From positions 1,631 through 65,630 of the forward strand of contig JBDSUM010000017.1 of assembly GCA_039927695.1 (NCBI GenBank): a stretch of 64,000 bases of DNA, in the 5' to 3' direction. Position 1 is the first letter of the stretch. The number at the start of each line of letters is the position of its first letter. Positions 1-64,000 of this stretch are shown here, one piece after another. The notes below the pieces were generated by a model. That model saw only the letters and a list, made by a program, of their open reading frames with translations, did not search any database and was not told the DNA's origin. The DNA is from Minisyncoccota bacterium. GTDB taxonomy: Bacteria > Patescibacteriota > Minisyncoccia > Phycocordibacterales > Phycocordibacteraceae. Made by a program: the position numbers and the translations under genes.

Positions 1-6
1 CTTTTG

Positions 7-606
7 CTATCCGACAGTACCTGTTGTAACTTCTCCCGCTCGCTTGTAACTAGCGAAAATGACACCGTTTGAAGTGACTAAGCTGAACGTTAGTTCAAAA
101 GCAGCTGCAATGGTGCCCTCACCAAACAATCGCTTACCCGTGCCAAGGGTGATTGGAAACGTCATCAATCGCAGCTCGTCGACTAGGTCATGTTTGAATA
201 ATGTCTGCGCTAGGTTGCCGCTGCCAATAACTTGAATATCAGAACCTTCTGAATTCTTGAGATTCTTGATGTCATCAACGTTTCTAAGGAATACTGAGTT
301 CTGCCACTCTGACTTCTCCAAAGAAGAAGTCATTACATATTTAGTAACGTCATTAATACCGGGCCACATGTCTGCATGCTCGGGCCAATATGCAGCGAAG
401 ATATCAAAAGTTTTCCTTCCCAAAAGAAGGTCTGCTGATTTCATCCATTTTTGCATCAACTCATTACCCTCTTCGTCTGCTTCGTGAAAGTATGGGGCTG
501 TCCAGCCACCGTACTTGAAATCGCTCGATGTATCTTCCTCAGGTCCACCTGGCGCCTGCATTACTCCATCTAAGGTAATAAACTCTTGGACGATTATTTT
601 TCTCAT
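7..606 (-). CDS. dihydrofolate reductase family protein (RibD C-terminal domain-like reductase)
   Basis: 199-aa ORF. N-terminal motif IVQEFITLDGVMQAPGG is typical of RibD_C/DHFR-like reductases. Composition is protein-like. Confidence 0.6.
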   Translation of the reverse strand: MRKIIVQEFITLDGVMQAPGGPEEDTSSDFKYGGWTAPYFHEADEEGNELMQKWMKSADLLLGRKTFDIFAAYWPEHADMWPGINDVTKYVMTSSLEKSEWQNSVFLRNVDDIKNLKNSEGSDIQVIGSGNLAQTLFKHDLVDELRLMTFPITLGTGKRLFGEGTIAAAFELTFSLVTSNGVIFASYKRAGEVTTGTVG

Positions 607-664
607 ATAATTATTGTAACAATGATTGCAGTGTTACCCATAGTTCGGAGCTGTTCCAAGTTGG

Positions 665-692
665 TTTGCAGAGTGGGATGATGGAACCTTTC
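665..692. repeat. conserved intergenic repeat copy F (TTTGCAGAGTGGGATGATGGAACCTTTC)
   Basis: Matches a ~30-bp motif that recurs 6 times in the first 3.7 kb. This is the most divergent copy. Confidence 0.45.
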
Positions 693-738
693 TGCGGCAT
701 ATGATAGGTTCTGTCTAGAACGTGTGTGGAGGAAAAGC

Positions 739-972
739 ATGATGAAGGCCAGAATGTATCGAACCCGGGGTATACCTCTCGAGAGTATTCCGAATGATGA
801 GCAGCGAAGTACGGTTATTGGCGAGCATCTTTTGGCCCTATTGGAAGAAATTGAAGACGGACTGACTGATCAGCTATCTCATTCAATATGTATGCTTTCC
901 CCTAATTATGCTCTTATAAGCATAACGTATATACGGGTGGATGAACCTGGACATTTTATTGCTTCGAGATAG
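739..972 (+). CDS. hypothetical protein (77 aa)
   Basis: ORF-track start at 724 is GTG. ATG at 739 has GGAGG 6 nt upstream. No recognisable domain. Confidence 0.35.
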   Translation: MMKARMYRTRGIPLESIPNDEQRSTVIGEHLLALLEEIEDGLTDQLSHSICMLSPNYALISITYIRVDEPGHFIASR

Positions 973-978
973 ATCCAG

Positions 979-1311
979 ATGAACGCCCCAGACAATTCGC
1001 TCTGGGGTTTTGCTTTGCATATTAATGATTGTTATATTTTAAGCAGTAGTTATATGTGGATTTCAACGACCCGTGGACTCGGGGAACACAACGTTAACCA
1101 CCTCCTACAAAAAAATGAGTCCAATTATCAGCTCATACATTTTATTATGAATCAGCAAGAACTACACAATCCTGCTATCGACGAAGATGCTCGTTATGGA
1201 TTAGCAATGATTAAGTGGCACGGTTGGATGTCTCCTGTTGGAGTGGGGATTTTCATGCTCTGTCTCGGAGGATTCATCTATCTTCTTCATTTGTCAGAAA
1301 TCATCGGATAA
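979..1311 (+). CDS. hypothetical protein with C-terminal hydrophobic segment
   Basis: 110-aa ORF starting 7 nt after the upstream stop, suggesting a two-gene cassette. The C-terminal stretch GVGIFMLCLGGFIYLL looks like a transmembrane helix. Confidence 0.35.
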   Translation: MNAPDNSLWGFALHINDCYILSSSYMWISTTRGLGEHNVNHLLQKNESNYQLIHFIMNQQELHNPAIDEDARYGLAMIKWHGWMSPVGVGIFMLCLGGFIYLLHLSEIIG

Positions 1312-1436
1312 TTAAGATCCTTCGGAGGTTTCTAGAATGTGGAACAAAAAATCACTAAAGCTTAGTGATTTTTTGTTAGTACTTCTAGTTATTTAGAATG
1401 TATTGGTTCTGTTATGTATGAATAAAATCTATTGCC

Positions 1437-1466
1437 CGCGATCAGGGGCGATGTTGGAACCTTTTT
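1437..1466. repeat. conserved intergenic repeat copy A
   Basis: CGCGATCAGGGGCGATGTTGGAACCTTTTT, immediately followed by TTGACA. Confidence 0.5.
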
Positions 1467-1553
1467 GACAGATCAGCTTTGCCCTGGCATGCTCATCTAG
1501 GCCTATGCAGTGCAGGGCTACACTAGGCATTGCCTAAACAAGGAGTACCTTCG

Positions 1554-1895
1554 ATGAGAAAGAGGATTGCCTTTTCCATTCTCAAATTTGTAGGCGTAAC
1601 CGCCGAAGAGTTTATCGCTCTCAAGAACCTATTAACGGATGAAGGCCGCGTAATGAAGAAGCTTCCGGTAGTTCGCTCAAGTATCGTCGACAGAATCTTT
1701 GCGACGATTCAGTCTGCCGTGTGGGATCAAGAGCACGGAACATTCACAGTCGAAGTGAAAGTGAATGATTTTGCGTTCGCGCGTGAACCAACAAAGAATC
1801 CTGGCGACAAACCGCACTTCAAGTACGATACGGATGATCCGACACCACGGAGTCTCTTGGTCAGAGTTCTCGACGTCTTGAATCGCTACAAATAA
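1554..1895 (+). CDS. hypothetical protein (113 aa)
   Basis: ATG at 1554 is preceded by AGGAG 8 nt upstream. The ORF-track start at 1530 is TTG. Confidence 0.45.
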   Translation: MRKRIAFSILKFVGVTAEEFIALKNLLTDEGRVMKKLPVVRSSIVDRIFATIQSAVWDQEHGTFTVEVKVNDFAFAREPTKNPGDKPHFKYDTDDPTPRSLLVRVLDVLNRYK

Positions 1896-1943
1896 GCAAT
1901 CTGTACTGGCCACTGGAGTATATTCCAGTGGCCATAAGTCTTA

Positions 1944-1976
1944 TTGCTGGCAGAGTGGGACAACGTTGGAACCTTT
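1944..1976. repeat. conserved intergenic repeat copy B (TTGCTGGCAGAGTGGGACAACGTTGGAACCTTT)
   Basis: 28/28 identical to copy D. Contains the palindromic core CAACGTTG. Confidence 0.6.
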
Positions 1977-2547
1977 ATTTTTCTGTCTTTAATAAATGAG
2001 GATAGTATCGGCTTGTAATATCTTTGACGTATTCTTCAAGCGGCATCATGCCTAATGCGGCACGCCTTTCATTTACGTGTTCTTCGTCTTCAATTGGTAC
2101 TGGCTCATATGCAACAACATTCATGTTTGTTTCTGCATCTCTCGTTTCCTGCATTTGGGTACCGTATCGCTGTTTTTGTTTTATTTTTACCCATACGCGA
2201 TCTTCGAGGTATGCAGCATCTATTTTGTTAACTTCCCCGTCGGGCTGTTCCCTCATAAGGTCTAAACACTGTTGTTGAAAGATAGGGTCATGATCTGCAT
2301 GTTGCACTAACAACCATGCGGCGCGGGAAGCCGTTTCCCCTACTTTTGAGACAGTGGGCCATCCAATTTCTGTGATTACTCTTTTCATAGCTTCAGTATT
2401 TTGAAGATCTATGTTCTCGTCCCACGTATCTTCTGAGTCATTTAAGTCCTTTTCACGCATGTCTTGGTCGACTTTAACTCGTTCAAGAATTTCCTTTGTT
2501 ATCTCAGGATATTGTCCGTATTCGGGATTTTCATTTGAGCCATGCAT
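1975..2547 (-). CDS. hypothetical acidic protein (~190 aa)
   Basis: Protein-like composition. GGAG lies 4 nt upstream of the second ATG. A TATAAT box sits just upstream on the minus strand. Confidence 0.45.
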   Translation of the reverse strand: MHGSNENPEYGQYPEITKEILERVKVDQDMREKDLNDSEDTWDENIDLQNTEAMKRVITEIGWPTVSKVGETASRAAWLLVQHADHDPIFQQQCLDLMREQPDGEVNKIDAAYLEDRVWVKIKQKQRYGTQMQETRDAETNMNVVAYEPVPIEDEEHVNERRAALGMMPLEEYVKDITSRYYPHLLKTEK

Positions 2548-2575
2548 TTTCTCCATATGTAAATTATAGCAATAT

Positions 2576-2610
2576 TTGCTGGCGTACTGGGACGATGTTG
2601 GAACTTTTTT
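2576..2610. repeat. conserved intergenic repeat copy C
   Basis: TTGCTGGCGTACTGGGACGATGTTGGAACTTTTTT. Confidence 0.55.
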
Positions 2611-2663
2611 ACATAAAGAAAGCCTGGCTGGATTAGGTATCGCAGCCAGACTCTCACATCACC

Positions 2664-2849
2664 CTAGGTGTCCAGAGGAGTAGTTCGCATTTCCTCCATA
2701 ACCTTTATGGCGAAATCCAGATTTTCCTTGTCATGTGCTCCTCTCGACGGATCAGGGTTAGTATCGGATGCCCCGAAGCAGGGGCTGGTTCGGCGATCAG
2801 GTCCGCGCAATATACTGTCCCTGATCTCGTCTCTAGTCGTCTTAGGCAT
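2664..2849 (-). CDS. small hypothetical protein (61 aa)
   Basis: ATG at 2849 has AAGGAG 7 nt upstream. The ORF-track start at 2945 is TTG and lies inside repeat copy D. Confidence 0.4.
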   Translation of the reverse strand: MPKTTRDEIRDSILRGPDRRTSPCFGASDTNPDPSRGAHDKENLDFAIKVMEEMRTTPLDT

Positions 2850-2926
2850 GGCAGTCGCTCCTTTCTGCTGAAACTGTATCAGGATATGTGCAGGGAGCAA
2901 AGGTAGTCTAAAACAATCTTGATAGC

Positions 2927-2960
2927 TTTTGGCAGAGTGGGACAACGTTGGAACCTTTTT
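2927..2960. repeat. conserved intergenic repeat copy D
   Basis: TTTTGGCAGAGTGGGACAACGTTGGAACCTTTTT. A partial direct repeat CAGAGTGGAC follows 24 nt downstream. Confidence 0.6.
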
Positions 2961-2972
2961 CTCTAATCAGAG

Positions 2973-3001
2973 TGGACAGTACAAATATATTATGCTATAG
3001 T
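2973..3001 (+). promoter_or_regulatory. sigma70-like promoter (TGGACA-17-TATAGT)
   Basis: Spacing and hexamers were read directly. Lies ~30 nt upstream of an AGGAG RBS and the ATG at 3033. Confidence 0.4.
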
Positions 3002-3032
3002 CTATATTATTCCTCTTTGCTAGGAGCTAGCC

Positions 3033-3554
3033 ATGTCATTCATTTACCATGCGGTTCCTCGCAATATGACCGGAACTGTTCTTTACCCCCTCAACGAGCT
3101 TCGTACCGTCAGCGAAACTGCCCATGCGACACATGCGAGCAAATACGAAGGACGTGAGCATTTAACTGAGGTGCGCATTCCAACGTTGGGAAACTGTCTG
3201 TGGAATGACGTACTTTTCTTCATTGCTACTCCCCCCTCTGTTTTCTGGCATGCGTATGAGTCTGCTGGATTCGACAAGCTACGACTCCAGCGCCATTTTC
3301 AGTTTGATGTAACGACTCTCGACCAATCGAAGCTCGCTGTCCTCACGAAAATGGAAATGAATCGCCCTGACGTATATGAGCCGTTCGACCCATCTCGCAT
3401 GGACGAATACGCGACTATTCCTCAGGAGACCTATGACTATTGGGCAGAGGAGCTGGCTTCGGGAAATACCCGACCCATGCTCTATATGCACATTCCACAC
3501 ATCCTTTACCGTGGTTCGCTCGACACATCGGGTGTCCCTGTTGTAGAGGCCTAA
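3033..3554 (+). CDS. hypothetical protein (173 aa)
   Basis: AGGAG 6 nt upstream. Protein-like composition. Followed by a rho-independent terminator. Confidence 0.5.
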   Translation: MSFIYHAVPRNMTGTVLYPLNELRTVSETAHATHASKYEGREHLTEVRIPTLGNCLWNDVLFFIATPPSVFWHAYESAGFDKLRLQRHFQFDVTTLDQSKLAVLTKMEMNRPDVYEPFDPSRMDEYATIPQETYDYWAEELASGNTRPMLYMHIPHILYRGSLDTSGVPVVEA

Positions 3555-3561
3555 ACAATGA

Positions 3562-3600
3562 CCGCAGGCTTGAGATTTTCTCAGCCTGCGGTTTTTATTT
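3562..3600 (+). terminator. rho-independent terminator
   Basis: CCGCAGGCTTGAGA/TCTCAGCCTGCGG stem followed by TTTTTATTT. Confidence 0.6.
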
Positions 3601-3613
3601 GCATACTATAGTT

Positions 3614-3640
3614 AGCTGGCAGAGTAGGGTTGGAACTTTT
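3614..3640. repeat. conserved intergenic repeat copy E
   Basis: AGCTGGCAGAGTAGGGTTGGAACTTTT, a shortened variant upstream of yebC. Confidence 0.5.
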
Positions 3641-3672
3641 GGGTCGAGTGCTGATTTTGGTATACTTGTTTT

Positions 3673-4239
3673 ATGTCAGGACACAATAAATGGTCGCAGA
3701 TTAAGCAGCAGAAGGGCGCGACTGACGCTGCAAAGAGTCGCGCGTTTTCTAAGTTTTCACGACTCATAAGTATTGAGGCTAAAAAAGCTGCTGGAAATAT
3801 GAGTTCTCCATCTCTTTTAGCTGCTATTGGTCGGGCAAAAGCTATCAACATGCCCAAAGACAGTATTGAGCGCGCTGTTGCGAAAGGCTCAAGTAAGGAT
3901 GCTGGCGAACTCGACACTGTGAGTTATGAATTCTATGGGCCAGGCGGATGCGCAATAATTGTGAATGCACTTACAGACAATCGTAATCGCACGACACAAG
4001 AAATTAAGCATCTTATTTCTAAGAATGGTTTTGAGCTCGGTGTTCCTGGGAGCGCAGCCTGGGCATTTTCAAAATCAGGTGATGGCACATATACACCGAA
4101 TGCCCCACTTATGGAGGTGACAGGTGACGATCAGGAAAAACTTGAAATGATGCTCACTCTTTTAGATGAACACGATGATGTGCAAGATGTTTTTAGTAAT
4201 GCGACTGGATACGAGTCTTCGCGTGAAGACCCTGAATAA
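3673..4239 (+). CDS. yebC: YebC/PmpR family DNA-binding transcriptional regulator (short form)
   Basis: MSGHNKWSQIKQQKG and PKDSIERAVAKG motifs. Adjacent to ruvC as in classical yebC-ruvC synteny. Only 188 aa. Confidence 0.8.
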   Translation: MSGHNKWSQIKQQKGATDAAKSRAFSKFSRLISIEAKKAAGNMSSPSLLAAIGRAKAINMPKDSIERAVAKGSSKDAGELDTVSYEFYGPGGCAIIVNALTDNRNRTTQEIKHLISKNGFELGVPGSAAWAFSKSGDGTYTPNAPLMEVTGDDQEKLEMMLTLLDEHDDVQDVFSNATGYESSREDPE

Positions 4240-4241
4240 CT

Positions 4242-4718
4242 ATGCGCGTACTTGGCATAGACCCTGGGTTCGATAGACTAGGTCTTGCCATAGTTGAAGG
4301 CGACCCGAGTAAGCCAGTAGTGGTGTGGAGTGATTGCGTATTGCCGGCAAAAGGCGCACCTGCGGCGCGCCTTGCTGATGTATACACTGCAATAATAAAG
4401 GCTCTGACAGAGTTTACGCCTGACAAAATCTCCATTGAAACTCTTTTCTTTAGTACCAATAAGAAGACAGCTTTAGCTGTTGCCGAAGCGCGCGGAGCAA
4501 TACTTGCAGCTGCAGGTGCAAGGAATGTGCTCGTGCAAGAATACAGTCCCGGTCAGGTTAAACTCGCGGTGACCGGTCATGGTGCAGCAAACAAAGCAGC
4601 CATAGCACGCATGATCCCCCATCTCGTGACCCTCGATACTCGAAAGCGTTTGGACGATGAGCTCGACGCTATTGCAGTAGCTATTGCTGGACTTGCTGAC
4701 CGGAGCAACACCCAATAA
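4242..4718 (+). CDS. ruvC: crossover junction endodeoxyribonuclease RuvC
   Basis: MRVLGIDPG start and RNase H-like fold motifs. 158 aa. Confidence 0.9.
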   Translation: MRVLGIDPGFDRLGLAIVEGDPSKPVVVWSDCVLPAKGAPAARLADVYTAIIKALTEFTPDKISIETLFFSTNKKTALAVAEARGAILAAAGARNVLVQEYSPGQVKLAVTGHGAANKAAIARMIPHLVTLDTRKRLDDELDAIAVAIAGLADRSNTQ

Positions 4719-4829
4719 ATACTTCTATCCCCTATTCCGCGCGCTTACCCCTTGCAAAGCATTTTTACTTTTGTTCAAATGGTAAAGCCTTGCGGATTAT
4801 CGCAGCATAAGTAAATAATTCAGAATATT

Positions 4830-5000
4830 ATGATAGATGACGATTTGCTCGACGAAGACGACGAGCTTACAGGAGCAGGCATTCCCCTTCTCGCAGACGA
4901 TGACGGTGACGTTGGAATCCCGCTTGAAGATCCCCTTGAGGATGAGATGGAAGGGATGACTATAACTGGTGCAGACGGTGAGGAGGAAGACGCTATTTAG
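4830..5000 (+). CDS. possible small highly acidic protein (56 aa, D/E-rich)
   Basis: ORF below the 60-aa track cut-off, found by manual translation: MIDDDLLDEDDELTGAGIPLLADDDGDVGIPLEDPLEDEMEG... No clear RBS. Confidence 0.2.
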   Translation: MIDDDLLDEDDELTGAGIPLLADDDGDVGIPLEDPLEDEMEGMTITGADGEEEDAI

Positions 5001-5025
5001 TCTTCGTACAAAATAGTATGTGAAA

Positions 5026-5050
5026 GAACGGCCCCCTCTGGGGGCCGTTC
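5026..5050. terminator. perfect palindromic hairpin (GAACGGCCCCCTCTGGGGGCCGTTC)
   Basis: Lies between the acidic ORF and the PBP gene. No clear T-run. Confidence 0.35.
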
Positions 5051-5068
5051 GTGATACCATTCTTTGTA

Positions 5069-7240
5069 ATGTCTCGAAAATCTAAAAAGTCTTTGCGTGC
5101 TCGCTTGAGTAAGCTACTCCACGACCCCCATCCGTTCACTAAAATAGCCTATATGCTCGTAGGTTTGGGATTTTTAATCCTTGGCGTCACCGTTCTATGG
5201 GTAGCGTTTACGCCAATCCCAGCGCTTAACTCCTTTGATTCTCGCAAAGTTGCTCAGTCGACAAAGATTTACGACCGAACAGGAAGGACTGTTCTCTACG
5301 ACCTCAACCACGACGTAAAGCGCAATATCGTTCCGCTTTCTGAGATCTCTCCAAACCTTCAGCACGCGACTATCGCAATCGAAGATTCTAATTTTTATTA
5401 CCATGGCGGCATCAGCTACACCGGCATCGCTCGATCTTTCATCGCAGATGTAACTCATCTTTCGTTCCAACAAGGTGGTTCGACACTCACGCAGCAGGTG
5501 GTTAAAAATACTATCCTCACCGGAAAGAAAAGTATTATTCGCAAACTCCAAGAATGGATTCTCGCTACCCGTCTTGAGAATCGTTACAGCAAGGATCAAA
5601 TTCTTGAATTCTATTTCAACGTAACTCCCTACGGCGGCACGCTCTATGGTGCTGAGGTTGCGAGTCGATCGTTCTTTGGAAAATCAGCAAGCGAACTAGA
5701 CCTCGCTGAGAGCGCATACCTGGCAGCTATTCCACAACTTCCTACGTACTATTCTCCCTATGGTAACAATCGTGCGGCGCTCGACGATCGTAAAAATCTT
5801 GTACTTGGCCGCATGAAAGAGCTCGGCTACATAACAGATGCCGAATATGAAACAGCGAAGAATGAACAGGTTACTTTCAGTCGCCAACAGAACAATACAA
5901 TTCTCGCCCCTCACTTCGTCTTTTACATTGAGCAGCAACTCGAACAAAAATATGGTCCGGATGTCGCAACGCAGGGACTCACCGTTATAACAACTATCGA
6001 TGCCGACCTTCAGCGACAAGCAGAAACTACCGTGAACACGTACGCGCTCGCAAACACTAAGAAATTCAAGGCAAGCAATGCGTCTCTTGTGGCTCTCGAT
6101 CCTAAGACTGGTCAAATTCTTGCTATGGTCGGCTCCCGTGACTATTTCGACAAAGCTATTGATGGCAATTTCAACGCTGCTCTCGCGCTTCGTCAGCCTG
6201 GATCTTCATTCAAACCGTTTGTGTACGCTACCGACCTTCAGAAAGGCTACACACCGGAGACTGCAATCTTTGACTTGCCGACACAGTTTTCGACTACCTG
6301 TTCACCAAGCGATAACTTTAACGACACACCCCCCTGCTATGCGCCAGGAAACTATGACGCAAAGTTCCGTGGACCAATGACCTTTACCACCGCGCTCGCA
6401 CAGTCGATCAATATTCCTGCTGTAAAGGCGCTGTACCTCGCAGGTATTCCAAACGTACTCACGCTGGCAAAGAATATGGGCCTCACTACGCTTGGCAAGC
6501 CTTCTGACTATGGTCTTTCACTTGCACTTGGTGCAGCGGAAGTTCGCTTGCTCGATCTCACAAGCGCATACACAGGTTTCGCTAATGATGGAATGCTGAA
6601 CGCTCCTACAGGTATCTTGAAGGTAACTGACACCGATGGAAAAACAGTAGACGAATACAAAGCGACACCTCGCCAAGTTCTTGAACCTGAAATCGCTCGC
6701 GAAATGTCATCGATGCTTTCAAACAATGAGGCGCGTTTCCCTGAATACCCTGCAGACAATCCGTTCCACTTCTCTGGCTATGACGTTGCAGCTAAGACTG
6801 GTACGACTAACGAATCACGTGACGCGTGGACCATTGGCTACACTCCTTCGATAGCAATTGGCGTGTGGGCTGGTAATAACGACAATAGTCCAATGGTGAA
6901 GGAGATAGCTGGGTACATCGTGGCTCCGATGTGGCACGATGTAATGAAGTACGCACTCACGAAGTATCCACAGGAATTCTTTACCGCTCCTCAACCAATC
7001 CCTGACACCCTTCCTGGAGTTCTCCGTGGGCTCTACAGCGACGGCACATCGTTCCACGACGTTCTGTACTGGGTAGATAAAAATGATCCACGTGGAGGAG
7101 GAAATTCCGTGGGTGACGGCCAATTCCCCTACTGGGAATACCCTATCGGCGCAGGTTTTGGCGCACCATCGGGAACTTCAACCGATCAGACATCAACGAC
7201 GACGGTATCTGGAGACCAACTGCCTGCGGTAGCTCAGTAA
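5069..7240 (+). CDS. class A penicillin-binding protein (transglycosylase + transpeptidase, PBP1A-like)
   Basis: EDSNFYYHGG transglycosylase motif. SSFKPF (SxxK) and KTGTT transpeptidase motifs. N-terminal TM anchor. Confidence 0.9.
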   Translation: MSRKSKKSLRARLSKLLHDPHPFTKIAYMLVGLGFLILGVTVLWVAFTPIPALNSFDSRKVAQSTKIYDRTGRTVLYDLNHDVKRNIVPLSEISPNLQHATIAIEDSNFYYHGGISYTGIARSFIADVTHLSFQQGGSTLTQQVVKNTILTGKKSIIRKLQEWILATRLENRYSKDQILEFYFNVTPYGGTLYGAEVASRSFFGKSASELDLAESAYLAAIPQLPTYYSPYGNNRAALDDRKNLVLGRMKELGYITDAEYETAKNEQVTFSRQQNNTILAPHFVFYIEQQLEQKYGPDVATQGLTVITTIDADLQRQAETTVNTYALANTKKFKASNASLVALDPKTGQILAMVGSRDYFDKAIDGNFNAALALRQPGSSFKPFVYATDLQKGYTPETAIFDLPTQFSTTCSPSDNFNDTPPCYAPGNYDAKFRGPMTFTTALAQSINIPAVKALYLAGIPNVLTLAKNMGLTTLGKPSDYGLSLALGAAEVRLLDLTSAYTGFANDGMLNAPTGILKVTDTDGKTVDEYKATPRQVLEPEIAREMSSMLSNNEARFPEYPADNPFHFSGYDVAAKTGTTNESRDAWTIGYTPSIAIGVWAGNNDNSPMVKEIAGYIVAPMWHDVMKYALTKYPQEFFTAPQPIPDTLPGVLRGLYSDGTSFHDVLYWVDKNDPRGGGNSVGDGQFPYWEYPIGAGFGAPSGTSTDQTSTTTVSGDQLPAVAQ

Positions 7241-7252
7241 AATCCTTCCCAA

Positions 7253-7996
7253 ATGTTTGTCTTAGAAATTTTCTTTGCTTCTCTCCAGGGAGTTCTTGCC
7301 ACGAGTGCAGCGATATTGGTCTTCATAATTTTTCTTATCTATAGACTTAGACCGAAACAGTATTACTTTATCCGTCACGGGGAGACTATCCTGAACAAGA
7401 AGCATATCAAGCAGGGCGCAGACGGCGCGCTGACTCCGAAAGGAGTTGCCCAAGCACTCTTACTGGGAAAAGTATTTGCCGATCTTCAGATACAAGAATT
7501 GTGTGTTAGTCCATATGAACGAGCTGTGGAGACAGCAACACTCATGCAGCAAAGTTTGAAAACAAAAATAATAGTGACTCCCCTCCTCGCTGAGCGTAAG
7601 AGCCCATCAGAGGTTCTTGGGAAAGATACAGAAGATCCTGAAGTAACGCGAATCACCGCCTTAACAGCGTATGGATATCATGAAAATTCGTATCGCTATT
7701 CCGATGAGGAGAATTTTGAGGACCTCGCCGCTCGCGCAAAGAAATGTCTTTCATTTCTTTCACACAGACCTTATCAACGTATTGTGGTAGTCACTCATCA
7801 TGCATTTCTTCAGATGCTGCTTTCCTATCTACTCTACCGAGAAGATCTCACGGCATCTACGTATGTAAAGCTCAGCTTCTTTAACCCAGCTGAGAATGGG
7901 GGTGTTACGACCTGTGTGTATAAGCCGTGGAAGTTCTTATCTAAAACTAAAGGATGGGAGATCGTTGCGTACAATCAGCGAGCTGAGGAGTCCTAG
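7253..7996 (+). CDS. histidine phosphatase family protein (phosphoglycerate mutase-like) with N-terminal TM helix
   Basis: YYFIRHGETILN with catalytic RHG. Hydrophobic N-terminus. Confidence 0.65.
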   Translation: MFVLEIFFASLQGVLATSAAILVFIIFLIYRLRPKQYYFIRHGETILNKKHIKQGADGALTPKGVAQALLLGKVFADLQIQELCVSPYERAVETATLMQQSLKTKIIVTPLLAERKSPSEVLGKDTEDPEVTRITALTAYGYHENSYRYSDEENFEDLAARAKKCLSFLSHRPYQRIVVVTHHAFLQMLLSYLLYREDLTASTYVKLSFFNPAENGGVTTCVYKPWKFLSKTKGWEIVAYNQRAEES

Positions 7997-8065
7997 AAAT
8001 GCGTACCCAGCACTTTCATCGCCTCGATAAGTGATACTTTGACGTAAGAAAAATTACATGTCAAA

Positions 8066-8590
8066 GTGCGTTCAAGCCTATTGGTGGCTTTGTACACAAT
8101 TTCAAGGGAAAGTGCCGTGACAGCATCAAACCTTCAGAAGGTATTGGAACTAAACGATAATGAGGAAGACTCAACGGACCCACTCTATCAACTCAACCTA
8201 TTATTCACGGAATCCGCTGAAGGGGTTAGGCGATGGACTTTGCAGGAGCCTGAACTGATCTATACATTCATTATTGTGCATCTCCACAGACTCGAAACAA
8301 AGCTTCATCGAGAGCGCTCTCAGGCACTCGCCGCTTTCGAGCGCAAGAGCTTTTATGAGCGGGTATACGCCAGGATACGTTTCAGGAAACGACTTGTTCC
8401 CGAAATCGCATTCACTGTTCCTGAGCTAGTTCCTGCAGTCATTGAGCGGTGCGCCCAATACCTTGAATGGGCTGCGCATATCAATGGAAAGGATCTACTC
8501 GACGATGAAAGCGTTGACATCCTTATTAACCGGATCAAATGGGTTCTTACCAGATTGGATAACAACACCGACCTTCGTAAGGCTCGCTGA
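8066..8590 (+). CDS. hypothetical protein
   Basis: 174-aa ORF ending in a TGA stop. No recognisable domain. Confidence 0.4.
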   Translation: MRSSLLVALYTISRESAVTASNLQKVLELNDNEEDSTDPLYQLNLLFTESAEGVRRWTLQEPELIYTFIIVHLHRLETKLHRERSQALAAFERKSFYERVYARIRFRKRLVPEIAFTVPELVPAVIERCAQYLEWAAHINGKDLLDDESVDILINRIKWVLTRLDNNTDLRKAR

Positions 8591-8601
8591 GTGTTATCTC
8601 T

Positions 8602-8634
8602 GCCGTCGCTTCAAAAGCGGCGGTTTTTTATTTA
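8602..8634 (+). terminator. rho-independent terminator
   Basis: GCCGTCGCTTCAAAAGCGGCGG hairpin plus TTTTTTATTT. Confidence 0.6.
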
Positions 8635-8882
8635 ACACCTCGTACCGCAATCCCCTCCTTCGCCGCTTGTTCAAAAATGATCGTTTGCTTTGTATGAAGC
8701 GCTGATTTCACCACAGGTGGTACTGCAACGATTAGTATTCCTTCTTTAAACGTTATTTGCTTTGGCTCAATAGGAACTCCCAAAGAATCAGCTACTACTT
8801 TAGCGAGTACATGGCGCTCATTAGATTCCTTTAGTCCCGGTACCTTAAGCCTGGCAATGATGTCGCTAAGCCGTATTTCCAT
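8628..8882 (-). CDS. DUF721-like small protein downstream of dnaN
   Basis: 84 aa with the KEGILIVAVPPVVKSAL pattern, resembling DUF721. Position right after dnaN matches the conserved dnaN-DUF721 neighbourhood. Confidence 0.45.
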   Translation of the reverse strand: MEIRLSDIIARLKVPGLKESNERHVLAKVVADSLGVPIEPKQITFKEGILIVAVPPVVKSALHTKQTIIFEQAAKEGIAVRGVK

Positions 8883-8887
8883 ACCTC

Positions 8888-9988
8888 TTACTGATTCATT
8901 GGCATCACGAGATAGAGAAGAGTGTTGTCCCCTACTCCACGAATAACGAGCGGGCGACCAATACCTGCAGATGAAAGTGTGAGGTTTTCAGTCGTGATGA
9001 GTGGAATTGGAGCTGAGAGATAACGATGATTGAAAGAAAGCTCAATAGACTCACCCGTAACCGATGCTGGTACACCCTCAGATGATTCTCCGATGTCGCT
9101 ATTACGTGCTGAGAATACGACACGCTTTTCTTCTCCAACAAATCCTATACGAACTTTCTGGAATGAGTCAGAGAACACTGATGTTCGCTTGAGTGCAGAT
9201 TCAAAATCTTTACGTAGGATGGTCGCCTCAGAAACAAAAGCTTTAGGAATTATCTGTGCGTAGTCAGGATAGGGGACGGTAACAAGGCGCGTAGTAACAA
9301 TGCCGTTTGGCCATGAAAACGCGCACTGATGTTCATCTACCAACACTTCTACATCAGTGTCGGGTAGTGTTTGAACGATATCGATAGCATTCTTTGCGGG
9401 TATAAGAATAGAAAATGGAGAAATAGTTCCGGCAAGTGACATTCTCTTCTCTGCAAGACGGAATGAGTCAGTTGCAACAGCCTTCACAACACCACCTTCA
9501 GCAGACAAAAGCACGCTACCAAGTTCAGGACGTACCGTTGATGGTGAAGCACATGGTGCGACAGCGAGTACCAATGTCTTAAGTGCACTACCAGGTAGGG
9601 TAAATTTAGACGCTGACGCCTCTGGGAATGGGAGTGTGGGGAAATCCTCGTATGAGAGTGTTTTAAGCTGACTGCGACCTGCTGGCGAGCTTATGACGAC
9701 CGTCTCACCACCGTGCTCAAGCGTAATAGTTCCTGTTCCTGAGAAAGATGAGGTGATTTCACGAAGAGTGGTTGCTGGGAGAGCTACAACACCAGGTTCT
9801 TTAATTGTTCCTGCTACTTTAAAATCAATCCCTGTTTCAAGATTTGTTGCACGTAGTTTAATTCCATCATCCCCTGCAACGATTGCAATACCTGCAAGAA
9901 CAGGAAGAGTTGCTGATCGTCTCTCAGCAAACCGTGCCACTCGCGCAACCGCCTCTGAGAATTCTTTTTTTTCTAAAGTTATGAGCAT
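8888..9988 (-). CDS. dnaN: DNA polymerase III subunit beta (sliding clamp)
   Basis: 366 aa with the three-domain clamp pattern. Sits immediately downstream of dnaA. Confidence 0.9.
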   Translation of the reverse strand: MLITLEKKEFSEAVARVARFAERRSATLPVLAGIAIVAGDDGIKLRATNLETGIDFKVAGTIKEPGVVALPATTLREITSSFSGTGTITLEHGGETVVISSPAGRSQLKTLSYEDFPTLPFPEASASKFTLPGSALKTLVLAVAPCASPSTVRPELGSVLLSAEGGVVKAVATDSFRLAEKRMSLAGTISPFSILIPAKNAIDIVQTLPDTDVEVLVDEHQCAFSWPNGIVTTRLVTVPYPDYAQIIPKAFVSEATILRKDFESALKRTSVFSDSFQKVRIGFVGEEKRVVFSARNSDIGESSEGVPASVTGESIELSFNHRYLSAPIPLITTENLTLSSAGIGRPLVIRGVGDNTLLYLVMPMNQ

Positions 9989-10227
9989 ACTCTTATTATT
10001 AGGGGTGTTGATACTGGGGAAAGAGGTATGTGACTAGTATATACGCTCTGTGTGGGTTGGACTACGGCTCGCTATCGTGGGTACTAGGTAGTGTTTGGTG
10101 GGGGATAACTTGAACCCTTTAAATTCGATGGGGATAACTACCTCCGATATTGCTAGTTTCTACCAGGCTTTCCCCATCGCTATCCCCTGTTTCCTACAGG
10201 ATGTCCCCACCATTATCCCTCTTGTGC
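9989..10227. other. candidate oriC segment (dnaA-dnaN spacer with DnaA-box-like repeats)
   Basis: Several GGGGATAAC / TTATCCC / GGGGATAGC motifs that resemble TTATCCACA DnaA boxes. Sits in the classical dnaA-dnaN spacer. Confidence 0.4.
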
Positions 10228-11574
10228 CTAGACTAAGAGCGTGCGTATATCTGAAATTTCCTTTGCGAGCTCCGCGTCCTCAGCAACTTCTCTTTTAACC
10301 TTTTCGCACGAGTGAATAACCGTAGTGTGGTCGCGACCGCCAAGCTTATTACCAATTGTTGGGTACGAAACACTAAAGTCTTCGCGCAGAATGTACATAA
10401 TTACCTGACGAGGACGCACCACCTCCCTTCTACGAGTCTTTTCATAGATACTTTCTTCCTCAATGCCATAGAACTCGGCCACTTTCGATACCACGTGCTT
10501 CACGGAGATGGTTTTTGTTGGTCGTGAGAAGGAGCGAAGCGATTGGCGTACTTCCGCAAGATCTGGTGGAGCACCCTTTACCTGTGTGTGGCAGACAATA
10601 CTATTTATGACCCCTTCAAGCTCACGAATAGAACCTGCTACTGATGAAGCAATGTATTCAACAGATTCATTTGCGAGCTCCACACCATTGGCAGCTAGCT
10701 TCTTTCGTACGATAGCAACACGAGACTCATTGTCGGGTTCCCCAATATCAACGGTCATACCACTTGCGAGGCGTCCACGGAGGCGATCAGCGATGTCAGG
10801 GATGGCAACAGGCGCGCGATCAGATGAGAACAGAATCTGCTTGTTGTTGTCGTACAGGTAATTAAACAAATGGAAGAGCTCTTCGCTAATCTTGTCCTTC
10901 TTCGAGAGGAACTGCACGTCGTCCATAATCAAAAGATCATACTGGCGATACTTTTCCTTGAATCGATTAGCCGTACCTGACTGGAGAGAGTCCGTGAAGT
11001 CAGTACCAAACTTTTCACTCGTTAAGTAAAAGACTTTGCGTGTTGGATGGAGCTTCTTGTACTGGTTTCCAATAGCTTGGATGAGGTGTGTCTTCCCTCT
11101 TCCGGTGTCCCCGTAAATAAATAAGGGGTTATAGGTGATTCCGGGGCGAGAGAGAGCTGCTTGGGCTGCATTAAAGGCTAATTCGTTGAATGAACCAACG
11201 ACAAACGAGTCAAAGGTATAGCGAGGATTTAGATTATCGCTCTTATTTATATAGAAATCATCGAGTGGAAGCTCAGGAGTTGGTACAGGACGGCGGTTCT
11301 CTTTTGGTTTGCGTGTCACGTCCTTCACGATCATGTATTCAATGTTGCGATAGTCATGGGAAACACCACGCAAGATCTTTAGGAGAAGCATATTGAACTT
11401 CTTTATATACCAGTCTTTGAAAAAGAGACTTGGAACGCCGATAAAAACGATTCCATCTTCTATCTTTACGATTGAACTTTCACGAAACCATGTATTGAAA
11501 TTAGCGGGAGAAATAGAAAGTTCTATCTGCGTGAGCACGTATTCCCAAAGTTCATGTGGATCAGAACGATTCAT
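10228..11574 (-). CDS. dnaA: chromosomal replication initiator DnaA
   Basis: Walker [11 protein letters not shown] and Walker [11 protein letters not shown]-terminal DnaA-box binding helix [12 protein letters not shown]. Confidence 0.95.
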
Positions 11575-11676
11575 AGTATGCCTAGTATACGTGTCTTTCC
11601 CAGAGTGGAAAGCTGGCGGCTAGAAGCCGCATTTGTTGCACTTCTCCAGTCAACCTGGTACTATCCTGTGGACAAC

Positions 11677-11838
11677 ATGCCTAAGCGAACTTACCAACCA
11701 AAGAAGCGAAAGCGAGCCCGAACTCACGGGTTCCGCGCTCGTTCAGCGACCCCTGGTGGTCGTCGTGTACTCCTCGCGCGTCGCCGTAAGGGTCGCACAA
11801 ACCTCTCCGTCTCTCCAACCAAGACGTTGAGCAAGTAA
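11677..11838 (+). CDS. rpmH: 50S ribosomal protein L34
   Basis: [22 protein letters not shown]. The ORF-track start at 11554 is too long; the true ATG is at 11677. Confidence 0.9.
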
Positions 11839-11850
11839 ATACGCCATTAT

Positions 11851-12180
11851 ATGCTGCCACGGCCCCTCAGGCTTACCAGGCAGGGTTTCTCTAATACTCG
11901 AGGCCTAAAACGCGTGCACAGCACGCATTTTTCGCTTTCATACGGGCACGTCGAGGTCGCAGGTCTTGGTGGCTCAGGAGTCATCGTCCCCAAGAAAGCC
12001 GTTAAGGGTTCTGTGGCTCGTCACTTGCTCAAGCGTCGCGTACGCGCCGTCCTACTTCCCTACAGCAACCCTTCACGCATCTTCATCGTTTCCGCACGGG
12101 CAAAAGCCGATACTCTTTCATATCAAGAACTCGAAGGTGAGCTTTCCGCGCTCATTGGGTCTATAATAAAGAACACCTAA
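11851..12180 (+). CDS. rnpA: ribonuclease P protein component
   Basis: 109-aa basic protein directly after rpmH. RLTRQGFSN motif. Confidence 0.85.
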   Translation: MLPRPLRLTRQGFSNTRGLKRVHSTHFSLSYGHVEVAGLGGSGVIVPKKAVKGSVARHLLKRRVRAVLLPYSNPSRIFIVSARAKADTLSYQELEGELSALIGSIIKNT

Positions 12181-12183
12181 GGC

Positions 12184-12930
12184 ATGATCTCTTCTCTTTT
12201 TCATTCGGTACTCTACGTTCCTATCTATAACCTCCTCATTTTCTTTACAGGAATAGTGCCTGGCGGAGATGTTGGTATTGCTGTCATTATCGTGACCGTT
12301 ATCGTGAAGATTATTACCGCGCCCCTTTCTATTAGCGCGGCAAAGACTCAGCGACGCATGAAGCACGTCGAGCCTCAGATGAAGGCAATCAAGGAAAAGT
12401 ATAAGGACGACAAGGCAAAGCAGGCCACGGAAACGATGGCACTCTATAAAAACAACAGCATTAAGCCGTTTTCGAGCATTTTCACCATGCTCCTTCAGCT
12501 CCCTGTCATTATCGCTCTCTACCTTGTCTTCCGTCGTGAACAGTTACTTCACGCGAATCTCGCTCTTGTATATACCTTTGTTCCGCTCCCAACGAACATC
12601 TCCCCCCTCTTCCTAGGGCTTTTTGCTACCACTGGACATAGCATCACACTCGCAGTAATAGCGGCTGCAACACAATTCCTCCAAGCACGCCTCACTATTC
12701 CCCTTCCCCCAAAGCCTGCTAAGGGAAGCACACCGTCTTCAGGCGAGGAGTTTGCACGAGCGCTTGCCCTGCAGTCACGTCTACTCCTCCCTATACTTAT
12801 CGGTGTCTTCGCTTATACCACTGGTGCAATCGCACTGTACTTCATCACAAGCAGTGTTGTAGCTCTTCTCCAAGAGTTCTACCTTCGCCGCACGACGCAT
12901 GTGCCTGCGACGGAGCCGATTGTTATCTAA
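12184..12930 (+). CDS. yidC: membrane protein insertase YidC (short type)
   Basis: Multi-TM 60 kDa-IMP-like core with KHVEPQMKAIKEKYKDD. Follows rnpA. Confidence 0.85.
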   Translation: MISSLFHSVLYVPIYNLLIFFTGIVPGGDVGIAVIIVTVIVKIITAPLSISAAKTQRRMKHVEPQMKAIKEKYKDDKAKQATETMALYKNNSIKPFSSIFTMLLQLPVIIALYLVFRREQLLHANLALVYTFVPLPTNISPLFLGLFATTGHSITLAVIAAATQFLQARLTIPLPPKPAKGSTPSSGEEFARALALQSRLLLPILIGVFAYTTGAIALYFITSSVVALLQEFYLRRTTHVPATEPIVI

Positions 12931-12944
12931 TATTCGCGACATAG

Positions 12945-12970
12945 AAAAAGCCCGCTCATGCGGGCTTTTT
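12945..12970. terminator. bidirectional rho-independent terminator
   Basis: AAAAAGCCCGCTCATGCGGGCTTTTT. Confidence 0.6.
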
Positions 12971-14194
12971 CTATAGGTCGTATGCGTACAGCGCACCGGT
13001 GTGCTTGTCAGTAAACATAAGAATGTCCTCCCCTGGATCTGTGGTGAGTGACACTGCATCTACCGATACTTTTCCTACTTGCGTAGGGTCAACAACAAGC
13101 GTCGCGAGACGTTGTGTCAGGTCTATCTTCCAGATGCGGTCAGTAAAGATAGTCGCACCTTGGTACCAATTATCAGGAAGGTTACCTTGCATTGCTGTTG
13201 GCACCGCACAATACGCCGAGAGGTTGTCAGTAGACCAAGTACACTTCTCTGCAAACGTTGCGAGTGGAAGAGCTGTGCTTGTACGATTCTTAACGTCCAT
13301 CACACGCAAATGTACGACACCGGCGTCTACATAACTGAAGAGTAGCGAAGTGCCTGACGGGCTAGGAAGCACCGAGAGTCCGGGAAACGGCCCAAGTATA
13401 CGGCTAAATCCGCCACTCGTACGATCAATCTGGAATGCGTAGCCATCAATAGATGATGATGGCTTGTTCGTCGCAAAGAAATTACCGTTAGTCGGGTGAA
13501 CTACGAGCGATGAAAGAAGGGTTGAGAACAACGTCTTGGCATTGGTACCATCGGCGTGTGCAATAGTGCCCACAGACCCTGTCGTCCCCGAGAGAAGGCT
13601 AAAGAATGAGCTCGAACCAACGACGAGTGCTTGGTTTAGATCTTGTTCCAATAAGTATCCCTCTCCACTGTGAGCGTCTAAGGAGTATGTATCAATGTGT
13701 TCGCCACCTGCGCTTGTAGAAAGGAATCGTGCATATGCACGAGAGCCATCTGAAAGCCATGAGACTTCTTGTACGCCCGGAAGTGTCTTGTTACTAATGC
13801 GTGTAAGAGTTCGAGCATGCGCGATATACGCGTATACGTTGCCACTCGCACGATCTATAAAGTGAACTTCAACGTCAGGTGTTGTGCTGCTGGTTGAAGC
13901 GGTAGCATCAGTTCCTGGAACCGGGAGCTGCACGTCTACAGCCACCGTACCGCGCGCTACAGGCCCGTCAGTGACTTTAATAAGTCGTGGAGCGAGCTCA
14001 GTACCTGCATTTGAAAGTGTGCCGTCGGTGTTTGGAAGATTTGAGCTTGGTGTTGCATTACCAGCGCCAGTATTATCAAACGGATTCCCCACCGTGAGTG
14101 TCGCAGCCCCTGGAGCAAAGAACATGTAGTACACGCCAACAATAATACCGAGTAGTACGATAATTCCCGCAATGATAATGAGTGTTCGTTTCAT
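12971..14194 (-). CDS. membrane-anchored secreted protein, last gene of T4SS-like operon
   Basis: N-terminal TM/signal anchor and repetitive beta-rich sequence. 4-nt gap to the upstream gene. Confidence 0.5.
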   Translation of the reverse strand: MKRTLIIIAGIIVLLGIIVGVYYMFFAPGAATLTVGNPFDNTGAGNATPSSNLPNTDGTLSNAGTELAPRLIKVTDGPVARGTVAVDVQLPVPGTDATASTSSTTPDVEVHFIDRASGNVYAYIAHARTLTRISNKTLPGVQEVSWLSDGSRAYARFLSTSAGGEHIDTYSLDAHSGEGYLLEQDLNQALVVGSSSFFSLLSGTTGSVGTIAHADGTNAKTLFSTLLSSLVVHPTNGNFFATNKPSSSIDGYAFQIDRTSGGFSRILGPFPGLSVLPSPSGTSLLFSYVDAGVVHLRVMDVKNRTSTALPLATFAEKCTWSTDNLSAYCAVPTAMQGNLPDNWYQGATIFTDRIWKIDLTQRLATLVVDPTQVGKVSVDAVSLTTDPGEDILMFTDKHTGALYAYDL

Positions 14195-14198
14195 GGTA

Positions 14199-15149
14199 TT
14201 AAGGTAAACATGTCATGAGGCCGTCGACACACGTTTGAGGCTTCCCATCGGCATCAAAGCAACTTTTAGGCTGACTAGTTGCTTTGAACTTAGCATAGCC
14301 ACCAGCTGTTTTGCAGGCTGGAACAAATTGATTCCACGCGTAGGCAGATACCGAGTCAGGAACATATGCTTTGTTTACAATATTTGCAACAGCATAAGAT
14401 TGAACTGAACAGTATGCCGTGTATTGATTACACCCCTTTGCGTCACAGGTACCCTTATTTGCAGGAGAACACGTGCTGGTACAGCCCTTGGTCGTAGCCT
14501 CCCCACCATCAGCTGGTATATTAGCTACGGGAGTGCTTTTAGCAGAAGCAGAACACTGGCCGATAAAAGTATTCATAGCTGCTTCAGTCGAGAAAGTGCC
14601 TTTTTTCAAAAGAGTTCCTGTAACAGTTATTGTTGGACCACTTTGCTCACCTTGCAGTGGAACGCCATTATCATCAGTACCAGCAGCGCTCACGTCTACT
14701 TTCTTTAGGTCAGCAGGTTTCAAGACGCTTACATCCAAATTCAGGTTTAATATCTTAGGGTTAATTATTCCAAAGACGATTGCTGGCGAGAGTACAAGTA
14801 CAAGTCCGATAATCGAGTTAGTGATTATTGATTTTGCATGTTCATTACCAGAAACACTCCCTTTATTAACCATAAATAAGAAACCAGCACGCATGATTTG
14901 AAGAACGGCAATTGTTGCAGCTGCTCCAATACAGATTTTGTACAATCCATTAAAGAATGCTGGCAGATTGGGTGAATTTCCCGCGTCAATTATTCCAGGT
15001 ATAGGGTTGAGTGGAATGAAGCCATCGGTAGGTGCGGCTGCAGCCGATGTAGTTGGATCTGCTGCGAATACGATGCACGGTGCAAGAATAACCGTGAGGA
15101 CAAGGAGGTGAGGAAGCAATGCGCGAATGATGGTAAGTGTCTTTTTCAT
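14199..15149 (-). CDS. VirB2/TrbC-like pilin candidate with Cys-rich C-terminal extension
   Basis: Signal peptide, then two hydrophobic helices separated by a short loop (VirB2 topology), then ~170 aa containing 10 Cys. Start taken at the second Met, MKKTLT. Confidence 0.4.
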   Translation of the reverse strand: MKKTLTIIRALLPHLLVLTVILAPCIVFAADPTTSAAAAPTDGFIPLNPIPGIIDAGNSPNLPAFFNGLYKICIGAAATIAVLQIMRAGFLFMVNKGSVSGNEHAKSIITNSIIGLVLVLSPAIVFGIINPKILNLNLDVSVLKPADLKKVDVSAAGTDDNGVPLQGEQSGPTITVTGTLLKKGTFSTEAAMNTFIGQCSASAKSTPVANIPADGGEATTKGCTSTCSPANKGTCDAKGCNQYTAYCSVQSYAVANIVNKAYVPDSVSAYAWNQFVPACKTAGGYAKFKATSQPKSCFDADGKPQTCVDGLMTCLP

Positions 15150-15150
15150 A

Positions 15151-16143
15151 TTAGAAGCCAAATATATTCTTTGCTGCAGCACCGAACGTTACTGAAAGTT
15201 GTGCTGCACCCGACTGTAAAGGTGAACTAGATTCCGCGGCTACACCCAGCAGAGCGGTCCCTTTTCCATTTCCAGATGGTCGCACTGTAATATCTTTACC
15301 AGTTTGACTCGCAGTTCCATTGACTGACCAAGAAAGACTTGGGAGGGATGAGAAGTAATATGGCACGACGCGGTAGGTTTCTTCACTACCAGACATAGTG
15401 ATCGAGCTTGGCAACGCATTTTCGTAACGTGGCCCTAGCAATGGATCATTTTCATAGATTTTAACTATCGGATCAGTTGGGGAGATATTTACCGATGCAG
15501 AACCAACAACACTACTGTCCTGGCTTGAGACGATTACACTAATTACACTGTCACGGTAACGGACAGAGGCGGCTGCAGAAAGAATAGATTTCCCTATACC
15601 TGAAGCTCCCTGAAGGACTTGATCATCGTTTTTCCATGTATATACGAGACTCGATGCCGGAATAGACTTGCCGGAACTGTTGCGCAAATCAGGAATGGCA
15701 ATCAATCGGACACGACCTTCACTACCAATGAGTGAAGCTCCTTCGTAGAAAGGGTGAGTTGTTGAGATTGGCTCAACGACGAGTGCGACATCCGCTGGAC
15801 GAATACTCATTTTCTGGGTATATGTCTGTCCGTTATTTACGACCGTAAGTACAATATTGGTAACGATTCCAGGCCCACCGACAGCGATGCTTGCGCTCTC
15901 AGCTCCACTTCCCTTTTGTACCACTCTGCCATTTACAGAGAATGTAACGGTACTTGCAGAAAGGTCGATGAGATCACTATGCGGCGTAACGGTAACGATC
16001 TGGTATGGTCGTGGATAGTCAGGATTTATGGTAATTGAAAGAGGGTCGACGTTTCCAAACTGAGATTGCGCGTGCACGATAACTCCGCCAAAAGCTCCAA
16101 GACCGAGTAGAAGGAATAATACTAGGGATAGGCGGCGCTTCAT
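15151..16143 (-). CDS. secreted hypothetical protein
   Basis: Signal peptide ending AFGGVIVHA, cleaved before Q. 1-nt gap to the downstream start. Confidence 0.5.
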   Translation of the reverse strand: MKRRLSLVLFLLLGLGAFGGVIVHAQSQFGNVDPLSITINPDYPRPYQIVTVTPHSDLIDLSASTVTFSVNGRVVQKGSGAESASIAVGGPGIVTNIVLTVVNNGQTYTQKMSIRPADVALVVEPISTTHPFYEGASLIGSEGRVRLIAIPDLRNSSGKSIPASSLVYTWKNDDQVLQGASGIGKSILSAAASVRYRDSVISVIVSSQDSSVVGSASVNISPTDPIVKIYENDPLLGPRYENALPSSITMSGSEETYRVVPYYFSSLPSLSWSVNGTASQTGKDITVRPSGNGKGTALLGVAAESSSPLQSGAAQLSVTFGAAAKNIFGF

Positions 16144-16216
16144 CGTGTCTACAGTATACCTTGCACCGCACGCTCAACTGAAGCTATTAACTCCTTAATG
16201 TTGATGAAAAGTAAGA

Positions 16217-17497
16217 CTAAACACTTTCTGCCTTTAACGCCTGGGAAGCAAGTTTTCGAGTGAGCTCCTCATCTCCCTGCGCATAGGCACGAGCTTTCTC
16301 GGGGTAATATTTGATAAGTTCGTCACGGAATTCGTGATGATAATGTGGGTCTCGTTCGTCACGTCCTCTACCATCGTAGCGATGATCAAGAAAAAACTTC
16401 TTATAGACTGGGTCGTCCTTCATATGCTGATAGATACGAGTCTTTTCCTGTGCTGCGTAAGCAGCAACTCTTTTAGGATCTCTTCGTTCAAATTCACGTT
16501 CAACTTCAACCCCAATTTGTTCAGGAATTTTATCAGGTCGTTTTCTACGGTAATATTGATTTAGTTCTTTAAATAGTGGGTCATTTTCCACACCATTCAC
16601 CACAGGACCATACTGCTTAAGATTTTCTTGATACTTACGCTCTATTTCTTCAGTTTCTCGCTGATGTTTTCTCTGAGCTTCTTCTTTATCTCGTCGATAC
16701 TCCTCATTCTTCTTTATGCGAGCACTCTCTTGGGCTGCTTTTCTTTCCTCAGCAATCTTTGTCTCCCGTGCAGTTCTTTCTAATTCACGTTCTCGGTCCT
16801 CTACCTTCAGTGTTTCTGCATTGTGTTGGACTGCAAGGATCTCAGATTCTGCTCTCGGTTCAGTTGCAGGTTTAATCCTTACGGGCCCAGTAGGTGGTGT
16901 TTGTCGTGACAGACTTTGCGGAGCCTCTGCCGGTTTCGTGGCTTGGATATCATGAGCTCTCGATCGACCTCTTAGTGGATTGGGGCTGGCATTCCCTGCT
17001 CCCGATTGACTACGCATACCAACGAGGGTTTGCCCGTTGCGCTGACCCGTAATACGTTCGACAGAACGACCGGAATTTCCGGATGGTTGTTGTTGTGGAT
17101 TGAGCCGTACTGTTTTCGATTGCTGTCTCTTTGGAGTGACTACTGCACTCTTTTGCCTATCTTCTGAACGTGTCGCAAAGATAACCGTGACAACTCCCAT
17201 AGTAATGCCAGGAAGCGCATCAACGATAGGTACGAGCTCAACTACGAGGGTGGTGAGCATGGACGTTACCTTTACCATTGCTTTTTTGCCGCCAAAGTAA
17301 TTAACGCGCATCATTAAGAACCAGATGCCGAACGTTGGAGCTGCAATAAACGTTATGAGATCTGAAGCGAGCACCAACACACCGGTAAAAGCTAATAGAA
17401 CCTGAACGCAATCGAGCACAATTGCCGTCATTATCATAAAACCTCCCGAAATTAGACCAATTCGGTACTCGATTTTTGGCGTAGTTTCCTGTGCCAT
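16217..17497 (-). CDS. polytopic membrane protein with long K/R/E-rich coiled-coil tail
   Basis: About 4 TM helices in the first 110 aa, then a highly charged helical region. Confidence 0.5.
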   Translation of the reverse strand: MAQETTPKIEYRIGLISGGFMIMTAIVLDCVQVLLAFTGVLVLASDLITFIAAPTFGIWFLMMRVNYFGGKKAMVKVTSMLTTLVVELVPIVDALPGITMGVVTVIFATRSEDRQKSAVVTPKRQQSKTVRLNPQQQPSGNSGRSVERITGQRNGQTLVGMRSQSGAGNASPNPLRGRSRAHDIQATKPAEAPQSLSRQTPPTGPVRIKPATEPRAESEILAVQHNAETLKVEDRERELERTARETKIAEERKAAQESARIKKNEEYRRDKEEAQRKHQRETEEIERKYQENLKQYGPVVNGVENDPLFKELNQYYRRKRPDKIPEQIGVEVEREFERRDPKRVAAYAAQEKTRIYQHMKDDPVYKKFFLDHRYDGRGRDERDPHYHHEFRDELIKYYPEKARAYAQGDEELTRKLASQALKAESV

Positions 17498-17506
17498 ATC
17501 TGCGCG

Positions 17507-19342
17507 TTAACTTGTTGAAGAAACTCCACCCTCTTCCTCCTGACGTTGCTTTTCGCGCTTTATAGCCAAAAGTTGGGAAGGGTCTGAAGTAATTATTTGA
17601 TCTTCGGTGTAGGACGCTACTATCTTAATAGCTACGTGCTTTAGACCAGCGAAGAACAAGCCTTCCCCCACTCCTGATTCGAGCAAGAGGAATTTCTCTT
17701 CGTCAGTGAGATTGAAAGTTTCTTTTAGGATATCGATCGTTGTCGGTGATTGCTTGAGGAGAAGCTGAATGGACGAGTTTGTAAGAATCGGGCGGCCATA
17801 CGGGCTGCGAAGGAAGTCTTCAACGTCCTGTGTGATAGTTGCAACCCCAAGGAAGTATTTACGACCACGCTTAGCGAGTGAGTACAAGAATGAAGCGGTG
17901 TCGTCTGATTTCATCATCCACCACGCTTCGTCGATTATGAGTAATCGCTTCTTAAGCTCTGCACGAACAGCATTCCAAATGAAGTGCGTCACAATATACA
18001 TGGCGACAGGTTTAAGCTCGTCTTCCATGTCACGCACAGAAAACACAATGAATTGCTTCTTAATATCAACGTTTGTAGGGCGATTTAAGAATCCAGACCA
18101 CGTACCTTTAGTGTATTTTGTAAGACGAATGACGAGTGACTCAGAACCTTCCATACCGGAAAGCACATTCTCAAAATCCGAAAGGAGTGGCGGCTCCATG
18201 CCGTTGAAGTTTGCATCGCCCGTAATATCCTTTAATGCATAGGTTTCAGAGACGGCACGATCGATGATTGCGTCTTCTTCTGGAGAAAGTCCTCCAAGCA
18301 TGATGCGGAACAATCCAACAAGATTGATGATGTTTGAACGCAAGATATCAGCTGGCTCCTCATCTTCCTTAACCATTGGAAGGTCGAATGGATTAATGTG
18401 GTGCTCGCTTGAAAGAGAAATATTGAAAAGCCGCCCGCCTGTTGCTTCGGCGAGGTATTCATATTCGCGCTCAGGATCGATGACGATAACGTCTGTATCA
18501 AACATGAGTGAACGAAGAATCTCAAGCTTCACAGCATATGACTTACCTGAACCAGACTTAGCGAACACTACGGAGTTGTAGTTCTCAAGAGAGAAGCGAT
18601 CGAAAAGAATGAGTGACGCGTTGTGTCGATTGATTCCATACAAGATTCCACGGTCACTTGAAAGGTCAAATGATACGAATGGGAAAATACTTGAGAGCGG
18701 AGAAGAGTTCATCTTTGAATGAACATTCAATTCATCAGAAGCGATTGGGAGAGTAGAGCGGAAACCCTGTTCCTGTTCGAAGAGTGCGGGCTTTGTATAT
18801 ACGAGCTTTGAGTCCAGAATTCCACGCACGTCTCCCTCAACCTTATCGAGTTCTTCTTTAGAGGACGCGTAGAGGGTAAGGTAAAGACCAACGTCAAAAA
18901 GTCGTTCCTGTGCTTGCTGGAGATTGTCACGAAGTGTTTCAAGGTCCTGGTACGCAGTGTCGAGCATCGGATCGCGCACAAGCCCTTTTGCTTCCCTATC
19001 GGCGATCTGACTTTGTACTTCCGCAACTTTCTTCTGGAAATTGCGCAATGCCTGCGCTGTTTCCATAGGATGAATGAAGATAGACACATCCAACACTTTG
19101 TCGAGGTTTACGATTGGCGTGAACCAACTGTCTGTAAGGAATCGAGGATATGAAATGGTGTAGAACGTACGTGAGACTTTCTCACCGAGCTCTATTTCTC
19201 GGGAGCCTACCTTCATCGCCGCAGGCGCTATGGTGTCAGCGAGCTCTAGCGTACCAGCTGCATATATATCTTTAGGAAGAACCGGAGCGACCCTCGGTTC
19301 GTCATCTTTGTCTCCTCGTCCTAGAAAATCAAGTAAAGCCAT
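17507..19342 (-). CDS. virB4: type IV secretion VirB4/TrbE/PrgJ family ATPase (ATPase portion)
   Basis: Walker A AKSGSGKSY, Walker B region LLIIDEAWWM. Typical VirB4 length and motifs. Confidence 0.85.
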   Translation of the reverse strand: MALLDFLGRGDKDDEPRVAPVLPKDIYAAGTLELADTIAPAAMKVGSREIELGEKVSRTFYTISYPRFLTDSWFTPIVNLDKVLDVSIFIHPMETAQALRNFQKKVAEVQSQIADREAKGLVRDPMLDTAYQDLETLRDNLQQAQERLFDVGLYLTLYASSKEELDKVEGDVRGILDSKLVYTKPALFEQEQGFRSTLPIASDELNVHSKMNSSPLSSIFPFVSFDLSSDRGILYGINRHNASLILFDRFSLENYNSVVFAKSGSGKSYAVKLEILRSLMFDTDVIVIDPEREYEYLAEATGGRLFNISLSSEHHINPFDLPMVKEDEEPADILRSNIINLVGLFRIMLGGLSPEEDAIIDRAVSETYALKDITGDANFNGMEPPLLSDFENVLSGMEGSESLVIRLTKYTKGTWSGFLNRPTNVDIKKQFIVFSVRDMEDELKPVAMYIVTHFIWNAVRAELKKRLLIIDEAWWMMKSDDTASFLYSLAKRGRKYFLGVATITQDVEDFLRSPYGRPILTNSSIQLLLKQSPTTIDILKETFNLTDEEKFLLLESGVGEGLFFAGLKHVAIKIVASYTEDQIITSDPSQLLAIKREKQRQEEEGGVSSTS

Positions 19343-19345
19343 AGG

Positions 19346-19975
19346 TTATTGCGTATAAGGGATAGGGTTTTCCATATCCGCCAAATTAAAAGAACGATAC
19401 AAGAGCTCGATTATTTCTTCAGTATTAAGAGGCACCGCTCGCAGGCCTGAGGCCGCAAGTCCTCCAGCCACAAGTGACATACGTTGCTCAAGCTGCACAC
19501 GAGTTTCTTCAAACGAGGTATCCCCTTCTGAGCTAGTTGGGGAATGTCCTCCGAAGAATGGAAGTGCGCTCACCGCCTGCTTCACATTTAAAACGCTGTA
19601 CGGCACAACGATATAGAATGTCTTGGTCATAATATCCGCACCTTCAATGAAGTTACGAATGAAGGCTTGGTATTCGCGAAGCTGAATACGCATGAGTTCG
19701 CTCGTCTGCATTTCCATACGCTCCTGCAAAAGCCCGAGGTAGGGACGAATATCCATCTTTCGAGAATGAATAACTATTTGTATAGAAAAATCGAGTGTAT
19801 TAAGAAAGTTCTGGAAACCACCGATGATAGCTTTTTGCTCGTCTTCGGATTTGAGCGCGAAGTTAAGCGACGAGCACATCATGATGCCGCGATACCCGCC
19901 ATCTTTAAGTATGACTACGCCATTGCGTACTTCTTGAACGGGAACAAAGGACTGTGTTGATTTAGATGTTGCCAT
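19346..19975 (-). CDS. VirB4 N-terminal domain fragment, separated from the ATPase ORF by an in-frame TAA
   Basis: EVRNGVVILKDGGYRGIMMCSSLNFALKSEDEQ matches the N-terminal region of Gram-positive VirB4 proteins. Same reading frame as the ORF at 17507-19342. Confidence 0.55.
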   Translation of the reverse strand: MATSKSTQSFVPVQEVRNGVVILKDGGYRGIMMCSSLNFALKSEDEQKAIIGGFQNFLNTLDFSIQIVIHSRKMDIRPYLGLLQERMEMQTSELMRIQLREYQAFIRNFIEGADIMTKTFYIVVPYSVLNVKQAVSALPFFGGHSPTSSEGDTSFEETRVQLEQRMSLVAGGLAASGLRAVPLNTEEIIELLYRSFNLADMENPIPYTQ

Positions 19976-19978
19976 ACC

Positions 19979-20398
19979 TTATATAGGTTCTTGTGGACTA
20001 TTTTGGTCCTTAATATCGAGCGAAAGTGCCAAATCCTTGAGTCTTCCTGAAGAAATACCGAGTTTCTCACGTGGCGGAAGTGGTGCGACAGGCACTACTG
20101 GTCTAGCCTGCTCACTCTTTTCTTCCTTCTTCCAAAGATAGAGACGATCTTTGGTATAGAACGAGAGCCCTGCACCCAACATATCAGTGAAACTCTTATT
20201 GTTTACTTTATAGAAAGCCAAAGCTCCTGCAAAACCTCCTACTGGAATACAGAGTATGATTGCAACAACAAGGGGTAAGTACAAAACAAACACAACACAG
20301 AGCCCAATACCACCGGCAAGGTAAATGAACTGCTTAAGGGTCAGTGGTCCAAAAATCTTGTCTTCAACTTCGATGAACTGTGGAACTTGGTACTCCAT
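19979..20398 (-). CDS. PrgI/VirB3-like small membrane protein
   Basis: MEYQVPQFIEVEDKIFGPLTLKQFIYL followed by two TM helices. Immediately upstream of VirB4, as in prgI-prgJ. Confidence 0.5.
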   Translation of the reverse strand: MEYQVPQFIEVEDKIFGPLTLKQFIYLAGGIGLCVVFVLYLPLVVAIILCIPVGGFAGALAFYKVNNKSFTDMLGAGLSFYTKDRLYLWKKEEKSEQARPVVPVAPLPPREKLGISSGRLKDLALSLDIKDQNSPQEPI

Positions 20399-20459
20399 TA
20401 TAGCTAGTATACCAGCAGTTCTTACTCGTACTCAGTTACTTAACAACTTGAACCTAAAA

Positions 20460-21149
20460 TTAATGCCCTCCGCCGTGTCCTCCTCCCCCATGACCACCTG
20501 CAGCTTTCTTTGCTCCACCACTGCTACCGCCCTTTCCACCAGCTAGCTTCATTGCCTGGTCCTTAAGCTTGAGTACGGTAGTCATTCCAAGTGCAAATAC
20601 TGCACCGATAGCCCCTGCAATCAAGAGGGCACTCCATTTAACGAACTTCCCCGCCCACCAGAATAACCCTTTCTTTATTTTTGCACCCTCACCTCCGCCA
20701 GTTGCTGGTCCGTGAGCGTCACCCCCTTCCTTTCTCATAGCTCCGCCAGCTGCAGCTACAGGAACCCGCTCAATTGTAGAGGTTTCTCTGCTGTGACCAG
20801 CTTCTCTTTCGGCAACTGTTTCTGCAGTGAATATCTGTTCACTTTCCGGTACCGACAGCTCTTCCTCAATCACTTCAAGTTGTTTTTCGTCATGTATCAT
20901 TCCAAGACGCCCCATCACACTCTTTAATTTTTCCTCATCATCAGGAACCATTGCATCATTATCATTTGCAGTTTCCTGAGAAGGCATCGAATACACCGCC
21001 TCATTATCATTTGCTGCTTCAATACTTGGCGTTGGAATAGAAAAAACTACTTCCTCATCATTTGCAGCCATTGGCGTCTCATGGGGATGGTCATTAAGAA
21101 CTGGTTCTGCTTGGGCGTGATTAAGTTTTGGCATAGCGTTTAAACTCAT
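20460..21149 (-). CDS. hypothetical protein with acidic tandem repeats, one TM helix and Gly/His-rich tail
   Basis: Repeats ANDEEVVFSIP / ANDNEAVYSMP / ANDNDAMVP. C-terminal GGHGGGGHGGGH. Confidence 0.4.
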   Translation of the reverse strand: MSLNAMPKLNHAQAEPVLNDHPHETPMAANDEEVVFSIPTPSIEAANDNEAVYSMPSQETANDNDAMVPDDEEKLKSVMGRLGMIHDEKQLEVIEEELSVPESEQIFTAETVAEREAGHSRETSTIERVPVAAAGGAMRKEGGDAHGPATGGGEGAKIKKGLFWWAGKFVKWSALLIAGAIGAVFALGMTTVLKLKDQAMKLAGGKGGSSGGAKKAAGGHGGGGHGGGH

Positions 21150-21161
21150 TAGGCTAGTATA

Positions 21162-22019
21162 TCAACTAATTTGCTCACGATATGGGTCTGAACCATATTC
21201 CTTTGTAAGGGGTTCGGGTCTAGCAATAACAGGAGCTTGAGATGCTTGTGGCTTAAATAACGGCAACTCAGCTGGCTTAGCTGGACTCCATGATCTCGGT
21301 ATCTCAATCGGTGGAGGGGCCGGAACCGCACGTGAATTTACCGGCATTGATGTGTAAGGTACTGATGCGGTCTGAAATGATTGAGCTGGAGACGTTTGCC
21401 ATGGGTGTGGAACTGTCGGCATAGTTCCTGGCAACGAGGCTGGAGCTACTGACTTTGGATGCGTTAGCGCGTCAACATCTCCAGCCATCGTTCGAGCGGG
21501 CTGTATCATTGTCGCCTCTTGTGCAACTGGAGCTTGGACAGGAGCTTGAGACTCAGGGCGAATGAGGTTGTACGCAGGTGGTTCTTGCGGAGTCGGCGGA
21601 GTGACGACGGGTGACGTTTGTGGAGCGGGCGTGGGTACATCATTTGCTGAGCCGACTTGCATGACAGGCACTTGAGCAAGTGTTGAGGGCTGGGGCGCTG
21701 GTGCAGCGCCTCCTATTTTACGTATTTCATCACGTAACGGTACAAACACTTCCTTATTTAAATCTGCAGTGAGTTGACGCGCGATTGGTTCGGGTACGCC
21801 AGCAAATTGGAGTTTGCCAACAAAATCCTCTGGTTTCAATATGCCAAGAAGCATATTTCGTATGTACTCAGTAACATCCCCTGCCACATCAATGTGCAAC
21901 TTGTACCTGTCAGCAACTTTAAGAATAAAATCTATCGCCGCTCCCTCGGTAAGAGAGTCCTGAATCGGTTTAGGCGAAGAATTAAATATTTCAAGAAGCT
22001 GATCGTCAGTAGGTTCCAT
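21162..22019 (-). CDS. hypothetical protein with structured N-domain and Pro-rich C-terminal half
   Basis: 285 aa with PTPAPQTSPVVTPPTPQEPP-type low complexity. Confidence 0.45.
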   Translation of the reverse strand: MEPTDDQLLEIFNSSPKPIQDSLTEGAAIDFILKVADRYKLHIDVAGDVTEYIRNMLLGILKPEDFVGKLQFAGVPEPIARQLTADLNKEVFVPLRDEIRKIGGAAPAPQPSTLAQVPVMQVGSANDVPTPAPQTSPVVTPPTPQEPPAYNLIRPESQAPVQAPVAQEATMIQPARTMAGDVDALTHPKSVAPASLPGTMPTVPHPWQTSPAQSFQTASVPYTSMPVNSRAVPAPPPIEIPRSWSPAKPAELPLFKPQASQAPVIARPEPLTKEYGSDPYREQIS

Positions 22020-22021
22020 AG

Positions 22022-24586
22022 CTATTTAACTTTAATAATACCTTTCCAATACTCCTTAACTTTAGGATTGGCCTTTAGAAGGGCTCTAAAGTCATTCCAA
22101 TGAGGATCTCCCGAAGCCTTAAGACTATTGATGTGATTTTTAACAATAGTTTGCTGTGCATCTGTTAATTTTCCTGGATCAACAAATGCTAACTGGCTCC
22201 CCGTCATCTCATTTAGAACTTCAGCGTTTACGATAGCCTCCCCTGGAATCTTACCAATCGCTTCCCTATTCATGCCCTTTAGTCTAGCTGAGACAAAAAT
22301 AGGGTCACTTAGACGTGCAGTTCTTGCCGTATCGAATTCACTTCGCTGGGCGTCTGTTAGATTATTATTCTTTTTAGCCTCTTTAAAGAGATCTTCGGAG
22401 AGTGCTGCCGCAAGCGACCCGTTCTTGAGAATGTCAGCGTGTGAACTCTGGGCGATTTGACCAAAGTCTTTGGCAGACAAACGGTTTACTGCTGTAGAAA
22501 GATTCTTTTGAGCTAAGTCGTTTTCAGTTTTAAGTGCTGTGTTAGCGGGATCATCTGCGAATGCTTTAGCTGCAGTTTCTGCTTTACGCGCTTGATCAGC
22601 AATACCACCGGCTCCACCAAAACGGAAATCACGCATTTCAATCTTCGCACTTTCATCAATTTCTTTATTATTCATCATCTTTTCGAACATTTCTGGAGAA
22701 AGGTTCTTTGCAATAAGGTCTAGCTTAGGACCATGGGCCTTGAGCACGCCGAGCTCAGCAAGTTGTGCCTCACTAACACCCTTAAGAGCTGCTGCCATAG
22801 ACGCGTTATTTGTTGCATCCCGAACCTTCTTACCAGCGGCAGCTCTATCAAATTCCTTATGACGTTCCTTGTGGTGTTTCTCACTAGCGTCAAACGATGT
22901 TGAGCCACCGAACTTAGCATTTCTTATAGAGGAGAACGCTGATGCAACTCCAGTATCAAGTCCCAAGACATTATTTTTAACAAATAAATTATGACCCAAC
23001 CTAGACTCATATTGTTTTTGGAGAGCTGCAGCGCCCCGGCCAAAAGTGTTACGACCAGCGACACTGCTCAAAGCTCCGAGCGGCTTTCCAATAATGCTCT
23101 GCGCCGTACTTATCGCATAGCTCGCCCCCATGGCACCAAAGGAACTGGCAGCTTTTAATGAGCCTATGAGAAAACCAATAACAATAACGAAAATGAGAAT
23201 AACCCCCATAGTAGAGGTGTCTGGAGCTGTAAGAGCACCGGCAAGACCATCCCCTCCCACATCGCCGAGCCTTTCGGTTACCTTGAGACTTATAAATATA
23301 AGAAGAAGTAATAGTGGGGCAAAGAATGCTTGATGCAAGAGAGTACTCCACCATCTTGAGGCTAATCCGTGGAGCGGTGGAATCGCCATACCTGCAAAAC
23401 CAATAGGCGCAAACACCATCAAGAGCGTGAGTGTGACAGCTCGAATCACGAGCATAATTGAAGCCGCAAGCATAACGATTGCACCGATAGTTGCAAAGAG
23501 GGCAAGGCCAACATACACGGCGATGCTTGGAATACCAAGATTGGCGCTATTAATCTTAAACATTGTAGAAAGACCGCTCGCTTGCATAATACTTCCTCCT
23601 ATACCGTAGTTAACGGAGCAGTTTGCATCATTAGCTTCTGCGGTGGCCAGGCTTGTTGTTTGCCCGGTAATAACTCCACTGAATCCTCCACATGGTTCTG
23701 AATTTGCTTGACTGTATAAAATGGTACTGAATACGTTTGAAGTATCAATAATTGCTTCGGCAGCAAAAAGGCTGAAGTTCATAAGAACCGCAAAAATAAT
23801 GAGTGGAGGAAGTGCTTTCTTTGCATTGTAAGTATGAAGATCTAGAATGGTAGCGAGACCCATGAAAATAAATCCGAAGAGTAAAACCATATTTCCCAAG
23901 TCGCGGAGAATACCCCACGCCAGTAGTAGTCCTGGAGAATTTCCAATAAGCTGCGAGAATTGGAACACTGTCTTTACAACAACAAGGTTGAAGAGAACAC
24001 CTGCAATGCCGAGTATGAAGGTGGCGATGTGGAGAATTGCTCCACCAACTGCGCCGAGAACTTGCTGGCCAACATCGGCAACAGCATTGGTAATTGGAGC
24101 TAGTAGTGACTTACCTACGTTTGCAACAGCTCCGCTACTAGAGCAGGAAGTGGCGCTGTCGCAAGTTTGCGTTGCGCCACTAAAATCGCCTCTCACATAG
24201 GAAACAGCTCCCGCTGCCGTAGTCACCTTACATACTGGCGGGCCGTTAGGTATATAGCATTGCAGCCTGTCACCTTTTTTATATGGCACGGTTAGACCGT
24301 AAAGACCGAAAGATACTGATGAGTCTATCTCTGCAACACCCCCACAATAATATGAGCTGATTGTAACCGAGCTACTCTCACTACAGCGGGTAAGAGTTGC
24401 TGGCGCATCTTTCCATACTCGCTCTAAATATTGCGCAGCGTTCTCAGTCGATGGGTCAGCTGGGGGATCAGCTGCAAGCGCATGCGGTGCAATTGGCGCT
24501 GAAAAAAGCATACCTCCAACAAATAGTGGGAGCATGAGGAAGTACGCTACCCTCTTAGAAAAACAATCTTTAGGGATTCTCCGCAT
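22022..24586 (-). CDS. VirB6/TcpH/PrgH-like polytopic T4SS channel protein with large C-terminal soluble domain
   Basis: 854 aa. Signal/anchor, then ~7-8 TM helices, then a ~350-aa charged helical C-terminus. Size and topology resemble Gram-positive VirB6 homologues. Confidence 0.45.
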   Translation of the reverse strand: MRRIPKDCFSKRVAYFLMLPLFVGGMLFSAPIAPHALAADPPADPSTENAAQYLERVWKDAPATLTRCSESSSVTISSYYCGGVAEIDSSVSFGLYGLTVPYKKGDRLQCYIPNGPPVCKVTTAAGAVSYVRGDFSGATQTCDSATSCSSSGAVANVGKSLLAPITNAVADVGQQVLGAVGGAILHIATFILGIAGVLFNLVVVKTVFQFSQLIGNSPGLLLAWGILRDLGNMVLLFGFIFMGLATILDLHTYNAKKALPPLIIFAVLMNFSLFAAEAIIDTSNVFSTILYSQANSEPCGGFSGVITGQTTSLATAEANDANCSVNYGIGGSIMQASGLSTMFKINSANLGIPSIAVYVGLALFATIGAIVMLAASIMLVIRAVTLTLLMVFAPIGFAGMAIPPLHGLASRWWSTLLHQAFFAPLLLLLIFISLKVTERLGDVGGDGLAGALTAPDTSTMGVILIFVIVIGFLIGSLKAASSFGAMGASYAISTAQSIIGKPLGALSSVAGRNTFGRGAAALQKQYESRLGHNLFVKNNVLGLDTGVASAFSSIRNAKFGGSTSFDASEKHHKERHKEFDRAAAGKKVRDATNNASMAAALKGVSEAQLAELGVLKAHGPKLDLIAKNLSPEMFEKMMNNKEIDESAKIEMRDFRFGGAGGIADQARKAETAAKAFADDPANTALKTENDLAQKNLSTAVNRLSAKDFGQIAQSSHADILKNGSLAAALSEDLFKEAKKNNNLTDAQRSEFDTARTARLSDPIFVSARLKGMNREAIGKIPGEAIVNAEVLNEMTGSQLAFVDPGKLTDAQQTIVKNHINSLKASGDPHWNDFRALLKANPKVKEYWKGIIKVK

Positions 24587-24591
24587 AGCGT

Positions 24592-26160
24592 TTATCTAGC
24601 GACACAACTTGAGGCCAGGTTAGTCATCTGAGTATAGAGAGTGGTCTGACTGCTGCTGGCGCTCGTTGGCTGGCTTTGTATAAATGCTTCGCCAAACTCA
24701 GTTGGAGAGATTATTGGCGAGGAAAGATACGTCTGGTAGCTTATAGTCGCATTTGAGATGACTTGGCTTTTATTTGGAGCATTACTTGCAGAGGCACTTT
24801 TAACTTGGTCTTCCTGCACATTTAACGCACTAAGTGCTCTGGAAGCCTTATCTAATTCTTGATTTCCTTGATTCAAAACGGTAGTTATTTCAGAACGAGT
24901 ACCACATGAAGTCTGTGCCTGAGTAGCTGCGCTGATAATAGTTCCCCACTGCTTCTGGAAATTATTCAAACTTGTACGGTCGTTCTCCAGGGTTTGTACC
25001 CAGCCATTAGCGAGACTTGTTGTCAGTGCATCATACTGTGACGGGCTTGTAGCTTGATCGAGGTACGAAGAGCCCCCACCAGATGTGGGTTGAGACGCTC
25101 CACTCAAGCCACCGCTACCAAGTACCTTATTTACCAACTGTCCCATAAGAGCACCAACGACTTCGTTTATAGAGTCAGCCGCTTGTAGCGAATCCAACCC
25201 CGACTGCAATGTCTTCGGCATCATGCCAACAATTACAGAACCAGGGGTACGTATTGGACTATTTCTACATTGTTCAGCTTTTGAAAGTGAAACAGGCTTC
25301 GTTCCCAGCGCAGTAGAAACCGCATTGTTAGCTGCAGCTAATGCGCCAGCTCTACCTCCTGTTGCAGGAGCGTTAGGGGTGTCTATAACACTTGTTGTGG
25401 GCGCAGCCGACGGAGACGTTGGGCACTCACCTCTCCATGACAGAAATCCTTGGCCATTTTGTATCTCTGACTGGCGTTGCTTCGTTGCAACATCAATACT
25501 CGCCCACAATTGGTCACTTGCCAGTTTATAAGCATCAAACGGGTTATTCGCAGGATTCTGACTTGCTGAGAAAAATCCATTAAAGCCACCTTGTGAGAAG
25601 TTTCCGTCTAGGAACGCTTTCGGATCAGTACTATGCCCGCTTAAGTCATATGCAGAAAGTCCAAGCGCTCCGCTAGTTTCGCGATAATACGCTGAGCGCA
25701 ATTTCTGATTTATTTGATCTTGGAATGGAGAACGTATGTTAAACCCGGTTGAATCCACCACAGTATTATTCAATTGATTAAAAAAATCATCAGCAACAGA
25801 ATCCCCTAGATACTTAAGGTTACTTTGAAGATCACTTACAAATGCTGGAGATCCATTAAATCCAGAGTTTATCCAATTAACAGTACTGCGTGTTATCGAT
25901 TGAATCGTTAGCTTAGCGACTGTCCATGCAAGGCCGTTAAGAATCTTTGATACTACGACAGAATCCACACTTGCTGCGGCACCAATAGTATTTTGAATAA
26001 GGTTTGTAGGATCGATAACAATGTCACCGACTCCCAAAAATGCTTCAGCCTTAGGAGCTTCGTGTACTGCAAAAGATCCATAAGACAGACCTAAAACAAT
26101 AGTGAGAGACAGTACTCCAGCACCAATCTTTTTAACCCATGTACGTGTTCGGGAAGTCAT
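24592..26160 (-). CDS. secreted S/T/N/Q-rich protein (possible surface or adhesin component)
   Basis: Signal peptide, 522 aa, low-complexity polar composition. Its start overlaps the stop of the upstream gene by 1 nt (TAATG). Confidence 0.5.
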   Translation of the reverse strand: MTSRTRTWVKKIGAGVLSLTIVLGLSYGSFAVHEAPKAEAFLGVGDIVIDPTNLIQNTIGAAASVDSVVVSKILNGLAWTVAKLTIQSITRSTVNWINSGFNGSPAFVSDLQSNLKYLGDSVADDFFNQLNNTVVDSTGFNIRSPFQDQINQKLRSAYYRETSGALGLSAYDLSGHSTDPKAFLDGNFSQGGFNGFFSASQNPANNPFDAYKLASDQLWASIDVATKQRQSEIQNGQGFLSWRGECPTSPSAAPTTSVIDTPNAPATGGRAGALAAANNAVSTALGTKPVSLSKAEQCRNSPIRTPGSVIVGMMPKTLQSGLDSLQAADSINEVVGALMGQLVNKVLGSGGLSGASQPTSGGGSSYLDQATSPSQYDALTTSLANGWVQTLENDRTSLNNFQKQWGTIISAATQAQTSCGTRSEITTVLNQGNQELDKASRALSALNVQEDQVKSASASNAPNKSQVISNATISYQTYLSSPIISPTEFGEAFIQSQPTSASSSQTTLYTQMTNLASSCVAR

Positions 26161-27164
26161 TATTTTGGTTGGCTAAGTCTACCGAGAAATACAATCAATG
26201 AACCCGGCGTACCATTCGCAGGCTCACCTCCCTGCAATATGATAGTCGCAATTTTTGTAAGCGTCGTTGCGAGCAATGCTGAAGAATCTTGATAGGTAGA
26301 AAACGCACCGAGAGTACCTAGCGGATCTTTTTCGTATACCGTAATAACATTCGTCGACTTTGCAAGAGAATCAAACGCTTGCACAAGTGCCACATGCTGA
26401 GGCACGAGCGCTGGCGGCACAGAGACTGTCATCAGGTCGTTTGCGATTGCACGATATGCGCTCGATATTGCTATAAGTTTTGGACGGGCGCTCTCGTCAT
26501 TCTTTTCTATCAACGCTTCCATGAGTGGTAGCGGTTGGCTGTTTCCAGCCGGTACGTCATGAGCACGTACTATTTTTTCTACGGATGCCGCGTACGTAAG
26601 AATGTCTATAGAAGGATTCGTGTGAACAGATACCCCTGAGTACGATGAGGCGAGAACTTTACCTGCGCGAGTGCTGAAGTCTCCAAGAAGTTGTGTGAGT
26701 AAAGCTTGTTGTGCCTCGGGAGTCATTTGCTGACCACCTGTAGCTTGGAAAAACTTTTGTAAAAATTGTTGCGAGAACTCGTCAGTGACACTTCCCGGCG
26801 CGGCATCTGGTCCTGGGATGTCTGCTTTGGTAATTGTAGTCGTAGCTTGATCTGCAGGAAGCTGGCTCTTGAGTCCTGTTGGCGTTAGGAGTCCTTTCTG
26901 AGCTGCTTCCCCGTCAGGAATACCGTATGAGTTTGAAATTGCTTTGCTAGGATCAGTACCGTAGAGAGTTTCCTGCCAGTCTGGAAGACCATCATTGTCC
27001 GTGTCCTTTGCAGCGTATGCTGCGAGGAGTTCTTGTGTCGATTCCGCGCTCGCTGAGTTAGTACCAAAAATAGTTGGACCAGAAATTATGTATGAAACGC
27101 CCATGAATGAGAGCGCCAATCCTGATGCTGCGATGATGCGAGTTGTTCGTGCAGATATACTCAT
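26160..27164 (-). CDS. secreted protein with thrombospondin-type Ca-binding motif
   Basis: Signal peptide. DTDNDGLPDWQE motif (DxDxDGxxD). Confidence 0.5.
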   Translation of the reverse strand: MSISARTTRIIAASGLALSFMGVSYIISGPTIFGTNSASAESTQELLAAYAAKDTDNDGLPDWQETLYGTDPSKAISNSYGIPDGEAAQKGLLTPTGLKSQLPADQATTTITKADIPGPDAAPGSVTDEFSQQFLQKFFQATGGQQMTPEAQQALLTQLLGDFSTRAGKVLASSYSGVSVHTNPSIDILTYAASVEKIVRAHDVPAGNSQPLPLMEALIEKNDESARPKLIAISSAYRAIANDLMTVSVPPALVPQHVALVQAFDSLAKSTNVITVYEKDPLGTLGAFSTYQDSSALLATTLTKIATIILQGGEPANGTPGSLIVFLGRLSQPK

Positions 27165-27229
27165 AAAAGCTATTGAAATAGTAGCATGAACACTCTATTA
27201 AGGACGTTGTCCTATAGCTGGCATGTGTA

Positions 27230-28045
27230 TTACTTTTGCGTGTCTTTGTACGCTCCGATTATTTCTGCGAGCGCTTTCCATGAATCAAGTTTCATATCTT
27301 CCGACCGAATATTTTCATCAAGTCCAACGCTTCGAAGACTTTCCAAAATAAATGCTGCAGGCGCTAAATCTTCCAAATTCTTTGCAAGACGTTTTCTTTT
27401 GTGTGCAAAGCCAGTCTTCAGTACCTTGAAGAACATTTTCTCTTCCTCTGGGCTAAAAAAAGCATCATTTCGTATGTTTTGTATAGAAATAACTGCAGAA
27501 TCAACGTTTGGCGCGGGGCGGAACGCCCCGCGAGGTACGGTAAAGCAGTATGTTGGCTCTCCGTAAGCCTTTACGGAGAGCGAAAGGATACTTTGTTTGT
27601 CGTGGGAACGAGCAATTCTCTCAGCTACCTCCTTCTGAACGAGCAAGGTCATAGAATATGGCTTATGTTCAGCTTCAAGGAACATCCGCATGATTTCACC
27701 GGTAATGTAATACGGAATATTTGCGACGAGAGCATACGGATTTCCTAGCGATGTCGGATCAAATGAGCGTATATCTCCGTGAATGAGCTCAAGTTTCCCC
27801 ATCTCAATCTCACTTGCGAAGGTTTCAGCAAGTTGTGGCACAAGTTCGTCATCGGCTTCTACCGCCACCACTTTTCCTGTTTTTGCGAGTAAAGCCCGTG
27901 TAAGCATGCCCGTGCCAGGGCCTATTTCAAGCACCGTTGCTCCTTCGGGCAGCAAGGCGCTCATAACTATGCGTTCCGCTATCTGCGGATGCATCAGAAA
28001 GTTCTGACCCAGTGATTTCTTCGGAAGGTTTCGAGGAGGAGTCAT
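27230..28045 (-). CDS. rsmA: 16S rRNA (adenine1518/1519-N6)-dimethyltransferase
   Basis: SLGQNFL and LEIGPGTG SAM-binding motifs. Confidence 0.85.
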   Translation of the reverse strand: MTPPRNLPKKSLGQNFLMHPQIAERIVMSALLPEGATVLEIGPGTGMLTRALLAKTGKVVAVEADDELVPQLAETFASEIEMGKLELIHGDIRSFDPTSLGNPYALVANIPYYITGEIMRMFLEAEHKPYSMTLLVQKEVAERIARSHDKQSILSLSVKAYGEPTYCFTVPRGAFRPAPNVDSAVISIQNIRNDAFFSPEEEKMFFKVLKTGFAHKRKRLAKNLEDLAPAAFILESLRSVGLDENIRSEDMKLDSWKALAEIIGAYKDTQK

Positions 28046-28048
28046 ATG

Positions 28049-29992
28049 CTATGCCTCTATTATATTCTCTGCTCCGTATTCGTCAGCTTCATCGTAGTGT
28101 AGGAGTAGCGGGCTAATATCCTGCAAGAAAGACGATGGTTCTGCCATATAGTCTGTGCCATAGATACGACGAATGCGGGCAAGGGTGAGAAAAAGTTTCT
28201 TTTTTGCGCGCGTAACTGCCACATAGAAGAGTCTTCGCTCCTCTTCCTCGTCGCGATCTTCGTTGCTTGCACCCATTCCTTCGTGTGGGAATAGACCCTC
28301 TTCCATTCCTGTTACAAACACCGTGTCGAACTCAAGACCTTTCGCGGCGTGCACGGTCATGAGCGTTACGCCCGTCTTACCCGCTTCCCTGTCCATCTCA
28401 TCTTGGTCTCCAGCAAGCGCTGCCTCGGCGAGGAACGAACAAATACCATCGAGTCCTGGTGTTCCGTCATGACGACTCGCGAGCGTGCCAAGTTCTTTCG
28501 CATTTTCTAAACGTTCTTGGCCATCCTCCCCTTCCTTGATGAGCGCACTTTCAATACCGCTTCGTTCAATCACGAGTTTCACAAATTCTGACGGTGCAAG
28601 AGTTTCTGCTGCTTCGCGCAAGCCAGTAAGAAGTTTTTCAAATGCATCAACTTTCACACGATCTGCAGCACGAAGCTCATTTTGTTTTCCTGCAACAAGT
28701 TTTCCGAGAGTTACCTTACCAATACCTCGTGGTGGTGATTGCACGGCACGCATACGATCCACTTCCCTGTCAGGCTCGAGTGCAACGCGAATCCATGCGA
28801 GAAGATCTTTAACTTCTTTACGATCAAAGAATCGTGTACCAAGCAAACGATATGGAATTCCCGAATGCAGGAATGCTTCTTCGAGTGCACGGCTTTGAAA
28901 GTTCGTTCGGAACAAGACGGCAATTTCTTCTGGTGGTACTCCTTTGCGCAATAGTCGTCCGGTCTGGGTTGCAATCCAGTGCGCCTCAGTCTCTGCGGTA
29001 TTCGATGGATGGATTGTAATTGGCTCCCCTTCCGGATTATTAGTTACTGCATGCTTTTCCTTACGATTCTGATTCTTTTCAATAATTCCATTAGCGGCAT
29101 CAACGATTGTTTTTGTCGAACGATAGTTGTGTTCGAGAACTACATGCTTAGCGGTTGCATACGTATCTTCAAACTTTAGTAAGTTATCGATTGTAGCTCC
29201 ACGCCACGTATATATTGACTGATCGATGTCCCCCACTACGAATAGATTCTGCCTTTCACCTGCTATGAGGTTCGCTAAACGGCCCTGTAATTCATTGGTA
29301 TCTTGAAACTCATCCACGTGGAGATGGCTGAAGCGTTCCTGTACTTTACGGCGCACGTCTTCGTGATTTTGAAGTAAACGAACGGGAAGAACGATAAGGT
29401 CATCGAAGTCGAGGGACTTCTCACGCTTAAGAGTTTCTTCGTAACGAATCCATGCTTCTGCAACGATACGTGACCGAAAACTTTCACGCCCATGTTTGTC
29501 GCGAAACTCTTGCAGAGTCTGCCCCTCTCCTTTTGCTTTAGAAATACGACCAAGAATCGCGCTAGGCGGTACTTCTTTTGGATCAACGTCGAGGGCTTTG
29601 AGTGCTTCGCGTATCGCGCTCTTTGAATCATCACGATCGTAAATAGTGAAGTAACGAGGAATGTCCATCACTGTTCCATATGTTTGCAAAAGCTCACGAC
29701 CGAGACCATGGAAAGTTGCAACGAATGGAAGTGGTGAATCAGGAAGTTTTACATGTAAACGTTCACGCATTTCCCGCGCAGCTTTGTTGGTAAATGTTAC
29801 GGCAAGAATCTTGTGAGCAGGTACCCCCTTTCGGATGAGATGGTAAATACGAGTCGTGAGTACAGATGTTTTACCTGAACCAGCGCCTGCAAGAACTGAT
29901 ACAGGGCCATCGATAGCGAGCACTGCCTCTTTCTGAGCCGGGTTTAAATGTGCAATGTATTCAGGCTCAGCAGAAGGATCAAATGCGTTCAT
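28049..29992 (-). CDS. uvrD: ATP-dependent DNA helicase UvrD/PcrA
   Basis: LNPAQKEAV...AGAGSGKT superfamily 1 helicase motifs. 647 aa. Confidence 0.9.
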   Translation of the reverse strand: MNAFDPSAEPEYIAHLNPAQKEAVLAIDGPVSVLAGAGSGKTSVLTTRIYHLIRKGVPAHKILAVTFTNKAAREMRERLHVKLPDSPLPFVATFHGLGRELLQTYGTVMDIPRYFTIYDRDDSKSAIREALKALDVDPKEVPPSAILGRISKAKGEGQTLQEFRDKHGRESFRSRIVAEAWIRYEETLKREKSLDFDDLIVLPVRLLQNHEDVRRKVQERFSHLHVDEFQDTNELQGRLANLIAGERQNLFVVGDIDQSIYTWRGATIDNLLKFEDTYATAKHVVLEHNYRSTKTIVDAANGIIEKNQNRKEKHAVTNNPEGEPITIHPSNTAETEAHWIATQTGRLLRKGVPPEEIAVLFRTNFQSRALEEAFLHSGIPYRLLGTRFFDRKEVKDLLAWIRVALEPDREVDRMRAVQSPPRGIGKVTLGKLVAGKQNELRAADRVKVDAFEKLLTGLREAAETLAPSEFVKLVIERSGIESALIKEGEDGQERLENAKELGTLASRHDGTPGLDGICSFLAEAALAGDQDEMDREAGKTGVTLMTVHAAKGLEFDTVFVTGMEEGLFPHEGMGASNEDRDEEEERRLFYVAVTRAKKKLFLTLARIRRIYGTDYMAEPSSFLQDISPLLLHYDEADEYGAENIIEA

Positions 29993-30047
29993 TACCTCAC
30001 TATAACAAATTGGCCAGAGGTATAAAAAACGCCTTGAAGCAGGTGCT

Positions 30048-30438
30048 TCAAGGCGAGGGAAACGTACTCATTGCGAGAATCTTTTCCTTTGTCGGGTCTT
30101 GGCAACTTTCCCAGCAAAGAAGGATAAAGAGACTGAGGATGAGCAAGCTCATGCATAGAACGTCGGTATGTACGGATAGGGGCTGAGTAACCTCGAGTAT
30201 CGTATACATTCCGACTGCAAAGAACAGAAATCCTATAAAAATGGTCGACCACCGCTCACCGTTTTGAGCATGGCCTCCGACCATCATTACGATACTTCCG
30301 GAAAACATGAGACTCCAGGCTGAGAACTTAAAAACTCCCCCGTCGTTTATGCCAAATTTTGGCAATACAATCACGATGAGGACTTGTGCGACCAGTATGC
30401 CAATGGCGCTAACCAAGGCCCACATGTTGTGAATACGC
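30048..30438 (-). CDS. small polytopic membrane protein
   Basis: About 4 hydrophobic helices. Start chosen at the internal ATG, MRIHNMW. Confidence 0.35.
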
Positions 30439-30721
30439 ATCGGAACTCTCCCTCTACTTCTATAATTGATATTTGGCCCTACAGCCACGCGCTAATATCA
30501 TCATAATATTGACATATAGTCAATGAATTTCCTTCATACGTTCTCCACAATACAAGTGTCTGTCAAGAGTTGACCCGCTCGTTTGCCGGGCTATACTTGC
30601 TAGGTTGATTGATACTCTGTAACTCAAGAGATGGCTTAGGTAAGCCATTTTTGTATTCTGAAGATTTGCTGAAGTTCCCCCTGTCCGTCTTATTTTGAAC
30701 ACAAAAAATCCTTCTCACGAT

Positions 30722-31882
30722 ATGCCTAAAGGCACTCGTCGGAACGTATACGCAGCATTAGGTGCAGCCGGCATATCGGCGACCCTTTTAGGCACTGTTT
30801 TGCTCCTTACACCAGCCCGAGTGGGAGCCTTCTGGCCATTTTCAACCGCTAAGGCAGCGGATGGCGGCACCCCTATTTTGCACGACCCATCGCTCAATAT
30901 TCTTGCGGCGGCTCTTAATACAGACCCGAACCCTTCAAAGGGTGATTCGTTACTGCCTCTCTCAGAAGGTTCGGCCCTTATGGCTAACTCTGGTCCTGAT
31001 GGCGCACTTCCTGATGTTTCTGCGAGTAATAGTGATACATCGACTGATTCTGGATCAAGTGGAAGTATTTCCGTATATACCGTGAAGAATGGTGATTCTA
31101 TCTCAGGAATTGCCTCGCATTTTGGTATTTCCGTTAACACCATTCTTTGGGCTAACGACCTTACAATAAAGAGCACTATAAAGCCGGGCATGACGCTCGT
31201 CATCCTCCCCGTGTCAGGCACCCAACACACGGTGACGAGTGGTGAAACCTTGTCTTCTATAGCTATCAAATTTAAGGCATCGGCGCAGGAAATTGCTACC
31301 TTCAACGGTCTAGATGCGGGCGCTACGGTAGTTGTTGGTTCCACTCTTGTTATTCCTGGCGGCGAAGTTACGGCAAGTGCCGCTACCCCTACTACCGTTC
31401 ATAAGCTAGCTACCACAGCGACTAAGACGAGCTCAACTGCGGTCGTAGCGAAAACCACGTCTGTAAAAATCAAAGCAGATATTAGTGCGCCATCAGCTAG
31501 TAGCGGTTATTACGCGAATCCAGTACCAGGTGCAATTCTTTACCAAGGGATTCACGGTAACAACGGTGTCGATCTAAGTGCCCCAAGTGGTACTCCTATT
31601 CATGCAGCGGCAGGTGGAACGGTCATTCTTTCAAAGGGAGATGGTGGATGGAATGGTGGGTACGGATCATACGTCGTAATTAGTCATGCAAATGGAACGC
31701 AGACTCTTTACTCTCATATGAGCAAAGATATTATTTCTGTAGGCGACGTTGTTTCTCAAGGACAGCTGCTCGGATACGTAGGCGAGACCGGCGAGGCTAC
31801 CGGTAACCATCTTCACTTCGAGGTACGTGGTGCTAAGAATCCTTTTGGATACTCATGTACTCTCATGAGTAAGTGCTACTAA
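30722..31882 (+). CDS. LysM-domain M23 family peptidoglycan peptidase
   Basis: Two LysM repeats (YTVKNGDSISGIASHFG, HTVTSGETLSSIAIKF). M23 motifs HGNNGVD...H.H at the C-terminus. Confidence 0.85.
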   Translation: MPKGTRRNVYAALGAAGISATLLGTVLLLTPARVGAFWPFSTAKAADGGTPILHDPSLNILAAALNTDPNPSKGDSLLPLSEGSALMANSGPDGALPDVSASNSDTSTDSGSSGSISVYTVKNGDSISGIASHFGISVNTILWANDLTIKSTIKPGMTLVILPVSGTQHTVTSGETLSSIAIKFKASAQEIATFNGLDAGATVVVGSTLVIPGGEVTASAATPTTVHKLATTATKTSSTAVVAKTTSVKIKADISAPSASSGYYANPVPGAILYQGIHGNNGVDLSAPSGTPIHAAAGGTVILSKGDGGWNGGYGSYVVISHANGTQTLYSHMSKDIISVGDVVSQGQLLGYVGETGEATGNHLHFEVRGAKNPFGYSCTLMSKCY

Positions 31883-31893
31883 GCACCGTAATC

Positions 31894-33471
31894 TCATTCA
31901 AACCCAAACAGTCCGCGTGGTCGGTACTGCAGAGCCTCTAGAACATGTGCGGGTAGCACCTCGTTAGACTCGGCCAAATCCGCAATAGTACGTGCTACGC
32001 GCATGGTTCGGTGATAGCTTCGTGGAGAAAATTGTAATCTTTGCGCAGCTATTAGTAATGTTTTGCTTGCCTCGACAGTAAACGCAGTTGTCTGCTCTAG
32101 CTCTCGAGGACTTAGGCGACCATTTACTGCCCCAGCACAGCCCACACGCAGAGCCATTCGAGTTCGCGCCTTATGTACACGCGTACGAATCACTTCAGAT
32201 TTTTCTATTTGGCTACTACCAGTTTCTTTACTAAGCGCCGCAAGAGTTTCATGCGGAATATGCGTAACCTCAACCCAAAGGTCGAGTCGATCAACGATAG
32301 GTCTTGATATTTTTCTTGATTGTTTAAGTGCTTGTCGTACTGCTACGCCCGTATCTGATGAGAGCGTATCAGCTGGATTCATTGCTGCCACGAGCATGCA
32401 ATCTGCGGGGAACGTTGTGGTTCCTTTTGTACGAGTCACAGTAATAGTTCTGTCTTCAAGCGGTTGTCGCAGTGATTCAAGTGCGCGTGCATCGAATTCA
32501 GCAAACTCATCTAGAAAAAGAATTCCATTATGTGCAAGTGTAACTTCTCCTGCACGAGGGTATGCTCCCCCGCCAACCATAGCAGTGTGTGACACTGTGT
32601 GATGAGGCGCACGAAATGGTGGCCACATGCACACATCATCGCTGGGAAGTATTCCTGCAGTTGAATGAATCGCGATTACTTCAAGCAGCTCATTGCTGCT
32701 AAGTGGGGGTAGTATACTCGGCAGTGCACGAGCAAGCATGGTCTTCCCTGTTCCTGGCGGTCCATACAGTACGATGTTGTGTCTGCCTGCGGCCGCTATC
32801 TCAAGCGCACGCTTCGCGGTTTCCTGTCCCTTTATATCTGCAAAGTCTTGAGTTGGTGGACGAACGTTAGGCAATGCTCGTTTCTTTGCGGGAGGAATCT
32901 TATTCCTCCCGAGCAAGTGGTCAACGATTTCTGTAAGAGTATCTGCCGGGTACACTGTCACATCACCAGCTAGGAATGCTTCGCTGGCATTGTTCGATGC
33001 AACAAAAATTTCTGTCATGCCATGTTCTTTTGCACAGATTACTTGAGACAGTACGCCTCGAACACCTCGAACAGTTCCATCAAGACCAAGCTCCCCGCAA
33101 AACAAGGCAGATTGTTCAGGTAGGTCAATATCGCCTGCCGCTGCTAAGTAGCATATGGCAAGTGGCAAATCATAATGAGAACCTTCCTTTTTAAGATCGG
33201 CGGGAGAAAGCGACAGTATTATTCGGCGATTAGTCGCCTTCGGGGATTTAAAACCGGCATGACGTATAGCTGCAGAAATACGATCACGGGCCTCCTCGAC
33301 AGCTTTATCTGCGAGACCAATAACGGAGAAAGCGTGTAGACCACGAGAGAGGTCAGCCTCAATAGTTACAAGCTCAGCACGCGCACCAATTGGTTGTGCT
33401 GCGACAAGCATTGCGTACCCCGCCACCTTCTTACTTCGCCGTTCTGGCTGTTTGTATGAATTAGTTCCCAT
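31894..33471 (-). CDS. comM: YifB/ComM family Mg-chelatase-like ATPase
   Basis: [15 protein letters not shown] Walker A. Lon-like N-terminal domain. 525 aa. Confidence 0.85.
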
Positions 33472-33608
33472 TCTAGTATCTTGTCGGGTACATGAACTAC
33501 ACGAGATACCTTTCTGTGGGGACAGCGTTGATTAGACTTTAGAAAAAATACATCTCCCGGCATTAGTGCCGGGAGATGTATTTTCAAGCAATTATCTTCA
33601 GATTTATT

Positions 33609-34298
33609 TTAGGACATTGCAATCTTTAATGGAACCTCAGTCTTACCTGAAAGAGTTCGATACGCGTGTACTATCGCAAGACTTGAAACGGGTAGCGAAA
33701 CAAGAAGCCCAACAAGAAGAGCTAAAATTCCTAGGATATTAATTCCAATGAGAGCAAGCCCGAGGACGAAAAGCTGCATACGATTACCTTTTGTAAGCTG
33801 CGCACTCTTCCTCATCGCATCAATAGGGTTTAGATTCTCCTCAATTATTATGTAGAGTGAGAAACCAAAGATTACGCCAGCAATAATTCCTGGAATAATT
33901 AGAATCAATCCTACAACTACCACAAGTCCTACTAGAAGTGAGGTCGCAACAAACTTCAGGTATGGATATGGATGCCACAATGCCTGCGCAGAGGTGTCTT
34001 TAATAGAATCGTGAGCGCCTAGATAGAAAGCTGTCTTACCCATACTTACGAGGAATGAGAGACCCATGCCTACAACTGAAGCAAAAACAACTGCGATATC
34101 GGAATTTGATCCAAGCAAATAAGTCCCTGCAGTCAGGTAGCCTGATTGAACTAAACTAATAGCTATATTCGCGAGTATGACAATTGCAGTCACTTGTACA
34201 AACAGCCACGGCTTCGAGGTAAAAGAATTCCAGCCAAATGATAGACAATTCTTAACAGAAAGTCGTTCCATACTTATCCGTTCATGTGCGCTTTGCAT
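33609..34298 (-). CDS. polytopic membrane protein
   Basis: 229 aa with about 6 TM helices. No recognisable domain. Confidence 0.45.
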   Translation of the reverse strand: MQSAHERISMERLSVKNCLSFGWNSFTSKPWLFVQVTAIVILANIAISLVQSGYLTAGTYLLGSNSDIAVVFASVVGMGLSFLVSMGKTAFYLGAHDSIKDTSAQALWHPYPYLKFVATSLLVGLVVVVGLILIIPGIIAGVIFGFSLYIIIEENLNPIDAMRKSAQLTKGNRMQLFVLGLALIGINILGILALLVGLLVSLPVSSLAIVHAYRTLSGKTEVPLKIAMS

Positions 34299-34630
34299 GT
34301 TGCCGCAGCAGGATCTGCAGACAGTCTATCTTCTTCAATTTCTTCTCCGCTAACCTCACATACGCCGTACGTCCCATTTTCAATACGTTCAAGAGCAGTA
34401 AGTACGATATTGTAACGAATTTCAAGATCGTTTAAAATCGCACTGTTTTCGCTAAGGTGTTCCATTAAATCGGCGCGATCATTCGGATCTGATTCCTGTC
34501 CTATTTCCTGGGGTACTGGCTCCCAGTCAGCGGGATTCGAAGGATTCCGTCGTCCCACGCTTTCCAATTCCGTTTCCAATAGCTTCTTCTCATCCTCAAG
34601 TTTTGCTTTGTATGTGCTGGTGTCTTTCAT
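34274..34630 (-). CDS. DksA/TraR family protein with degenerate zinc finger
   Basis: C-terminal CEVSGEEIEEDRLSADPAAATCKAH resembles the DksA C4 finger, but only 2 Cys are retained. Confidence 0.55.
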   Translation of the reverse strand: MKDTSTYKAKLEDEKKLLETELESVGRRNPSNPADWEPVPQEIGQESDPNDRADLMEHLSENSAILNDLEIRYNIVLTALERIENGTYGVCEVSGEEIEEDRLSADPAAATCKAHMNG

Positions 34631-34680
34631 ATAAAAATACTAGCACGGGCTAGCAGGCCAGACTACGTGATACTGCTCTA

Positions 34681-36237
34681 CTATGGGGTTACGGTAGCGG
34701 TAAGTCGTGCAATAATTGCTGTAAATGCTGCCTCATCGCGAGCAATTATAAGCGTATCTTTCCCTTGGTAGCCATATAGGATCAAACTTCTTCCCTTTGA
34801 ATCTCGAAGAATGCGTACGTCATGGTTTGCGACAACGGCATCGGTAAAGAACGGTGACGCAATAGCTACGTTAGTTGTGGTTGACGTACTTAAAGTCGTG
34901 GTCGCGACAACGGCAGTACTTACATCTGTGTATGTTGGAAAGAATGGTAATAACGAAGCAGTCATCGTTGGTTCCCATGCCAGCATTCCTGCAAATGTGC
35001 GTTCATATGAATTTACACGTAACACAAGGAAGGGTCGTGATTCATTTCCTGCATGAATGGTACCAACAGTGCTCGAATCATCAATATTTCGTATAAGTAT
35101 GTCTGGAGCGTCGAGAGGCAGCTGCCTGATTATCGCACCTCCTGGTTGTGGAATACCGCTGCCGGCAACTGAAGGGGTTGTTATGTACGTCACGATCACA
35201 TTACCCGACACTGATGTCTGTCCGGCTATATCAGCTATATTTTTCATGAGAGCTATTCCCGTTCCCTTCACTTCCACACTTTCATCAAAAGTAATCAAAG
35301 AAGGGACACCTGCAACGACAGGCACTGTTGGTGTTTTTTTAGTATAGAGATACGCAGCGGCCACAATACCTATCCCTAACACAAGGAGAAGAGCGCCTGC
35401 CAGAACAGGGACTAAGCGGCTACGTGGATTGCTTCTCTTTATTACTGATGGACCCGCATCGCTTTGGGAAGCGAGTACTGAGAATGTCGATGCCTTTTGA
35501 GAATCAATGCGATCAGAAAAATCAGAAGTGAACGTGTGTATTGGCGATGCGCTTACTTCCTGCGGTCTTGGCGCGGGTGGTACTGGTGCAACTGGTTCAC
35601 GTACTGGCAACGGCACAACACGTGGTTCTGCTGGCGGCATAAACTGTGGAGGCTTTGGAGTTTCAGCAATGATTGGTTGCGGTACCGGCACTATTGGTTC
35701 TTCAGGAAGAGGCACAACAATAGGTTGTGCAGGCTCAATTACATTTGCTGGACTGTGACTCGCGAGCTTTGCGCGTAGTCGCGCAAGAATAGCCTCTCGT
35801 TCTTGAGCCGTTTCTTCCGGAACAACGTTTGGAGTAACTCCAATACTTGCCTGTGGCATAACGGACATTGGAGATGGTGCGGGAGCTTGTGCTGAGACTT
35901 GCCCACTAAAGATACCGTCGGAATCATCTTTAGAGAGAGCAACAACTTCAGACTTAAATTCTTTTGGTGATGATGGGTTATCTCCATGATTAACGGGAGA
36001 AGCATCGTACTCGGGCACGGTCACATTGTCATCAGTGGTCTCAGGTTTAGCTGGTGCAGCAGTTGGAGTAGGTGCAGGAGAATTCGTGAGCGCAGCTACG
36101 TCTTTTGCGTAGGTACGAATATATTGTGACGGATCGCTTGGTTGCGTAAACGTCGCGTCAGTCTTTGGAACTATGGTCTTCACGTCATCGGGATTCATTC
36201 CCTTATATTCTACATGCCAGGTGAGGTTAGACCTCAC
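34681..36237 (-). CDS. bitopic membrane protein with Pro-rich cytoplasmic region and extracellular C-terminal domain
   Basis: PxxP-rich low complexity, a single TM helix LVPVLAGALLLVLGIGIVAAAYL, then a ~230-aa C-terminal domain. Confidence 0.45.
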   Translation of the reverse strand: MRSNLTWHVEYKGMNPDDVKTIVPKTDATFTQPSDPSQYIRTYAKDVAALTNSPAPTPTAAPAKPETTDDNVTVPEYDASPVNHGDNPSSPKEFKSEVVALSKDDSDGIFSGQVSAQAPAPSPMSVMPQASIGVTPNVVPEETAQEREAILARLRAKLASHSPANVIEPAQPIVVPLPEEPIVPVPQPIIAETPKPPQFMPPAEPRVVPLPVREPVAPVPPAPRPQEVSASPIHTFTSDFSDRIDSQKASTFSVLASQSDAGPSVIKRSNPRSRLVPVLAGALLLVLGIGIVAAAYLYTKKTPTVPVVAGVPSLITFDESVEVKGTGIALMKNIADIAGQTSVSGNVIVTYITTPSVAGSGIPQPGGAIIRQLPLDAPDILIRNIDDSSTVGTIHAGNESRPFLVLRVNSYERTFAGMLAWEPTMTASLLPFFPTYTDVSTAVVATTTLSTSTTTNVAIASPFFTDAVVANHDVRILRDSKGRSLILYGYQGKDTLIIARDEAAFTAIIARLTATVTP

Positions 36238-36267
36238 CTGGCATGTGTACTTTGATTATGCGTTTTA

Positions 36268-36780
36268 CTAACCGCGACCTATGAGGAATTTCTTGGGGTC
36301 ATCACACATGTCGGTAAAGGCATGTGCTGCTTCTTTTAGTTTTGATGAAGAAGACTTACCAAATGAGATTACTTCAACTTGGCAGCCCATATGCATGTCT
36401 AAATACTCAATGAGAGGAACAAAGTCACCGTCACCAGTAGCTAGTACGATGGTATCGAGCTTTGGACCAAGCTTCACTGCGTCGATAGCGAGACCTACGT
36501 CCCAATCGGCTTTCTTTGCGCCGTCAGAAAAGATTTGCAACCCCTTAACCTTCGTTTCGATACCTATTTTGGTAAGAGCGTCGAAGAACGCTGTCTCATC
36601 GCCACTTTCTGTTGAGATAACATATGCAATAGCGCGCACGAGCGTGCGATCCCCCACTGCTTCTTTGAGCACGTTTGCGAAGTTCACACGGGTCTTATAA
36701 AGATGTTTCGCACTATGGTACAGGTTCTGCGTATCGATGAAGACACCGACGCGTTGAGCTGGATGTTTAATAACTGCCAT
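36268..36780 (-). CDS. NYN domain (LabA-like) protein
   Basis: VGVFIDTQNLYHS...GDGDFVPL, the PIN-like NYN signature. Confidence 0.75.
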   Translation of the reverse strand: MAVIKHPAQRVGVFIDTQNLYHSAKHLYKTRVNFANVLKEAVGDRTLVRAIAYVISTESGDETAFFDALTKIGIETKVKGLQIFSDGAKKADWDVGLAIDAVKLGPKLDTIVLATGDGDFVPLIEYLDMHMGCQVEVISFGKSSSSKLKEAAHAFTDMCDDPKKFLIGRG

Positions 36781-36914
36781 ATTAAATAAATATTAGAGTT
36801 GGCGCGAGGCTACTATGCCAGCTGCCGTTTTTTACTAAAAATACGTAGCCAAATAAGCTACTCGAACATTCTATCACCTACAAATCGTACAATAGCTACT
36901 ATAAAGAACAAACC

Positions 36915-36940
36915 GGCGGTGAGGCCGGTTATTCTTTAGA
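36915..36940 (-). terminator. terminator hairpin downstream of rpsO
   Basis: AACCGGCGGTGAGGCCGGTT stem-loop. Confidence 0.45.
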
Positions 36941-36941
36941 A

Positions 36942-37217
36942 TTACTTCTTGAGACCCAACTTCTTCACAATCGCACTGTACTGACGCTTGTTGTTCTTTT
37001 CGAGGTAGCGCAAGTGAGTACGACGATCAGCAACCATCTGAAGAAGACCACGACGTGAGTGAAAATCCTTCTGATTCTTCTTAAGGTGGCTTGTGAGTTC
37101 TTCAATTTTACGGCTGAGGATACCAACCTGAACAGACGCTGAGCCTGTGTCAGTGTCGTGCATCGCCGCGTTCTTTATAACGGCTGTCTTTACGCGTTTT
37201 GTAAGCATTGAGGCCAT
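36942..37217 (-). CDS. rpsO: 30S ribosomal protein S15
   Basis: 91 aa with the conserved GSASVQVGILSRKIEELTSHLKKNQKDFHSRRGLL stretch. Confidence 0.9.
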   Translation of the reverse strand: MASMLTKRVKTAVIKNAAMHDTDTGSASVQVGILSRKIEELTSHLKKNQKDFHSRRGLLQMVADRRTHLRYLEKNNKRQYSAIVKKLGLKK

Positions 37218-37302
37218 GGTACCACACCTTGATTAATCGCGCAAGTGTCTCCTAGTACTCTACTCCCTGGTCACAAATATTGTACGAACCAGCGCGATGC
37301 TA

Positions 37303-38221
37303 CAATTTAGGTATGAATGCAGAGCAGATCAAGCGCCAATTTCTTGAATATACAGAAATTGAGAGAGGTCGAGCGGTAAAAACGATCCAAAACTACGATC
37401 ATTACCTCACGCGTTTCTTTATGCAGATGAAAATTGTCACTATTAACGACATTACTGAAGATAAAGTGCGTGAATTTAGGCTTTGGCTCAATAGACAGCC
37501 CGGAACTAACAATGATTCGATGAAACGTCGAACTCAAAACTATTATTTGATTGCATTACGTGCGTTCCTTAAGTACTTACGTAAACAAGGAATAGATGGA
37601 ATGTCACCGGAGCGTATTGAACTCGCCAAAGTTCCCGAGCGTCACCTTGATCTCATCTCCCCTATTGAATTGGATCGACTCTTAGCGTCAGCTGATGGTA
37701 CTGACGAGCGAGGATTGCGCGACAAAGCTATACTCGAACTCCTTTTCTCTACTGGGCTACGTGTTTCTGAACTTTGTTCGCTTGATAATGATCTAGATTT
37801 AACGCGAGACAGCTTCCCTATTCGCGGTAAGGGCGAGAAAGTACGTGTTGTTTTTCTTTCTGATGAAGCGAAAGCAGCAGTGAGAGCTTATTTAAAAGCT
37901 CGAAAGGATATGCACGAAGCATTGTTTGTGAATGTTCCGCGAAGTCGCAATGTAAAAGCAACACCTGGTCGCCTAACTCCCCGCTCTATTGAGTTGATGA
38001 TTAAAATATATGCGGCTAAAGCGGGCATCACTAAAAAAGTGACCCCACACGTTATGAGGCACTCATTTGCAACAGACTTGTTAAATAATGGTGCAGATAT
38101 TCGCTCTGTGCAGCAATTGCTTGGACACGCATCAATTACTACCACGCAGATTTACACTCACGTTACCGACGCTCACTTGGCGAATGTGCATAAACAGTTT
38201 CACGGGCGTCGACGAAACTAG
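37303..38221 (+). CDS. tyrosine recombinase XerC/XerD family
   Basis: C-terminal HVMRHSFATDLLNNGADIRSVQQLLGH...Y catalytic region. ATG at 37303; the ORF-track start at 37280 is TTG. Confidence 0.8.
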
Positions 38222-38311
38222 TTTTGACAACGAGCATCCATCCCTATACCTTCAAGGCAGGTGCCCTTTTCTGGGAGAATTACAGTGATACGAGGAAGAA
38301 AGACGAAAGGT

Positions 38312-38776
38312 ATGGTTGTGAGAGGGTCACATCCGTACTCAGAAGATAAAAAATTACTCATTTCGCTATGGGTCGCAATTGCGGACATTGAAACCATCGA
38401 AGATTCGTTGCGCGTGGCCAGACCGTTATTAGACCCCGAGGGTATGGACGTGTTGGTTCTCGCGGTCGCCTATCTGTCCGAAAAGAAGACGAATGATGAC
38501 GGGAAGCGCGACGGTAAGAAAATCTACGAGCATAGACAACATGGGCTTGGCGAGCGTCTCACCCCACAACACAAAATCAAAGCAGCTATCATTATTGCGC
38601 TGAAAGAAGTCGTTGCTCGTTCAGTGATAGGAAATCAAAATAACAAAGATCTTCGCCACGAGCTCAAGAGTAAAAGATTCCATGCACATGCAGTCGTGCT
38701 AGATTTGCTCAGTCTCATGGATGAACGTCTCCGTTGGGGAGATGATCCCCCTAAACTACCGACTTACCTACGGTAG
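38312..38776 (+). CDS. hypothetical protein
   Basis: The ORF-track start at 38261 is GTG. The internal ATG at 38312 is more likely. No recognisable domain. Confidence 0.35.
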   Translation: MVVRGSHPYSEDKKLLISLWVAIADIETIEDSLRVARPLLDPEGMDVLVLAVAYLSEKKTNDDGKRDGKKIYEHRQHGLGERLTPQHKIKAAIIIALKEVVARSVIGNQNNKDLRHELKSKRFHAHAVVLDLLSLMDERLRWGDDPPKLPTYLR

Positions 38777-38877
38777 TTTTTTTATTGCATTTTTCTAACA
38801 ATATTGGGTAATCCACAGGGTGCCCCAAAACTCCTAGAATTAAAGCTACCATTAGGTATACCCATAAAAGGAACGTC

Positions 38878-39009
38878 ATGGATTACACCCAAGAAGGTGA
38901 AGAAATTCCTGAGCCACCAAAGGAAAGTTCTGGTTCTGGGAAATTGCTTTTCGCAGCTGCTGCAATAGTCGTTCTCCTTGGAATATTGTTCGTTGCTATC
39001 AAGTGGTAA
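38878..39009 (+). CDS. possible small membrane protein (43 aa)
   Basis: Below the track cut-off. AAAGGAACG RBS-like sequence lies 3 nt before the ATG. Encodes one clean TM helix. Confidence 0.35.
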   Translation: MDYTQEGEEIPEPPKESSGSGKLLFAAAAIVVLLGILFVAIKW

Positions 39010-39078
39010 TTATCGATAGTAAAAGTTAAGTCTCCGCGAGATATCATCAAAACCAGCAAATCGTTATAGAATAGTTCC

Positions 39079-39843
39079 ATGAAGATTGTTTCATGGAATG
39101 TGAACGGACTACGTGCCGTGCACCGCAATGGGTATTGGGAAGCTTTTCTCCGTGGTACCAAACCCGATATTTTTTGTTTTCAGGAAGTAAAAGCCGAACC
39201 GCAACAACTGCCTGACGAGGTACGAGAAGTGGCCGGCTTTTCTTCTTTCTTCTCCCCTTCTCTAGGCAAGAAGGGATACAGCGGCGTGGCGTTGTATTCA
39301 CGGGTTGAACCCCTGAAAGTTATATATGGAATGGGAATAAAAGAATTTGATGACGAAGGTCGATTAATTGGCGCAGAATATGAGGATTTCTGGCTTTTAA
39401 ATATATATTTTCCCAATGGCGGACGAGGTCCGGAACGACTAGATTTTAAACTTCGATACTATGAATCATTTTTAGCTTTCTGCGAAGGGCTGCGCAAAAG
39501 CAAACCTGTTATTTTCTGTGGAGATATAAACACAGCACACTTCCCCATTGACCTCGCTAGACCTAAGGAGAATCAGAATACAACAGGCTTTTTACCTATC
39601 GAACGTAAATGGATGGATGAGCTACTAGAGGCAGGATATGTTGATACATTCCGCCATTTTTATCCACAACAGAGCGAGATATACAGTTACTGGGATACTT
39701 TTACGCATGCACGTGAACGAAACGTTGGTTGGCGCATTGATTATTTTTTTGTTGTAAAAGAATTTCTTAAACATATTAAAAAGGCTGAGATTCATACTGA
39801 AATATATGGATCAGACCACTGCCCTATTTCAATAACACTCTAA
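39079..39843 (+). CDS. xth: exodeoxyribonuclease III
   Basis: MKIVSWNVNGLRA start. EEP nuclease motifs GDINTAH and SDHCPI. Confidence 0.9.
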   Translation: MKIVSWNVNGLRAVHRNGYWEAFLRGTKPDIFCFQEVKAEPQQLPDEVREVAGFSSFFSPSLGKKGYSGVALYSRVEPLKVIYGMGIKEFDDEGRLIGAEYEDFWLLNIYFPNGGRGPERLDFKLRYYESFLAFCEGLRKSKPVIFCGDINTAHFPIDLARPKENQNTTGFLPIERKWMDELLEAGYVDTFRHFYPQQSEIYSYWDTFTHARERNVGWRIDYFFVVKEFLKHIKKAEIHTEIYGSDHCPISITL

Positions 39844-40191
39844 AGGACACTTATCCCCATAGATGTCCTTTACTATGTCCTATACCAGCGTAGTATCAAT
39901 TAAAGACGGGGAGCGGCAAGGACTGTGAAGTATTTGCCGGTTCTCGAAATCGGCTGATCTTTGTGAGTTCTTTGTGCGAAATATCAGGCGCGCTTGTGTG
40001 GAAGCACTATACTCAGCTCACCCGTTCGGGAGGATTCCCTGAAAATTAAGCGAGCTAGACCAATAGAAAAGGTTCCACATGAAACCGCAACAATAAAAGC
40101 TTTCAGGACAATCTAAAGTACTAAGGATCACCAATTCCTTTGCCCCAAGCTCCCAATTTGGTCCTTAGTCAGTCCCATCTAGCTTAAAGCC

Positions 40192-40248
40192 AAGAGGCCG
40201 TGCAGAGCGATTTCAGTTGACTGGAATCCCTCTTCACGGCCTCTTTTT
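40192..40248 (+). terminator. strong hairpin terminator ending a candidate ncRNA
   Basis: AAGAGGCCGTG / CACGGCCTCTT 11-bp stem with a 32-nt loop, followed by TTTTT. Confidence 0.5.
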
Positions 40249-40281
40249 ATAGTATATGTTGCTAAGTATAAGCTTAACAAC

Positions 40282-40309
40282 AAAAAACGACGTAAGTACG
40301 TCGTTTTTT
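40282..40309. terminator. bidirectional terminator
   Basis: AAAAAACGACGTAAGTACGTCGTTTTTT. Confidence 0.5.
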
Positions 40310-40378
40310 GTTGTTTCACGTGAAATACGTCGCTGAAACAGGCACTATTCCTTTTCACGTGAAACAGGCAAAGAAACT

Positions 40379-41842
40379 TTAACAAACGTGATGTTTATCT
40401 AGAATCTTCTGTATTTCCTCTTCCTCCTTCTCTTCACGCTTCTTTTTCCCAATATCGCCTAGTTTCTTAAGGTTTTCGTCAGTTAACCCTAACAGTGAGG
40501 CCGATTGAGCGTCCAAATACTCCTCGGTGTTTCTCGTAGGATCCTCAAGAACTTCTTCCAGCAGCGCATTTAATAGCCATCCTAGCCGTGGACCAGGTTT
40601 CATGTGGAACTTCTCCATTATGTGAGCCCCGTCAGTTTTGAGCATTGCTACTGAGATTGGATCACGTAGTGCTTCCTCAACCATTGCCTTGTATTTGCGG
40701 AACCTAAAAGGCTGTTCCTTAGGACGTCCTGTACCTATGCGATCGCATATACGTAGATTAAGTAAATCCCATATATTCTCCTCGCCAACGTTACGAATCA
40801 TACGGCGAACGGCTGAAAGGGTAATCTGGTCAGGATCAGAGAAGAACATGTGCCAACGCACCATTTTAGTCACTTTTTCAATAGTTTCACGTGAAAATTT
40901 AAGATCCTCAAGAGCCTTTTTTGTTACACGAGCGCCCACAACTTCATGACCATGGAATGTCCAATCATTCTTCTTTGGTTCCCATCTGCGGACTTCAGGC
41001 TTAGAAACATCATGAAATACTGCTGCTAAGCGAATATCAAAACTCCACTCCTTATCTGCTGCGTGCTGAAGGGAACGCATTAGATGACCAAAGACGTCGA
41101 AGCTATGAGCTTGATTTTGTTCGATACCTATTCCTCGAGTGAGGTCCGGGGCTATGTATTCTAAAAGACCTAATTGCTGAGCCATTACTAGCGCCATCAT
41201 AGGCTGGCTTGAATTAAGGATACGAACAAATTCATCCCGTATACGCTCTTTAGAGATATGGCCAAGATTGGCTGCTTTCTGTTGAATAGCTGCAGCAGTC
41301 TCTGTATCAAGTGCGAATTCAAGTTCAGCAACCAGTCTAACTGCACGCATTAGACGCAATGCGTCTTCTTCGAATCGCTCAGAAGGAACTCCTACCGTGC
41401 GCAACACCTTGAGTTCAATGTCCCTTTGTCCTTTATACGGATCAATTAACTGTCCTTTAGATTCGTCATATGCGATTGCGTTAATAGTGAAGTCTCTACG
41501 AGCGAGATCTTCTTCAAGGCTCTGTCCGAATGTAACGGCATCAGGTCTGCGTTTATCGCTATACACGCTCTCGGTACGGTAGGGAGTTACTTCAATGATT
41601 TTAAGTCGCTCATCATCAGTTTCACGTAGAACACCGACGGTTCCAAAGTCGTTAGTATAAAAGGAATCAGGGAATATACGCTGTATATCCTCAGGCTTAG
41701 CGTTTGTAGTGATGTCCCAGTCCTTTGGACGACGATCTATTAACAGGTCACGCACACAACCACCAACCAAGTAGGCTTCAAAGCCCTCGTTGCGAAGTCC
41801 TTCGGCAACATCGCGTACTTCTTTGGGGACACGGAATTCCAT
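40379..41842 (-). CDS. cca: CCA-adding tRNA nucleotidyltransferase with HD domain
   Basis: GGCVRDLL...DWD polymerase-beta head motif. HD-domain-like C-terminal half. Confidence 0.85.
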   Translation of the reverse strand: MEFRVPKEVRDVAEGLRNEGFEAYLVGGCVRDLLIDRRPKDWDITTNAKPEDIQRIFPDSFYTNDFGTVGVLRETDDERLKIIEVTPYRTESVYSDKRRPDAVTFGQSLEEDLARRDFTINAIAYDESKGQLIDPYKGQRDIELKVLRTVGVPSERFEEDALRLMRAVRLVAELEFALDTETAAAIQQKAANLGHISKERIRDEFVRILNSSQPMMALVMAQQLGLLEYIAPDLTRGIGIEQNQAHSFDVFGHLMRSLQHAADKEWSFDIRLAAVFHDVSKPEVRRWEPKKNDWTFHGHEVVGARVTKKALEDLKFSRETIEKVTKMVRWHMFFSDPDQITLSAVRRMIRNVGEENIWDLLNLRICDRIGTGRPKEQPFRFRKYKAMVEEALRDPISVAMLKTDGAHIMEKFHMKPGPRLGWLLNALLEEVLEDPTRNTEEYLDAQSASLLGLTDENLKKLGDIGKKKREEKEEEEIQKILDKHHVC

Positions 41843-41922
41843 TACCTAAATACTAGTACGCTGCTGTGCTTTCGCCTAGCGTGTAGTACAGTAGCTAATA
41901 CGGCAGCAAAGCAAAGCCGATT

Positions 41923-41994
41923 GCCCCTGTAGTGAAATGGATATCACAACAGTCTTCGGAACTGTCGTTCCAGGTTCGAATCCTGGCGGGGGCA
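41923..41994 (+). tRNA. tRNA-Arg (anticodon TCG)
   Basis: Cloverleaf folded by hand: acceptor GCCCCTG/CGGGGGC, D GTGA/TCAC, anticodon stem ACAGT/ACTGT with loop CTTCGGA, T CCAGG-TTCGAAT-CCTGG. No encoded CCA. Confidence 0.8.
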
Positions 41995-42035
41995 CTAGAA
42001 AAAAGGGAAGTACCTGTGCTATAGTTCTTCCCGTA

Positions 42036-42109
42036 GCGGATATGGTTTAGTGGTAAAACACGTCCTTGCCAAGGACGAATCGGGAGTTCGATTCTCCCTA
42101 TCCGCACCA
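42036..42109 (+). tRNA. tRNA-Gly (anticodon GCC), CCA encoded
   Basis: Acceptor GCGGATA/TATCCGC. Anticodon stem CGTCC/GGACG with loop TTGCCAA. T-arm GGGAG-TTCGATT-CTCCC. Confidence 0.8.
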
Positions 42110-42116
42110 GTCAGAT

Positions 42117-42137
42117 AAAAGCCCTATAGGGGCTTTT
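42117..42137 (+). terminator. terminator hairpin after the tRNA pair
   Basis: AAAAGCCCTATAGGGGCTTTT. Confidence 0.5.
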
Positions 42138-42150
42138 ATCGTTGTGGATC

Positions 42151-42669
42151 CTACTTTTTGTCTCTCTTCTTAATACTGATACCGATACCTGCATTTTCAG
42201 TAACGTAGACAATAGCATTGCTAAGTAATGCAGGGTCATCTTTAAACTGACCGATTCCAATATTACAGTTTGAACACAGGAGGCCTCGAACGACCATGGT
42301 CTTATGACAATGATCTAGGACTGGTCTCTTCATTGGAACGCGGCATATGCCGCACAAGCCATTCTGTCGTTCAAATAACTCTGCATATAGCTGTCTATAA
42401 GGTCCTGCAGTACCAAACTGCTGAGTCAGCTTTTTATCTTCTAGACATTGGACGCAACAAGTTCTATTTTCAGCAGCAGGTCTTTTGGTACAACTTGGAC
42501 ATATCCCGCGAGCTTTAAAATCTGCCTTTCTTTTTCGTTGGTATTCTAAAAAATGTTGTCTTTGCGCCTCTGTTCTCCAGTTATTTGCCATGTATTGAAT
42601 ATACCACAGTCTGAGTTTGTGGAAATGCAAACAGGGGAAAAGTCTGTTAGTAGTGGGGATAACGGACAT
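42151..42669 (-). CDS. endonuclease VII (phage-type Holliday junction resolvase, HNH-like) domain protein
   Basis: GLCGICRVPM...VLDHCHKTMVVRGLLCSNCNIGIGQF matches the Endonuclease_7 signature. The true start may be the internal Met at 42591. Confidence 0.65.
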   Translation of the reverse strand: MSVIPTTNRLFPCLHFHKLRLWYIQYMANNWRTEAQRQHFLEYQRKRKADFKARGICPSCTKRPAAENRTCCVQCLEDKKLTQQFGTAGPYRQLYAELFERQNGLCGICRVPMKRPVLDHCHKTMVVRGLLCSNCNIGIGQFKDDPALLSNAIVYVTENAGIGISIKKRDKK

Positions 42670-42747
42670 ACGTCTTAGAAAGAATTCAGAAGAATTTTAG
42701 AATTATCAACTGATTCCTTCAGCAACTAAGCCATATTATTTAAGGTC

Positions 42748-43143
42748 ATGAATCTTAGTAAATCTTCACGTAAAGACATTGGAAACTTAGGAGAACGTGT
42801 AGCGGCAGAATACCTGCGCAGGCTTGGCTTCTCAATAATAGGAAGGAATATTGCTTTTAAAACTGGTGAGCTCGATGTCATGGCTCTAAACGAAAATACA
42901 CTGCATATTGTAGAAGTTAAGACTGTCGTATGTGTAGAATTTCCAAATTTAGAATCTCAAGACAGCGGGTACGATCCCGCATGGAATCTGCATCCATATA
43001 AGATACGCAAAGTTCGTAGGACAGCAGAGTGGTATGTGGCAGATAAAAACTGGGAAGGGGAGTGGCAAATTGATGGCGCTCTCGTGTGGCTACGTCAGAG
43101 CGATGGTATGGCTCGAGTCCGCTATTACCCGCAGATTGTATAA
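42748..43143 (+). CDS. YraN (UPF0102) family endonuclease
   Basis: GNLGERVAAEYLRRLGFSII...ELDVMA...IVEVKT motifs. Confidence 0.7.
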   Translation: MNLSKSSRKDIGNLGERVAAEYLRRLGFSIIGRNIAFKTGELDVMALNENTLHIVEVKTVVCVEFPNLESQDSGYDPAWNLHPYKIRKVRRTAEWYVADKNWEGEWQIDGALVWLRQSDGMARVRYYPQIV

Positions 43144-43222
43144 ACACATAGACCTTATACGAAAACCTGGTAGGATGAGCAAAACAGGGGACTCAGAGCT
43201 ATCTGCAGTCCACTCTGTCATT

Positions 43223-43296
43223 CGGGGTGTCGTATACCGGTAGTACGACTGCTTTGGGAGCAGTTAGACGGGGTTCAATTCCCCGCACCCCGACCA
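43223..43296 (+). tRNA. tRNA-Pro (anticodon TGG), CCA encoded
   Basis: Acceptor CGGGGTG/CACCCCG. Anticodon stem ACTGC/GCAGT with loop TTTGGGA (G37). T-arm CGGGG-TTCAATT-CCCCG. Confidence 0.75.
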
Positions 43297-44921
43297 ATTG
43301 AGACATTAAGAGCGCAAAGCTCATCAAAGGGTGAACAAAGCTTTGCATTTACTACTTCTTTTCCTTGAATTTCAAAGTTCAAGTAGATTTTTCGCAATAT
43401 ATAGTCCTGCTCACTCAACTTCTTTAATGAACGTATATTCTTTGCCATGTTTTCCATAAGTTCAAGGAAGTCGCCATAAGCAAGTACATCAGACTTTCCA
43501 ATCTCGGCCTCGATACGCTTTTGGGCTATGGAATTTTCAATCTGCTTTATCTCAGAGCCGGCCCTGTCCAGATCGTCCTTAAATGTCGATTGAATGCGCT
43601 CATCTGCAATATTATCGAGTAGCAAATTCTTCGTCTTTTCGTATCTGCTCTCTACGATCCGCTTTTTGCGTAATAGGTTTGCAAGCTCAGTTCTTGCAGT
43701 AGAACTTCTCTCATCAGAAACATGTTCCATTTCTTTTAAATAATGCTTATAGGAAGCGGTAGATGAAAAAGGATTCTTTGCAAGAAATGCATATACGTAA
43801 TCAAGTATCACCTTTGCTCTTATAGATTTACCATACATATCACAATCGTCTGTTTCGCATCGGTAGTAGAAGTAATTAGTTTTCTTACCAGCTTTATTAA
43901 CCTTTGAGGTAATTCCAGCAATCATAGATTCCCCGCAATCCTTACAGATAATCATGCCGCGCATCAAGTCAGCTTTAACGTTCTCCGTGGTCCTAAAGCG
44001 GCGTGCAAGCTTACTAATTTCAGAGGTACGAGACACTTTATTTATAGCCATGAATTCTTCAACAGATACCATGGGTACAAAATCATACGCTTGAGTTAAA
44101 TCTACTTTCTGTTTTCCGTATATAACTACGCCCGCATAAAAAGGATCACGAAGTATCTTATCTATTTTCTGAGCAGTCCAATGAAAAGGGGAGTGACTAC
44201 TATCACTATTAGATCGCTCATATCCCATTTTATTTAAATAGGAGGCAATCTCTGAATAGGTTTTCTTATCACGACGCATTAGAAAGGCCTCTTTCAAAAG
44301 GATAAAATTATCCTTGTCTGGCCAAAGAAACTGATTTCTATCTTTATAATATCCGTGTTTAGGCCTGCTGATATATTTTCCTTCAGCAATGCTTCTTCGG
44401 TTTCCACGATTAACATTATCGCTAAGACTGTCTGAATATTGCTTTGATAGAACGAACGTCATACCTAGTAGCATTTTTCCACTGGTACTATTTTCAAAGG
44501 TGAAGCTTACAAACTTCAGATCTTTAATAATGTGTTTATCGATAAGATCAATCACCTCGCCCGCATCTTTCATGTTCCGAGCTAACCGATCGGGATGCCA
44601 AGCGATAATTCCGTCATATTTCTTAGACTTCACTCCATCAAGCACCTCTCTGAATCTTGGTCGAATATCAGGCTCCTTTGCTGATTCTGATTCTTCGATT
44701 ACCTTAACAACCTTGAGTTTTAATTGTGCAGCCAAATGCTCACACTCACTGATTTGGTCAGCGAGGGAACGTATCTGCTTTTCAGCATCATCAGTAGATT
44801 TTCTTACATAAATAACGTAACGATACGTTTGGGAAGCGTCGTTGTTATCGGCCTTTTGAAAGCCCTTTAATAGTTCAAATAATTGTTCTGTGGTCTGAGG
44901 GTCGTTCATTAGGCTAATCAT
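43275..44921 (-). CDS. large serine recombinase (phage-type integrase)
   Basis: N-terminal resolvase domain YVRKST...SLADQ. Recombinase domain and Cys-rich zinc ribbon CKDCG...YYRCETDDC. The 3' end overlaps tRNA-Pro by 22 nt. Confidence 0.85.
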   Translation of the reverse strand: MISLMNDPQTTEQLFELLKGFQKADNNDASQTYRYVIYVRKSTDDAEKQIRSLADQISECEHLAAQLKLKVVKVIEESESAKEPDIRPRFREVLDGVKSKKYDGIIAWHPDRLARNMKDAGEVIDLIDKHIIKDLKFVSFTFENSTSGKMLLGMTFVLSKQYSDSLSDNVNRGNRRSIAEGKYISRPKHGYYKDRNQFLWPDKDNFILLKEAFLMRRDKKTYSEIASYLNKMGYERSNSDSSHSPFHWTAQKIDKILRDPFYAGVVIYGKQKVDLTQAYDFVPMVSVEEFMAINKVSRTSEISKLARRFRTTENVKADLMRGMIICKDCGESMIAGITSKVNKAGKKTNYFYYRCETDDCDMYGKSIRAKVILDYVYAFLAKNPFSSTASYKHYLKEMEHVSDERSSTARTELANLLRKKRIVESRYEKTKNLLLDNIADERIQSTFKDDLDRAGSEIKQIENSIAQKRIEAEIGKSDVLAYGDFLELMENMAKNIRSLKKLSEQDYILRKIYLNFEIQGKEVVNAKLCSPFDELCALNVSIGRGAGN

Positions 44922-44956
44922 AGCTCTATGAGCCCTAATTTGCCTCGTGTGGGGCC

Positions 44957-45160
44957 TTAACGGCTTCTGCTCTCCACTAGTTGCTCAGCTGTAATAACTC
45001 CTCTAGCGGATGTCTGATTTAGATTGGCCATTGTGTCCCTAACTTCTAAAGATGAATCCATAATGGAAAGGAAACTAATGCCACTTATAATAAACAGAAT
45101 AACGACGACTACGGGCGTGGGAATTGATACCTTGGCCCAATTTTTGTTTTCAGTATTCAT
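44957..45160 (-). CDS. small membrane protein
   Basis: 67 aa with one TM helix. Sits upstream of the recombinase. Confidence 0.3.
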   Translation of the reverse strand: MNTENKNWAKVSIPTPVVVVILFIISGISFLSIMDSSLEVRDTMANLNQTSARGVITAEQLVESRSR

Positions 45161-45899
45161 ATTTTGCTTGATTGGTCTTTAATACCCGCTAGGTTCTGGA
45201 CACAAAGAACCCGCCACGGGTCCCCAGCATTGCTGCCAGGCATACCGGTTTCCCGATATGGCCAATCAAGCTACCCCATGACGGGTTCTTTATGCTTGAT
45301 TGGGCTTGCGACCATATCTCCTGTTGCCAGAAGGGTTAGGTCATTTTATTCGATTGTGTCCTTGCTCAGCATACCTTTTACGTAGGCATGAAACCAGTTA
45401 AAAAGGTTGAAAAGTACCCAAAAACTGTTTTGCCAGAATTAAGTTATCGAGAATATAAGCCAGATTTTCTACCTAACTTTTAATAGTTTTCGGAGCTCTC
45501 CTTTTTAGAAAACACCTCAAGAAGTATCCTCAAGATCACTGATTTTACCTGAGAAAACTATTGTGAAGAATTTAAAATAACCAAGGATATAAGGGATTTT
45601 TGCATACCGACATAGCCTAGTTTTCCCGACTTACCGTTTAATGCCTCAGGCTCCAAATGTCGAGTAATCTAATTGCTATACGGAGGATAAATTTTATAGT
45701 GCGCTCTCTCCACAGTGTCATAAATATTAAACAATATAAACTATAAGAAGAAAGGCCGCGTCTTGCGACACAGCCTTTCCAAATATTATCTTCGTACGCT
45801 AGTTGATTGCCTGGCAAGGCTGCTGTCGTACGATGACCTTGGACACCTTTCTATAATACGATAAGGATCTGAGGCAAACGTGCTTTATACACATTAGTT

Positions 45900-46187
45900 A
45901 TGGCTATTAGAATAACTTGCATTAATAAGGATTCCGGAAACCATGCCAATCGTCACACTGCGATTAGTCGTCTTGGTTGGATTCAAGATGGCACCTCAGA
46001 CAAGAAGTACAACACTAGGCTCGAGATGTATGACTTTGTTAAAGATGGTGGTAGGGCATATGTGCTTGATAGCCAGGGGGACAAAGCGTATCTCATGACA
46101 GCTATTACAGTTGGAGGTACAAAATACGTTAAGACCGTCGCAGATGAGACACGGGCAGATAACCTGCTTTCTCTTCCCGAATGCTAA
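45900..46187 (+). CDS. DUF3892 domain protein
   Basis: MAIRITCINKDSGNHANRHTAISRLGW...YVKTVADETRADNLLSLPEC matches DUF3892 members as I recall them. TATAAT and an AAGGA RBS lie upstream. Confidence 0.55.
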   Translation: MAIRITCINKDSGNHANRHTAISRLGWIQDGTSDKKYNTRLEMYDFVKDGGRAYVLDSQGDKAYLMTAITVGGTKYVKTVADETRADNLLSLPEC

Positions 46188-46208
46188 AGCGTTAGGAAAT
46201 ACGGTATG

Positions 46209-46241
46209 AATAAGGTCCTCGGAGTTTCCGAGGACCTTATT
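46209..46241. terminator. bidirectional terminator
   Basis: AATAAGGTCCTCGGAGTTTCCGAGGACCTTATT perfect hairpin. Confidence 0.6.
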
Positions 46242-47142
46242 CTTTATCAGGATGGACCGACTTTTCTATGATTTCTGCCAATCCATCAGGAAGTGATGCA
46301 TTCTTTCGCTGCCTCTCAGTAAGGTAATTTTCATCAGATATCACCCGTCTCCCAGTTTGCAGTTCAATCTCCTGTCGAGCTTTACCAGCAATACCACCTC
46401 CACTTTTAGAAGCCTGGAGATTTTCAAACATTCCCTGGGAATTTCTGACTTTTGCAATTTCTGTAGTAGCTTGCTCCCCAAGAGTGGTGAGAGTAAGTTC
46501 GATTGGAGTCATGTGGTCACGCAATGGTTGGCCTGCCAATCCTTTTATCTCCTTATGCTTAGAGGTCTTCACCCCGAAGGTTTCTATTGAAATCGCATCG
46601 GTCAAAATAGCATATTGTTTTCCTTCTATTCCTCTTTCTTTCCACTCTAACTCGAGCTTCCCGCGCGCAGCCTTATTTTGAATTCGGGCCTCAATCCAAT
46701 CAGGTGGATATCCCTTGGCCGCGTAATAGGCCATAGCGCGAGTTATGGCGAGTTCTGGGTTTGCTATTTCCTGTATGCGCTCAAACCCAACCTTAGCTAA
46801 CCATTTTTTAAAAGCTTCTGATTTTTCTCCCGTAGTAACAGACTGCATCAAACGGAAGATACCTTCAATATTTATGAAAGTTGTCTCTTGAAGACCGCGA
46901 TTCGATTGGTATTTTAAGGTCCTCGTGATTTCCGAGTACCTTTCATTCAGTCCCGGGTCCTTTTTTCTTAGATCAGACGCATACCGAGTACCATCTGTTG
47001 TATCTGTAAGAGCTTCAAGAACATCCTTTACTGAAAACCACCACTCCCCACCATCAAATACTTTTCGCACCTCTTTAGTTTTAAAGAGATCTATTTTAAA
47101 CTCACCGTCCTTTGCAAAGGGTAATGTAGGCTGTTCTCCCAT
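46237..47142 (-). CDS. BRO-N domain protein (phage antirepressor-like)
   Basis: FKIDLF..VRKVFDGGEWWFSVKDVLEAL...GLQETTFINIEGIFRLMQS...AFKKWLAKV follows the Bro-N pattern. ATG at 47142; the ORF-track start is TTG. Confidence 0.55.
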   Translation of the reverse strand: MGEQPTLPFAKDGEFKIDLFKTKEVRKVFDGGEWWFSVKDVLEALTDTTDGTRYASDLRKKDPGLNERYSEITRTLKYQSNRGLQETTFINIEGIFRLMQSVTTGEKSEAFKKWLAKVGFERIQEIANPELAITRAMAYYAAKGYPPDWIEARIQNKAARGKLELEWKERGIEGKQYAILTDAISIETFGVKTSKHKEIKGLAGQPLRDHMTPIELTLTTLGEQATTEIAKVRNSQGMFENLQASKSGGGIAGKARQEIELQTGRRVISDENYLTERQRKNASLPDGLAEIIEKSVHPDKE

Positions 47143-47213
47143 TAATCGTATTGTATCAGAGCTCGAACACAAGGAGAATTTAGCAACAACAGCCTCTCAA
47201 TAGGTTCTAGACT

Positions 47214-47242
47214 TGACAATATTTATTATATGTACTAAAATA
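47214..47242 (+). promoter_or_regulatory. near-consensus sigma70 promoter (TTGACA-17-TAAAAT)
   Basis: Read directly. GGGAG RBS 9 nt before the ATG at 47289. Confidence 0.45.
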
Positions 47243-47288
47243 CACTCAGCCGCTCTTTGGCAACACAGTCTATACAGGGAGTCACCAA

Positions 47289-48239
47289 ATGCGTCGCTAT
47301 ATGCTCATAGCCGGCCTTATTATCATCACCGCACTCTTCTTCGGATGGAACCACTTCCATTCGATGACGGACGTGGACAACCTCGTCGTCGCGACGATGC
47401 CCTATGTCGCGGACAATGGCGACATTGTCGTTACCGGCAACCAAATGGCCAACCAGCCGCTGCCACAACCGACCGGCATCCTGCCGATCTGGCTCTGGCT
47501 GCTCGCCATGGCAGTCTGGTACTTCCTCTGCTGGATCAACATCGTGAACGAATGGGAGCGCCGCCCGGTGCTGCTGTTCGGCCGCTATGTGAAGACGCTC
47601 GGCGCAGGCCTCGGCTTCGTCGAACCAATCTTCTACAGCACCCTCGACGACGTGCCCGTTCAGGACATCGTCATCGAGGTCGAGGTGCCCGAGGTTCAGA
47701 CCAAGGACAACGTGGGTATCGCCCTCACCGGCGTTCTCACATATCGCATTAGCGAAGATCGGGTCAAGGACTCGGTCGTCCAGGTCGAAGACGTCTATGA
47801 CAGCGTGCTGGAGCGTTCCTTCTCCACGCTCACCGACGTCGCCGCGACCAACGAGCTCGACCAGCTTCTCGAACATCGTGACGCGTTCTGCATTGCCATC
47901 ATGGCGAAGCTTGCAGAACGGGTCGCTGGCTGGGGCGTGGTGGTCAACGCGTTCGAGCTGAAGTCCTTCAGCATCAACGACGAAGCGGTCGAGCAGGCAA
48001 TCGCCATGAAAGCTCGAGCCGCCAAGGAAGGTGCGGCCGAACTCGTTCGCGCTGAGATGCAGGAGAAGATCGCGGAGGCACTCAACAAGGCCGCCACGAC
48101 CTACACCGAAGAAGGGCGCTGGCTCAAGGGAACCGAGGTCATGCTCGAACTGTGCCGCTCTGGCCAGAACAACACGATCCTCATCCCGACGGACATCACC
48201 GAGTCGCTCGCCAAGCTGCGGCCCCTGATTTCCGGCTGA
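47289..48239 (+). CDS. SPFH/band-7 (stomatin/prohibitin-like) membrane protein, GC-rich foreign-looking CDS
   Basis: N-terminal TM. SPFH core INIVNEWERRPVLLFGRYVKTLGAGLGFVEPIF. GC content and GC3 far above the surrounding genes. TGA stop. Confidence 0.75.
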   Translation: MRRYMLIAGLIIITALFFGWNHFHSMTDVDNLVVATMPYVADNGDIVVTGNQMANQPLPQPTGILPIWLWLLAMAVWYFLCWINIVNEWERRPVLLFGRYVKTLGAGLGFVEPIFYSTLDDVPVQDIVIEVEVPEVQTKDNVGIALTGVLTYRISEDRVKDSVVQVEDVYDSVLERSFSTLTDVAATNELDQLLEHRDAFCIAIMAKLAERVAGWGVVVNAFELKSFSINDEAVEQAIAMKARAAKEGAAELVRAEMQEKIAEALNKAATTYTEEGRWLKGTEVMLELCRSGQNNTILIPTDITESLAKLRPLISG

Positions 48240-48266
48240 AGCACTACCAAGATTGTTGCAAAACCT

Positions 48267-48304
48267 ATACCCACCAGAAGTAATTCTGGTGGGTATATTC
48301 TTTT
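48267..48304 (+). terminator. rho-independent terminator
   Basis: ATACCCACCAGAAGTAATTCTGGTGGGTAT plus T-run. Confidence 0.6.
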
Positions 48305-48346
48305 AAATCAACTCACTATCCCTATAGTTCAAGAGAATCTATCTAT

Positions 48347-48505
48347 ATAGAATCTTCTTGTCCAAGAGTAATAACTTCGCCGTCATTACTCATCACTTGC
48401 TGACTTATTTCCTCAGGAGGCGCATTATCTGGTGTTTCCGGAGCTTCTACTGGTAATGCTTCTACCACGTCTGTGAAATTATCTTTTTTGTGTTCATCCA
48501 TATAT
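48347..48505 (-). CDS. possible small acidic protein (52 aa)
   Basis: Manual translation: MDEHKKDNFTDVVEALPVEAPETPDNAPPEEISQQVMSNDGEVITLGQEDSI. Below the track cut-off. Confidence 0.2.
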
Positions 48506-48518
48506 TTGTAGTTTAGCA

Positions 48519-48851
48519 CTAAAGCTTTACTTCAAAACTAGCTTCTTCGCGCTCTCTTGCCATAAAATCCCGTACTTCCTCGTTCCATAACTGAATAGGC
48601 TGATAGTTGGCATAAATGACTCCAAATAGTTCAAGTGAAGTACTCTCATGCCGACCAATTGTGTTCTCTTTAGAAAAAAGAAAACCGCCTCTTACGAAGC
48701 GGTTGGATAGTTTTGTTTCTGTTGCCAAGCGGGGTATCAGCCCGCTCCGATGTCCAGATGTTACTCCGGAACGCTCTCCATGAACTTCTGGAAAGACTGA
48801 CAGATGTTCCTCTTGGTGAGGGAATCTGAGCCAATCTCTCCAGTTGCCCAC
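48519..48851 (-). pseudogene. possible frameshifted 3' continuation of the 48761-49369 ORF
   Basis: Overlaps the upstream ORF by 90 nt in a different frame. Its only start is GTG. The downstream two-thirds looks protein-like. A homopolymeric A-run lies nearby. Confidence 0.25.
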
Positions 48852-49369
48852 TTTTGAGTCGCGACTATCACATCCTCATATCCGAGCCAGCCTTCTCGGC
48901 GATCGGATTGACGAAGAATAGTCCGGTGTACACCCTCGATGGCATAGCCAGTGAACTTCTGTTCACTAACCATGTTCACGCAGAGGATTTTCCGTACGGG
49001 AATTCGCACACGCTTGGGCGAATTCTCATACGTGTACACATCTGACTCAAAGCGCGCTGTCACCGCTATCTTCTCGGGGTAGAAATCCGACATCGGATTC
49101 TTCCCATCGAAAATGGTGTGCCTGGACACCACTTTCTGTGAAGATTTATGGTCATACGCGTAGAGAACGGCCTCTTTCCGAACACCACCAGTCGACCCCC
49201 ACGAACTCTCGAACGCGAGAATGAAGGTGGTGTTCAGAAAGGGCACATACAGGGTGTCCACTACTATGGAACTGTCGCCGATATGGACATGGTAGTCCAC
49301 CAGCAACGTTCCCTTGTCGTGGATCTTGACCCAGGAATGGGCCTCGGCGATCTGGCTCTGTTGGGTCAT
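48761..49369 (-). CDS. hypothetical protein (202 aa)
   Basis: Protein-like composition. No recognisable domain. Confidence 0.4.
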   Translation of the reverse strand: MTQQSQIAEAHSWVKIHDKGTLLVDYHVHIGDSSIVVDTLYVPFLNTTFILAFESSWGSTGGVRKEAVLYAYDHKSSQKVVSRHTIFDGKNPMSDFYPEKIAVTARFESDVYTYENSPKRVRIPVRKILCVNMVSEQKFTGYAIEGVHRTILRQSDRREGWLGYEDVIVATQKWATGEIGSDSLTKRNICQSFQKFMESVPE

Positions 49370-49597
49370 GGCTATTCTCCTTCAGGAAGCGAGGCAGGAT
49401 TGCCTCAAGCGAAGTCAATGTCCTTTGAATCTGAGAACACTATACTTAGCTTGGAGCTAATTGTCAAGTATAAAGACAATTAATATGACTATATATTGAT
49501 TAATATAAGACATAAAATAAAGCATATTCGCACATATTCATCCATTTATCATCAAAAATATTGACTAAATAATGATATTGCCTATATACTTACTTAT

Positions 49598-50344
49598 ATG
49601 GATATTTCCGAATCTCTCGCTACGCTTGGGTTGAATGAGAAACAATCAGCGATCTATGTAGCACTGCTTCAACTGGGGCGGGGAAGTGCATACTCGATTG
49701 CAGACAAGGCAGGTATTAAAAGACCAACTGCATATGTGATTCTTGGTGAGCTTTTTGAAAAAGGTTTGGTATCTCAAGTGCCGCGTGTTCGTAAGAAGCT
49801 GTACGTTGCTGTGTCACCAGAACAAGCTTTTGCCTCTGCAGATGAGAAACTCACACTTGCAAAGGAAAAACTGCCTGAGCTGCTTGCGATGACAAAGGGA
49901 GCTGATTCGAAAGTCAGCGTACTTTTCTTTGAAGGCATAAAGGGGATAAAGCAGGTAATGGAATATAAGCGTGACGAAGATAAGGGAAAGGAGTTCGTTG
50001 GTTTCTACGCCACGAGTGCGAATGTGCCAAAAGAACTGACTGAGTACTTTGACGAGTGGAATGAAAAGAATCGCAGGAGAAAGATTACTATGCGCGGTAT
50101 CGTGCCTGACCACGATTCGCTTGAACAATACCGAGAGAACGATGAGCGACACGGTCGTCGCATGAAAGTAGTTTCTCACAGCGAATTATCGTCAGAAGTA
50201 GCAATTGATATTTCTGAGAGAATCGTGCGTATCCATGACTATAAGAACCTGCAGGGAATTGCCATTGAGAATGCTGATGTCGCGAAAACATTGCGTGAAG
50301 TATTTGAGATGTTATGGAGTCGTATCCCTGATCAAAAGCTATAG
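49598..50344 (+). CDS. TrmB family HTH transcriptional regulator
   Basis: LGLNEKQSAIYVALLQLGRGSAYSIADKAGIKRPTAYVILGELFEKGLV winged HTH. TTGACT/TATATACT promoter-like sequence upstream. Confidence 0.65.
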   Translation: MDISESLATLGLNEKQSAIYVALLQLGRGSAYSIADKAGIKRPTAYVILGELFEKGLVSQVPRVRKKLYVAVSPEQAFASADEKLTLAKEKLPELLAMTKGADSKVSVLFFEGIKGIKQVMEYKRDEDKGKEFVGFYATSANVPKELTEYFDEWNEKNRRRKITMRGIVPDHDSLEQYRENDERHGRRMKVVSHSELSSEVAIDISERIVRIHDYKNLQGIAIENADVAKTLREVFEMLWSRIPDQKL

Positions 50345-50381
50345 GCAAGTTGAGGCAATATATGGTATCCTCGCTTCTGAA

Positions 50382-50455
50382 GCGGGATTAGTTTAATGGT
50401 AGAACTACAGTTTTCCAAACTGTTAGCAGGAGTTCGATTCTCCTATCCCGCACCA
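50382..50455 (+). tRNA. tRNA-Gly (anticodon TCC), CCA encoded
   Basis: Acceptor GCGGGAT/ATCCCGC. Anticodon stem ACAGT/ACTGT with loop TTTCCAA. T-arm AGGAG-TTCGATT-CTCCT. Confidence 0.8.
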
Positions 50456-50485
50456 AATAGGAATTAGGTATGATGCGATATACTG

Positions 50486-50845
50486 ATGAGCATGGAATCT
50501 AATCCGCTTAATAAGGCGCCAAAACAAGCGAGTCCTGAAAAGGGTCTCTCGCCTGAAGGTCTCCAGGTTTTGCGGGACGCTGTACCCGTTCTTCAAGCGC
50601 GAATGGCACTAATTGATCGCAAAGACCAAGAGGGGACTTCTGAGAGCGATAATGAGAACTACGATCGCAATGATCCGCAACGACAAGAAGCACTTATGAA
50701 TTGGGCGACTGGTGGTATGGCTGCAAAATTTCGAGACTACGTTGAAGACCCATTACACGCGACTGAAACTATAAATCCCGATAATCCGGAAGAACTCAGA
50801 GCTCTTTTGCAGAAACTGCGAAGTGAATCAGATACTATGCACTAG
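50486..50845 (+). CDS. hypothetical acidic protein
   Basis: 119 aa. No recognisable domain. Confidence 0.4.
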   Translation: MSMESNPLNKAPKQASPEKGLSPEGLQVLRDAVPVLQARMALIDRKDQEGTSESDNENYDRNDPQRQEALMNWATGGMAAKFRDYVEDPLHATETINPDNPEELRALLQKLRSESDTMH

Positions 50846-50871
50846 AGTATTAAATGTTTGGATACAGAAAC

Positions 50872-50898
50872 AAAAGAGCGACCTGCTGTCGCTCTTTT
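50872..50898 (+). terminator. rho-independent terminator
   Basis: AAAAGAGCGACCTGCTGTCGCTCTTTT. Confidence 0.55.
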
Positions 50899-50928
50899 GT
50901 TTTGTCGCGAGAGGCGTACAATTTTTGT

Positions 50929-52134
50929 ATGGAACCCCTCGCATCTCGTCTACGTCCGAAATCCCTCAACGACTTCGTTGGGCAAGAACACCTTGTTGGA
51001 GAAGGGAAGCCACTTCGCGTTGCTATAGAGAAGAAGCATCTGTTCTCATTCGTCCTGTGGGGGCCTCCAGGCACCGGTAAGACCACTATCGCCCGAATAT
51101 ACGCCAATGCCCTAGATGCAGAGCTACACGAGCTCTCAGCGGTTTCTGCAGGGAAAGAAGACATACGTAGAATCGTAGAAGGAGACGCTCCAAAGAGTCG
51201 TAGCAAGAAGGCTGAGCAAGTACCATTTGAGTCAGATGCTTTTCGTGGCAAACCAAAACTATTGTTCCTCGACGAAATTCATCGTTTCAATAAAAGCCAG
51301 CAGGATTTCTTACTTCCATACGTTGAGAGCGGTGTACTCACACTTATAGGAGCAACTACAGAGAACCCTTCGTTTGAGATTATCCCAGCGCTCCTTTCTC
51401 GCAGTCGAGTTTTTGTACTTGAACCACTTGGTGAGGAAGCACTCCGAGCAATTCTAAAGCGCGCGAAACTTAAACTCGGCAAAGATGCATTTGAATGGCT
51501 TCTTGGGTATGGAAATGGCGACGCGCGTAAAGTACTCACACTTTTGGATAGTGTGATGGAGTTGTACGGAAAGATTACCGTCGAGACGCTTAATAAAGCT
51601 CTTGAGTCACCGCACCTGCGTTACGACAAGAAAGGTGACGAACACTACGATACTATCTCTGCATTTATTAAAAGCATGCGCGCATCGCAACCAGACGCTG
51701 CGGTCTATTATCTTGCACGCATGGTTGAAGCTGGTGAAGACCCGCTATTTATTGCACGACGTATGGTTATCTTCGCGTCTGAAGACATAGGGCTCGCACA
51801 ACCAACGGCACTCGTTGTAGCAAACGCAGTCTTCCGCGCATGTGAGACTATTGGTTACCCCGAGTGCGCAATAAATCTCGCGCATGGTGTCGCGTACCTC
51901 GCTAACTGCAAGAAGACGAAGTCAGCATATGAAGCATTGCGCGCTGCTCAGGCAGACATTCGTACGTATGGTAACCTCCCGATCCCAAAGAAGATTCGTA
52001 ATGCTCCTACTAAACTTATGAAAGAACTGGAGTATGGAAAGGGGTATGAGCGATACGATGATGAAAGTTATATGCCCGATAAGTTGAAGAACAAGAAATA
52101 TTTTCCTGATACAAAAGAAAACCGCGTCGACTAG
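50929..52134 (+). CDS. rarA: replication-associated recombination protein A (RarA/MgsA AAA+ ATPase)
   Basis: [19 protein letters not shown] and [10 protein letters not shown] motifs. ATG at 50929, within the longer ORF-track frame. Confidence 0.85.
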
Positions 52135-52158
52135 CGACGCGGCAGATATTCGAGGGGC

Positions 52159-52563
52159 TTACCCAGGTACGGAAATCGAGAGTTGCGGATCGTCGTCAGT
52201 GCTCGTATAGATACCGTCCTCAATCATGACCGTGTAAGGAGCTGCGATCGAAAGATGAGGGGTCATTGGAGGCACAACGATGCGATCACCAGTTGAAACT
52301 GCATATTCACCTGTTTCGTCCCGAAATATCCCATGACCGGCGGTAACCAGAACTATGGTCATGCCGGCGTGCATATGTAGGTGGTCTTCGGTATCACGTA
52401 CTTCGATCCGTACGATGTGACTCACCAGCTGCTTGCCAGTCCTTGCAGCGGCTTCTGCAAGCGCGCTCAAGACTTGAGTTGGGTAATGGAACGAATGCGA
52501 TTCTTCCGAACCCACAAAATGCTTAGTGTATTCGCCTGGACGAATGATTAGACACTGGGGCAT
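52159..52563 (-). CDS. cupin domain protein
   Basis: HxH...E...H-like beta-barrel motif region HMHAGMTIVLVTAGHG. 134 aa. Confidence 0.5.
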   Translation of the reverse strand: MPQCLIIRPGEYTKHFVGSEESHSFHYPTQVLSALAEAAARTGKQLVSHIVRIEVRDTEDHLHMHAGMTIVLVTAGHGIFRDETGEYAVSTGDRIVVPPMTPHLSIAAPYTVMIEDGIYTSTDDDPQLSISVPG

Positions 52564-52659
52564 ACATTTCTCCTGTTTTCCTATCAGCCACCGAGATTTC
52601 AGTGGCTGAATAAGAAGGGCGACTACAGCTAGGTCGCCCTCAGGTCAGGTCAAGTACAA

Positions 52660-53064
52660 TCACTTGATCTTCATAACGTTAAAGATTCTGCCGACCTGCA
52701 CGAAACCTTTGTCGCCGGCCTCTTGTGCAAGCTGATGTAGTTGCCGGTACTCGGCAATGGGTTTTTCGGACTCTACTTCTAGGGTGATCGGAGATTCCGC
52801 TCCTCGCGTATCCCAGCCAGAAGCAAAGACCCAGTACGAACCGCCGAGATCAGATTCTTTTTCGAACTCCCATACCGAGATCAATTCCACATCGTCTGCC
52901 ATGTCTCCGCCTTCTTCAGCGCTATAAGCAGACAGAGCAAGATACTTGAAACCCTGTACAGTGATTGGTTCTCGGAGCCAGTGCTGGACAACTTCAAGGC
53001 TATACATGTCATGCCGTACATTGCCCTTGTACGGGATTATCGTTGCAAGAAAGCGAGTTGCCAT
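52660..53064 (-). CDS. hypothetical protein
   Basis: ATG at 53064 has AGGAGA upstream. The longer ORF-track frame overlaps the next gene. Confidence 0.4.
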   Translation of the reverse strand: MATRFLATIIPYKGNVRHDMYSLEVVQHWLREPITVQGFKYLALSAYSAEEGGDMADDVELISVWEFEKESDLGGSYWVFASGWDTRGAESPITLEVESEKPIAEYRQLHQLAQEAGDKGFVQVGRIFNVMKIK

Positions 53065-53114
53065 TGGAATTCTCCTAAATGCATTTCTTCGATCTGGAAG
53101 CAGCGTGGCCCCTG

Positions 53115-53528
53115 TCACAACAGAGGGGCGAGACGCGGATATTTTCTCTTGAATCGAAGATAGGCGTGACGCTTTTCGCGATCCAGAAGACATTGCAGCC
53201 GATTAATCCTTGCCTTGACCCAGATTGCGATTAACAATATTGCACTCAAGAGAAATATGAACGCATATACTCCTGGAAATCCGCCCAGCATTCGTTGGAA
53301 TATTCCTAAGGTGGCAAACCACCCAACGAATAGTGGAGAATAGGCAAGAGTCTGCAATATTCCCTGATGATAGTGAGCCGGCCCTCTCGGATAGTTTCTC
53401 CACAGAAACTGCGCAGTGGCTCGCGCGGCAATTCTTTCGCGAACGACTCTCCTATAAAGGTCAGGATCACCCATTTGACGCGCCCACGCGTCTGGCATCA
53501 GATAGGTATACATATTTAATTCCTTCAT
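53115..53528 (-). CDS. membrane protein
   Basis: Two or three TM helices. No recognisable domain. Confidence 0.4.
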   Translation of the reverse strand: MKELNMYTYLMPDAWARQMGDPDLYRRVVRERIAARATAQFLWRNYPRGPAHYHQGILQTLAYSPLFVGWFATLGIFQRMLGGFPGVYAFIFLLSAILLIAIWVKARINRLQCLLDREKRHAYLRFKRKYPRLAPLL

Positions 53529-53626
53529 AAATCAAAGAACCCGTTTATCTTGAATCATTTTTATGATTTGTCAAAATATGTCGAACAATTGTTGACAAAG
53601 ATTCGACAACATACTAGCGTAAAGGA

Positions 53627-54385
53627 ATGGATGAGCAATTACTTACTTCTCTGGGACTCAATGAGCGAGAAATTAAGCTATATCGAGCGGTATTAGGAGC
53701 TAAAGAACTTACACCTATTGAATTGGCAAAGAATGCGGGTATTAAAAGAACAACAGCTTACAGTGCTGCACGTTCCTTGGTGGAGAAAGGATTACTTATC
53801 GAAGATTCAAGTAGGCGTCCTAAAGTCTTTCGGCCGTCCATGCCAGAGGACATAAATATTACAATTGAAACTGAACGCAAACGTTCTGAAGAAAGACAGC
53901 AAATTTTAAAACAACTTTCTGAAAACGTTGCGGTGGCAAATCAACAAGTCACATATCCGATTCCGCGCATTAAATTTATAGAGGGTTCAAAACTAGAGCA
54001 ATACTTTAAGCAAGCGTTTCCGCTTTGGATTCAAAGCATGGAGGATTCAGGTGACTATGGGTTATGGGGATTTCAGGACTCAACCCTTGTTGACGTGTTT
54101 GAAAATCAATTACATCGGTGGTGGAAAATCGTTCCTGCTGAATCTGAAGTCTACCTCCTAACAAATCTTTCAGGAGGAGAGAAACGATTTAAGGGACAAT
54201 ATGAGAGAAGGCATATGAAATATTGGGGAGAAGCTACTGATTTTATTTCCAGTACCTGGGTCGCGGGCGATTATATGGTTATCATTAACACACGAACCAA
54301 ACCTTTCTACGCGATAGAAATACATTCACGACCGTTAGCACACGACCAACGCGAAGTATTTAGAAACTTGTGGCCTTTGGTGTAA
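53627..54385 (+). CDS. TrmB-like HTH transcriptional regulator (paralogue of 49598-50344)
   Basis: LGLNEREIKLYRAVLGAKELTPIELAKNAGIKRTTAYSAARSLVEKGLL. Confidence 0.6.
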   Translation: MDEQLLTSLGLNEREIKLYRAVLGAKELTPIELAKNAGIKRTTAYSAARSLVEKGLLIEDSSRRPKVFRPSMPEDINITIETERKRSEERQQILKQLSENVAVANQQVTYPIPRIKFIEGSKLEQYFKQAFPLWIQSMEDSGDYGLWGFQDSTLVDVFENQLHRWWKIVPAESEVYLLTNLSGGEKRFKGQYERRHMKYWGEATDFISSTWVAGDYMVIINTRTKPFYAIEIHSRPLAHDQREVFRNLWPLV

Positions 54386-54389
54386 GTCT

Positions 54390-54977
54390 CTAACGAATTT
54401 CCCGCTTAAGCGATTCGATTTCACTTTCCATTTTCCGTATATCTGTCTGAAGAGTCCTTGCTTCTCGCTCATGTTCTTCTAAGCGTCTCGAGGCAGCTCG
54501 CTCTTCTTCTTCCGCTGCAGAGTGACTGCGTTCGTCATTTCTACTCAAATCTTCCAGAACCCTTTTGTGTTGCTTGAGCTCATCTTCTGCGCGTTGTTCA
54601 CTACGTTCAGTTTCTTCAAGCTGTCTCGTTAAATCTTTCTTAATCTGTTCCAATCGATCACGATTTGCCTGAAGGTCGCGTACAGAACGTTCTTCAACAG
54701 TTCTTTTGTCGCTTGTTCCGGCGCGTAGAGTACGTTTTGCTGCTGCAATACGATCTTTAAGTCGAGGGGATTCGGTTTCTATCGCGCGAAGATCAATCTG
54801 CTTGCGGTCGAGGTCGCGTTTTATGCGAGTCATCTGATCTTGAGCTGCGCGAGCTCGCTGTTCTTTACGCTCTTTCTGTTGCGCTTCCTGACGCATCTTG
54901 AAGACTTCTTCATCGCGTTTGCGTTCTGCAGCAAGCTTGGCTGCGCTGTCTCCAAGAAGTGGGTTCGGGGTGCTCAT
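54390..54977 (-). CDS. coiled-coil charged protein
   Basis: R/E/K-rich heptad-like sequence. Start taken at MSTPNP. Confidence 0.4.
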   Translation of the reverse strand: MSTPNPLLGDSAAKLAAERKRDEEVFKMRQEAQQKERKEQRARAAQDQMTRIKRDLDRKQIDLRAIETESPRLKDRIAAAKRTLRAGTSDKRTVEERSVRDLQANRDRLEQIKKDLTRQLEETERSEQRAEDELKQHKRVLEDLSRNDERSHSAAEEEERAASRRLEEHEREARTLQTDIRKMESEIESLKREIR

Positions 54978-55034
54978 ATAGGTACATGCTAGCACGCAGT
55001 TTGGTGTGGCTCTGCTATTGGGTATACTTCTGGA

Positions 55035-55595
55035 ATGACTATTGGAATCATGGGTGCTCGCGGTAGCTTCTCAGAAGAAGCGGCACGTAAATATATGCAA
55101 AAGGAGGGCATAGAGTCTGAAATTGCTTTTTTAATATCTGCAGAGAATGTTTTGACTGCACTTGAAGCTGGAGAGATAGACTGCGGCATATTCCCAATCG
55201 AGAACAGTAACGGCGGCATTGTTATCGAAGCAGTGTACGCAATGGCAAAGCATAGATTTACCGTTGAGAAATTATTTGAAATAGACGTACACCAGAACTT
55301 GCTTGTTGCACCAGGAGTGAATGCTGATCAGATCACGGCGATAACTTCACATGACCAGGCACTTAAGCAGTGCCGTATGTATTTGAAGCGTAAGTGGCCT
55401 GGTGTTGAATTAACGGAGTACGCAGATACGGCAAAAGCTGCTGAAGATATCGCAAATGGCACGCTTCCAAAAACAACAGCCGCGATAGCATCACGCGTGG
55501 CAGCAGAGATATATGGACTCGATATTCTTGAGGAAAGTATTCAAGACCTAAAGTTTAATTACACGAGTTTCGTTGTAGCCGTACCGTTCGTTTAA
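55035..55595 (+). CDS. pheA: prephenate dehydratase catalytic domain protein (no ACT domain)
   Basis: PDT-domain pattern IGIMGARGSFSEEAA...TRF-like ending. Only 186 aa. Confidence 0.7.
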   Translation: MTIGIMGARGSFSEEAARKYMQKEGIESEIAFLISAENVLTALEAGEIDCGIFPIENSNGGIVIEAVYAMAKHRFTVEKLFEIDVHQNLLVAPGVNADQITAITSHDQALKQCRMYLKRKWPGVELTEYADTAKAAEDIANGTLPKTTAAIASRVAAEIYGLDILEESIQDLKFNYTSFVVAVPFV

Positions 55596-55615
55596 ATAGT
55601 GGTACCCTAATAGAC

Positions 55616-55780
55616 ATGGAACACATCACCGTCTCACACCAAGATTTATTCGGCACTCTCTGGGCTATCGGCTGGCTCTTCAGTATTGGCTATTTGAAGC
55701 TTTCATTCTGGAGAGGAGTACTCGCACTTATCATTTGGCCATATTACATAGGCGTAAAGATTCGCGAAATAAAAGCGTAA
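55616..55780 (+). CDS. possible small membrane protein (54 aa)
   Basis: Below the track cut-off. Hydrophobic helices. Followed by a strong terminator. Confidence 0.3.
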   Translation: MEHITVSHQDLFGTLWAIGWLFSIGYLKLSFWRGVLALIIWPYYIGVKIREIKA

Positions 55781-55793
55781 GGGAACGAATAAG

Positions 55794-55822
55794 AAAAGGC
55801 CCCGCCGTAGGCGGGGCCTTTT
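55794..55822. terminator. bidirectional terminator
   Basis: AAAAGGCCCCGCCGTAGGCGGGGCCTTTT. Confidence 0.6.
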
Positions 55823-55847
55823 CTTTAAAACGCTATATTCTTTCGAA

Positions 55848-56120
55848 TTACTTAACTGAATCCTTAAGCGCCTTTGCAGGACGGAACTTAGGAGTACGAG
55901 TTGCAGCAATCTGAATAGTCTCACCAGTACGAGGATTACGTCCTGTGCGTGCTGGGCGAGCCTTTGCAGTGAAGATACCGAGACCTGCGATCGAAACTTC
56001 ATCACCTGACTTAAGGCCAGATACGATTGATTCGATTACGCATTCAACAGCGCGATCTGCATCAGCCTTTGTTCCGCCGAGTACTTCCTGCACCTTCTCT
56101 ACGATGTTTGCTTTGTTCAT
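55848..56120 (-). CDS. hup: DNA-binding protein HU
   Basis: 90 aa. GLGIFTAKARPARTGRNPRTGETIQI arm motif. Confidence 0.9.
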   Translation of the reverse strand: MNKANIVEKVQEVLGGTKADADRAVECVIESIVSGLKSGDEVSIAGLGIFTAKARPARTGRNPRTGETIQIAATRTPKFRPAKALKDSVK

Positions 56121-56300
56121 ATAAACGTTTGGGGACTTGGTTACGGGTTAATCCTCCTTTCGGGGGTTATGTCACAAAGTATAGGAAATGAGCCATTTTA
56201 TGCAATAGGCAAGAAATGGGGCAGGGGATAGCGAAAATTCATTGACATAGACCTAATTTAGACGCATTCTTTCTCTTGAATCACGCAGAGGAGAAGGTAA

Positions 56301-56588
56301 ATGATTTGTGTATATGCGCTAATCGCTGGGGTATTCGTCTTCGTGGTTACATTGTTCCTTTCCAAACGTGTCATGTGGCATTTCGGCACGCTGAGTAGAC
56401 GTATTACAAACGTTATAGCGTTGCTCTACGCGCTAGCATCAATGTTCGGAATCCTGGGGCTATTCGCTCGGGCATATCCGAATGAATTCGGGCCGAATTA
56501 TATATTGTTCGCGTTCTTGGCGTTCATGATCGGCTTTCATATCTTGTTGTTCTATACGCGCACACGCGTGCCCGTACCCAAGATATAA
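56301..56588 (+). CDS. small membrane protein
   Basis: GAGGAGAAGG RBS. Three hydrophobic helices. Confidence 0.4.
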   Translation: MICVYALIAGVFVFVVTLFLSKRVMWHFGTLSRRITNVIALLYALASMFGILGLFARAYPNEFGPNYILFAFLAFMIGFHILLFYTRTRVPVPKI

Positions 56589-56591
56589 CAA

Positions 56592-56620
56592 AATCCCCGC
56601 GCAAGCAGGGATTTTTTCTT
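56592..56620. terminator. bidirectional terminator
   Basis: AAAATCCCCGCGCAAGCAGGGATTTTTT. Confidence 0.5.
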
Positions 56621-56634
56621 ATCTACCTATTTAA

Positions 56635-58143
56635 TTAGCGAGCAAACTCAACAACACGATTCTCGCGGATAACGTTTACCTTAATCTCTCCTGGATAACG
56701 AAGTTCTTCTTGCACGCGTGTCGCAATCTTTCGTGCGAGCGTATGTGTTTCAAGGTCAGAAACCTTTCCTGGATTCACAAAGATACGTATTTCACGGCCT
56801 GCTTGAATAGCGTATGCCTTCTCAACACCAGGGAAGCTCGTTGCAACACGTTCAAGGTCAATAAGGCGCTCCAAATAGCGCTCTACCGTGTCACGACGCG
56901 CTCCAGGGCGCCCACCACTGACGGCGTCTGCAACTTGTACGATGACGCTCTCAGGTGTTTCGTAAGGGTGCTCTTCATGATGAGACTGCATCGCTTGAAT
57001 AACGCGCTTATCGATACCGTATTTCTCGAGGATGCGGCGGCCAATCTCAACGTGCGTGCCCTGTACTTCATGATCAACAGCTTTGCCGATGTCATGTAAG
57101 AGGGCGCCTGCGCGAGCAATATCGGGATCTGCGCCAAGTTCTTCTGCGAGCATGCCGGCAATATGTGCCATTTCGATAGAGTGGGTGAGTACATTCTGGC
57201 CATAGCTGGTACGGAAGTAGAGTCGGCCAAGAAGGGTGGTGAGCTTTGGATCAAGTCCAACAACACCTGCTTCATATGCTGCCTCTTCACCCTTTTGTTT
57301 CATGAGTGATTCAACTTCGCTACGAGTCTTCTGAACAGTTTCTTCAATCTTTGCGGGCTGAATACGGCCGTCCTCGAGTAACTTCTCGAGTGTGATCTTG
57401 GCGATATGGCGACGAAGCGGATCAAATGACGAAAGGGTAATGGAGTCAGGAGTGTCGTCGATGATAACGTCCACGCCAGTAGCGCGTTCAAATGCTTTAA
57501 TGTTGCGACCTTCTTTTCCGATAACCTTTCCTTTTATCTCTTCTGATGGAATAGAAACCGTAAGTGACATAACTTCTGCATTCACAGGATTTGCGAGACG
57601 GTGAATAGTGGAGAGTAGGATGCCGCGCGCCTTTTCTTCTAGTTGTTTGCGGCCATGAGCTTCGAGCTTCTGAATGCGCCCAAGAAGTGCGCTTTCCTGA
57701 GTCTTTTCAATGTCGCGAATAAGACTCGCACGCGCTTCGTCCTCAGAGAAGTTCGCAATACGTGCAAGTTCAGCTTGGCGTTCCTTTAATACACCTTCAG
57801 CTTCAGTGCGAAGGTTGGTAGAAAGCTCCTCACGCTTTGCAAGAGCCTGCTCGCGTTCATCAAGAAACTCCTCACGCTTCATAAGGCGTGCACTAAAGCG
57901 GTCAACTTTCTGCTCGCGTTCCTGAATAGGAGCCGCGCGCGTCATTTCAACTTCTTCAGCACGTTCCTCTGCCTCTTTAACGATACGGCTAGCACGCTCC
58001 TTTGCTTCAAGGAGACGTTGTTTCACTTCTATTTCAAGCGATCCTCGCTGACCGAGCGCTATGAGAAGGCGCAGGATATAACCCAGCGCGATACCTGCGA
58101 GGCCCGAGAGCGCAAGCAGGATCAAGACTAATTTTATAGACAT
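56635..58143 (-). CDS. rny: ribonuclease Y
   Basis: N-terminal TM. KH domain GKEGRNIKAFE. HD domain HSIEMAHIAGMLAEELG...LLHDIGK. Confidence 0.9.
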   Translation of the reverse strand: MSIKLVLILLALSGLAGIALGYILRLLIALGQRGSLEIEVKQRLLEAKERASRIVKEAEERAEEVEMTRAAPIQEREQKVDRFSARLMKREEFLDEREQALAKREELSTNLRTEAEGVLKERQAELARIANFSEDEARASLIRDIEKTQESALLGRIQKLEAHGRKQLEEKARGILLSTIHRLANPVNAEVMSLTVSIPSEEIKGKVIGKEGRNIKAFERATGVDVIIDDTPDSITLSSFDPLRRHIAKITLEKLLEDGRIQPAKIEETVQKTRSEVESLMKQKGEEAAYEAGVVGLDPKLTTLLGRLYFRTSYGQNVLTHSIEMAHIAGMLAEELGADPDIARAGALLHDIGKAVDHEVQGTHVEIGRRILEKYGIDKRVIQAMQSHHEEHPYETPESVIVQVADAVSGGRPGARRDTVERYLERLIDLERVATSFPGVEKAYAIQAGREIRIFVNPGKVSDLETHTLARKIATRVQEELRYPGEIKVNVIRENRVVEFAR

Positions 58144-58270
58144 ATAAATACTAACGGTTTCAAATCCTCATGCCCCGACCGAGAACCGTCTTCAAAAGTG
58201 GCCGGAATATGAGGCTAATGGCAAATAATGGGTGCACGAAGAACTAGCGCACCGTACCATATTTGCTGGC

Positions 58271-58873
58271 TTATTTATAGACTACGTCTACGATGCCGTA
58301 TTTCTTTGCTTCTTCTGCCGTGAGGAAGAAATCACGGTCTACGTCGCTCTGAATCTTCTCGAGTTTCTGGCCGGTTGTCTTTGCGAGAATCTTATTCAAA
58401 CGGTCACGAAGCGAAAGGATGCGGCGCGCACTAATTTCAATGTCTGCAGCCTGTCCTTCAGCACCACCGTGTGGCTGATGGATCATGATGTCTGCGTTTG
58501 GAAGTGCAAAGCGCTTTCCTTTAGCGCCCGACGCAAGAATGATTGATCCCATAGAAGCAGCCATACCTACGGCAACTGTCGCAACGTCTGGCTTAATGTG
58601 GTTCATCGCGTCAACGATAGCGAGGCCTGAGTGCACATGACCGCCAGGACTGTTCACATAGAGGTAAATATCTTTCTTTGGATCTTCTGACTCGAGGAAA
58701 AGAAGCTGAGAAATAATAAGGTTCGCTACATCGTCGTCGATACCACCACCAAGGAAAATGATTCGATCTTTAAGAAGGCGAGAATAAATATCATAGCCAC
58801 GCTCACCAAACTGTGACTTCTCGATCACCATTGGCACGAGCATATTGGAACGGGGGAAAAGATTCTGTTTCAT
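58271..58873 (-). CDS. clpP: ATP-dependent Clp protease proteolytic subunit
   Basis: Catalytic region [11 protein letters not shown] and MIHQPHGG. The start may be the internal Met. Confidence 0.9.
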
Positions 58874-58933
58874 ATATAAAAGGTTAGTTTATTAATGGTA
58901 TCAAACTACGTTTAGTGTGGCGAATGTGGAGAT

Positions 58934-59626
58934 TTAGAGCAAAGCTGCAATCGTTGCAAAACGCCCTTCTGCTTCACCAGACCTAATCGCGCGGTAGTGC
59001 GAAAAATATTCATTTGAAGTTGCGGTATCGATTGGAGATATATGAATGTTCTTAGGGAGAATGCCTTTACCGAGAAGCTGTTCTTCAATGTGTCCAATCA
59101 AGTCGATATGAGTCTCACCAGATTCCGAGATTGTTAAGAACTGCGACCACCCGGAAAGATTTCTGTGGGGAGGATTCTCAAAAAGGTATGACTCTTTATG
59201 TATGCCTGGGCCTAAAAATACTTGAATGTCTTCAACACTTGATTCATACACTTCCCGCATCTCTGCAATGACTTTTTTAGCCAGCTGCTTATCGATCGGC
59301 TTCCAACCAAGATGAGCAAGACCAACCACTTCTTTTAGTGGATCATAGAAAACTACAGGGAAGCAGTCTGCAGTGAGGAGAAAAAGAAGTACGTTCTTGT
59401 CGTTCGTAATAAACGCTTCAGTGATAATTGTCTTTCCAATATCAGTTTTCGTCACATGAGTTATGTTGTCTCCATGTTCAACTTCCATAGACACACAATT
59501 TGCGAGAGACATACTGAATCTATCTAAAAACGCGATGCGGTTCGCGAGCACTTCCTTAGATGCTCCCCACTTGAAACCGAGATTGCCGTCTTTTATTGTT
59601 GAGGTCTCATGGAAGAGTTGTGACAT
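58934..59626 (-). CDS. pgeF: peptidoglycan editing factor PgeF (YfiH/DUF152 family)
   Basis: LLTADCFPVVFYDP...GLAHLGWK motif. Confidence 0.7.
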   Translation of the reverse strand: MSQLFHETSTIKDGNLGFKWGASKEVLANRIAFLDRFSMSLANCVSMEVEHGDNITHVTKTDIGKTIITEAFITNDKNVLLFLLTADCFPVVFYDPLKEVVGLAHLGWKPIDKQLAKKVIAEMREVYESSVEDIQVFLGPGIHKESYLFENPPHRNLSGWSQFLTISESGETHIDLIGHIEEQLLGKGILPKNIHISPIDTATSNEYFSHYRAIRSGEAEGRFATIAALL

Positions 59627-59707
59627 TTTCCAATTCTAACAAACGACAGCGGGCGCTTTGACAAAACAATATATTTATTCTATTTTCCAGTTAGAGGAGG
59701 AAGCGTA

Positions 59708-60064
59708 ATGATATACAAACAGAACGTTCAGATGCTATGCGATATCTGCGGTCTGCAAAATCCCATAGATGACCGCGACCTTAAGATCTGGTGCCTCATT
59801 TTCCGCGGGAAAAGCGGAGAAGACTACCGTAGTTCATTCGTGGTCAAAGCCACTACGATGAACAATGCAGGCAGGCTCTATGTTGAAGTACTCGCCTCAG
59901 GATCATCAGTGATCTCGATAAATGAGAGCGTTCGCTCAACAACGGCTTTGTTCTTCACATCGCAATTGTGGGACGATTGCTCTCCCGAGAAACGAACCCT
60001 GGTTTACGGGTTCAAGACATACCACATGGTACAAGTTTTCTATCGAAAACCTGCCCGACGTTAA
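59708..60064 (+). CDS. hypothetical protein
   Basis: 118 aa. No recognisable domain. Confidence 0.4.
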   Translation: MIYKQNVQMLCDICGLQNPIDDRDLKIWCLIFRGKSGEDYRSSFVVKATTMNNAGRLYVEVLASGSSVISINESVRSTTALFFTSQLWDDCSPEKRTLVYGFKTYHMVQVFYRKPARR

Positions 60065-60105
60065 AGCGCTGTAGTGACACAGTGCTTTTTTCTTTGGTTT
60101 GTTTT

Positions 60106-60281
60106 TATACAGACGATGAGTCGGTCGTGGGAGTTGGCGCGATACGTTCAGTAAAAGCGTAGCATGCACCCGAGACAACGATACCGAGTATAAGTAGGGT
60201 TGCTATGATAACGCCCCAGGGTGTCTCGACTTTCTTTGTCGTTGGCGTAATTGGGTTTGAAGGAGTGGTTTCGATATCCAT
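60106..60281 (-). CDS. possible small membrane protein (58 aa)
   Basis: Manual translation: MDIETTPSNPITPTTKKVETPWGVIIATLLILGIVVSGACYAF... Below the track cut-off. Confidence 0.25.
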
Positions 60282-60469
60282 ATCTATCTTTACTATACTA
60301 GTCGTGTGACTTTCATGAAACTTACAGTGTGTTCCACGCAGAGCATGACAGGTACTTAGAATATTGACTTAAGTAGCGAAAAGACCCCGAAGACGTAGTC
60401 TTCGGGGTCTTTTCGACTGACTCCATCAGAACTTTAGAAGTTCTTCAGTTTTATTTCACTTCTCCGGCG

Positions 60470-60988
60470 CTACTTTGCGTCAGAATATAGTTTCACGGAA
60501 CGAGCAAAGGCTTCCTTCGCCGCCGCCGCATCCTCAAACTCTCCCACCTCGACAACTTTCTTCTGTAATTGCTTATACGTTGCAAAGAAGTGTGCGATCT
60601 CCTTAAGCATGTGCGGATTTACGTCCTTTATGTCCTTTACGTCATCAAAGCGCGGATCACCGACGGGTACTGCAATAACCTTCTCGTCAGCTTCGCCACC
60701 GTCTATCATGTGCATGATTCCTACAGGACGAGCTTGAAGAAGAATCCCGGGGAAGAGCGCTGCGGTCGTAAGCACGACGACATCGAGCGCATCTCCATCG
60801 TCCCAAAGAGTCTGTGGAACAAACCCGTAGTCGAATGGATATGCTTGCGCTGTGTGATTTACACGATCAAGCGCAATAATGCCAGTCTCTTTGTCTATCT
60901 CGTACTTATTCTGGGAACCTCGAGGGATTTCGATAATGACATTTATTTCGTCAGCAGAACCTGGAGCAATATCGTGAAGTAAGTTCAT
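60470..60988 (-). CDS. ppa: inorganic pyrophosphatase
   Basis: Family I PPase motifs DGDALDVVVL and YPFDYGFVPQT. Confidence 0.9.
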   Translation of the reverse strand: MNLLHDIAPGSADEINVIIEIPRGSQNKYEIDKETGIIALDRVNHTAQAYPFDYGFVPQTLWDDGDALDVVVLTTAALFPGILLQARPVGIMHMIDGGEADEKVIAVPVGDPRFDDVKDIKDVNPHMLKEIAHFFATYKQLQKKVVEVGEFEDAAAAKEAFARSVKLYSDAK

Positions 60989-61005
60989 ACAGATTCGAGT
61001 TATGA

Positions 61006-62463
61006 CTAATCTTTAATAGTCGCGCCTGATCCATCGCGAGATTCCTCAGAGTCTGAGACAGATCCGTTGTCGGTGAAACCAGTTTCTTCTTCCATGCTAA
61101 GTTCACCGGTAGCTTCGTCGGCAGCGTCAGGAATGATGACTGATTCAGTTCCAACGGTATCAGCATCTGCAACGGTATCGCTGTCAGGATCTGCCATCGC
61201 TTCCTGCATCTCGCTTGCCCCTTCTGTAGCCTTCTCGTCGAGGGTTGCTTCTGAAGGAGTTTGATCAGGACGGAGTGAAACATCAGCATCTGCTTCTGCA
61301 ACAGATTCACCACCAACCGACATGATGTCGATATTCCAGCCAGTGAGCTTTGCTGCAAGACGCACGTTCTGTCCGCCACGTCCGATTGCGAGTGACTGCT
61401 GGTCTTCGCTCACGGTTACGGTTGCGCGATGATCTGCTTCGTCGAGAATTACCTCGATAACAGTCGCTGGATTAAGTGATTCCTTAATGTACGCAACCAT
61501 GTCTTCTGACCATTCGATGATGTCGATGCGCTCGCCACCGAGTGCACCCATGACCGTCGATACGCGTACACCACGCTGACCAACGAGTGCTCCAACAGGA
61601 TCAACGTGTGGATCAGTTGATGTGATTGCAATCTTTGTGCGAGAGCCTGCTTCGCGAGCAAGACCCTTCACTTCAAGAGAACCGTTCGCAAGTTCCGGTA
61701 CCTCAGCTTCGAAGAGCTTGATTAGGAACTTAGGATGTGAACGCGAGAGGCGAAGATACACACCACGGAATCCTTCGTCTACCGTATAGAGGAAGGCACG
61801 AATGCGCTCTCCTGGACGGAAGCGTTCGCCAGGAATCTGTTCTTCGTACGGGATGATACCAGTTGCACGACCAAGGTCGACAAAGATAGCGCCGCGCTCA
61901 ACGCGCTGTACGATACCAGAAACAATCTCACCCTTCTTGTGTCCGAACTCATCGAGAATCGAGAGCTTCTCAGCTTCACGAATCTTTTGAATAACTACCT
62001 GCTTTGCAGTCTGCGCAGCGATGCGACCGAAGTCGTCCTGTGGCTCAAGAGGGAAGATAAGTTCACCGCCAAGTGTCGCTGCGCGCATGATGCGCTTAGC
62101 GTCTTCAAGGAGAATGTGCTTCTCTGCATCAAAGCGAGGAAGTTCACCTTCAGGTGTGTCGTCATGCTCATGACCAAAACGGTCGTGGTGTTCTGCAGCG
62201 GCAGCAAGTTCCTCTACTTCCTCAGGATCGGGGAAGCGCACCATCGTGTCGTCCACGATAGTTTTTACTTGTTCAAAAGTTACACCACCTGAGTTCATGT
62301 CGAGCTTGGCACGCACGACCTGGCCGCGCTTTCCGTACTCTTTCTTGTAAGCCGTAGCCATTGCTGACTCGATGGCTTCCATCATGGTGTCGCGGCTAAT
62401 ACCGCGGTCTTCGAACTCTCCAAGCACTGAATGTATCGTTTTTAGGTCCAACATATTCTTCAA
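61006..62463 (-). CDS. nusA: transcription termination/antitermination factor NusA
   Basis: N-terminal NusA domain, S1 and KH repeats, acidic C-terminal tail. Confidence 0.9.
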   Translation of the reverse strand: MKNMLDLKTIHSVLGEFEDRGISRDTMMEAIESAMATAYKKEYGKRGQVVRAKLDMNSGGVTFEQVKTIVDDTMVRFPDPEEVEELAAAAEHHDRFGHEHDDTPEGELPRFDAEKHILLEDAKRIMRAATLGGELIFPLEPQDDFGRIAAQTAKQVVIQKIREAEKLSILDEFGHKKGEIVSGIVQRVERGAIFVDLGRATGIIPYEEQIPGERFRPGERIRAFLYTVDEGFRGVYLRLSRSHPKFLIKLFEAEVPELANGSLEVKGLAREAGSRTKIAITSTDPHVDPVGALVGQRGVRVSTVMGALGGERIDIIEWSEDMVAYIKESLNPATVIEVILDEADHRATVTVSEDQQSLAIGRGGQNVRLAAKLTGWNIDIMSVGGESVAEADADVSLRPDQTPSEATLDEKATEGASEMQEAMADPDSDTVADADTVGTESVIIPDAADEATGELSMEEETGFTDNGSVSDSEESRDGSGATIKD

Positions 62464-62635
62464 TATTTAATTGTTCGCACGCAAATAATTCAATTGTCGG
62501 TTTTATCCAGGACCAACTGGAAAAAAGAAAGGCCCGCGGGGGCGGACATCTCAGACCTTCAAAACATACCATATATAGGTATAGGCGGTCAATTAGGCAA
62601 TTAGTATGGGGATATGTCCAAATATAAGTAATATA

Positions 62636-62665
62636 TTGACAACATGCATACATCTGTATTATAAT
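62636..62665 (+). promoter_or_regulatory. consensus sigma70 promoter (TTGACA-17/18-TATAAT)
   Basis: Read directly. ~100-nt leader, then a GGAAAGA RBS before the ATG at 62766. Confidence 0.45.
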
Positions 62666-62765
62666 GTTTGTGTCGGAAACTATATTGGTATTACCCTAGG
62701 GGTGGTCGGTATGGCGTCTGGCACGATCGAACGAACGTTGAAAAACAAGATAGAAGGAAAGACAG

Positions 62766-63881
62766 ATGCGACAGTACGCACTACTAAGCCTCGCACTTTG
62801 CGCGGGAGCCTGCTCGTCAAGCGTGGCGCAGCAGGCAGTTACTGTGCCAATTTCCGAGCCGTGCTACACGGTTCACGAGGGTAATACTCTCTGGGGAATT
62901 GCCGGTGACGAGCTGAAGGATCCGCGCGCATGGCCGTGGATCTATGACCACAATCCCGACCTTCATAAACCGGGGGTCCGGAGGGATTATCCCGATGGCT
63001 GGACCACCGTCATGATTCATGCCGGCGACCGGCTATGCGGGTTCGACAAGTTCGGCAATCTCACGATGCTGACACCAGTCGCGACCGCAACGCCCAGCAA
63101 CTTGGAGCCGGTCTTCGCGACCAATACGTTCCACTACTCGAACGAAGGAAAGTGGTGGTGGACGCCGTGGTGGTTGCTGCTCATTCCGTTCGGCCTATTC
63201 CTCTGGTGGCTCTGGGAAGAGCTAAAGAAGGATCCGGTGCGCTCGCGCGCTCCGCAGAGGCCGGGAGGCGTCAATACCGCTGAACAGATTCACCAAGCTC
63301 TCGCTGAACAAGTCGCGTACCAACGCGTCGACATCATCGAGATCGTGGCTGGCCGCGGTTATGGCATTGCCGGCGTGCGGTACGCAGGCAATGTGGTTCG
63401 TCCGCGCAATCTGACCGGCGAAAGTGGTCAAGGCGAACGGATGTATCGCGCGACAGTTCGTCGTGAAGATGGCTCGCTCGACGAGCTCTACACGATTATG
63501 GCGTGCGGAAACGATATCCGGTACGACGGCCTCGGCAGTCGAATCCCGGGTCGTGGCTTCAATTTCGTCGCTGACGAGGTAGTCGCTCAAGAGCCTGCTC
63601 CGGCCGCAACGCCTGAGCCGGCACCTGCACCTATCGAAACGCCTGAGTTGGTTCTCGAACCGACCGCGGCAATCGAACCTATCGCTGAACCTGCGCCTCC
63701 CGAGGCAACGGTCGACGACGGAAGGGTGCTGATCGAACTGAAGCGTGCAGCGGGTAATTTGCCCAGCATGCTTCGTCTCAAAGGTATCGATGTGAACGAC
63801 GTTTCGCTCACCATCGCTGATCGCGAGACAACGATTCGTTTTACGGAAACGCCACCTCGGCCGACCCGTAAGGCGAAATGA
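62766..63881 (+). CDS. GC-rich foreign-looking lipoprotein with LysM domain, W-rich TM segment and Pro/Ala-rich linker
   Basis: Lipobox-like LALCAGAC. LysM YTVHEGNTLWGIAGDEL. WWWTPWWLLLIPFGLFLWWLW helix. GC far above the flanks. Confidence 0.6.
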   Translation: MRQYALLSLALCAGACSSSVAQQAVTVPISEPCYTVHEGNTLWGIAGDELKDPRAWPWIYDHNPDLHKPGVRRDYPDGWTTVMIHAGDRLCGFDKFGNLTMLTPVATATPSNLEPVFATNTFHYSNEGKWWWTPWWLLLIPFGLFLWWLWEELKKDPVRSRAPQRPGGVNTAEQIHQALAEQVAYQRVDIIEIVAGRGYGIAGVRYAGNVVRPRNLTGESGQGERMYRATVRREDGSLDELYTIMACGNDIRYDGLGSRIPGRGFNFVADEVVAQEPAPAATPEPAPAPIETPELVLEPTAAIEPIAEPAPPEATVDDGRVLIELKRAAGNLPSMLRLKGIDVNDVSLTIADRETTIRFTETPPRPTRKAK

Positions 63882-64000
63882 TCCTTCGAGGGCGCGAGCT
63901 TGCTCGCGTCCTCACTGGCCCTACGAAATTCGTGGGGCTATTTTTGTATCTACTTACGTGCGCTTTTCTTTTCCCCTACACCCTCACAATATTTAATACC

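Follow-up and report, generated by a model that had tools for sequence, protein, structure and literature searches.

The described systems closest to the locus reported here are integrons, CIMEs with accretion at ICE att sites, modules moved by Xer recombinases, the minimal mobile elements of Neisseria and the tycheposon islands of Prochlorococcus. CIMEs arise now and then by decay beside an ICE; they are bounded by att sites and lack an integrase. IMEX at dif and the pdif modules of Acinetobacter are small modules moved by a housekeeping recombinase, and pdif sites alternate in orientation. In Neisseria, minimal mobile elements and the dRS3/NIME arrays involve homology of flanking genes or inverted 20-bp repeats. 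Tycheposons are multi-kb elements with a tyrosine recombinase and ~40-nt repeats of the host tRNA (bioRxiv 10.1101/2020.12.28.424599).

In the window, the whole 64-kb stretch of DNA that was analysed, six copies of a repeat (A, at 663-691, through F, at 3613-3640), all on the + strand, delimit five cassettes, see Table 1. The array is located 5-7 kb from dnaN/dnaA. The repeat core GTTGGAACYTTT, allowing at most one mismatch, matches six times in 64 kb where 0.78 matches are expected, and only at the six array positions. The start-to-start distances are 772, 507, 632, 351 and 687 bp. The original prediction of six repeats facing the same way, with units of 350-780 bp, is therefore borne out, and the ORF calls agree that the intervening genes face both ways. 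Gene and Pfam calls also confirm the predicted flanks, a DHFR-like reductase and the yebC-ruvC pair; no repeat is found upstream of the reductase gene in L001 (L numbers denote loci).

Table 1. Features of the array and its flanks in the window.
Feature	Position	Strand	Remarks
RibD_C (DHFR-like reductase) gene	7-606	-	left flank, outside array; Pfam PF01872, E=2.7e-22
Repeat A	663-691	+	distal (left-most) copy; left part degenerate, ~3 nt missing
Cassette 1	692-1431	+	no Pfam match
Cassette 1, ORF of 77 aa	739-972		terminator-like hairpin 985-1008
Cassette 1, second ORF of 110 aa	979-1311		start tentative; hairpin 1332-1388
Repeat B	1432-1464	+	left part degenerate; nhmmer 21 bits
Cassette 2	1465-1943	+	ORF 1554-1895 (113 aa); palindromic hairpin 1907-1934; no Pfam match
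Repeat C	1944-1976	+	between convergent genes, overlapping stop codon of DUF6624 gene; nhmmer 38 bits
Cassette 3	1975-2575	-	DUF6624 gene 1975-2547/2556; Pfam PF20329, E=2.2e-17
Repeat D	2576-2608	+	general CGATG type; nhmmer 44 bits
Cassette 4	2609-2925	-	possible small ORF 2664-2849 (61 aa), absent from public-record gene calls; terminator-like hairpin ~2628-2655, read from sequence
Repeat E	2926-2958	+	same as C over 28 nt
Cassette 5	2959-3612	+	adjoining anchor; 173-aa gene 3033-3554; promoter TGGACA-17-TATAGT at 2973-3001; terminator 3553-3600
Repeat F	3613-3640	+	short "anchor" copy; tRNA-Gln 3' end fragment (reverse complement)
yebC and ruvC	3673-4718	+	right flank, conserved core genes; yebC 3673-4239, ruvC 4242-4718; synteny in L002-L004

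The copies do share a motif of ~30 bp as predicted, but they do not form one length class, as F is short by 5 nt and A by ~3 nt, in both cases where the left half, GGCAGAGTRGG, meets the right half, GTTGGAAC. The 28/28 identity, with CAACGTTG, had been assigned to copies B and D; the real pair is the third and the fifth copy (1944 and 2927), which contain an identical 28-mer at 1949-1976 and 2931-2958 (0 expected). No inverted repeat is found within the motif in the window copies. Searched against Rfam at E up to 1, the window gives no match on the motif, and ten array loci give only tRNAs at gathering thresholds. A REP/BIME or MITE element was rejected, the copies being confined to one 3-kb stretch, non-palindromic and never in opposite orientation.

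The window array is a member of a large family that is present in at least about 80 species of Patescibacteria, mainly Paceibacteria/Parcubacteria. Retrieval with the 21-mer TGGGAYRAYGTTGGAACYTTT matched at least 117 blocks from about 86 assembly prefixes, and the assemblies among the matches listed are titled almost all Patescibacteria, Parcubacteria or Paceibacterota. A profile search of these loci gives 300 repeat copies among the matches listed, of which the 138 that do not match the retrieval pattern show the same 33-nt logo. Conservation is 1.3-2 bits over about 30 positions, also in these copies, and the family site is 33 bp long, TTGCTGGCnGTCTGGGACGATGTTGGAACYTTT, without dyad symmetry of the simple tyrosine-recombinase core-site kind. 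Repeat variants are lineage-specific. The original prediction had named spread over unrelated genes, as of a generic promoter or REP element, as a pattern that would speak against it; the motif is found in many genomes, but always as array boundaries and not as an element of that sort. We found no earlier description of these arrays in the literature.

All 179 neighbouring repeat pairs among the matches listed are co-oriented, at a median spacing of 609 bp (interquartile range 448-756 bp), and exactly one ORF is present in 129 of the 179 intervals (72%). Single-ORF cassettes are on the strand opposite to the repeat in 74% of the cases, terminator hairpins are found beside most repeats, and the cargo is very diverse, 186 of 220 cargo ORFs being singletons. 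A cassette is a small, self-contained transcription unit, in which a promoter and a terminator of its own accompany what is usually a single gene.

The arrays resemble integrons in having mostly single-gene cassettes of ~0.4-0.8 kb, co-oriented sites and one special end site (attI there, a tRNA-Gln end here), as well as hypervariable cargo mostly of unknown function and cassettes that are common to, and reordered between, arrays. However, the site here is a 33-bp, tRNA-derived sequence that is conserved as sequence, non-palindromic and non-folding. Promoters and terminators belong to the cassettes themselves, which point in both directions; no IntI or adjacent integrase is present, and several arrays exist per small genome, at tRNA-Gln and at pseudo-sites.

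Arrays of the family are polar. One cassette past the last "long" repeat, at the right end, comes a tRNA-Gln gene in full, its 3' end toward the array, or else a 23-24-nt fragment of this 3' end. Of the 76 loci whose flank is long enough, 38 have such a gene or fragment no more than 1.5 kb from the right end; at the left end this is so in 1 of 84 loci, and on the other strand in none. The anchor was not found in the other half of these 76 loci by this search, which used a single consensus and would miss other tRNA-Gln sequence types. The full gene serves as anchor in 16 of the 76 loci, and 21 such loci are listed overall. Of the tRNAs within 1.5 kb of an array, 32 have the 3' end toward it, against 1 reversed there and 5 at the other end.

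In the window no tRNA is present within 38 kb of the array, and the anchor is the 24-nt fragment F only; unlike the family loci with the gene (16/76), the window array lies at no full tRNA gene 3' end. Copy F differs from the fragment consensus GCTGGCAGACTAGGGATCGAAC at 3 positions (0 such matches expected), and its reverse complement, in an ungapped alignment with a tRNA-Gln 3' end, agrees at 18 of 22 positions, covering the acceptor strand plus the T-arm. A like fragment is located 5' of yebC in L084 and L129, and a short form in L002. In C7867-008, the array (L024) ends in a fragment that is identical, 24/24, to the 3' end of the tRNA-Gln on the same contig (L056). Anchor fragments, F included, correspond to part of a tRNA-Gln 3' end and deviate from it at 0-5 of their 23-24 nt, and they are hybrid: GCTGGC of the repeat type is followed by AGAC-TAGGGATCGAACC of the tRNA type.

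The internal "long" repeats are chimeric as well. Their left part is acceptor-like, i.e. the reverse complement of the last nucleotides of tRNA-Gln, while the right part is 5 nt longer and does not correspond to the T-arm. The left 10 nt co-vary with the tRNA-Gln 3' end of their own genome (0.646, versus 0.568 when shuffled; reached by 0 of 5000 permutations), the strongest co-varying position giving 0.93 versus 0.54, and only the first 4-7 nt of the repeat track the host tRNA. The left-most (distal) copies have degenerate left parts, and repeat quality falls with distance from the anchor from 39 to 28 bits, which is a trend only (within-array p=0.15).

Comparisons between genomes show modularity and turnover at the level of the cassette. 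Related genomes have the flanks in common but not the cassettes. Homology between L015 and L075 begins exactly at the tRNA-Gln 3' end, and in six further pairs (78-93% identity) the homology of the flank or of the cassette stops at the repeat. The interval between ruvB and yebC holds differing cassettes in L002, L129, L084 and L102, and none in L003 and L004. The cassette with the 173-aa gene is bounded by repeats at other loci too (L131-L137, 69-87% aa identity), and the four chromosomal sites at which it recurs adjoin alaS, rplI, a T2SSF gene and a dCMP deaminase gene. DUF6624 homologues are also found in arrays at L135 and L087, and the relative order of these two cassettes differs at other sites. 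The order of genes varies among related genomes; the original prediction had named an unvarying order, together with the lack of a recombinase, as evidence against itself. The 3-4 public contigs of this species have an identical arrangement, and neither variation within the species nor an excised circle or empty-site polymorphism was seen. The left boundary of the cassette is not sharply defined, because ~17 nt to the right of the repeat are unconserved between copies of the same cassette.

The prediction that no integrase is visible in the window holds near the array; for the window as a whole it does not, since a Xer-type tyrosine recombinase, the sole tyrosine recombinase in 64 kb, is encoded at 37280-38221, 34 kb away. 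This protein scores 132 bits with the integron-integrase model TIGR02249 (cut-off 265) and 77 bits with NF011946 (cut-off 435), and passes the Xer-type model NF040815 only (241 versus 220). The original prediction had also proposed to look for a tyrosine recombinase upstream of position 1, where none is present within 10 kb. We screened 119 array-bearing sequences (117 scan blocks, L002 and the first 12 kb of the window) using phmmer with two query proteins, a XerD and a resolvase, and a motif regular expression; no integrase was found in or beside the arrays with these queries. Among 1242 ORFs of the loci, the sole tyrosine recombinase is an ortholog of the Xer-type gene of the window, and the resolvase query found no serine recombinase.

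We suggest that these arrays probably consist of self-expressed cassettes, inserted through site-specific recombination at an att site that resembles tRNA-Gln, and that the enzyme responsible is encoded elsewhere. Cassettes would enter, and could leave, by conservative recombination between the site that they carry and the tRNA-Gln-like anchor. The crossover may take place inside the acceptor-stem part of the site, at about nt 5-8 of GCTGGCAGTC, and new cassettes would therefore be added beside the anchor. In the window, the 173-aa gene would then be the newest cassette, and older ones (A and B) would have been pushed outward and be decaying. The enzyme would act in trans from elsewhere in the genome, and the sole candidate in view is the single Xer-type tyrosine recombinase, which has no known link to the site. 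An acceptor-stem crossover is expected to leave the C of the repeat in place of a G, which is not seen in intact tRNA-Gln genes; either only compatible cassettes would persist, or the crossover would be further 3'.

The best reading is that the arrays act like an integron or a tRNA-anchored island while belonging to neither family. More tentatively, Paceibacteria and their relatives may possess a gene-capture platform of their own, of an origin independent of integrons, in which an unlinked enzyme, either the single housekeeping Xer-type recombinase or an unrecognised one, would insert and excise self-expressed single-gene cassettes at tRNA-Gln genes and pseudo-sites. The 33-bp site would here mimic the tRNA-Gln 3' end, and the yebC promoter would be one of the pseudo-sites. 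If true, the arrays would be a main route of accessory-gene flux in reduced genomes with few known mobile elements.

The arrays have parallels in the other systems. As in tycheposons, there are islands next to tRNAs, with stacked elements split by partial tRNAs and newcomers displacing older ones, in streamlined genomes without classical mobile elements. However, the cassettes here are ~600 bp long and integrase-less, and the chimeric repeat is common to many species, with only its first 4-7 nt host-like. CIMEs are also integrase-less, att-bounded segments that a trans-supplied integrase could move, but no ICE or integrase-bearing partner is seen here, and the arrays are regular and widespread. 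The Xer-module model, with gene modules bounded by short sites and a housekeeping recombinase encoded elsewhere, would agree with the absence of a linked enzyme and the presence of a single Xer-type gene. The arrays differ from it in that the site lacks a dyad like that of dif, where two arms enclose a spacer of 6-8 bp, the sites are all direct, and the window array, near dnaN/dnaA, is not at the terminus. The Neisseria elements share the exchange of cassettes at fixed points in naturally competent bacteria and short conserved repeats between units, without a tRNA-derived polar anchor.

Homology-based cassette exchange, as has been proposed for the minimal mobile elements, is the first alternative. 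The 33-bp site would then be portable homology and no recombinase target, i.e. a shared block for the RecA-mediated exchange, addition or deletion of cassettes after natural DNA uptake, on which Patescibacteria probably depend. Copies of this long site hardly differ from one another, and its length is close to the minimum usable by homologous recombination. Lineage-specific variants, such as CAGAGTGGGACAACG in the window, L042 and L138, are as expected from gene conversion, and no array-linked recombinase was found in the 119 array-bearing sequences. However, this leaves unexplained why the arrays are polar, with the tRNA-Gln 3' end or the hybrid fragment confined to one side, why the host tRNA is followed by no more than the first 4-7 nt, and why one sequence has been retained over more than 80 species. 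Insertion at a single copy would also need a circular intermediate or two flanking copies, and we consider this alternative unlikely.

The repeats could also be fossil att sites, the whittled remains of successive, larger integrase-carrying elements that had integrated at tRNA-Gln, in which case the repeats would be decaying scars and the cassettes would have lost their mobility. Such an origin is quite improbable given the strong conservation of the repeat, also in copies outside the retrieval pattern, the regular unit size with mostly one ORF, the lack of any integrase remnant among the 1242 ORFs, and the presence of the same cassette between repeats at different loci. It would account for longer partial tRNA-Gln copies, reaching the anticodon arm, beside the real gene in L017 and L100, and for the degenerate arrays (L136, and copies A and B of the window); tycheposon islands likewise contain stacked elements, partial tRNAs and degenerate remnants.

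Some repeats are close to promoters. The right half of repeat A and TGATAGGTT (705-713) form a conserved promoter module, which also follows the repeats in L002, L023, L056, L086, L106, L112, L130 and others. In this subtype of + strand cassette, TTGGAA is located 18 nt 5' of TGnTAGGTT and a ribosome-binding site, a layout found at copy A, in L002 and in at least 15 other loci. Copy F is directly 5' of the -35 region of the yebC promoter, and the extended -10 (TGCTATAAT) of the DUF6624 gene adjoins repeat D, as predicted, when read by eye. Of the three copies predicted to precede sigma70-like promoters, one has a strong site (2973-3001, after E), while the others are seen by eye only, and the overall count of such sites in a generic scan of the window is not above chance. 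The repeat might accordingly be read as an operator or promoter element of a Patescibacteria-wide regulator, or as part of an alternative-sigma promoter with a GGAAC -35, that would control accessory genes. This is very improbable, as the repeats are co-oriented regardless of gene direction, with 74% of single-ORF cassettes on the other strand, and regulation would give no reason for the tRNA-Gln anchor or the co-variation. A shared operator, in particular, fails because the genes on either side of copy C converge on it, the promoter hexamers lie at variable distances from the repeat (0 to ~21 nt on one side and 3-11 nt on the opposite one), and the site is where homology between genomes ends.

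A true integron, or a CALIN (an attC cluster without integrase), would share the co-oriented sites, the single-ORF ~600-bp cassettes and the hypervariable content, but is refuted on three defining features and can be practically dismissed. No IntI is present, and it is the sequence of the site, not its structure, that is conserved. As had been predicted, the motif does not fit the GTTRRRY core: the candidate is GTTGGAA, with a purine at position 7, both in the family consensus and in 5 of the 6 copies of the window. The genes face both ways and have their own promoters and terminators, where integron cassettes lack promoters and are read from a shared Pc. An attC site is an imperfect palindrome of 55-141 bp that forms a single-stranded hairpin, but stretches of 61 nt around C-F, folded as single-stranded DNA, show no attC fold on either strand (-0.8 to -5.1 kcal/mol; |z| under 2 in 7 of 8), and the z=-2.10 of copy D on the + strand is driven by flanking hairpins, not by the motif. 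A shufflon needs inverted repeats, but the 179 neighbouring pairs are direct without exception; the search for an Rci-type invertase gave none, with 51-55 bits for the invertase models against cut-offs of about 221-222. The cassette-array reading of the original prediction is right, and stronger than could have been known from the window, while the integron-like, shufflon-like and operator models that it named all fail. The origin of the repeat from the tRNA-Gln 3' end had escaped it.

The original prediction placed six copies of a short motif in this stretch, and all six are found at those positions, every one on the plus strand. With one mismatch allowed, the core GTTGGAACYTTT has six matches in the 64 kb, where 0.78 are expected, and all of them are at the array. 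A 28-mer is shared identically by copies C and E (0 expected); this pair had been named B and D, and is really the third and fifth copies if lettering starts at 665. The repeat consists of two halves, GGCAGAGTRGG on the left and GTTGGAAC on the right, and the deletions in A and F fall between them. Five small units lie between the repeats. Terminator-like hairpins (I2, I12 and I9 in the inverted-repeat search) stand before B, C and F, and a promoter scan finds a strong extended -10 promoter at the 173-aa gene. The genome is that of a Parcubacteria/Paceibacteria bacterium, and NCBI assigns the 173-aa protein to 'Candidatus Paceibacterota'. The array is located in the ruvB-yebC interval, a few kb from dnaN-dnaA, with the flanks first described, a RibD_C reductase gene on one side and yebC-ruvC on the other.

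Repeats and intervening units of the array in the window
Feature	Position	Strand	Remarks
Repeat A	663-691	+	about 3 nt missing between halves; left degenerate
Repeat B	1432-1464	+	left degenerate
Repeat C	1944-1976	+	between convergent genes
Repeat D	2576-2608	+	
Repeat E	2926-2958	+	
Repeat F	3613-3640	+	5 nt missing between halves
Unit 1	between A and B		77-aa and 110-aa ORFs
Unit 2	between B and C		113-aa ORF
Unit 3	between C and D	-	DUF6624 gene
Unit 4	between D and E	-	possible 61-aa ORF
Unit 5	between E and F		173-aa ORF

A terminator-like hairpin at 985-1008 (GCCCCAGA...TCTGGGGT, followed by a T run) sits at the very beginning of the 110-aa ORF (979-1311), which makes the start of this ORF doubtful. 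Probably the start is mis-called, a later ATG at 1148 being possible, or cassette 1 is in fact two units.

Similar arrays are found throughout Patescibacteria. A scan with TGGGAYRAYGTTGGAACYTTT, using one genome per species, retrieved at least 117 eight-kb blocks from at least 86 assembly prefixes (counted by hand). Among the matches listed, nearly all block titles name Patescibacteria, Parcubacteria, Paceibacterota or Kaiser-, Nomura-, Wolfe-, Lloyd-, Adler- or Moraniibacteria, the exceptions being one titled Levyibacteriota and some with other automated labels; two or three of the blocks listed are likely chance matches (loci L034, L040 and perhaps L098). A profile built from the retrieved copies finds at least 300 copies at E <0.01 in the blocks listed. 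The same logo, tttaTTGCTGGCaGTCTGGGACGATGTTGGAACCTTTtT, which has 1.3-2 bits at about 30 positions, emerges from the 138 copies that the retrieval pattern does not match. Scanning metagenomes with the window-specific variant of the pattern yielded one 1.1-kb contig (L138) with another array fragment.

The architecture of the arrays is highly regular. Among the matches listed, several genomes contain three to five separate arrays, and all 179 neighbouring pairs of copies less than 3 kb apart are co-oriented, with none inverted. The start-to-start spacing in these 179 intervals has a median of 609 bp (interquartile range 448-756), and 129 of them contain exactly one ORF of at least 50 aa. Such single ORFs lie on the strand opposite to the motif, as it was originally written, in 74% of cases. 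On its left a repeat is usually bordered by a terminator or by the extended -10 of a gene on the minus strand, and on its right by a promoter or by the terminator of a convergent gene; thus, each unit is its own transcription unit. The cargo is extremely diverse, as 186 of 220 in-array ORFs are singletons in an all-against-all comparison of the matches listed. Recognisable cargo, identified by reading sequences by eye and not by profile search, includes ribonucleotide reductase, HAD, SDR and aldo-keto reductases, an Mrr-like nuclease, and Fic/RhuM-like and ParB-like proteins.

The repeat variant of the window, CAGAGTGGGACAACGTTGG with the CAACGTTG palindrome, is also present at 6365-6396 of L042, another array in the same MAG as the closest relative (L002), and at 357-378 of L138, which is from a soil metagenome, while most species carry CAGTCTGGGACGATGTTGG in its place. 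From these strings the variants appear to be specific to lineages, which points to concerted evolution or to their co-evolution with a protein.

Comparisons between related genomes reveal that the cassettes are modules. In the locus pairs L015/L075, L033/L106, L023/L097, L110/L123, L076/L089, L036/L106, L046/L068 and L002/window, the flanks are common at 70-93% identity and the cassettes are not; the homology stops at the repeat, and in L015/L075 exactly at the tRNA-Gln 3' end. Whole cassettes, from repeat to repeat, are also common to different arrays (L015/L112, 79%; L023/L116, 88%). Homologues of the 173-aa protein of the window occur in four other contexts. In L132-134 (85% amino acid identity) the order is repeat, gene, tRNA-Gln fragment, alaS; in L131 (87%) the gene adjoins rplI, and its array of three cassettes has a degenerate fragment at the end; in L135 (69%) it is next to a DUF6624 cassette in a six-cassette array whose order is unlike that of the window; and in L136/137 (73%) it belongs to a decayed array beside a dCMP deaminase gene. 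The nucleotide homology of this cassette extends from the promoter (around 2971) through the gene and the terminator to GCTGGCAG of the next repeat (around 3636). In related genomes the ruvB-yebC site holds one different cassette (L002), yet others (L129, L084 and L102), no cassette and only a degenerate anchor (L003), or no motif at all (L004). No polymorphism within the species was seen, the arrangement being identical in all its public contigs.

The ruvB-yebC interval (4432-6934 in L001, the window's own region, against L002, L003 and L004) is variable throughout, beyond the repeat-bounded part. A pair of genes, for a 137-aa protein and Cyt-b5, is common to three genomes, and RibD_C, DUF6069, a 151-aa gene, TrmB and a radical-SAM gene are each present in some genomes and absent from others, with no repeats to be recognised. 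The wider interval may be an older, decayed array.

One end of the arrays is anchored at tRNA-Gln, from which the repeat is derived. Read as its reverse complement, AAAGGTTCCAACATCGTCCCAGACTGCCAGCAA, the repeat is similar to the 3' end of tRNA-Gln, CTAGGTTCGATCCCTAGTCTCCCAGCCA, and among the tRNAs of the loci it is tRNA-Gln whose 3' ends score best in local alignments to the repeat (mostly 16-26, two at 13-14, versus 8-18 for other tRNAs). Among the matches listed, a tRNA gene lies within 1.5 kb of the array end with its 3' end toward the array at 32 loci, and most of these are tRNA-Gln (21 tRNA-Gln loci); contrary cases are one tRNA on the anchor side in the other orientation and five at the other end. 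Many arrays without a tRNA-Gln gene end in a 23-24-nt fragment of its 3' end, GCTGGCAGACTAGGGATCGAACC, one cassette past the last long repeat and always on the same side and strand. Gene or fragment is present on the anchor side in 38 of the 76 loci with enough flank, on the other side in 1 of 84, and never on the other strand. In C7867-008, one array (L056) ends at a real tRNA-Gln, and the end of another on that contig (L024) is a perfect 24/24 copy of its 3' end. Copy F of the window is such a fragment, with three mismatches to the consensus (0 expected), and its reverse complement is identical to a tRNA-Gln 3' end at 18/22 ungapped positions. Equivalent fragments are found about 40 nt upstream of yebC in L084, L129 and L002.

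Base by base, the fragments look like hybrids of repeat and tRNA, as the first bases are of the repeat type (GCTGGC, where the tRNA has GCTGGG) and the remainder is of the tRNA type (AGAC-TAGGGATCGAACC). In the long repeats, the left 10 nt track the host genome's own tRNA-Gln, for example GCTA in L078 and L073, GCTCGGG in L080 and GTTA in L101. The identity to the own tRNA is 0.646 versus 0.568 when shuffled, and 0 of 5000 permutations reach the observed value, a count that overstates independence since the loci are phylogenetically related. The strongest co-varying position agrees at 0.93 with the own tRNA versus 0.54 when shuffled. The left-most copies in the arrays have degenerate left parts.

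Two further observations concern tRNA genes. A cluster of tRNA-Arg(tcg), tRNA-Gly(gcc) and tRNA-Pro(tgg) at 41923-43296 of the window has no repeat, and in C7867-007 and C7867-008 (L023 and L097) an array abuts the tRNA-Pro 3' end of the same cluster and ends in a tRNA-Gln fragment; this hot spot is thus empty in the window. Partial tRNA-Gln copies of about 45 nt, reaching into the anticodon arm, lie directly downstream of an intact gene in L100 (5981-6050) and, among runs of N, in L017 (6285-6545, both oriented). Such copies may be assembly artefacts, or scars that another, classical event left at this tRNA through an anticodon-loop integrase.

The anchor is polar, the fragments are hybrid, the first nucleotides are host-specific, the distal copies are degenerate and the breakpoints lie at the site; together, these features are the classical attP x attB signature at a tRNA 3' end, many times over. 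The architecture, the origin from tRNA-Gln and the modularity are established by the observations. We therefore propose site-specific recombination of cassettes. In the recombination chemistry, crossover position and insertion order that we infer, cassettes with the long site would recombine with the tRNA-Gln end, or with a pseudo-site such as F, by a crossover within the acceptor-stem part (about nt 5-8 of GCTGGCAGTC); each new cassette would go in beside the anchor, and excision would take place between neighbouring copies. However, the site is asymmetric, and real tRNAs would be mismatched by a crossover in the acceptor stem, unless cassettes persist only where they are compatible. Copies of one cassette lack conservation in the approximately 17 nt on the right of the repeat, no cassette circles were seen, and repeat quality against distance from the anchor shows a trend only, which is not significant. 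Homologous recombination on the 33-bp block after DNA uptake is the alternative that survives best, and we consider it rather unlikely.

No linked recombinase was found at any array among the 1242 ORFs screened in the matches listed, using query sequences written out by hand. The families that recur near arrays are housekeeping ones (RuvB and other AAA+, Dus, UvrA, PyrG, FtsX, a flavoprotein, GIY-YIG/NUDIX), none at a fixed distance, and a weak 'resolvase' match reads as a YchF-type GTPase. That the arrays are fossil scars of larger, integrase-bearing elements seems improbable to us. The sole tyrosine recombinase in the window (37280-38221, plus strand) is Xer-type: it passes a XerA-type model, scores below the equivalog cut-offs for XerC/XerD and does not pass the models for integron integrases. 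For site-specific recombination of cassettes it is the candidate enzyme by default only. Its ortholog in L035 (oriented 2859-3806, 77% identical) ends exactly at the start of a two-cassette array, and the same position in the window holds a 171-aa ORF and no repeat; with no repeat near the window ortholog, the adjacency in L035 is taken as coincidence.

A shared operator had also been suggested. In one plus-strand cassette subtype (copy A of the window, L002 and many others) the right half of the repeat does serve as putative -35 of a TGnTAGGTT module. However, copy C stands between convergent genes, the distances to promoters vary and homology breaks at the site, so that a regulatory site is a very improbable explanation. 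The array is not an integron: the only tyrosine recombinase in the window is Xer-type, the site does not fold, the candidate core is GTTGGAA and not GTTRRRY, and the cassettes, which lie in both orientations, are self-expressed. On these grounds a true integron or CALIN is hardly credible, and a shufflon is rejected as there are no inverted repeats.

REP, MITE and CRISPR elements were rejected, and an Rfam search matched no family on the motif. A dif-like site does not fit, with no dyad symmetry and an array near the replication origin. A tRNA primer-binding site, in which the left part of the repeat would pair with the tRNA-Gln 3' end, was rejected since the complementarity is imperfect at fixed positions, one of them agreeing with the own tRNA in just 10% of comparisons, and since the ORFs read or screened included no reverse transcriptase that was noticed. 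A sigma-54 or ECF-type promoter, response-regulator direct repeats, a DNA uptake sequence and CRISPR were dropped on anatomy. BLAST of the 33-mer against phage and plasmid collections found nothing but one chance match in Shinella. A 22-mer scan of IMG/VR gave seven matches (L007-L013), all in one coding stretch of high-GC phages, the product of which (...VWDDVGTFDG...) resembles a DNA cytosine methyltransferase; homology has here multiplied one chance match, and exact-pattern counts can mislead.

Patescibacteria (the candidate phyla radiation) are host-dependent, and in their tiny genomes few mobile elements have been recognised. Thus, little is understood of the way in which they gain and shuffle accessory genes. 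We found no account of the motif, its string included, or of such arrays in a search of mainly open-access literature. Integrons are the closest analogue by function and tycheposon-type tRNA islands by anchor logic, but the system here lacks defining features of both. There is a substantial chance that the system is an independent gene-capture system of Patescibacteria. In more than 80 species the conserved 33-bp site stands at the boundaries of variable single-gene cassettes, and it is easily searched, so that one pattern search provides hundreds of cassettes and a direct handle on the flexible gene pool. It is also a defined DNA substrate for finding the enzyme; if this is the housekeeping Xer-type recombinase or a new protein, the system would be a second, independently evolved integron-like gene-capture system, and the site could find use as a landing site that is short and programmable. 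In annotation, strain-specific gene blocks by tRNA-Gln, yebC, alaS and other core genes are accounted for by the arrays.

Some minor observations concern promoters and the surroundings of the array. A conserved module about 45 nt long, TTGGAAC-CTTT-CTGCrrCATATGaTAGGTTCTGTCTAGA with a ribosome-binding site after it (683-720 in the window, 7149-7190 in L002), is found ahead of unrelated cassette genes on the plus strand, in at least 15 loci. By its motifs it looks like a portable promoter, with the right half of the repeat as -35 and TGnTAGGTT as extended -10. At yebC, an extended -10, TGGTATACT, at 3658-3666 ends 6 nt before the ATG (3673); with the -10 so near, the yebC mRNA is probably leaderless. 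The string TTTTGGTATACT at yebC is kept in L002, L003 and L004. Finally, dnaN (8888-9988, minus strand), dnaA (10228-11574, minus strand), rnpA and yidC form a cluster (8888-12930) that is the replication-origin region, 5-7 kb from the array.

Follow-up and report, generated by a model that had tools for sequence, protein, structure and literature searches.

A locus resembling the Patescibacteria type IV secretion system beside dnaA in a Paceibacteria genome

Between 2023 and 2025, a chromosomal type IV secretion system (T4SS) without a relaxase was described for the Patescibacteria. In the clade delineated by Quinonero-Coronel et al. 2025 (PMC12102498), virB4 is accompanied by adjacent TrsD-like and PrgI/VirB3 genes, VirB6 and VirB2-like pilins are encoded nearby, and the Paceibacteria T4SS lies on the chromosome near dnaA, dnaN, rnpA, ksgA and rpmH. 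In Saccharibacteria, the only lineage for which essentiality has been shown, epibiotic growth requires the counterpart of this system (Wang et al. 2023, PMC10633639), whose role there has been called “completely unknown” (PMC11665869). Other T4SSs that lack a local coupling protein (T4CP) and relaxase and serve non-conjugative purposes include Bordetella Ptl, Brucella VirB, Helicobacter pylori ComB and archaeal Ced. These are mostly diderm MPF_T systems with a VirB7/9/10 core, Ced being archaeal, and their substrates are known, whereas the system considered here is monoderm and has no known substrate.

Here we analyze an operon within a 64,000-nucleotide stretch of DNA, referred to below as the window. 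The locus is very probably a chromosomal, vertically inherited Patescibacteria T4SS, representing in Paceibacteria the clade that is nested within monoderm MPF_FATA. It would thus be one more copy of the system described for the phylum, and not a new one.

Gene content and chromosomal setting

The region from 12971 to 27164 is filled by 12 tightly packed minus-strand open reading frames (ORFs), all co-directional (27164 to 12971), in agreement with the eleven to twelve genes of the preliminary description. Intergenic gaps measure 1–12 nt or are replaced by overlaps, except between g5 and g6 (61 nt) and between g9 and g10 (73 nt). The operon encodes PrgI/VirB3, TrsD-like, VirB4, VirB6-like polytopic and VirB2-like pilin proteins together with seven envelope or accessory proteins (Table 1), among which g1, g2, g10 and g12 make up a conserved envelope set. 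For VirB4, g1 and g2, a protein with 100% identity exists in a deposited Candidatus Paceibacterota metagenome-assembled genome; judged by these sequences, the source organism is a Candidatus Paceibacterota with an ultra-small Paceibacteria (CPR) genome, in keeping with the small-genome CPR origin proposed earlier.

Table 1. Genes of the operon and of its flanks, with window coordinates
Gene	Length (aa)	Coordinates	Strand	Features or basis of assignment
dnaN		8888-9988	-	Pfam
dnaA		10228-11574	-	Pfam
rpmH		~11677-11838	+	L34 sequence found (13 residues)
rnpA		11851-12180	+	Pfam
yidC		12184-12930	+	Pfam; convergent with g12
g12	407	12971-14194	-	N-terminal membrane anchor and probable beta-propeller
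g11	327	14199-15182	-	VirB2-like pilin module and variable Cys-rich C-terminal domain
g10	330	15151-16143	-	Signal peptide or anchor, then three tandem beta-sandwich (Ig-like) modules
g9	426	16217-17497	-	About three N-terminal TM segments, then long Lys/Arg/Glu-rich region
g8	611	17507-19342	-	VirB4 ATPase, MPF_FATA/TrsE type
g7	209	19346-19975	-	TrsD-like, soluble; relative of the VirB4 N-terminal domain
g6	139	19979-20398	-	PrgI/VirB3-like membrane protein
g5	229	20460-21149	-	Acidic N-terminal region with ANDxE repeats, C-terminal TM segment, Gly/His tail
g4	285	21162-22019	-	Conserved N-terminal domain of ~105 aa, variable Pro-rich linker, C-terminal ...EYGxDPYRE
g3	854	22022-24586	-	VirB6/TrbL-like polytopic protein with long hydrophilic C-terminal extension (“extended VirB6”)
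g2	522	24592-26160	-	Secreted, all-helical; immediately upstream of VirB6 (g3)
g1	334	26160-27164	-	N-terminal membrane anchor, TSP3-type Ca-binding loop, all-helical C-terminal domain
ksgA		27230-28045	-	Pfam; upstream neighbor, synteny conserved
uvrD/pcrA		28049-29992	-	Pfam; upstream neighbor, synteny conserved

The operon ends 1.4 kb from dnaA, as had been noted, and the downstream housekeeping block from dnaN to yidC (8888–12930) is kept in most of the loci compared. The earlier placement “next to the origin” stands as far as gene order suggests it; the 16 DnaA boxes found are no enrichment over the 12.7 expected, and the curve of cumulative GC skew does not turn at dnaA. On the upstream side, the sole strong minus-strand pair of a terminator and a promoter-like sequence lies at 30055–29999, upstream of uvrD, and no convincing terminator or promoter was found between ksgA and g1. 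Both ksgA and uvrD are possibly co-transcribed with the operon.

Core components, pilin and candidate minor pilin

VirB4 (g8) scored 93 bits against PF19044 and also matched AAA_10 and DUF87, confirming the ATPase assigned earlier. Its alignment with pSK41 TrsE spans the entire protein (23% identity over 592 aa, E=3e-37), and by tblastn it is much nearer to MPF_FATA TrsE (E=1.7e-30) than to MPF_T R388 TrwK (E=0.002). Beyond the identical protein, the best matches listed were 86–98% identical, and the named ones were all from Paceibacteria/Parcubacteria. Identity to annotated Paceibacteria proteins and similarity to TrsE as against TrwK together point to membership in the Patescibacteria clade.

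Two further core genes lie directly upstream of virB4. The PrgI/VirB3-like protein (g6) reached 43.4 bits on PF12666 (PrgI), above the gathering cut-off of 27, and was found by tblastn in 77 of 80 related loci with a median identity of 49%. The 209-aa product of g7, left unassigned in the preliminary description, matches the N-terminal part of two full-length VirB4 models in NCBIfam (NF045975, positions 100–233 of 894, E=2e-9; NF045971, positions 2–134 of 752, E=1.4e-7) and the TrsD model NF041427 (E=2.7e-3). It is present in 80/80 loci (median identity 56%) and occupies the position of trsD in pSK41. Its assignment as TrsD-like, supported by these matches, is a modest addition of the present analysis.

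For VirB6 and the pilin, the scores of the window proteins fall below the Pfam cut-offs, so these assignments draw their support from orthologues; with PrgI matched directly, all three assignments of the preliminary description hold. The VirB6-like protein (g3) has about seven hydrophobic segments and a weak TrbL match (E=0.071, covering 174 of the 215 positions of the profile), and eight of its 40 orthologues match TrbL (best 1.9e-7); against R388 TrwI, hhalign gave a weak match at the equivalent TM region (E=0.011). The pilin module of g11, a signal peptide followed by two hydrophobic helices, scored 20.5 bits on PF18895 (cut-off 26.6), and among 41 orthologues 36 match T4SS_pilin (best 3e-11) and 18 match TrbC/VirB2. 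In an alignment of these orthologues, the N-terminal module is conserved and the C-terminus diverges. The protein contains 12 Cys residues, its true start is probably the Met of MKKTL at ~15149, and no paralogue was found elsewhere in the window.

The secreted protein encoded by g2 is a candidate VirB5/TraI-like minor pilin, an assignment we offer as a lead. DUF4141 was detected at residues ~18–59 in 13 of 77 homologues, of which only one exceeded the cut-off (30.8 bits versus 30), and the window protein itself has a weak N-terminal match to TrbJ (E=0.011). A motif of the type (G)IPVxD / IVIDPTNL follows the signal peptide, comparable to AQGIPVFDG in R388 TrwJ; this VirB5/TraI-type motif is a second modest addition, likewise as a lead. 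The AF2 model is all-alpha (pLDDT 67.5, with a helical bundle at 370–520 above 90), and neither Foldseek against the PDB, PDB profile searches nor hhalign against TrwJ gave a significant match.

MPF_FATA plasmids (pSK41/pGO1 trs, pIP501 tra) share with this locus the VirB4 homologous over its full length to TrsE and a TrbL/VirB6 homologue, and g6-g7-g8-g9 follow an order parallel to their TrsC(VirB3)-TrsD-TrsE(VirB4)-membrane protein. In contrast to these plasmids, the locus is without VirD4, relaxase, topoisomerase, SSB or CHAP hydrolase, lies on no mobile element, and encodes in addition a VirB2-like pilin fused to an extracellular domain as well as several envelope proteins specific to the clade. 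The cluster SEML1_0006-0019 of Southlakia epibionticum ML1 (PMC10633639) has the same core order, VirB6-like ... PrgI, a hypothetical protein at the TrsD position and VirB4, the latter with about 612 aa against 611 aa here, as well as PF18895 pilins and no recognized relaxase or coupling protein. Whereas that cluster contains six pilins transcribed in divergent orientation, a VirB8-like protein of NTF2 type and, following virB4, peptidase and lysozyme genes, the present operon has one pilin, no NTF2-like protein that we could find, and other accessory proteins (g1, g2, g10 and g12).

Envelope and accessory proteins, and components looked for

The TM segment of g1 spans residues 10–28 and its Ca-binding loop residues 54–75. 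A score of 27.1 bits on PF18884 (TSP3_bac), above the cut-off, bears out the Ca-binding motif noted earlier, and the NCBI name is thrombospondin type 3 repeat-containing protein. In the AF2 model (mean pLDDT 89), residues 125–334 are all-alpha, with no fold match in the PDB (best E=0.28). Orthologues were found by tblastn in 29/80 loci.

The g4 protein, previously listed as Pro-rich and secreted or membrane-bound, is indeed Pro-rich (16%); it is probably cytoplasmic, since its sequence contains neither a TM segment nor a signal peptide. Profile searches returned no family match. Taking the longest ORF between VirB6 and PrgI in each locus, we found that the DPYRE motif forms the C-terminus or ends a few residues before it in all 30 loci examined, with two DPYHE and one DPYKE variants. 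This conserved end of a Pro-rich protein is a further modest addition. The acidic-repeat protein with a Gly/His tail (g5) is present as reported, with one TM segment at 175–193 and a net charge of -12. It is lineage-specific: tblastn found no orthologue in the 80 loci, and positional analogues with a Gly/His tail occur only in the closest ones (L007, L008, L010 and L011).

The conservation of g9 is limited to its N-terminal membrane part, with tblastn matches in 13/80 loci covering ~25% of the protein. The ORF at this position ranges from about 80 to 340 aa (mostly 110–290), and none was found in about one third of the loci examined; g9 has no similarity to pSK41 TrsF, which occupies the same position. 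A g10 gene occurs in 79/80 loci. Its profile matches a Hoc Ig-like protein (E=0.0017), and its consensus contains three internal W..NG repeats. The g12 profile matches TolB (E=5.6e-4), and the gene was found in 65/80 loci, almost every locus for which the flanking sequence is long enough. Orthologues of g10, g12 and g4 were also scanned as one pool, in which members were not named; the scan gave eight BiPBP_C, four Cadherin-like (best 4.8e-7) and one PKD_3 match, which we give to g10 by fold type, and one PD40 match, given to g12 on the same basis.

Several components were searched for specifically. Pfam scanning of 51 window ORFs, including every ORF of 230 aa or more, revealed no VirD4, relaxase or VirB11 domain, and tblastn searches of the window with TrsK, TrwB, Nes, TrwC, MobV and TrwD gave no match, in contrast to the VirB4 positive controls, upholding the absences reported earlier. 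In 80 related species, tblastn with working positive controls likewise detected neither a coupling protein nor a relaxase or VirB11 at distances of up to 10 kb from virB4. The lack of a coupling protein is a local one, established for the window and the related loci; VirD4-like genes are present elsewhere in most Patescibacteria genomes (PMC12102498). Among the operon proteins, profile searches identified neither a VirB8-like (NTF2) protein nor a VirB1-like cell-wall hydrolase. The best topological candidate for VirB8, g1, is all-alpha in its model, while g10 is of beta-sandwich type and g12 is propeller-like. An M23/LysM peptidase is encoded outside the operon, at 30695–31882 on the opposite strand.

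Conservation and possible function

We compared the locus across 80 species-level genomes (Kaiser-, Nomura-, Taylor-, Campbellbacteria and others). The order uvrD-ksgA-g1-g2-g3-g4-g6-g7-g8-(g9)-g10-g11-g12-yidC-rnpA-dnaA-dnaN recurs in dozens of species-level Paceibacteria genomes, and no integrase flanks the operon in the window or in the 80 species, where the flanks are ksgA/uvrD and yidC/rnpA/dnaA. VirB4, with a median identity of 77% across the 80 species, is more conserved than DnaA in 54 of the 55 genomes compared (median 77% versus 58%), which is another modest addition, and it also exceeds DnaN (53/53 genomes), YidC (65/65), UvrD (17/17) and KsgA (35/35). Judged by gene order and sequence, the system is chromosomal and vertically conserved, and is not an integrated element.

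An ordinary integrated conjugative element near dnaA, or its decaying remnant, with the relaxase and coupling protein outside the window or lost, would account for the homology of the core to conjugative MPF_FATA systems and for the TrsC-TrsD-TrsE order as in pSK41; a separate integrated element, with a serine recombinase, is indeed present in the window at 43–47 kb. This reading is effectively refuted because 80 different species carry the locus between the same housekeeping genes, and in none of them is an integrase, relaxase or T4CP found beside it. Moreover, the composition of the operon (GC 0.44–0.50) is that of its flanks, and a VirB4 more conserved than DnaA is the opposite of what a decaying remnant would show, leaving the element a very slight chance.

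We return to the vertically inherited Patescibacteria T4SS, whose function in Paceibacteria we extrapolate from Saccharibacteria. VirB4, together with TrsD and VirB3, may provide the energy for building a pilus or surface filament by way of VirB6, and the extracellular proteins may form the wall-spanning, host-contacting part. Such a machine would serve a host-dependent (epibiotic) lifestyle and not conjugation, either by exporting proteins to the host cell or by importing material from it, and would be under selection of the housekeeping level. The proposed non-conjugative role agrees with published inference.

Two narrower functions can be considered, both of them unlikely. A machine working inward, like H. 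pylori ComB or archaeal Ced, could take up nucleotides or further building blocks that come from the host or the environment; this is compatible with the missing relaxase and local T4CP, was raised in PMC11665869 (competence is dispensable in S. epibionticum, the T4SS essential), and recalls the comF, recG and radA genes that adjoin the T4SS in class ABY1 (PMC12102498). However, profile searches of the operon found no DNA-binding, nuclease or ComEC-like component, and contact or adhesion seems the more likely task of the Cys-rich variable pilin domain and of the Ig-like and propeller proteins. The VirB4/VirB6 core might instead build a VirB2-type filament for host attachment that translocates no substrate. 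A conserved pilin gene with a fast-diverging C-terminal domain, a possible VirB5-like g2 beside VirB6, the absence of a coupling protein for substrate recruitment and the high expression of T4SS pilins, among genes of unknown function, in Paceibacterales (PMC10936435) would fit such a role, which we consider improbable in this exclusive form: Patescibacteria already have type IV pili for adhesion (PMC10633639), and T4SSs without a T4CP, Ptl and Brucella VirB among them, are nevertheless capable of protein secretion (PMC12102498). The present data fit adhesion alone and adhesion combined with transport alike.

Set against the arrangement described for the Patescibacteria clade (PMC12102498), the present locus differs in nothing essential; its pilin is encoded by one gene and not by an array, and it carries in addition the lineage-specific g5 with its Gly/His tail and an expanded g9.

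Operon layout and transcriptional context

The region proposed in the preliminary description as a T4SS-like operon of eleven to twelve tightly spaced or overlapping co-directional genes is packed, in the ORF map, with 12 minus-strand ORFs, here numbered g1 to g12 in transcription order. Neighboring genes overlap or lie a few bases apart, and the widest gaps measure 73 nt (g9/g10) and 61 nt (g5/g6). The gene coordinates also agree with the claimed distance of 1.4 kb between the operon end and dnaA. The claim that the operon adjoins the origin stands in part. Gene synteny around dnaA favors it, but DnaA boxes occur at chance level, with no enrichment, and the cumulative GC skew falls steadily over the window (1-64000), without an inflection at dnaA-rpmH (11575-11680). 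If oriC does lie at dnaA-rpmH, the operon, being convergent with yidC, would be transcribed head-on to replication.

Within the operon, counts of promoters and terminators did not exceed the shuffle expectation. A strong terminator paired with a promoter-like site was found only once, just upstream of uvrD (29999-30055, minus strand), where the site directly follows a terminator-like hairpin (11-bp stem and T run); no comparable pair occurs between ksgA and g1. Because this sole strong pair lies upstream of uvrD, uvrD, ksgA and the 12 T4SS genes may form a single transcription unit of about 17 kb.

Coordinates of the operon, its flanking genes and further features of the window
Feature	Position	Strand	Remark
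dnaN			beyond rpmH, downstream side of operon, along with dnaA
dnaA	10228-11574		beyond rpmH, downstream side of operon
rnpA and rpmH			downstream of operon, convergent with g12
yidC	12184-12930		downstream of operon, convergent with g12
Operon g1-g12	12971-27164	-	12 ORFs
g9	16217-17497	-	426 aa
g8 (VirB4)	17507-19342	-
ksgA	27230-28045	-	upstream of operon, same strand
UvrD/PcrA helicase gene	28049-29992	-	upstream of operon, same strand
LysM + Peptidase_M23 cell-wall hydrolase	30695-31882	+	beyond uvrD and a small unannotated ORF, strand opposite to operon
Probable integrated element or prophage remnant	42151-47172
Endonuclease VII gene	42151-42669		part of probable integrated element
tRNA-Pro	43223-43296		adjoins serine recombinase
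Large serine recombinase	43275-44921	-	abuts tRNA-Pro
LOOT RNA	45223-45342	-	82.5 bits
Bro-N protein	46237-47172		part of probable integrated element

Core components of the apparatus

The core parts named from sequence inspection were recovered by profile searches. The VirB4 ATPase, g8, matches the TraG P-loop domain (93 bits) as well as AAA_10 and DUF87, and can be aligned along nearly all of its length (23% identity, 592 residues, E=3e-37) with TrsE, which is the VirB4 protein of pSK41, a conjugative plasmid of staphylococci. By tblastn, g8 is far nearer to TrsE (E=1.7e-30) than to TrwK of the proteobacterial plasmid R388 (E=0.002), which fits the monoderm MPF_FATA class. The PrgI/VirB3-like protein is g6, scoring 43.4 bits against a Pfam cut-off of 27. 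The VirB6-like polytopic protein, g3, has about seven hydrophobic segments over 854 aa. Alone it matches TrbL/VirB6 weakly (E=0.07), and the assignment is carried by its orthologues in related genomes, 8 of 40 of which match TrbL significantly (best 1.9e-7). Orthologues likewise support the VirB2-like pilin candidate, g11: its own score lies below the cut-off (20.5 vs 26.6 bits), and the T4SS pilin family is matched by 36 of 41 orthologues (best 3e-11) and TrbC/VirB2 by 18 of the 41. In the g11 alignment, the signal peptide and the two-helix pilin module are conserved, and the Cys-rich domain that follows is divergent. Further pilin genes or other paralogues were not found in the window.

We assign g7 (209 aa), left without a function in the preliminary description, as a TrsD-like paralogue separate from g8, as in pSK41. 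In profile comparison, g7 hits two full-length VirB4 models in their N-terminal regions (E=2e-9 and 1.4e-7) and also the TrsD family (E=2.7e-3), and it occupies the trsD slot of the pSK41 order TrsC-TrsD-TrsE. It is present in all of the 80 related Paceibacteria loci used for comparison (L001-L080). An hhalign comparison of the g7 profile with a single TrsD sequence was weak (E=0.008); the NCBIfam models were more informative. The alternative that VirB4 is split and g7 is its detached N-terminal domain is rejected because g8 is full length, its residues 35-574 aligning with TrsE.

The claimed lack of VirD4, relaxase and VirB11 is upheld for the window and the 80 loci. VirD4/TraG coupling-protein, relaxase and VirB11 domains were absent by Pfam from 51 window ORFs, among them every ORF of at least 230 aa and nine operon or smaller ORFs. 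Searches by tblastn of the window and the 80 loci with coupling proteins (pSK41 TrsK, R388 TrwB), relaxases (Nes, TrwC, MobV) and the VirB11 homologue TrwD returned just two marginal P-loop matches, one of them in the window, within a Mg-chelatase-like AAA gene; VirB4 positive controls matched the window and every related locus in the same search. Nothing for processing DNA or coupling substrates is encoded locally. The M23/LysM peptidase beyond uvrD may stand in functionally for the VirB1-like hydrolase that the operon lacks; VirB1 substitutes of this kind have been mentioned (PMC12102498).

Envelope and accessory proteins

The g2 gene adjoins that of VirB6-like g3 on the upstream side, and we regard its product as a VirB5-like lead, not a finding. 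Pfam DUF4141 is matched by 13 of 77 g2 homologues at residues ~18-59 (best 30.8 bits, cut-off 30). This domain marks a protein encoded beside traJ in a Bacteroides conjugative transposon (PMC10434189), and homology to VirB5 has been reported for the DUF4141-marked protein TraI of CTnDOT (PMC4027160). The window g2 itself matches TrbJ weakly at its N-terminus (E=0.011). Straight after the signal peptide, the g2 family carries a (G)IPVxD / IVIDPTNL-type motif, which the AQGIPVFDG of R388 TrwJ resembles. AF2 models g2 as all-helical and predicts its C-terminal bundle with confidence; comparing folds and profiles with TrwJ and with solved structures gave nothing significant.

The protein noted for a Ca-binding motif is g1, which contains a bacterial thrombospondin-type-3 repeat above cut-off. 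Its AF2 model (pLDDT 89) is a confident all-helical domain with no fold match in the PDB, and g1 was accordingly rejected as the missing VirB8-like (NTF2) protein. The acidic protein with a Gly-His tail corresponds to g5, which is confined to the closest relatives. The supposed Pro-rich secreted or membrane protein, g4 (21162-22019), is indeed Pro-rich, but it is probably cytoplasmic because it has neither a signal peptide nor a membrane segment. Its orthologues span 158-398 aa, with a linker of widely variable length, and end in a near-invariant motif, (K/E)EY(G/S)xDPYRE(P), present in all 30 loci examined (g4 and orthologues, L001-L056). Such a tail resembles a short linear motif for docking or recognition.

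Conservation of g9 is limited to its N-terminal membrane part. Positional orthologues are mostly 110-290 aa long and were not found in about one third of the loci examined; g9 owes its greater length to a long C-terminal extension rich in Lys, Arg and Glu. Shared position and length suggested homology to pSK41 TrsF, but no similarity was found and the idea was rejected. The g10 protein occurs in 79 of 80 loci, and its profile matches the Ig-like protein Hoc (E=0.0017). When orthologues of g10, g12 and g4 were scanned together, BiPBP_C, Cadherin-like and PKD matches, assigned to g10 by fold type, and a single PD40 match, assigned to g12, were obtained. From these profiles g10 looks like three tandem beta-sandwich modules, and g12, which also matches TolB (E=5.6e-4), is an anchored protein with a probable beta-propeller.

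Chromosomal setting, known counterparts and proposed working

For g8, g2 and g1 alike, a deposited "Candidatus Paceibacterota bacterium" MAG contains a protein of 100% identity. A one-genome-per-species scan identified at least 535 relatives, and the best 80 loci, which represent Paceibacteria lineages including Kaiser-, Nomura-, Taylor- and Campbellbacteria, were compared by tblastn of all window proteins. Where the contig was long enough, a single gene order was found: uvrD-ksgA-g1-g2-g3-g4-g6-g7-g8-(g9)-g10-g11-g12-yidC-rnpA-dnaA-dnaN. This synteny indicates that the T4SS locus is vertically inherited and fixed in the chromosome. VirB4 identity exceeds that of DnaA in 54 of 55 genomes (median 77% vs 58%, same genome pairs) and those of DnaN, YidC, UvrD and KsgA in every genome compared (L001-L080), with some bias since loci were picked by VirB4 similarity. 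The VirB4-DnaA gap is large despite this bias, which argues for purifying selection on VirB4 at housekeeping level.

The operon shares its core parts with conjugative MPF_FATA systems, but it does not belong among them because it lacks a T4CP, a relaxase, a VirB8-like protein and an in-operon hydrolase and is not mobile. An integrated conjugative element is rejected on the conserved housekeeping synteny and on a G+C content that matches the flanks. PHROGs profiles gave only marginal matches to the operon, and nothing pointed to a phage origin. The fixed chromosomal locus instead matches the Patescibacteria-clade T4SS of Quinonero-Coronel et al. 2025, who described a Patescibacteria-specific VirB4 clade nested in MPF_FATA, in which virB4 has TrsD, PrgI/VirB3, VirB6 and VirB2-like pilins in its vicinity, relaxases are almost always absent, T4CP homologues are frequent but lie elsewhere in the genome, and the Paceibacteria T4SS is near dnaA, dnaN, rnpA, ksgA and rpmH (PMC12102498).

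The operon is a real, correctly read feature of an already described kind of system, of which thousands of near-identical instances exist, this window among them. It leaves the picture of the CPR T4SS unchanged and offers a clean and complete example from Paceibacteria, with all parts listed. CPR/Patescibacteria account for much of uncultured bacterial diversity and live attached to other microbes, and this system is among their few conserved, apparently essential envelope machines. The small additions are the TrsD assignment of g7, the VirB5-type motif of g2 (a lead), the C-terminal DPYRE motif of g4 and the extreme degree to which VirB4 is conserved; the last three, g2 as a possible VirB5-like partner of VirB6, may guide structural or genetic work, since a few Paceibacteria, such as methanogen-associated Paceibacterales (PMC10936435), can now be grown in co-culture.

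Alongside the VirB6/VirB3/TrsD/VirB4 core, the operon encodes a VirB2-like pilin and a group of conserved extracellular proteins. We infer that VirB4 would power assembly of a pilus-like surface structure via VirB6, that the variable Cys-rich domain of the pilin, with g1, g2, g10 and g12, would supply the wall-spanning and host-contact parts, and that the apparatus would serve the host-dependent lifestyle by exporting proteins to the host cell, importing from it, or both. This scheme is based on a homologous Saccharibacteria cluster with the same core order and a VirB4 of ~612 aa, essential for epibiotic growth in Saccharibacteria, where ComEC-dependent competence is dispensable (PMC10633639, PMC12857230), and on T4SS pilins being highly expressed in cultures of Paceibacterales (PMC10936435). 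The role of the T4SS has been described as completely unknown (PMC11665869). A bolder reading, which we consider improbable, is a complete VirB2-VirB5-VirB6 pilus module in a monoderm MPF_FATA-derived machine, in which g2 would serve as a divergent tip or stalk protein of the VirB5/TraI type, the pilin g11 would carry a fused host-binding domain that evolves fast, and cytoplasmic g4, with its DPYRE motif, would be a docking or recruitment factor replacing the coupling protein. If true, the system would be a mechanistically distinct, essential host-interface organelle, beyond a trimmed conjugation system.

Elsewhere in the window, two ORFs, at 34681-36237 (minus strand, 518 aa) and 62766-63881 (plus strand, 371 aa), gave no Pfam match at E<=0.01. 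The probable integrated element contains no relaxase and has no link to the T4SS; G+C dips there to 0.40-0.42.

Follow-up and report, generated by a model that had tools for sequence, protein, structure and literature searches.

A 5.4-kb integrative element at a tRNA-Pro gene of a Patescibacteria bacterium, with a predicted attP inside its own serine integrase gene

In the genome of a Candidatus Paceibacterota (Patescibacteria/CPR) bacterium, an ultrasmall organism, the stop codon of a large serine recombinase gene lies 22 nt inside tRNA-Pro (TGA at 43277-43275), as the initial annotation of this locus had noted. This arrangement raises the questions of which part of the surrounding DNA is mobile and what becomes of a recombinase gene that ends in a tRNA gene when the DNA moves. 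The window analysed is a stretch of 64,000 nt (GCA_039927695.1, contig JBDSUM010000017.1, positions 1,631-65,630, forward strand), to which all coordinates refer.

Boundaries of the insert and the empty site

The initial annotation had treated 42151-50455 as one tRNA-flanked accessory unit, an integrative element or decayed prophage. It had proposed a comparison with insertion-free relatives for defining attL and attR, and had named a lack of empty-site alleles as evidence against an insertion. Its four tRNAs (Arg, Gly-GCC, Pro-TGG, Gly-TCC) were found by ARAGORN where it had placed them, and Pfam searches confirmed its domain calls throughout (EndoVII, UPF0102/YraN, Resolvase with Recombinase and Zn_ribbon_recom, DUF3892, Bro-N, Band_7/SPFH and TrmB). 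Empty sites exist in two sister samples (SRR26386596 and SRR26386594). Their contigs L001 (97 kb) and L002 showed 100% identity to window 30379-43300 and 48651-57203 with an 11-bp overlap. They lack window 43301-48661 only, and the 100% identical flanks define attL, attR and an insert of 5,361 bp (window 43290-48661) in place of the larger unit. A third sample (SRR26386601) supplied an independent assembly of the occupied distal junction, which its contig L004 spans.

Junctions, tRNAs and flanking host features are as follows.

41923-41995, tRNA-Arg (ARAGORN)
42036-42109, tRNA-Gly(GCC) (ARAGORN)
43223..43296, + strand, tRNA-Pro(TGG), integration target (ARAGORN; Rfam tRNA 57.7 bits; identical in the empty-site contigs)
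43290..43300, no strand, tRNA-proximal junction with the 11-bp core CCGACCAATTG, one of two direct repeats (alignment of L001 and L002)
48651..48661, no strand, distal junction with the second copy of the 11-bp core CCGACCAATTG, also present in L004
48683..48704, no strand, host hairpin outside the element, likely a bidirectional terminator (terminator scan)
48761-49369, host gene of 202 aa, intact in the empty-site contigs
50382-50455, tRNA-Gly(TCC) (ARAGORN)
attB (empty site), ...CCCCGCACC-CCGACCAATTG-TGTTCTCTTTAG...
attL, ...CCCCGCACC-CCGACCAATTG-AGACATTAAGAG...
attR, ...GTACTCTCATG-CCGACCAATTG-TGTTCTCTTTAG...
attP (predicted), ...GTACTCTCATG-CCGACCAATTG-AGACATTAAGAG...

The core includes the final 7 nt (CCGACCA) of tRNA-Pro(TGG), which is left intact after integration. 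Outside these 11 bp the junction flanks share no further similarity, in agreement with the earlier expectation that the att sites lack long direct repeats; dyad-symmetry scans of attP and attB were uninformative. The host hairpin at 48683..48704 stands directly 3' of tRNA-Pro in the empty site and was displaced 5.4 kb from the tRNA by integration. Between the near-clonal populations the presence/absence polymorphism of the element is clean, and it could reflect one recent integration. Neither an attP junction nor a circular form was detected for this element itself, and its integrase cluster (P0001) has a single member.

These boundaries bear on the reading of the whole region 42151-50455 as a decayed prophage or composite island, which would take the nucleases, the integrase, BRO-N, SPFH and TrmB as what is left of a single larger insertion of phage origin between tRNA genes. 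EndoVII, BRO-N and DUF3892 are indeed common in phages (PHROG matches), and several tRNAs are clustered here. However, EndoVII, YraN, the 202-aa gene, TrmB and tRNA-Gly(TCC) are all retained in the empty-site contigs and are host genes, so that the nucleases, TrmB and this tRNA are not parts of the element as had been assumed. Pfam and PHROGs searches of the element's ORFs detected no capsid, tail, terminase, lysis or replication genes. Hardly any members of the integrase family occur in IMG/VR, with 2 distant matches at 35% identity among 2.9 million contigs, and the mapped related elements span just 2.5-9.3 kb (median 4.3 kb, n=31). A prophage origin is therefore extremely improbable; the 5.4-kb element is a minimal integrative island, and only the first half of the original proposal stands.

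The integrase gene and its detached 3' end

The features that concern the integrase are the following.

43275..44921, - strand, large serine integrase in its integrated form, 548 aa (Pfam; structural matches of homologue P0031)
48519..48650, - strand, detached integrase 3' end of 43 codons (HESTSLELFGVIYANYQPIQLWNEEVRDFMAREREEASFEVKL) plus stop (circular reconstruction; P0031 alignment; tail HMM)
48343..48501, - strand, small acidic ORF (MDEHKKDNFTDVVEALP...GEVITLG) (clustering; tblastn)

Pfam searches of the integrase revealed Resolvase (PF00239, 6.6e-23, residues 36-183), Recombinase (PF07508, 2.1e-12) and Zn_ribbon_recom (PF13408, 5.7e-07) domains, and residues Y38, R40, K41 and S42 of the catalytic domain, which has the nucleophilic serine, are invariant in 28 homologues. 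The NCBI call of this protein has 544 aa and starts at M5 (P0001); an exact-protein look-up of our version returned no record, the recorded one beginning at this later start codon. A phmmer search against PDB gave no match, and the profile search gave catalytic-domain matches only. Full-length matches came from Foldseek with the AF2 model of homologue P0031, which aligned to the integrases of SPbeta (9y66, 4e-20), phiC31 (9rah) and LI (4kis); helices 379-427 and 431-464 of this model form the embedded coiled coil. By its domains and the modelled structure of its homologue, the integrase body is a complete large serine recombinase.

In the integrated form the final 4 residues (GAGN) and the stop come from the antisense strand of tRNA-Pro. 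Since the integrase stop overlaps the tRNA, attP must lie inside the integrase ORF. Circular reconstruction of the element indeed yielded an integrase ORF of 587 aa, in which the attP core covers the codons S-I-G-R, 43 codons ahead of the stop. The enzyme would thus exist as isoforms of 587 aa (excised, predicted) and 548 aa (integrated). The tail aligns gap-free to that of the excised-form homologue P0031. The possibly frameshifted gene of the initial annotation owes its appearance to this tail, which integration stranded at the far end. There is no frameshift: the 202-aa gene is intact, and the ORF of 110 aa that overlaps it (48519-48851) is a chimera formed across the junction, with the detached integrase tail as its 3' part.

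The first gene past the integrase stop in the reconstructed excised form is the small acidic ORF, which has an alternative GTG start at 48519 overlapping the stop of the tail (TAGTG). It clusters with the equivalent ORF of 8 elements and was detected by tblastn in 17 loci, on the integrase strand every time. We regard it as a candidate accessory or directionality factor.

Related elements in Patescibacteria

A search for integrase homologues revealed 1,389 sequences at E<=1e-10, the named top matches being all from Patescibacteria, and 391 relatives in GTDB species representatives. Among 77 homologues examined, the ORF end is an antisense tRNA in 65 (Pro 26, Leu 14, Val 11, Asp 4, Ala 3, Glu 3, Arg 2, Gln 1, Met 1). 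Distal att sites were mapped with a tail HMM combined with a local core search; a search for the longest repeat was dropped, as it returned many chance 9-10-mers. The HMM detected 35 tail remnants at E<0.01, all 35 on the integrase strand, and the 31 used for element mapping are all upstream of the integrase. Sixteen remnants extend to the end of the HMM with a stop no more than 2 aa away. Only 16/34 first matches are full-length, so that some copies may be decaying.

When the reading frame was followed through the cores of 6-10 bp at the ACCA end of the tRNA, tails of 42-45 aa were regained in Leu- and Pro-targeting clades. These tails share the motif T.LEL[FWY]..N.E..Q.WN..F, although their integrases are only 40-55% identical, and tail remnants were detected in Val- and Ala-targeting clades too. 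The att cores of the relatives measure 6-26 bp. In several clades with cores of 17-26 bp the reconstructed ORF stops shortly past the core in both states or reconstruction did not succeed, and the tail swap may not be relevant in every clade. One relative, L005, was assembled as a circle of 4.9 kb, the contig ends overlapping by 30 bp, and contains no tRNA. It carries a LOOT RNA and an intact long-tailed integrase of 577 aa, whose 3' end the small acidic ORF directly adjoins. Judged by sequence comparison, the split-integrase design is recurrent across a large Patescibacteria-specific family aiming at nine tRNA types.

The conservation of the tail argues against the possibility that the tRNA overlap and the 43-aa tail are irrelevant by-products, with a true enzyme that ends at about ...KVSxGG and read-through beyond it. 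Such a view could draw on the AF2 model of the long-form integrase, in which the tail (pLDDT <50; alignment with two tail-bearing rows) is undocked on the body, and on those clades whose reconstructed ORF ends soon past the core. The tail is also absent from most database homologues (540-550 aa), because these were sampled in the integrated state. However, its length, frame, stop position and motifs are conserved among divergent integrases that target different tRNAs, its HMM matches fall exclusively on the coding strand, and the sole assembled circular form keeps it intact. We regard the by-product explanation as unlikely.

Cargo genes and the LOOT RNA

The remaining features of the element are listed below.

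44957..45160, - strand, single-pass membrane protein of 67 aa (ORF; hydrophobic-segment score 2.92)
45223..45342, - strand, LOOT RNA (RF03000; cmscan 82.5 bits vs a gathering score of 46.4; model positions 1-121 of 121)
45900..46187, + strand, DUF3892 protein, cargo (Pfam 6.9e-11; phrog_8224)
46208..46242, no strand, hairpin with perfect 16-nt arms (repeat search), likely a bidirectional terminator
46237..47172, - strand, BRO-N protein, cargo (Pfam Bro-N 3.6e-10; PADLOC PDC-S13 4.5e-87; phrog_15286 4e-60)
47289..48239, + strand, SPFH/Band-7 membrane protein (Pfam Band_7 6e-24; GC about 0.60)

The stretch initially described as about 740 bp of AT-rich noncoding DNA measures 739 bp (45161-45899), has a GC content of 0.41, which makes it just mildly AT-rich, and holds a full-length LOOT RNA. 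For the remainder of it (45343-45899), none of the fetched loci yielded a detectable homologue. The gene of the 67-aa membrane protein, which matched no family in Pfam or PHROGs, begins 63 nt downstream of LOOT and lies directly upstream of the integrase. LOOT homologues with compensatory changes are present in 24 related loci. A same-strand ORF follows LOOT in 90/96 cases at a median distance of 57 nt, and these ORFs are highly variable and enriched in membrane or secreted proteins. LOOT is often found within serine-recombinase elements, yet most LOOT loci are without an integrase of this family, and only about 30% of the related elements carry it. In Rfam it is classified as an sRNA gene, whereas the copy in this element resembles a 5' leader, probably that of the membrane protein-integrase transcript; the main text of Weinberg 2017 does not discuss LOOT. 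The orphan RNA thus gains a genomic context, in which it would precede, as a leader, variable genes for membrane or secreted proteins on mobile DNA. A role as a bridge-RNA-like guide that chooses the tRNA was rejected: the central hairpin is the same in Pro-, Val-, Gln- and Leu-targeting elements, and differences are confined to generic stems and tetraloops. The occurrence of LOOT in a minority of elements, and mostly away from this integrase family, likewise speaks against a guide.

Among the cargo proper, DUF3892 has a homologue in element L045 and is convergent with the BRO-N gene, the 16-nt-arm hairpin lying between the two. The BRO-N protein is a full-length member of the PADLOC candidate defence family PDC-S13. 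The SPFH gene is GC-rich as first described (0.58-0.61 vs about 0.44) and was probably acquired recently. Its nearest relatives are metagenome proteins (72-81% identity), followed by proteins of Parcubacteria (58%) and Acidobacteriota (about 50%). An exact-protein look-up of SPFH gave no match, the Logan gene caller having taken an antisense ORF in the GC-rich stretch. In the 31 mapped elements the cargo is almost non-overlapping and includes DruA, a CBASS cyclase, a DRT reverse transcriptase and a caspase; an OLD/AriA-like ATPase also belongs to the cargo of the family.

Many relatives encode a 135-180-aa HTH protein just past the small ORF, with weak similarity to small terminases (phrog_2538 8.6e-08, Sf6_terminase 0.0012), and LOOT in other metagenome contigs adjoins TerL-like and TerS-like genes. 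Together with an anti-repressor-like BRO-N and with small, tRNA-targeting elements that lack replication or transfer genes of their own, this would suit a phage satellite (PICI- or tycheposon-like) that is induced and packaged by a helper phage and served by BRO-N and the TerS-like HTH protein. Yet Pfam and PHROGs searches revealed no primase/helicase, TerS or capsid-size redirection genes in this element, which has no capsid-remodelling/primase module, and no helper phage is known. Sizes of 2.5-9 kb fall well short of what any known satellite packages, and the weak TerS similarities would fit a plain HTH regulator equally, so that we think a satellite improbable. No relaxase or T4SS family was detected in the element or among the top families of a 119-protein cargo census, and no transfer or replication function of the element was identifiable.

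Known systems and the control of direction

Like the integrases of phiC31, Bxb1, A118/LI, TP901-1 and SPbeta (SprA), the enzyme combines a catalytic domain with R-x-S-T, a recombinase domain, a zinc ribbon and an embedded coiled coil, and it uses short att sites with a small identical core (11 bp in this element). In contrast to them, its attP lies within its own ORF and the protein is changed by integration; its sequence identity to the solved large serine recombinases is 12-17%. These characterised integrases are known to target protein-coding genes and not tRNA 3' ends. In archaea, the integrases of SSV1-type fuselloviruses also carry attP in their ORF, target a tRNA and are partitioned on integration; they are tyrosine recombinases, and their genes are split into large N- and C-terminal pieces and inactivated. 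The element described here, in contrast, loses only the 43-aa tail and keeps all catalytic and DNA-binding domains.

A closer parallel for a changed C-terminus comes from mycobacteriophages BPs and Brujita, in which attP lies in a coding sequence, so that the C-terminus of the encoded protein differs between the viral and the integrated genome (PMC3694055). Integration of BPs, a full temperate phage with a tyrosine integrase, strips a C-terminal degradation tag from its repressor (PMC3694055). The element resembles BPs in having attP in an ORF whose C-terminus changes on integration. It differs in that the gene split is that of the serine integrase and not of a repressor, and in its size of 5 kb; a repressor/cro switch is absent, Pfam searches having detected no rep/cro pair. 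Small cargo elements at tRNA genes of a streamlined genome are also known as the tycheposons of Prochlorococcus, a minority of which have a large serine recombinase and whose cargo includes defence and niche genes (bioRxiv 10.1101/2020.12.28.424599). Tycheposons mostly use tyrosine recombinases, often with primase/helicase modules and partial-tRNA repeats, whereas the Patescibacteria elements lack replication genes and combine far shorter cores with a split integrase. An engineered phiC31 integrase-RDF fusion indicates that a C-terminal module can set recombination direction (PMC5737554); there a complete RDF protein was attached artificially, whereas the tail described here is natural and 43 aa long. 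In a literature coverage that was incomplete, we found no published description of an attP within a serine integrase's own ORF with the protein altered on integration.

Taken together, we assign a probability of about 0.85 to the reading that 43290-48661 is an element inserted by its own serine integrase at the 3' end of tRNA-Pro(TGG), with attP inside the integrase ORF. The circular form would encode the 587-aa integrase with the small acidic ORF directly behind it. Recombination of attP with the tRNA-Pro(TGG) 3' end across the 11-bp core, by the element's own integrase, exchanges the conserved 43-aa tail for GAGN read off the antisense tRNA, giving the 548-aa enzyme and stranding tail and small ORF 5.3 kb away at the opposite end of the element. 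The remaining content is variable cargo (LOOT leader with membrane protein, DUF3892, PDC-S13 BRO-N and SPFH). Because both the integrase isoform and the co-expression of the small ORF depend on the state of the element, the swap may act as a built-in state sensor, with an influence on the direction of recombination or on how stable the integrase is.

A further proposal, possible though doubtful, is that the family controls direction by recombination-imposed isoform switching and without a classical RDF. The circle would then make a tailed integrase and a co-transcribed small acidic protein, competent for attP x attB recombination. The tail-less integrase of the integrated element, having lost co-expression of the small protein, would be excision-competent, locked or of another half-life. 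By analogy with BPs, the tails, whose last residues are ...VKL, IRL, VAL or ISL, might serve as degrons.

Direction control is an open question for serine integrases, which are major genome-engineering tools. An integration event that rewrites the C-terminus of the enzyme and uncouples a conserved downstream gene offers a testable and possibly RDF-independent answer. Across nine types of tRNA 3' ends the family also supplies dozens of divergent integrases with their short att sites, a ready set of orthogonal enzyme/site pairs. A large share of bacterial diversity belongs to CPR/Patescibacteria, in which mobile elements have been little characterised; integrative elements that are small and apparently active could become a basis of integration vectors for this group. 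If control without an RDF holds true, each of these 2.5-9-kb elements would be a self-contained cassette for tRNA-specific integration and a natural CPR vector. For their hosts, a cargo of DruA, CBASS cyclase, DRT, PDC-S13 and the OLD/AriA-like ATPase indicates that such mini-elements shuttle single defence genes among ultrasmall genomes.

Insertion at the 3' end of tRNA-Pro

ARAGORN placed the four tRNAs exactly where the initial annotation had them, and all of its domain assignments were upheld by Pfam:

42151-42669, minus strand: endonuclease VII (EndoVII)
42748-43143, plus strand: UPF0102/YraN
43275-44921, minus strand: large serine recombinase (LSR), three domains
Further Pfam matches: DUF3892, Bro-N, Band_7/SPFH and TrmB

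As described there, the recombinase gene extends 22 nt into tRNA-Pro, up to a stop codon at 43277-43275, and the SPFH gene is GC-rich (0.58-0.61 versus ~0.44 locally).

An exact match search with the adjoining CCA-adding enzyme (40379-41842) revealed Logan contigs from three sister runs. In two of these, L001 (97 kb, SRR26386596) and L002 (SRR26386594), YraN and tRNA-Pro are followed directly by a 202-aa gene and TrmB. BLAST alignments of both contigs with window positions 30379-43300 and 48651-57203 showed 100% identity and an 11-bp overlap, so that the insert measures 5,361 bp. The comparison with genomes free of the insert, proposed in the initial annotation, thereby found the empty site and set the borders to 11-bp direct repeats, CCGACCAATTG (43290-43300 and 48651-48661). 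In the repeat at 43290-43300, 7 nt form the 3' terminus of tRNA-Pro with its encoded CCA, and the other 4 lie beyond the tRNA. A repeat of 11 bp is too short to collapse an assembly at k=31, and the empty site is therefore real; the occupied distal junction was assembled independently in a third sample (SRR26386601; contig L004, window 44142-48735). The GC content of the element (0.441) is near that of its flanks (0.466). These data show that the element inserted site-specifically at the 3' end of tRNA-Pro, through an 11-bp core, and that the tRNA stayed intact.

The initial annotation described 42151-50455 as a tRNA-flanked accessory region of unclear boundaries; the empty-site contigs retain EndoVII, YraN, the 202-aa gene, TrmB and tRNA-Gly(TCC), and these are host DNA. 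A XerC/XerD-like tyrosine recombinase 5 kb upstream (37280-38221, plus strand; Phage_integrase, 5.8e-42) is also present in these contigs and thus belongs to the host, with no relation to the element. The host EndoVII (42151-42669, minus strand) carries a Cys-rich N-terminal extension, and the protein has a weak PADLOC REase_II match (3.1e-07). It is located between tRNA-Gly(GCC) and tRNA-Pro and could stem from an earlier insertion that has become fixed. Host DNA also contains two TrmB-family regulators of ~250 aa, 3 kb apart (49598-50344 and 53627-54385, both plus strand), which may be paralogues.

An integrase gene spanning attP

Joining the element ends in silico produced an integrase ORF of 587 aa. 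The 11-bp core encodes S-I-G-R, and the joined ORF continues from ...NVSIGR into a 43-codon tail, HESTSLELF...EASFEVKL, whose sequence is found at the opposite element end (48650-48522 on the minus strand). In the chromosomal form, GAGN, derived from the antisense tRNA, replaces these 43 residues; as the ORF crosses the junction, its end depends on the state of the element. This also explains the "possibly frameshifted gene" of the initial annotation: ORF 48519-48851 is a host/element chimera ending in the orphaned integrase tail, and the 202-aa gene beside it is complete in L001 and L002. An AF2 model of the homologue P0031 (mean pLDDT 79), with Foldseek matches to the SPbeta, phiC31 and LI integrase complexes and profile hits to the catalytic domain, supports the prediction that the integrase body is a complete LSR. 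The tail is left unplaced in the model (pLDDT <50, one helix at 550-567).

Searches revealed 1,389 integrase homologues at E<=1e-10; every named top match is from Patescibacteria, and a 100% match is annotated as Candidatus Paceibacterota. Their common C-terminus reads ...PF(D/N)EL...KVSxGG, past which most diverge into peptides of the antisense-tRNA type (TRTP, RTRTCDL...LYQLS). The tail of P0031 (577 aa) instead aligned without gaps and at equal length with the reconstructed tail. Its contig, L005 (4,929 bp, Logan), has a 30-bp terminal overlap and no tRNA, and represents a relative in its circular, excised form.

Screening GTDB at one genome per species detected 391 relatives, and 80 loci were fetched, nearly all from Patescibacteria MAGs and a few with other or generic labels. 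An antisense tRNA ends the integrase ORF in 65 of 77 loci (Pro 26, Leu 14, Val 11, Asp 4, Ala 3, Glu 3, Arg 2, Gln 1, Met 1). A tail HMM built from four tails gave 35 matches (E<0.01), every one on the same strand as the integrase, 16 of them reaching the HMM end at most 2 residues from a stop. The 31 remnants usable for mapping are all upstream of the integrase and delimit elements of 2.5-9.3 kb (median 4.3 kb). Pairing remnant and integrase via a 6-10-bp core at the tRNA ACCA end (offset 0 +/- 2) gave in-frame tails of 42-45 aa with a common motif, T.LEL[FWY]..N.E..Q.WN..F[LMI]...[VI]x[LF]*. This pattern is shared by Leu- and Pro-targeting clades, whose integrases are merely 40-55% identical; Val- and Ala-targeting clades have tail remnants as well. 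The integrase gene spanning attP is a family trait and not an accident.

One family member, P0058 (604 aa; L006, 535-2349), has a long divergent C-terminal tail ending in FAVKVY, and its gene lacks a tRNA at the 3' end; the locus may be an attP-form fragment or reflect a non-tRNA target.

Conserved small ORF, LOOT RNA and cargo

A small acidic ORF (48343-48501) with the motif KKDNxTDxVExLP...GxxIxLG directly follows the tail stop. Seventeen other loci have it, without exception on the strand of the integrase, and in the circle L005 it comes immediately after the integrase gene; no match to known families was detected. The analysed loci show state-dependent integrase ORFs and conservation of both tail and small ORF. 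In many relatives the next gene encodes an HTH protein of 135-180 aa that weakly resembles HTH_23 or small terminases; the window element lacks it.

In the stretch first taken as noncoding, Rfam identified a full-length LOOT RNA (RF03000; 82.5 bits, gathering score 46.4). It occupies 45223-45342 on the strand of the integrase and is separated by 63 nt from the downstream gene for a 67-aa membrane protein, which precedes the integrase. A covariance model built here and run on 83 sources detected LOOT in 25 (the window and 24 loci, L005 included), with clear compensatory changes among homologues. Only one copy is not upstream of the integrase, and where element boundaries were mapped, all 14 copies fall within them. 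LOOT is not confined to this integrase family: among 80 metagenome loci retrieved by motif pattern, only 20 contain any serine recombinase, mostly 25-35% identical to the window integrase and often divergently oriented at ~255-280 bp. Further neighbours are methyltransferase, SNase, TerS-like and TerL-like genes. A same-strand ORF starts within 120 nt after LOOT in 90 of 96 cases (median 57 nt), and 63% of these ORFs, versus 19% of controls, have an N-terminal hydrophobic segment (TM/signal). This points to a 5' leader more than to an independent sRNA: LOOT seems to lead variable genes for membrane or secreted proteins in the mobile DNA of CPR bacteria. A role as guide RNA was considered and rejected.

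Locus L021 has two LOOT copies (8868-9003 and 15642-15771), one upstream and one ~4 kb downstream of an integrase that reads into a long non-tRNA tail; because of this tail, a second adjacent element is possible there.

The rest of the gene content varies: almost every family among 119 surveyed cargo proteins is a singleton. Among them are DruA, a CBASS-type cyclase, a defence reverse transcriptase, a caspase, SNase and Schlafen/AlbA, as well as a permease, peptidases and a cyclodipeptide synthase; the circle L005 carries an AriA/OLD-like ATPase. The BRO-N protein of the window element is a full-length match to the PADLOC candidate family PDC-S13 (4.5e-87). No defence model matched the SPFH protein, whose closest relatives are unnamed metagenome and Parcubacteria proteins. 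Pfam and PHROGs searches of the element ORFs revealed no replication, transfer, packaging or virion genes.

The SPFH gene (47289-48239, plus strand) has a GC content of ~0.60 in a 0.44 background; in L004 the gene caller took an antisense 213-aa ORF (window 47235-47876, minus strand), so the SPFH protein is absent from that record. A perfect palindrome with 16-nt arms lies between DUF3892 and BRO-N (46208-46242), with an 82-86% similar copy 700 bp away inside the BRO-N gene (46915-46942). At L077, a block of four genes (small ORF, HTH, signal-peptide protein, 168-aa protein) is present in two copies (4083-6162 and 7936-9947) within a single interval of 7.7 kb that lies upstream of the integrase; these may represent two tandem elements or an internal duplication.

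A putative integration-dependent switch

In the circle, the 587-aa integrase and the small ORF would share one transcript; in the integrated state, the integrase message would end in antisense tRNA. In the empty site, a hairpin flanked by T-runs on either side (48683-48704) separates tRNA-Pro from the 202-aa gene, which is convergent with it. Integration would orphan the small ORF behind this host hairpin; as tRNA-Pro loses the hairpin, its read-through would run antisense to the integrase. The change of state could set recombination direction or integrase stability. In the BPs switch, a precedent for integration altering a protein, integration strips a degron from the repressor (PMC3694055); there the split gene is the repressor. 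An engineered phiC31 integrase-RDF fusion is a precedent for direction set by an appended module (PMC5737554).

In the literature searched, coverage of which was incomplete, we found neither a serine integrase whose own ORF contains attP nor a description of this CPR integrase family; IMG/VR gave two distant integrase-family matches only (35% identity). Natural transformation, vesicles or a helper phage are possible routes of movement between cells. The element is an LSR integrative element, distinguished by a family-wide split-gene architecture, the targeting of tRNA ends and a CPR host range.
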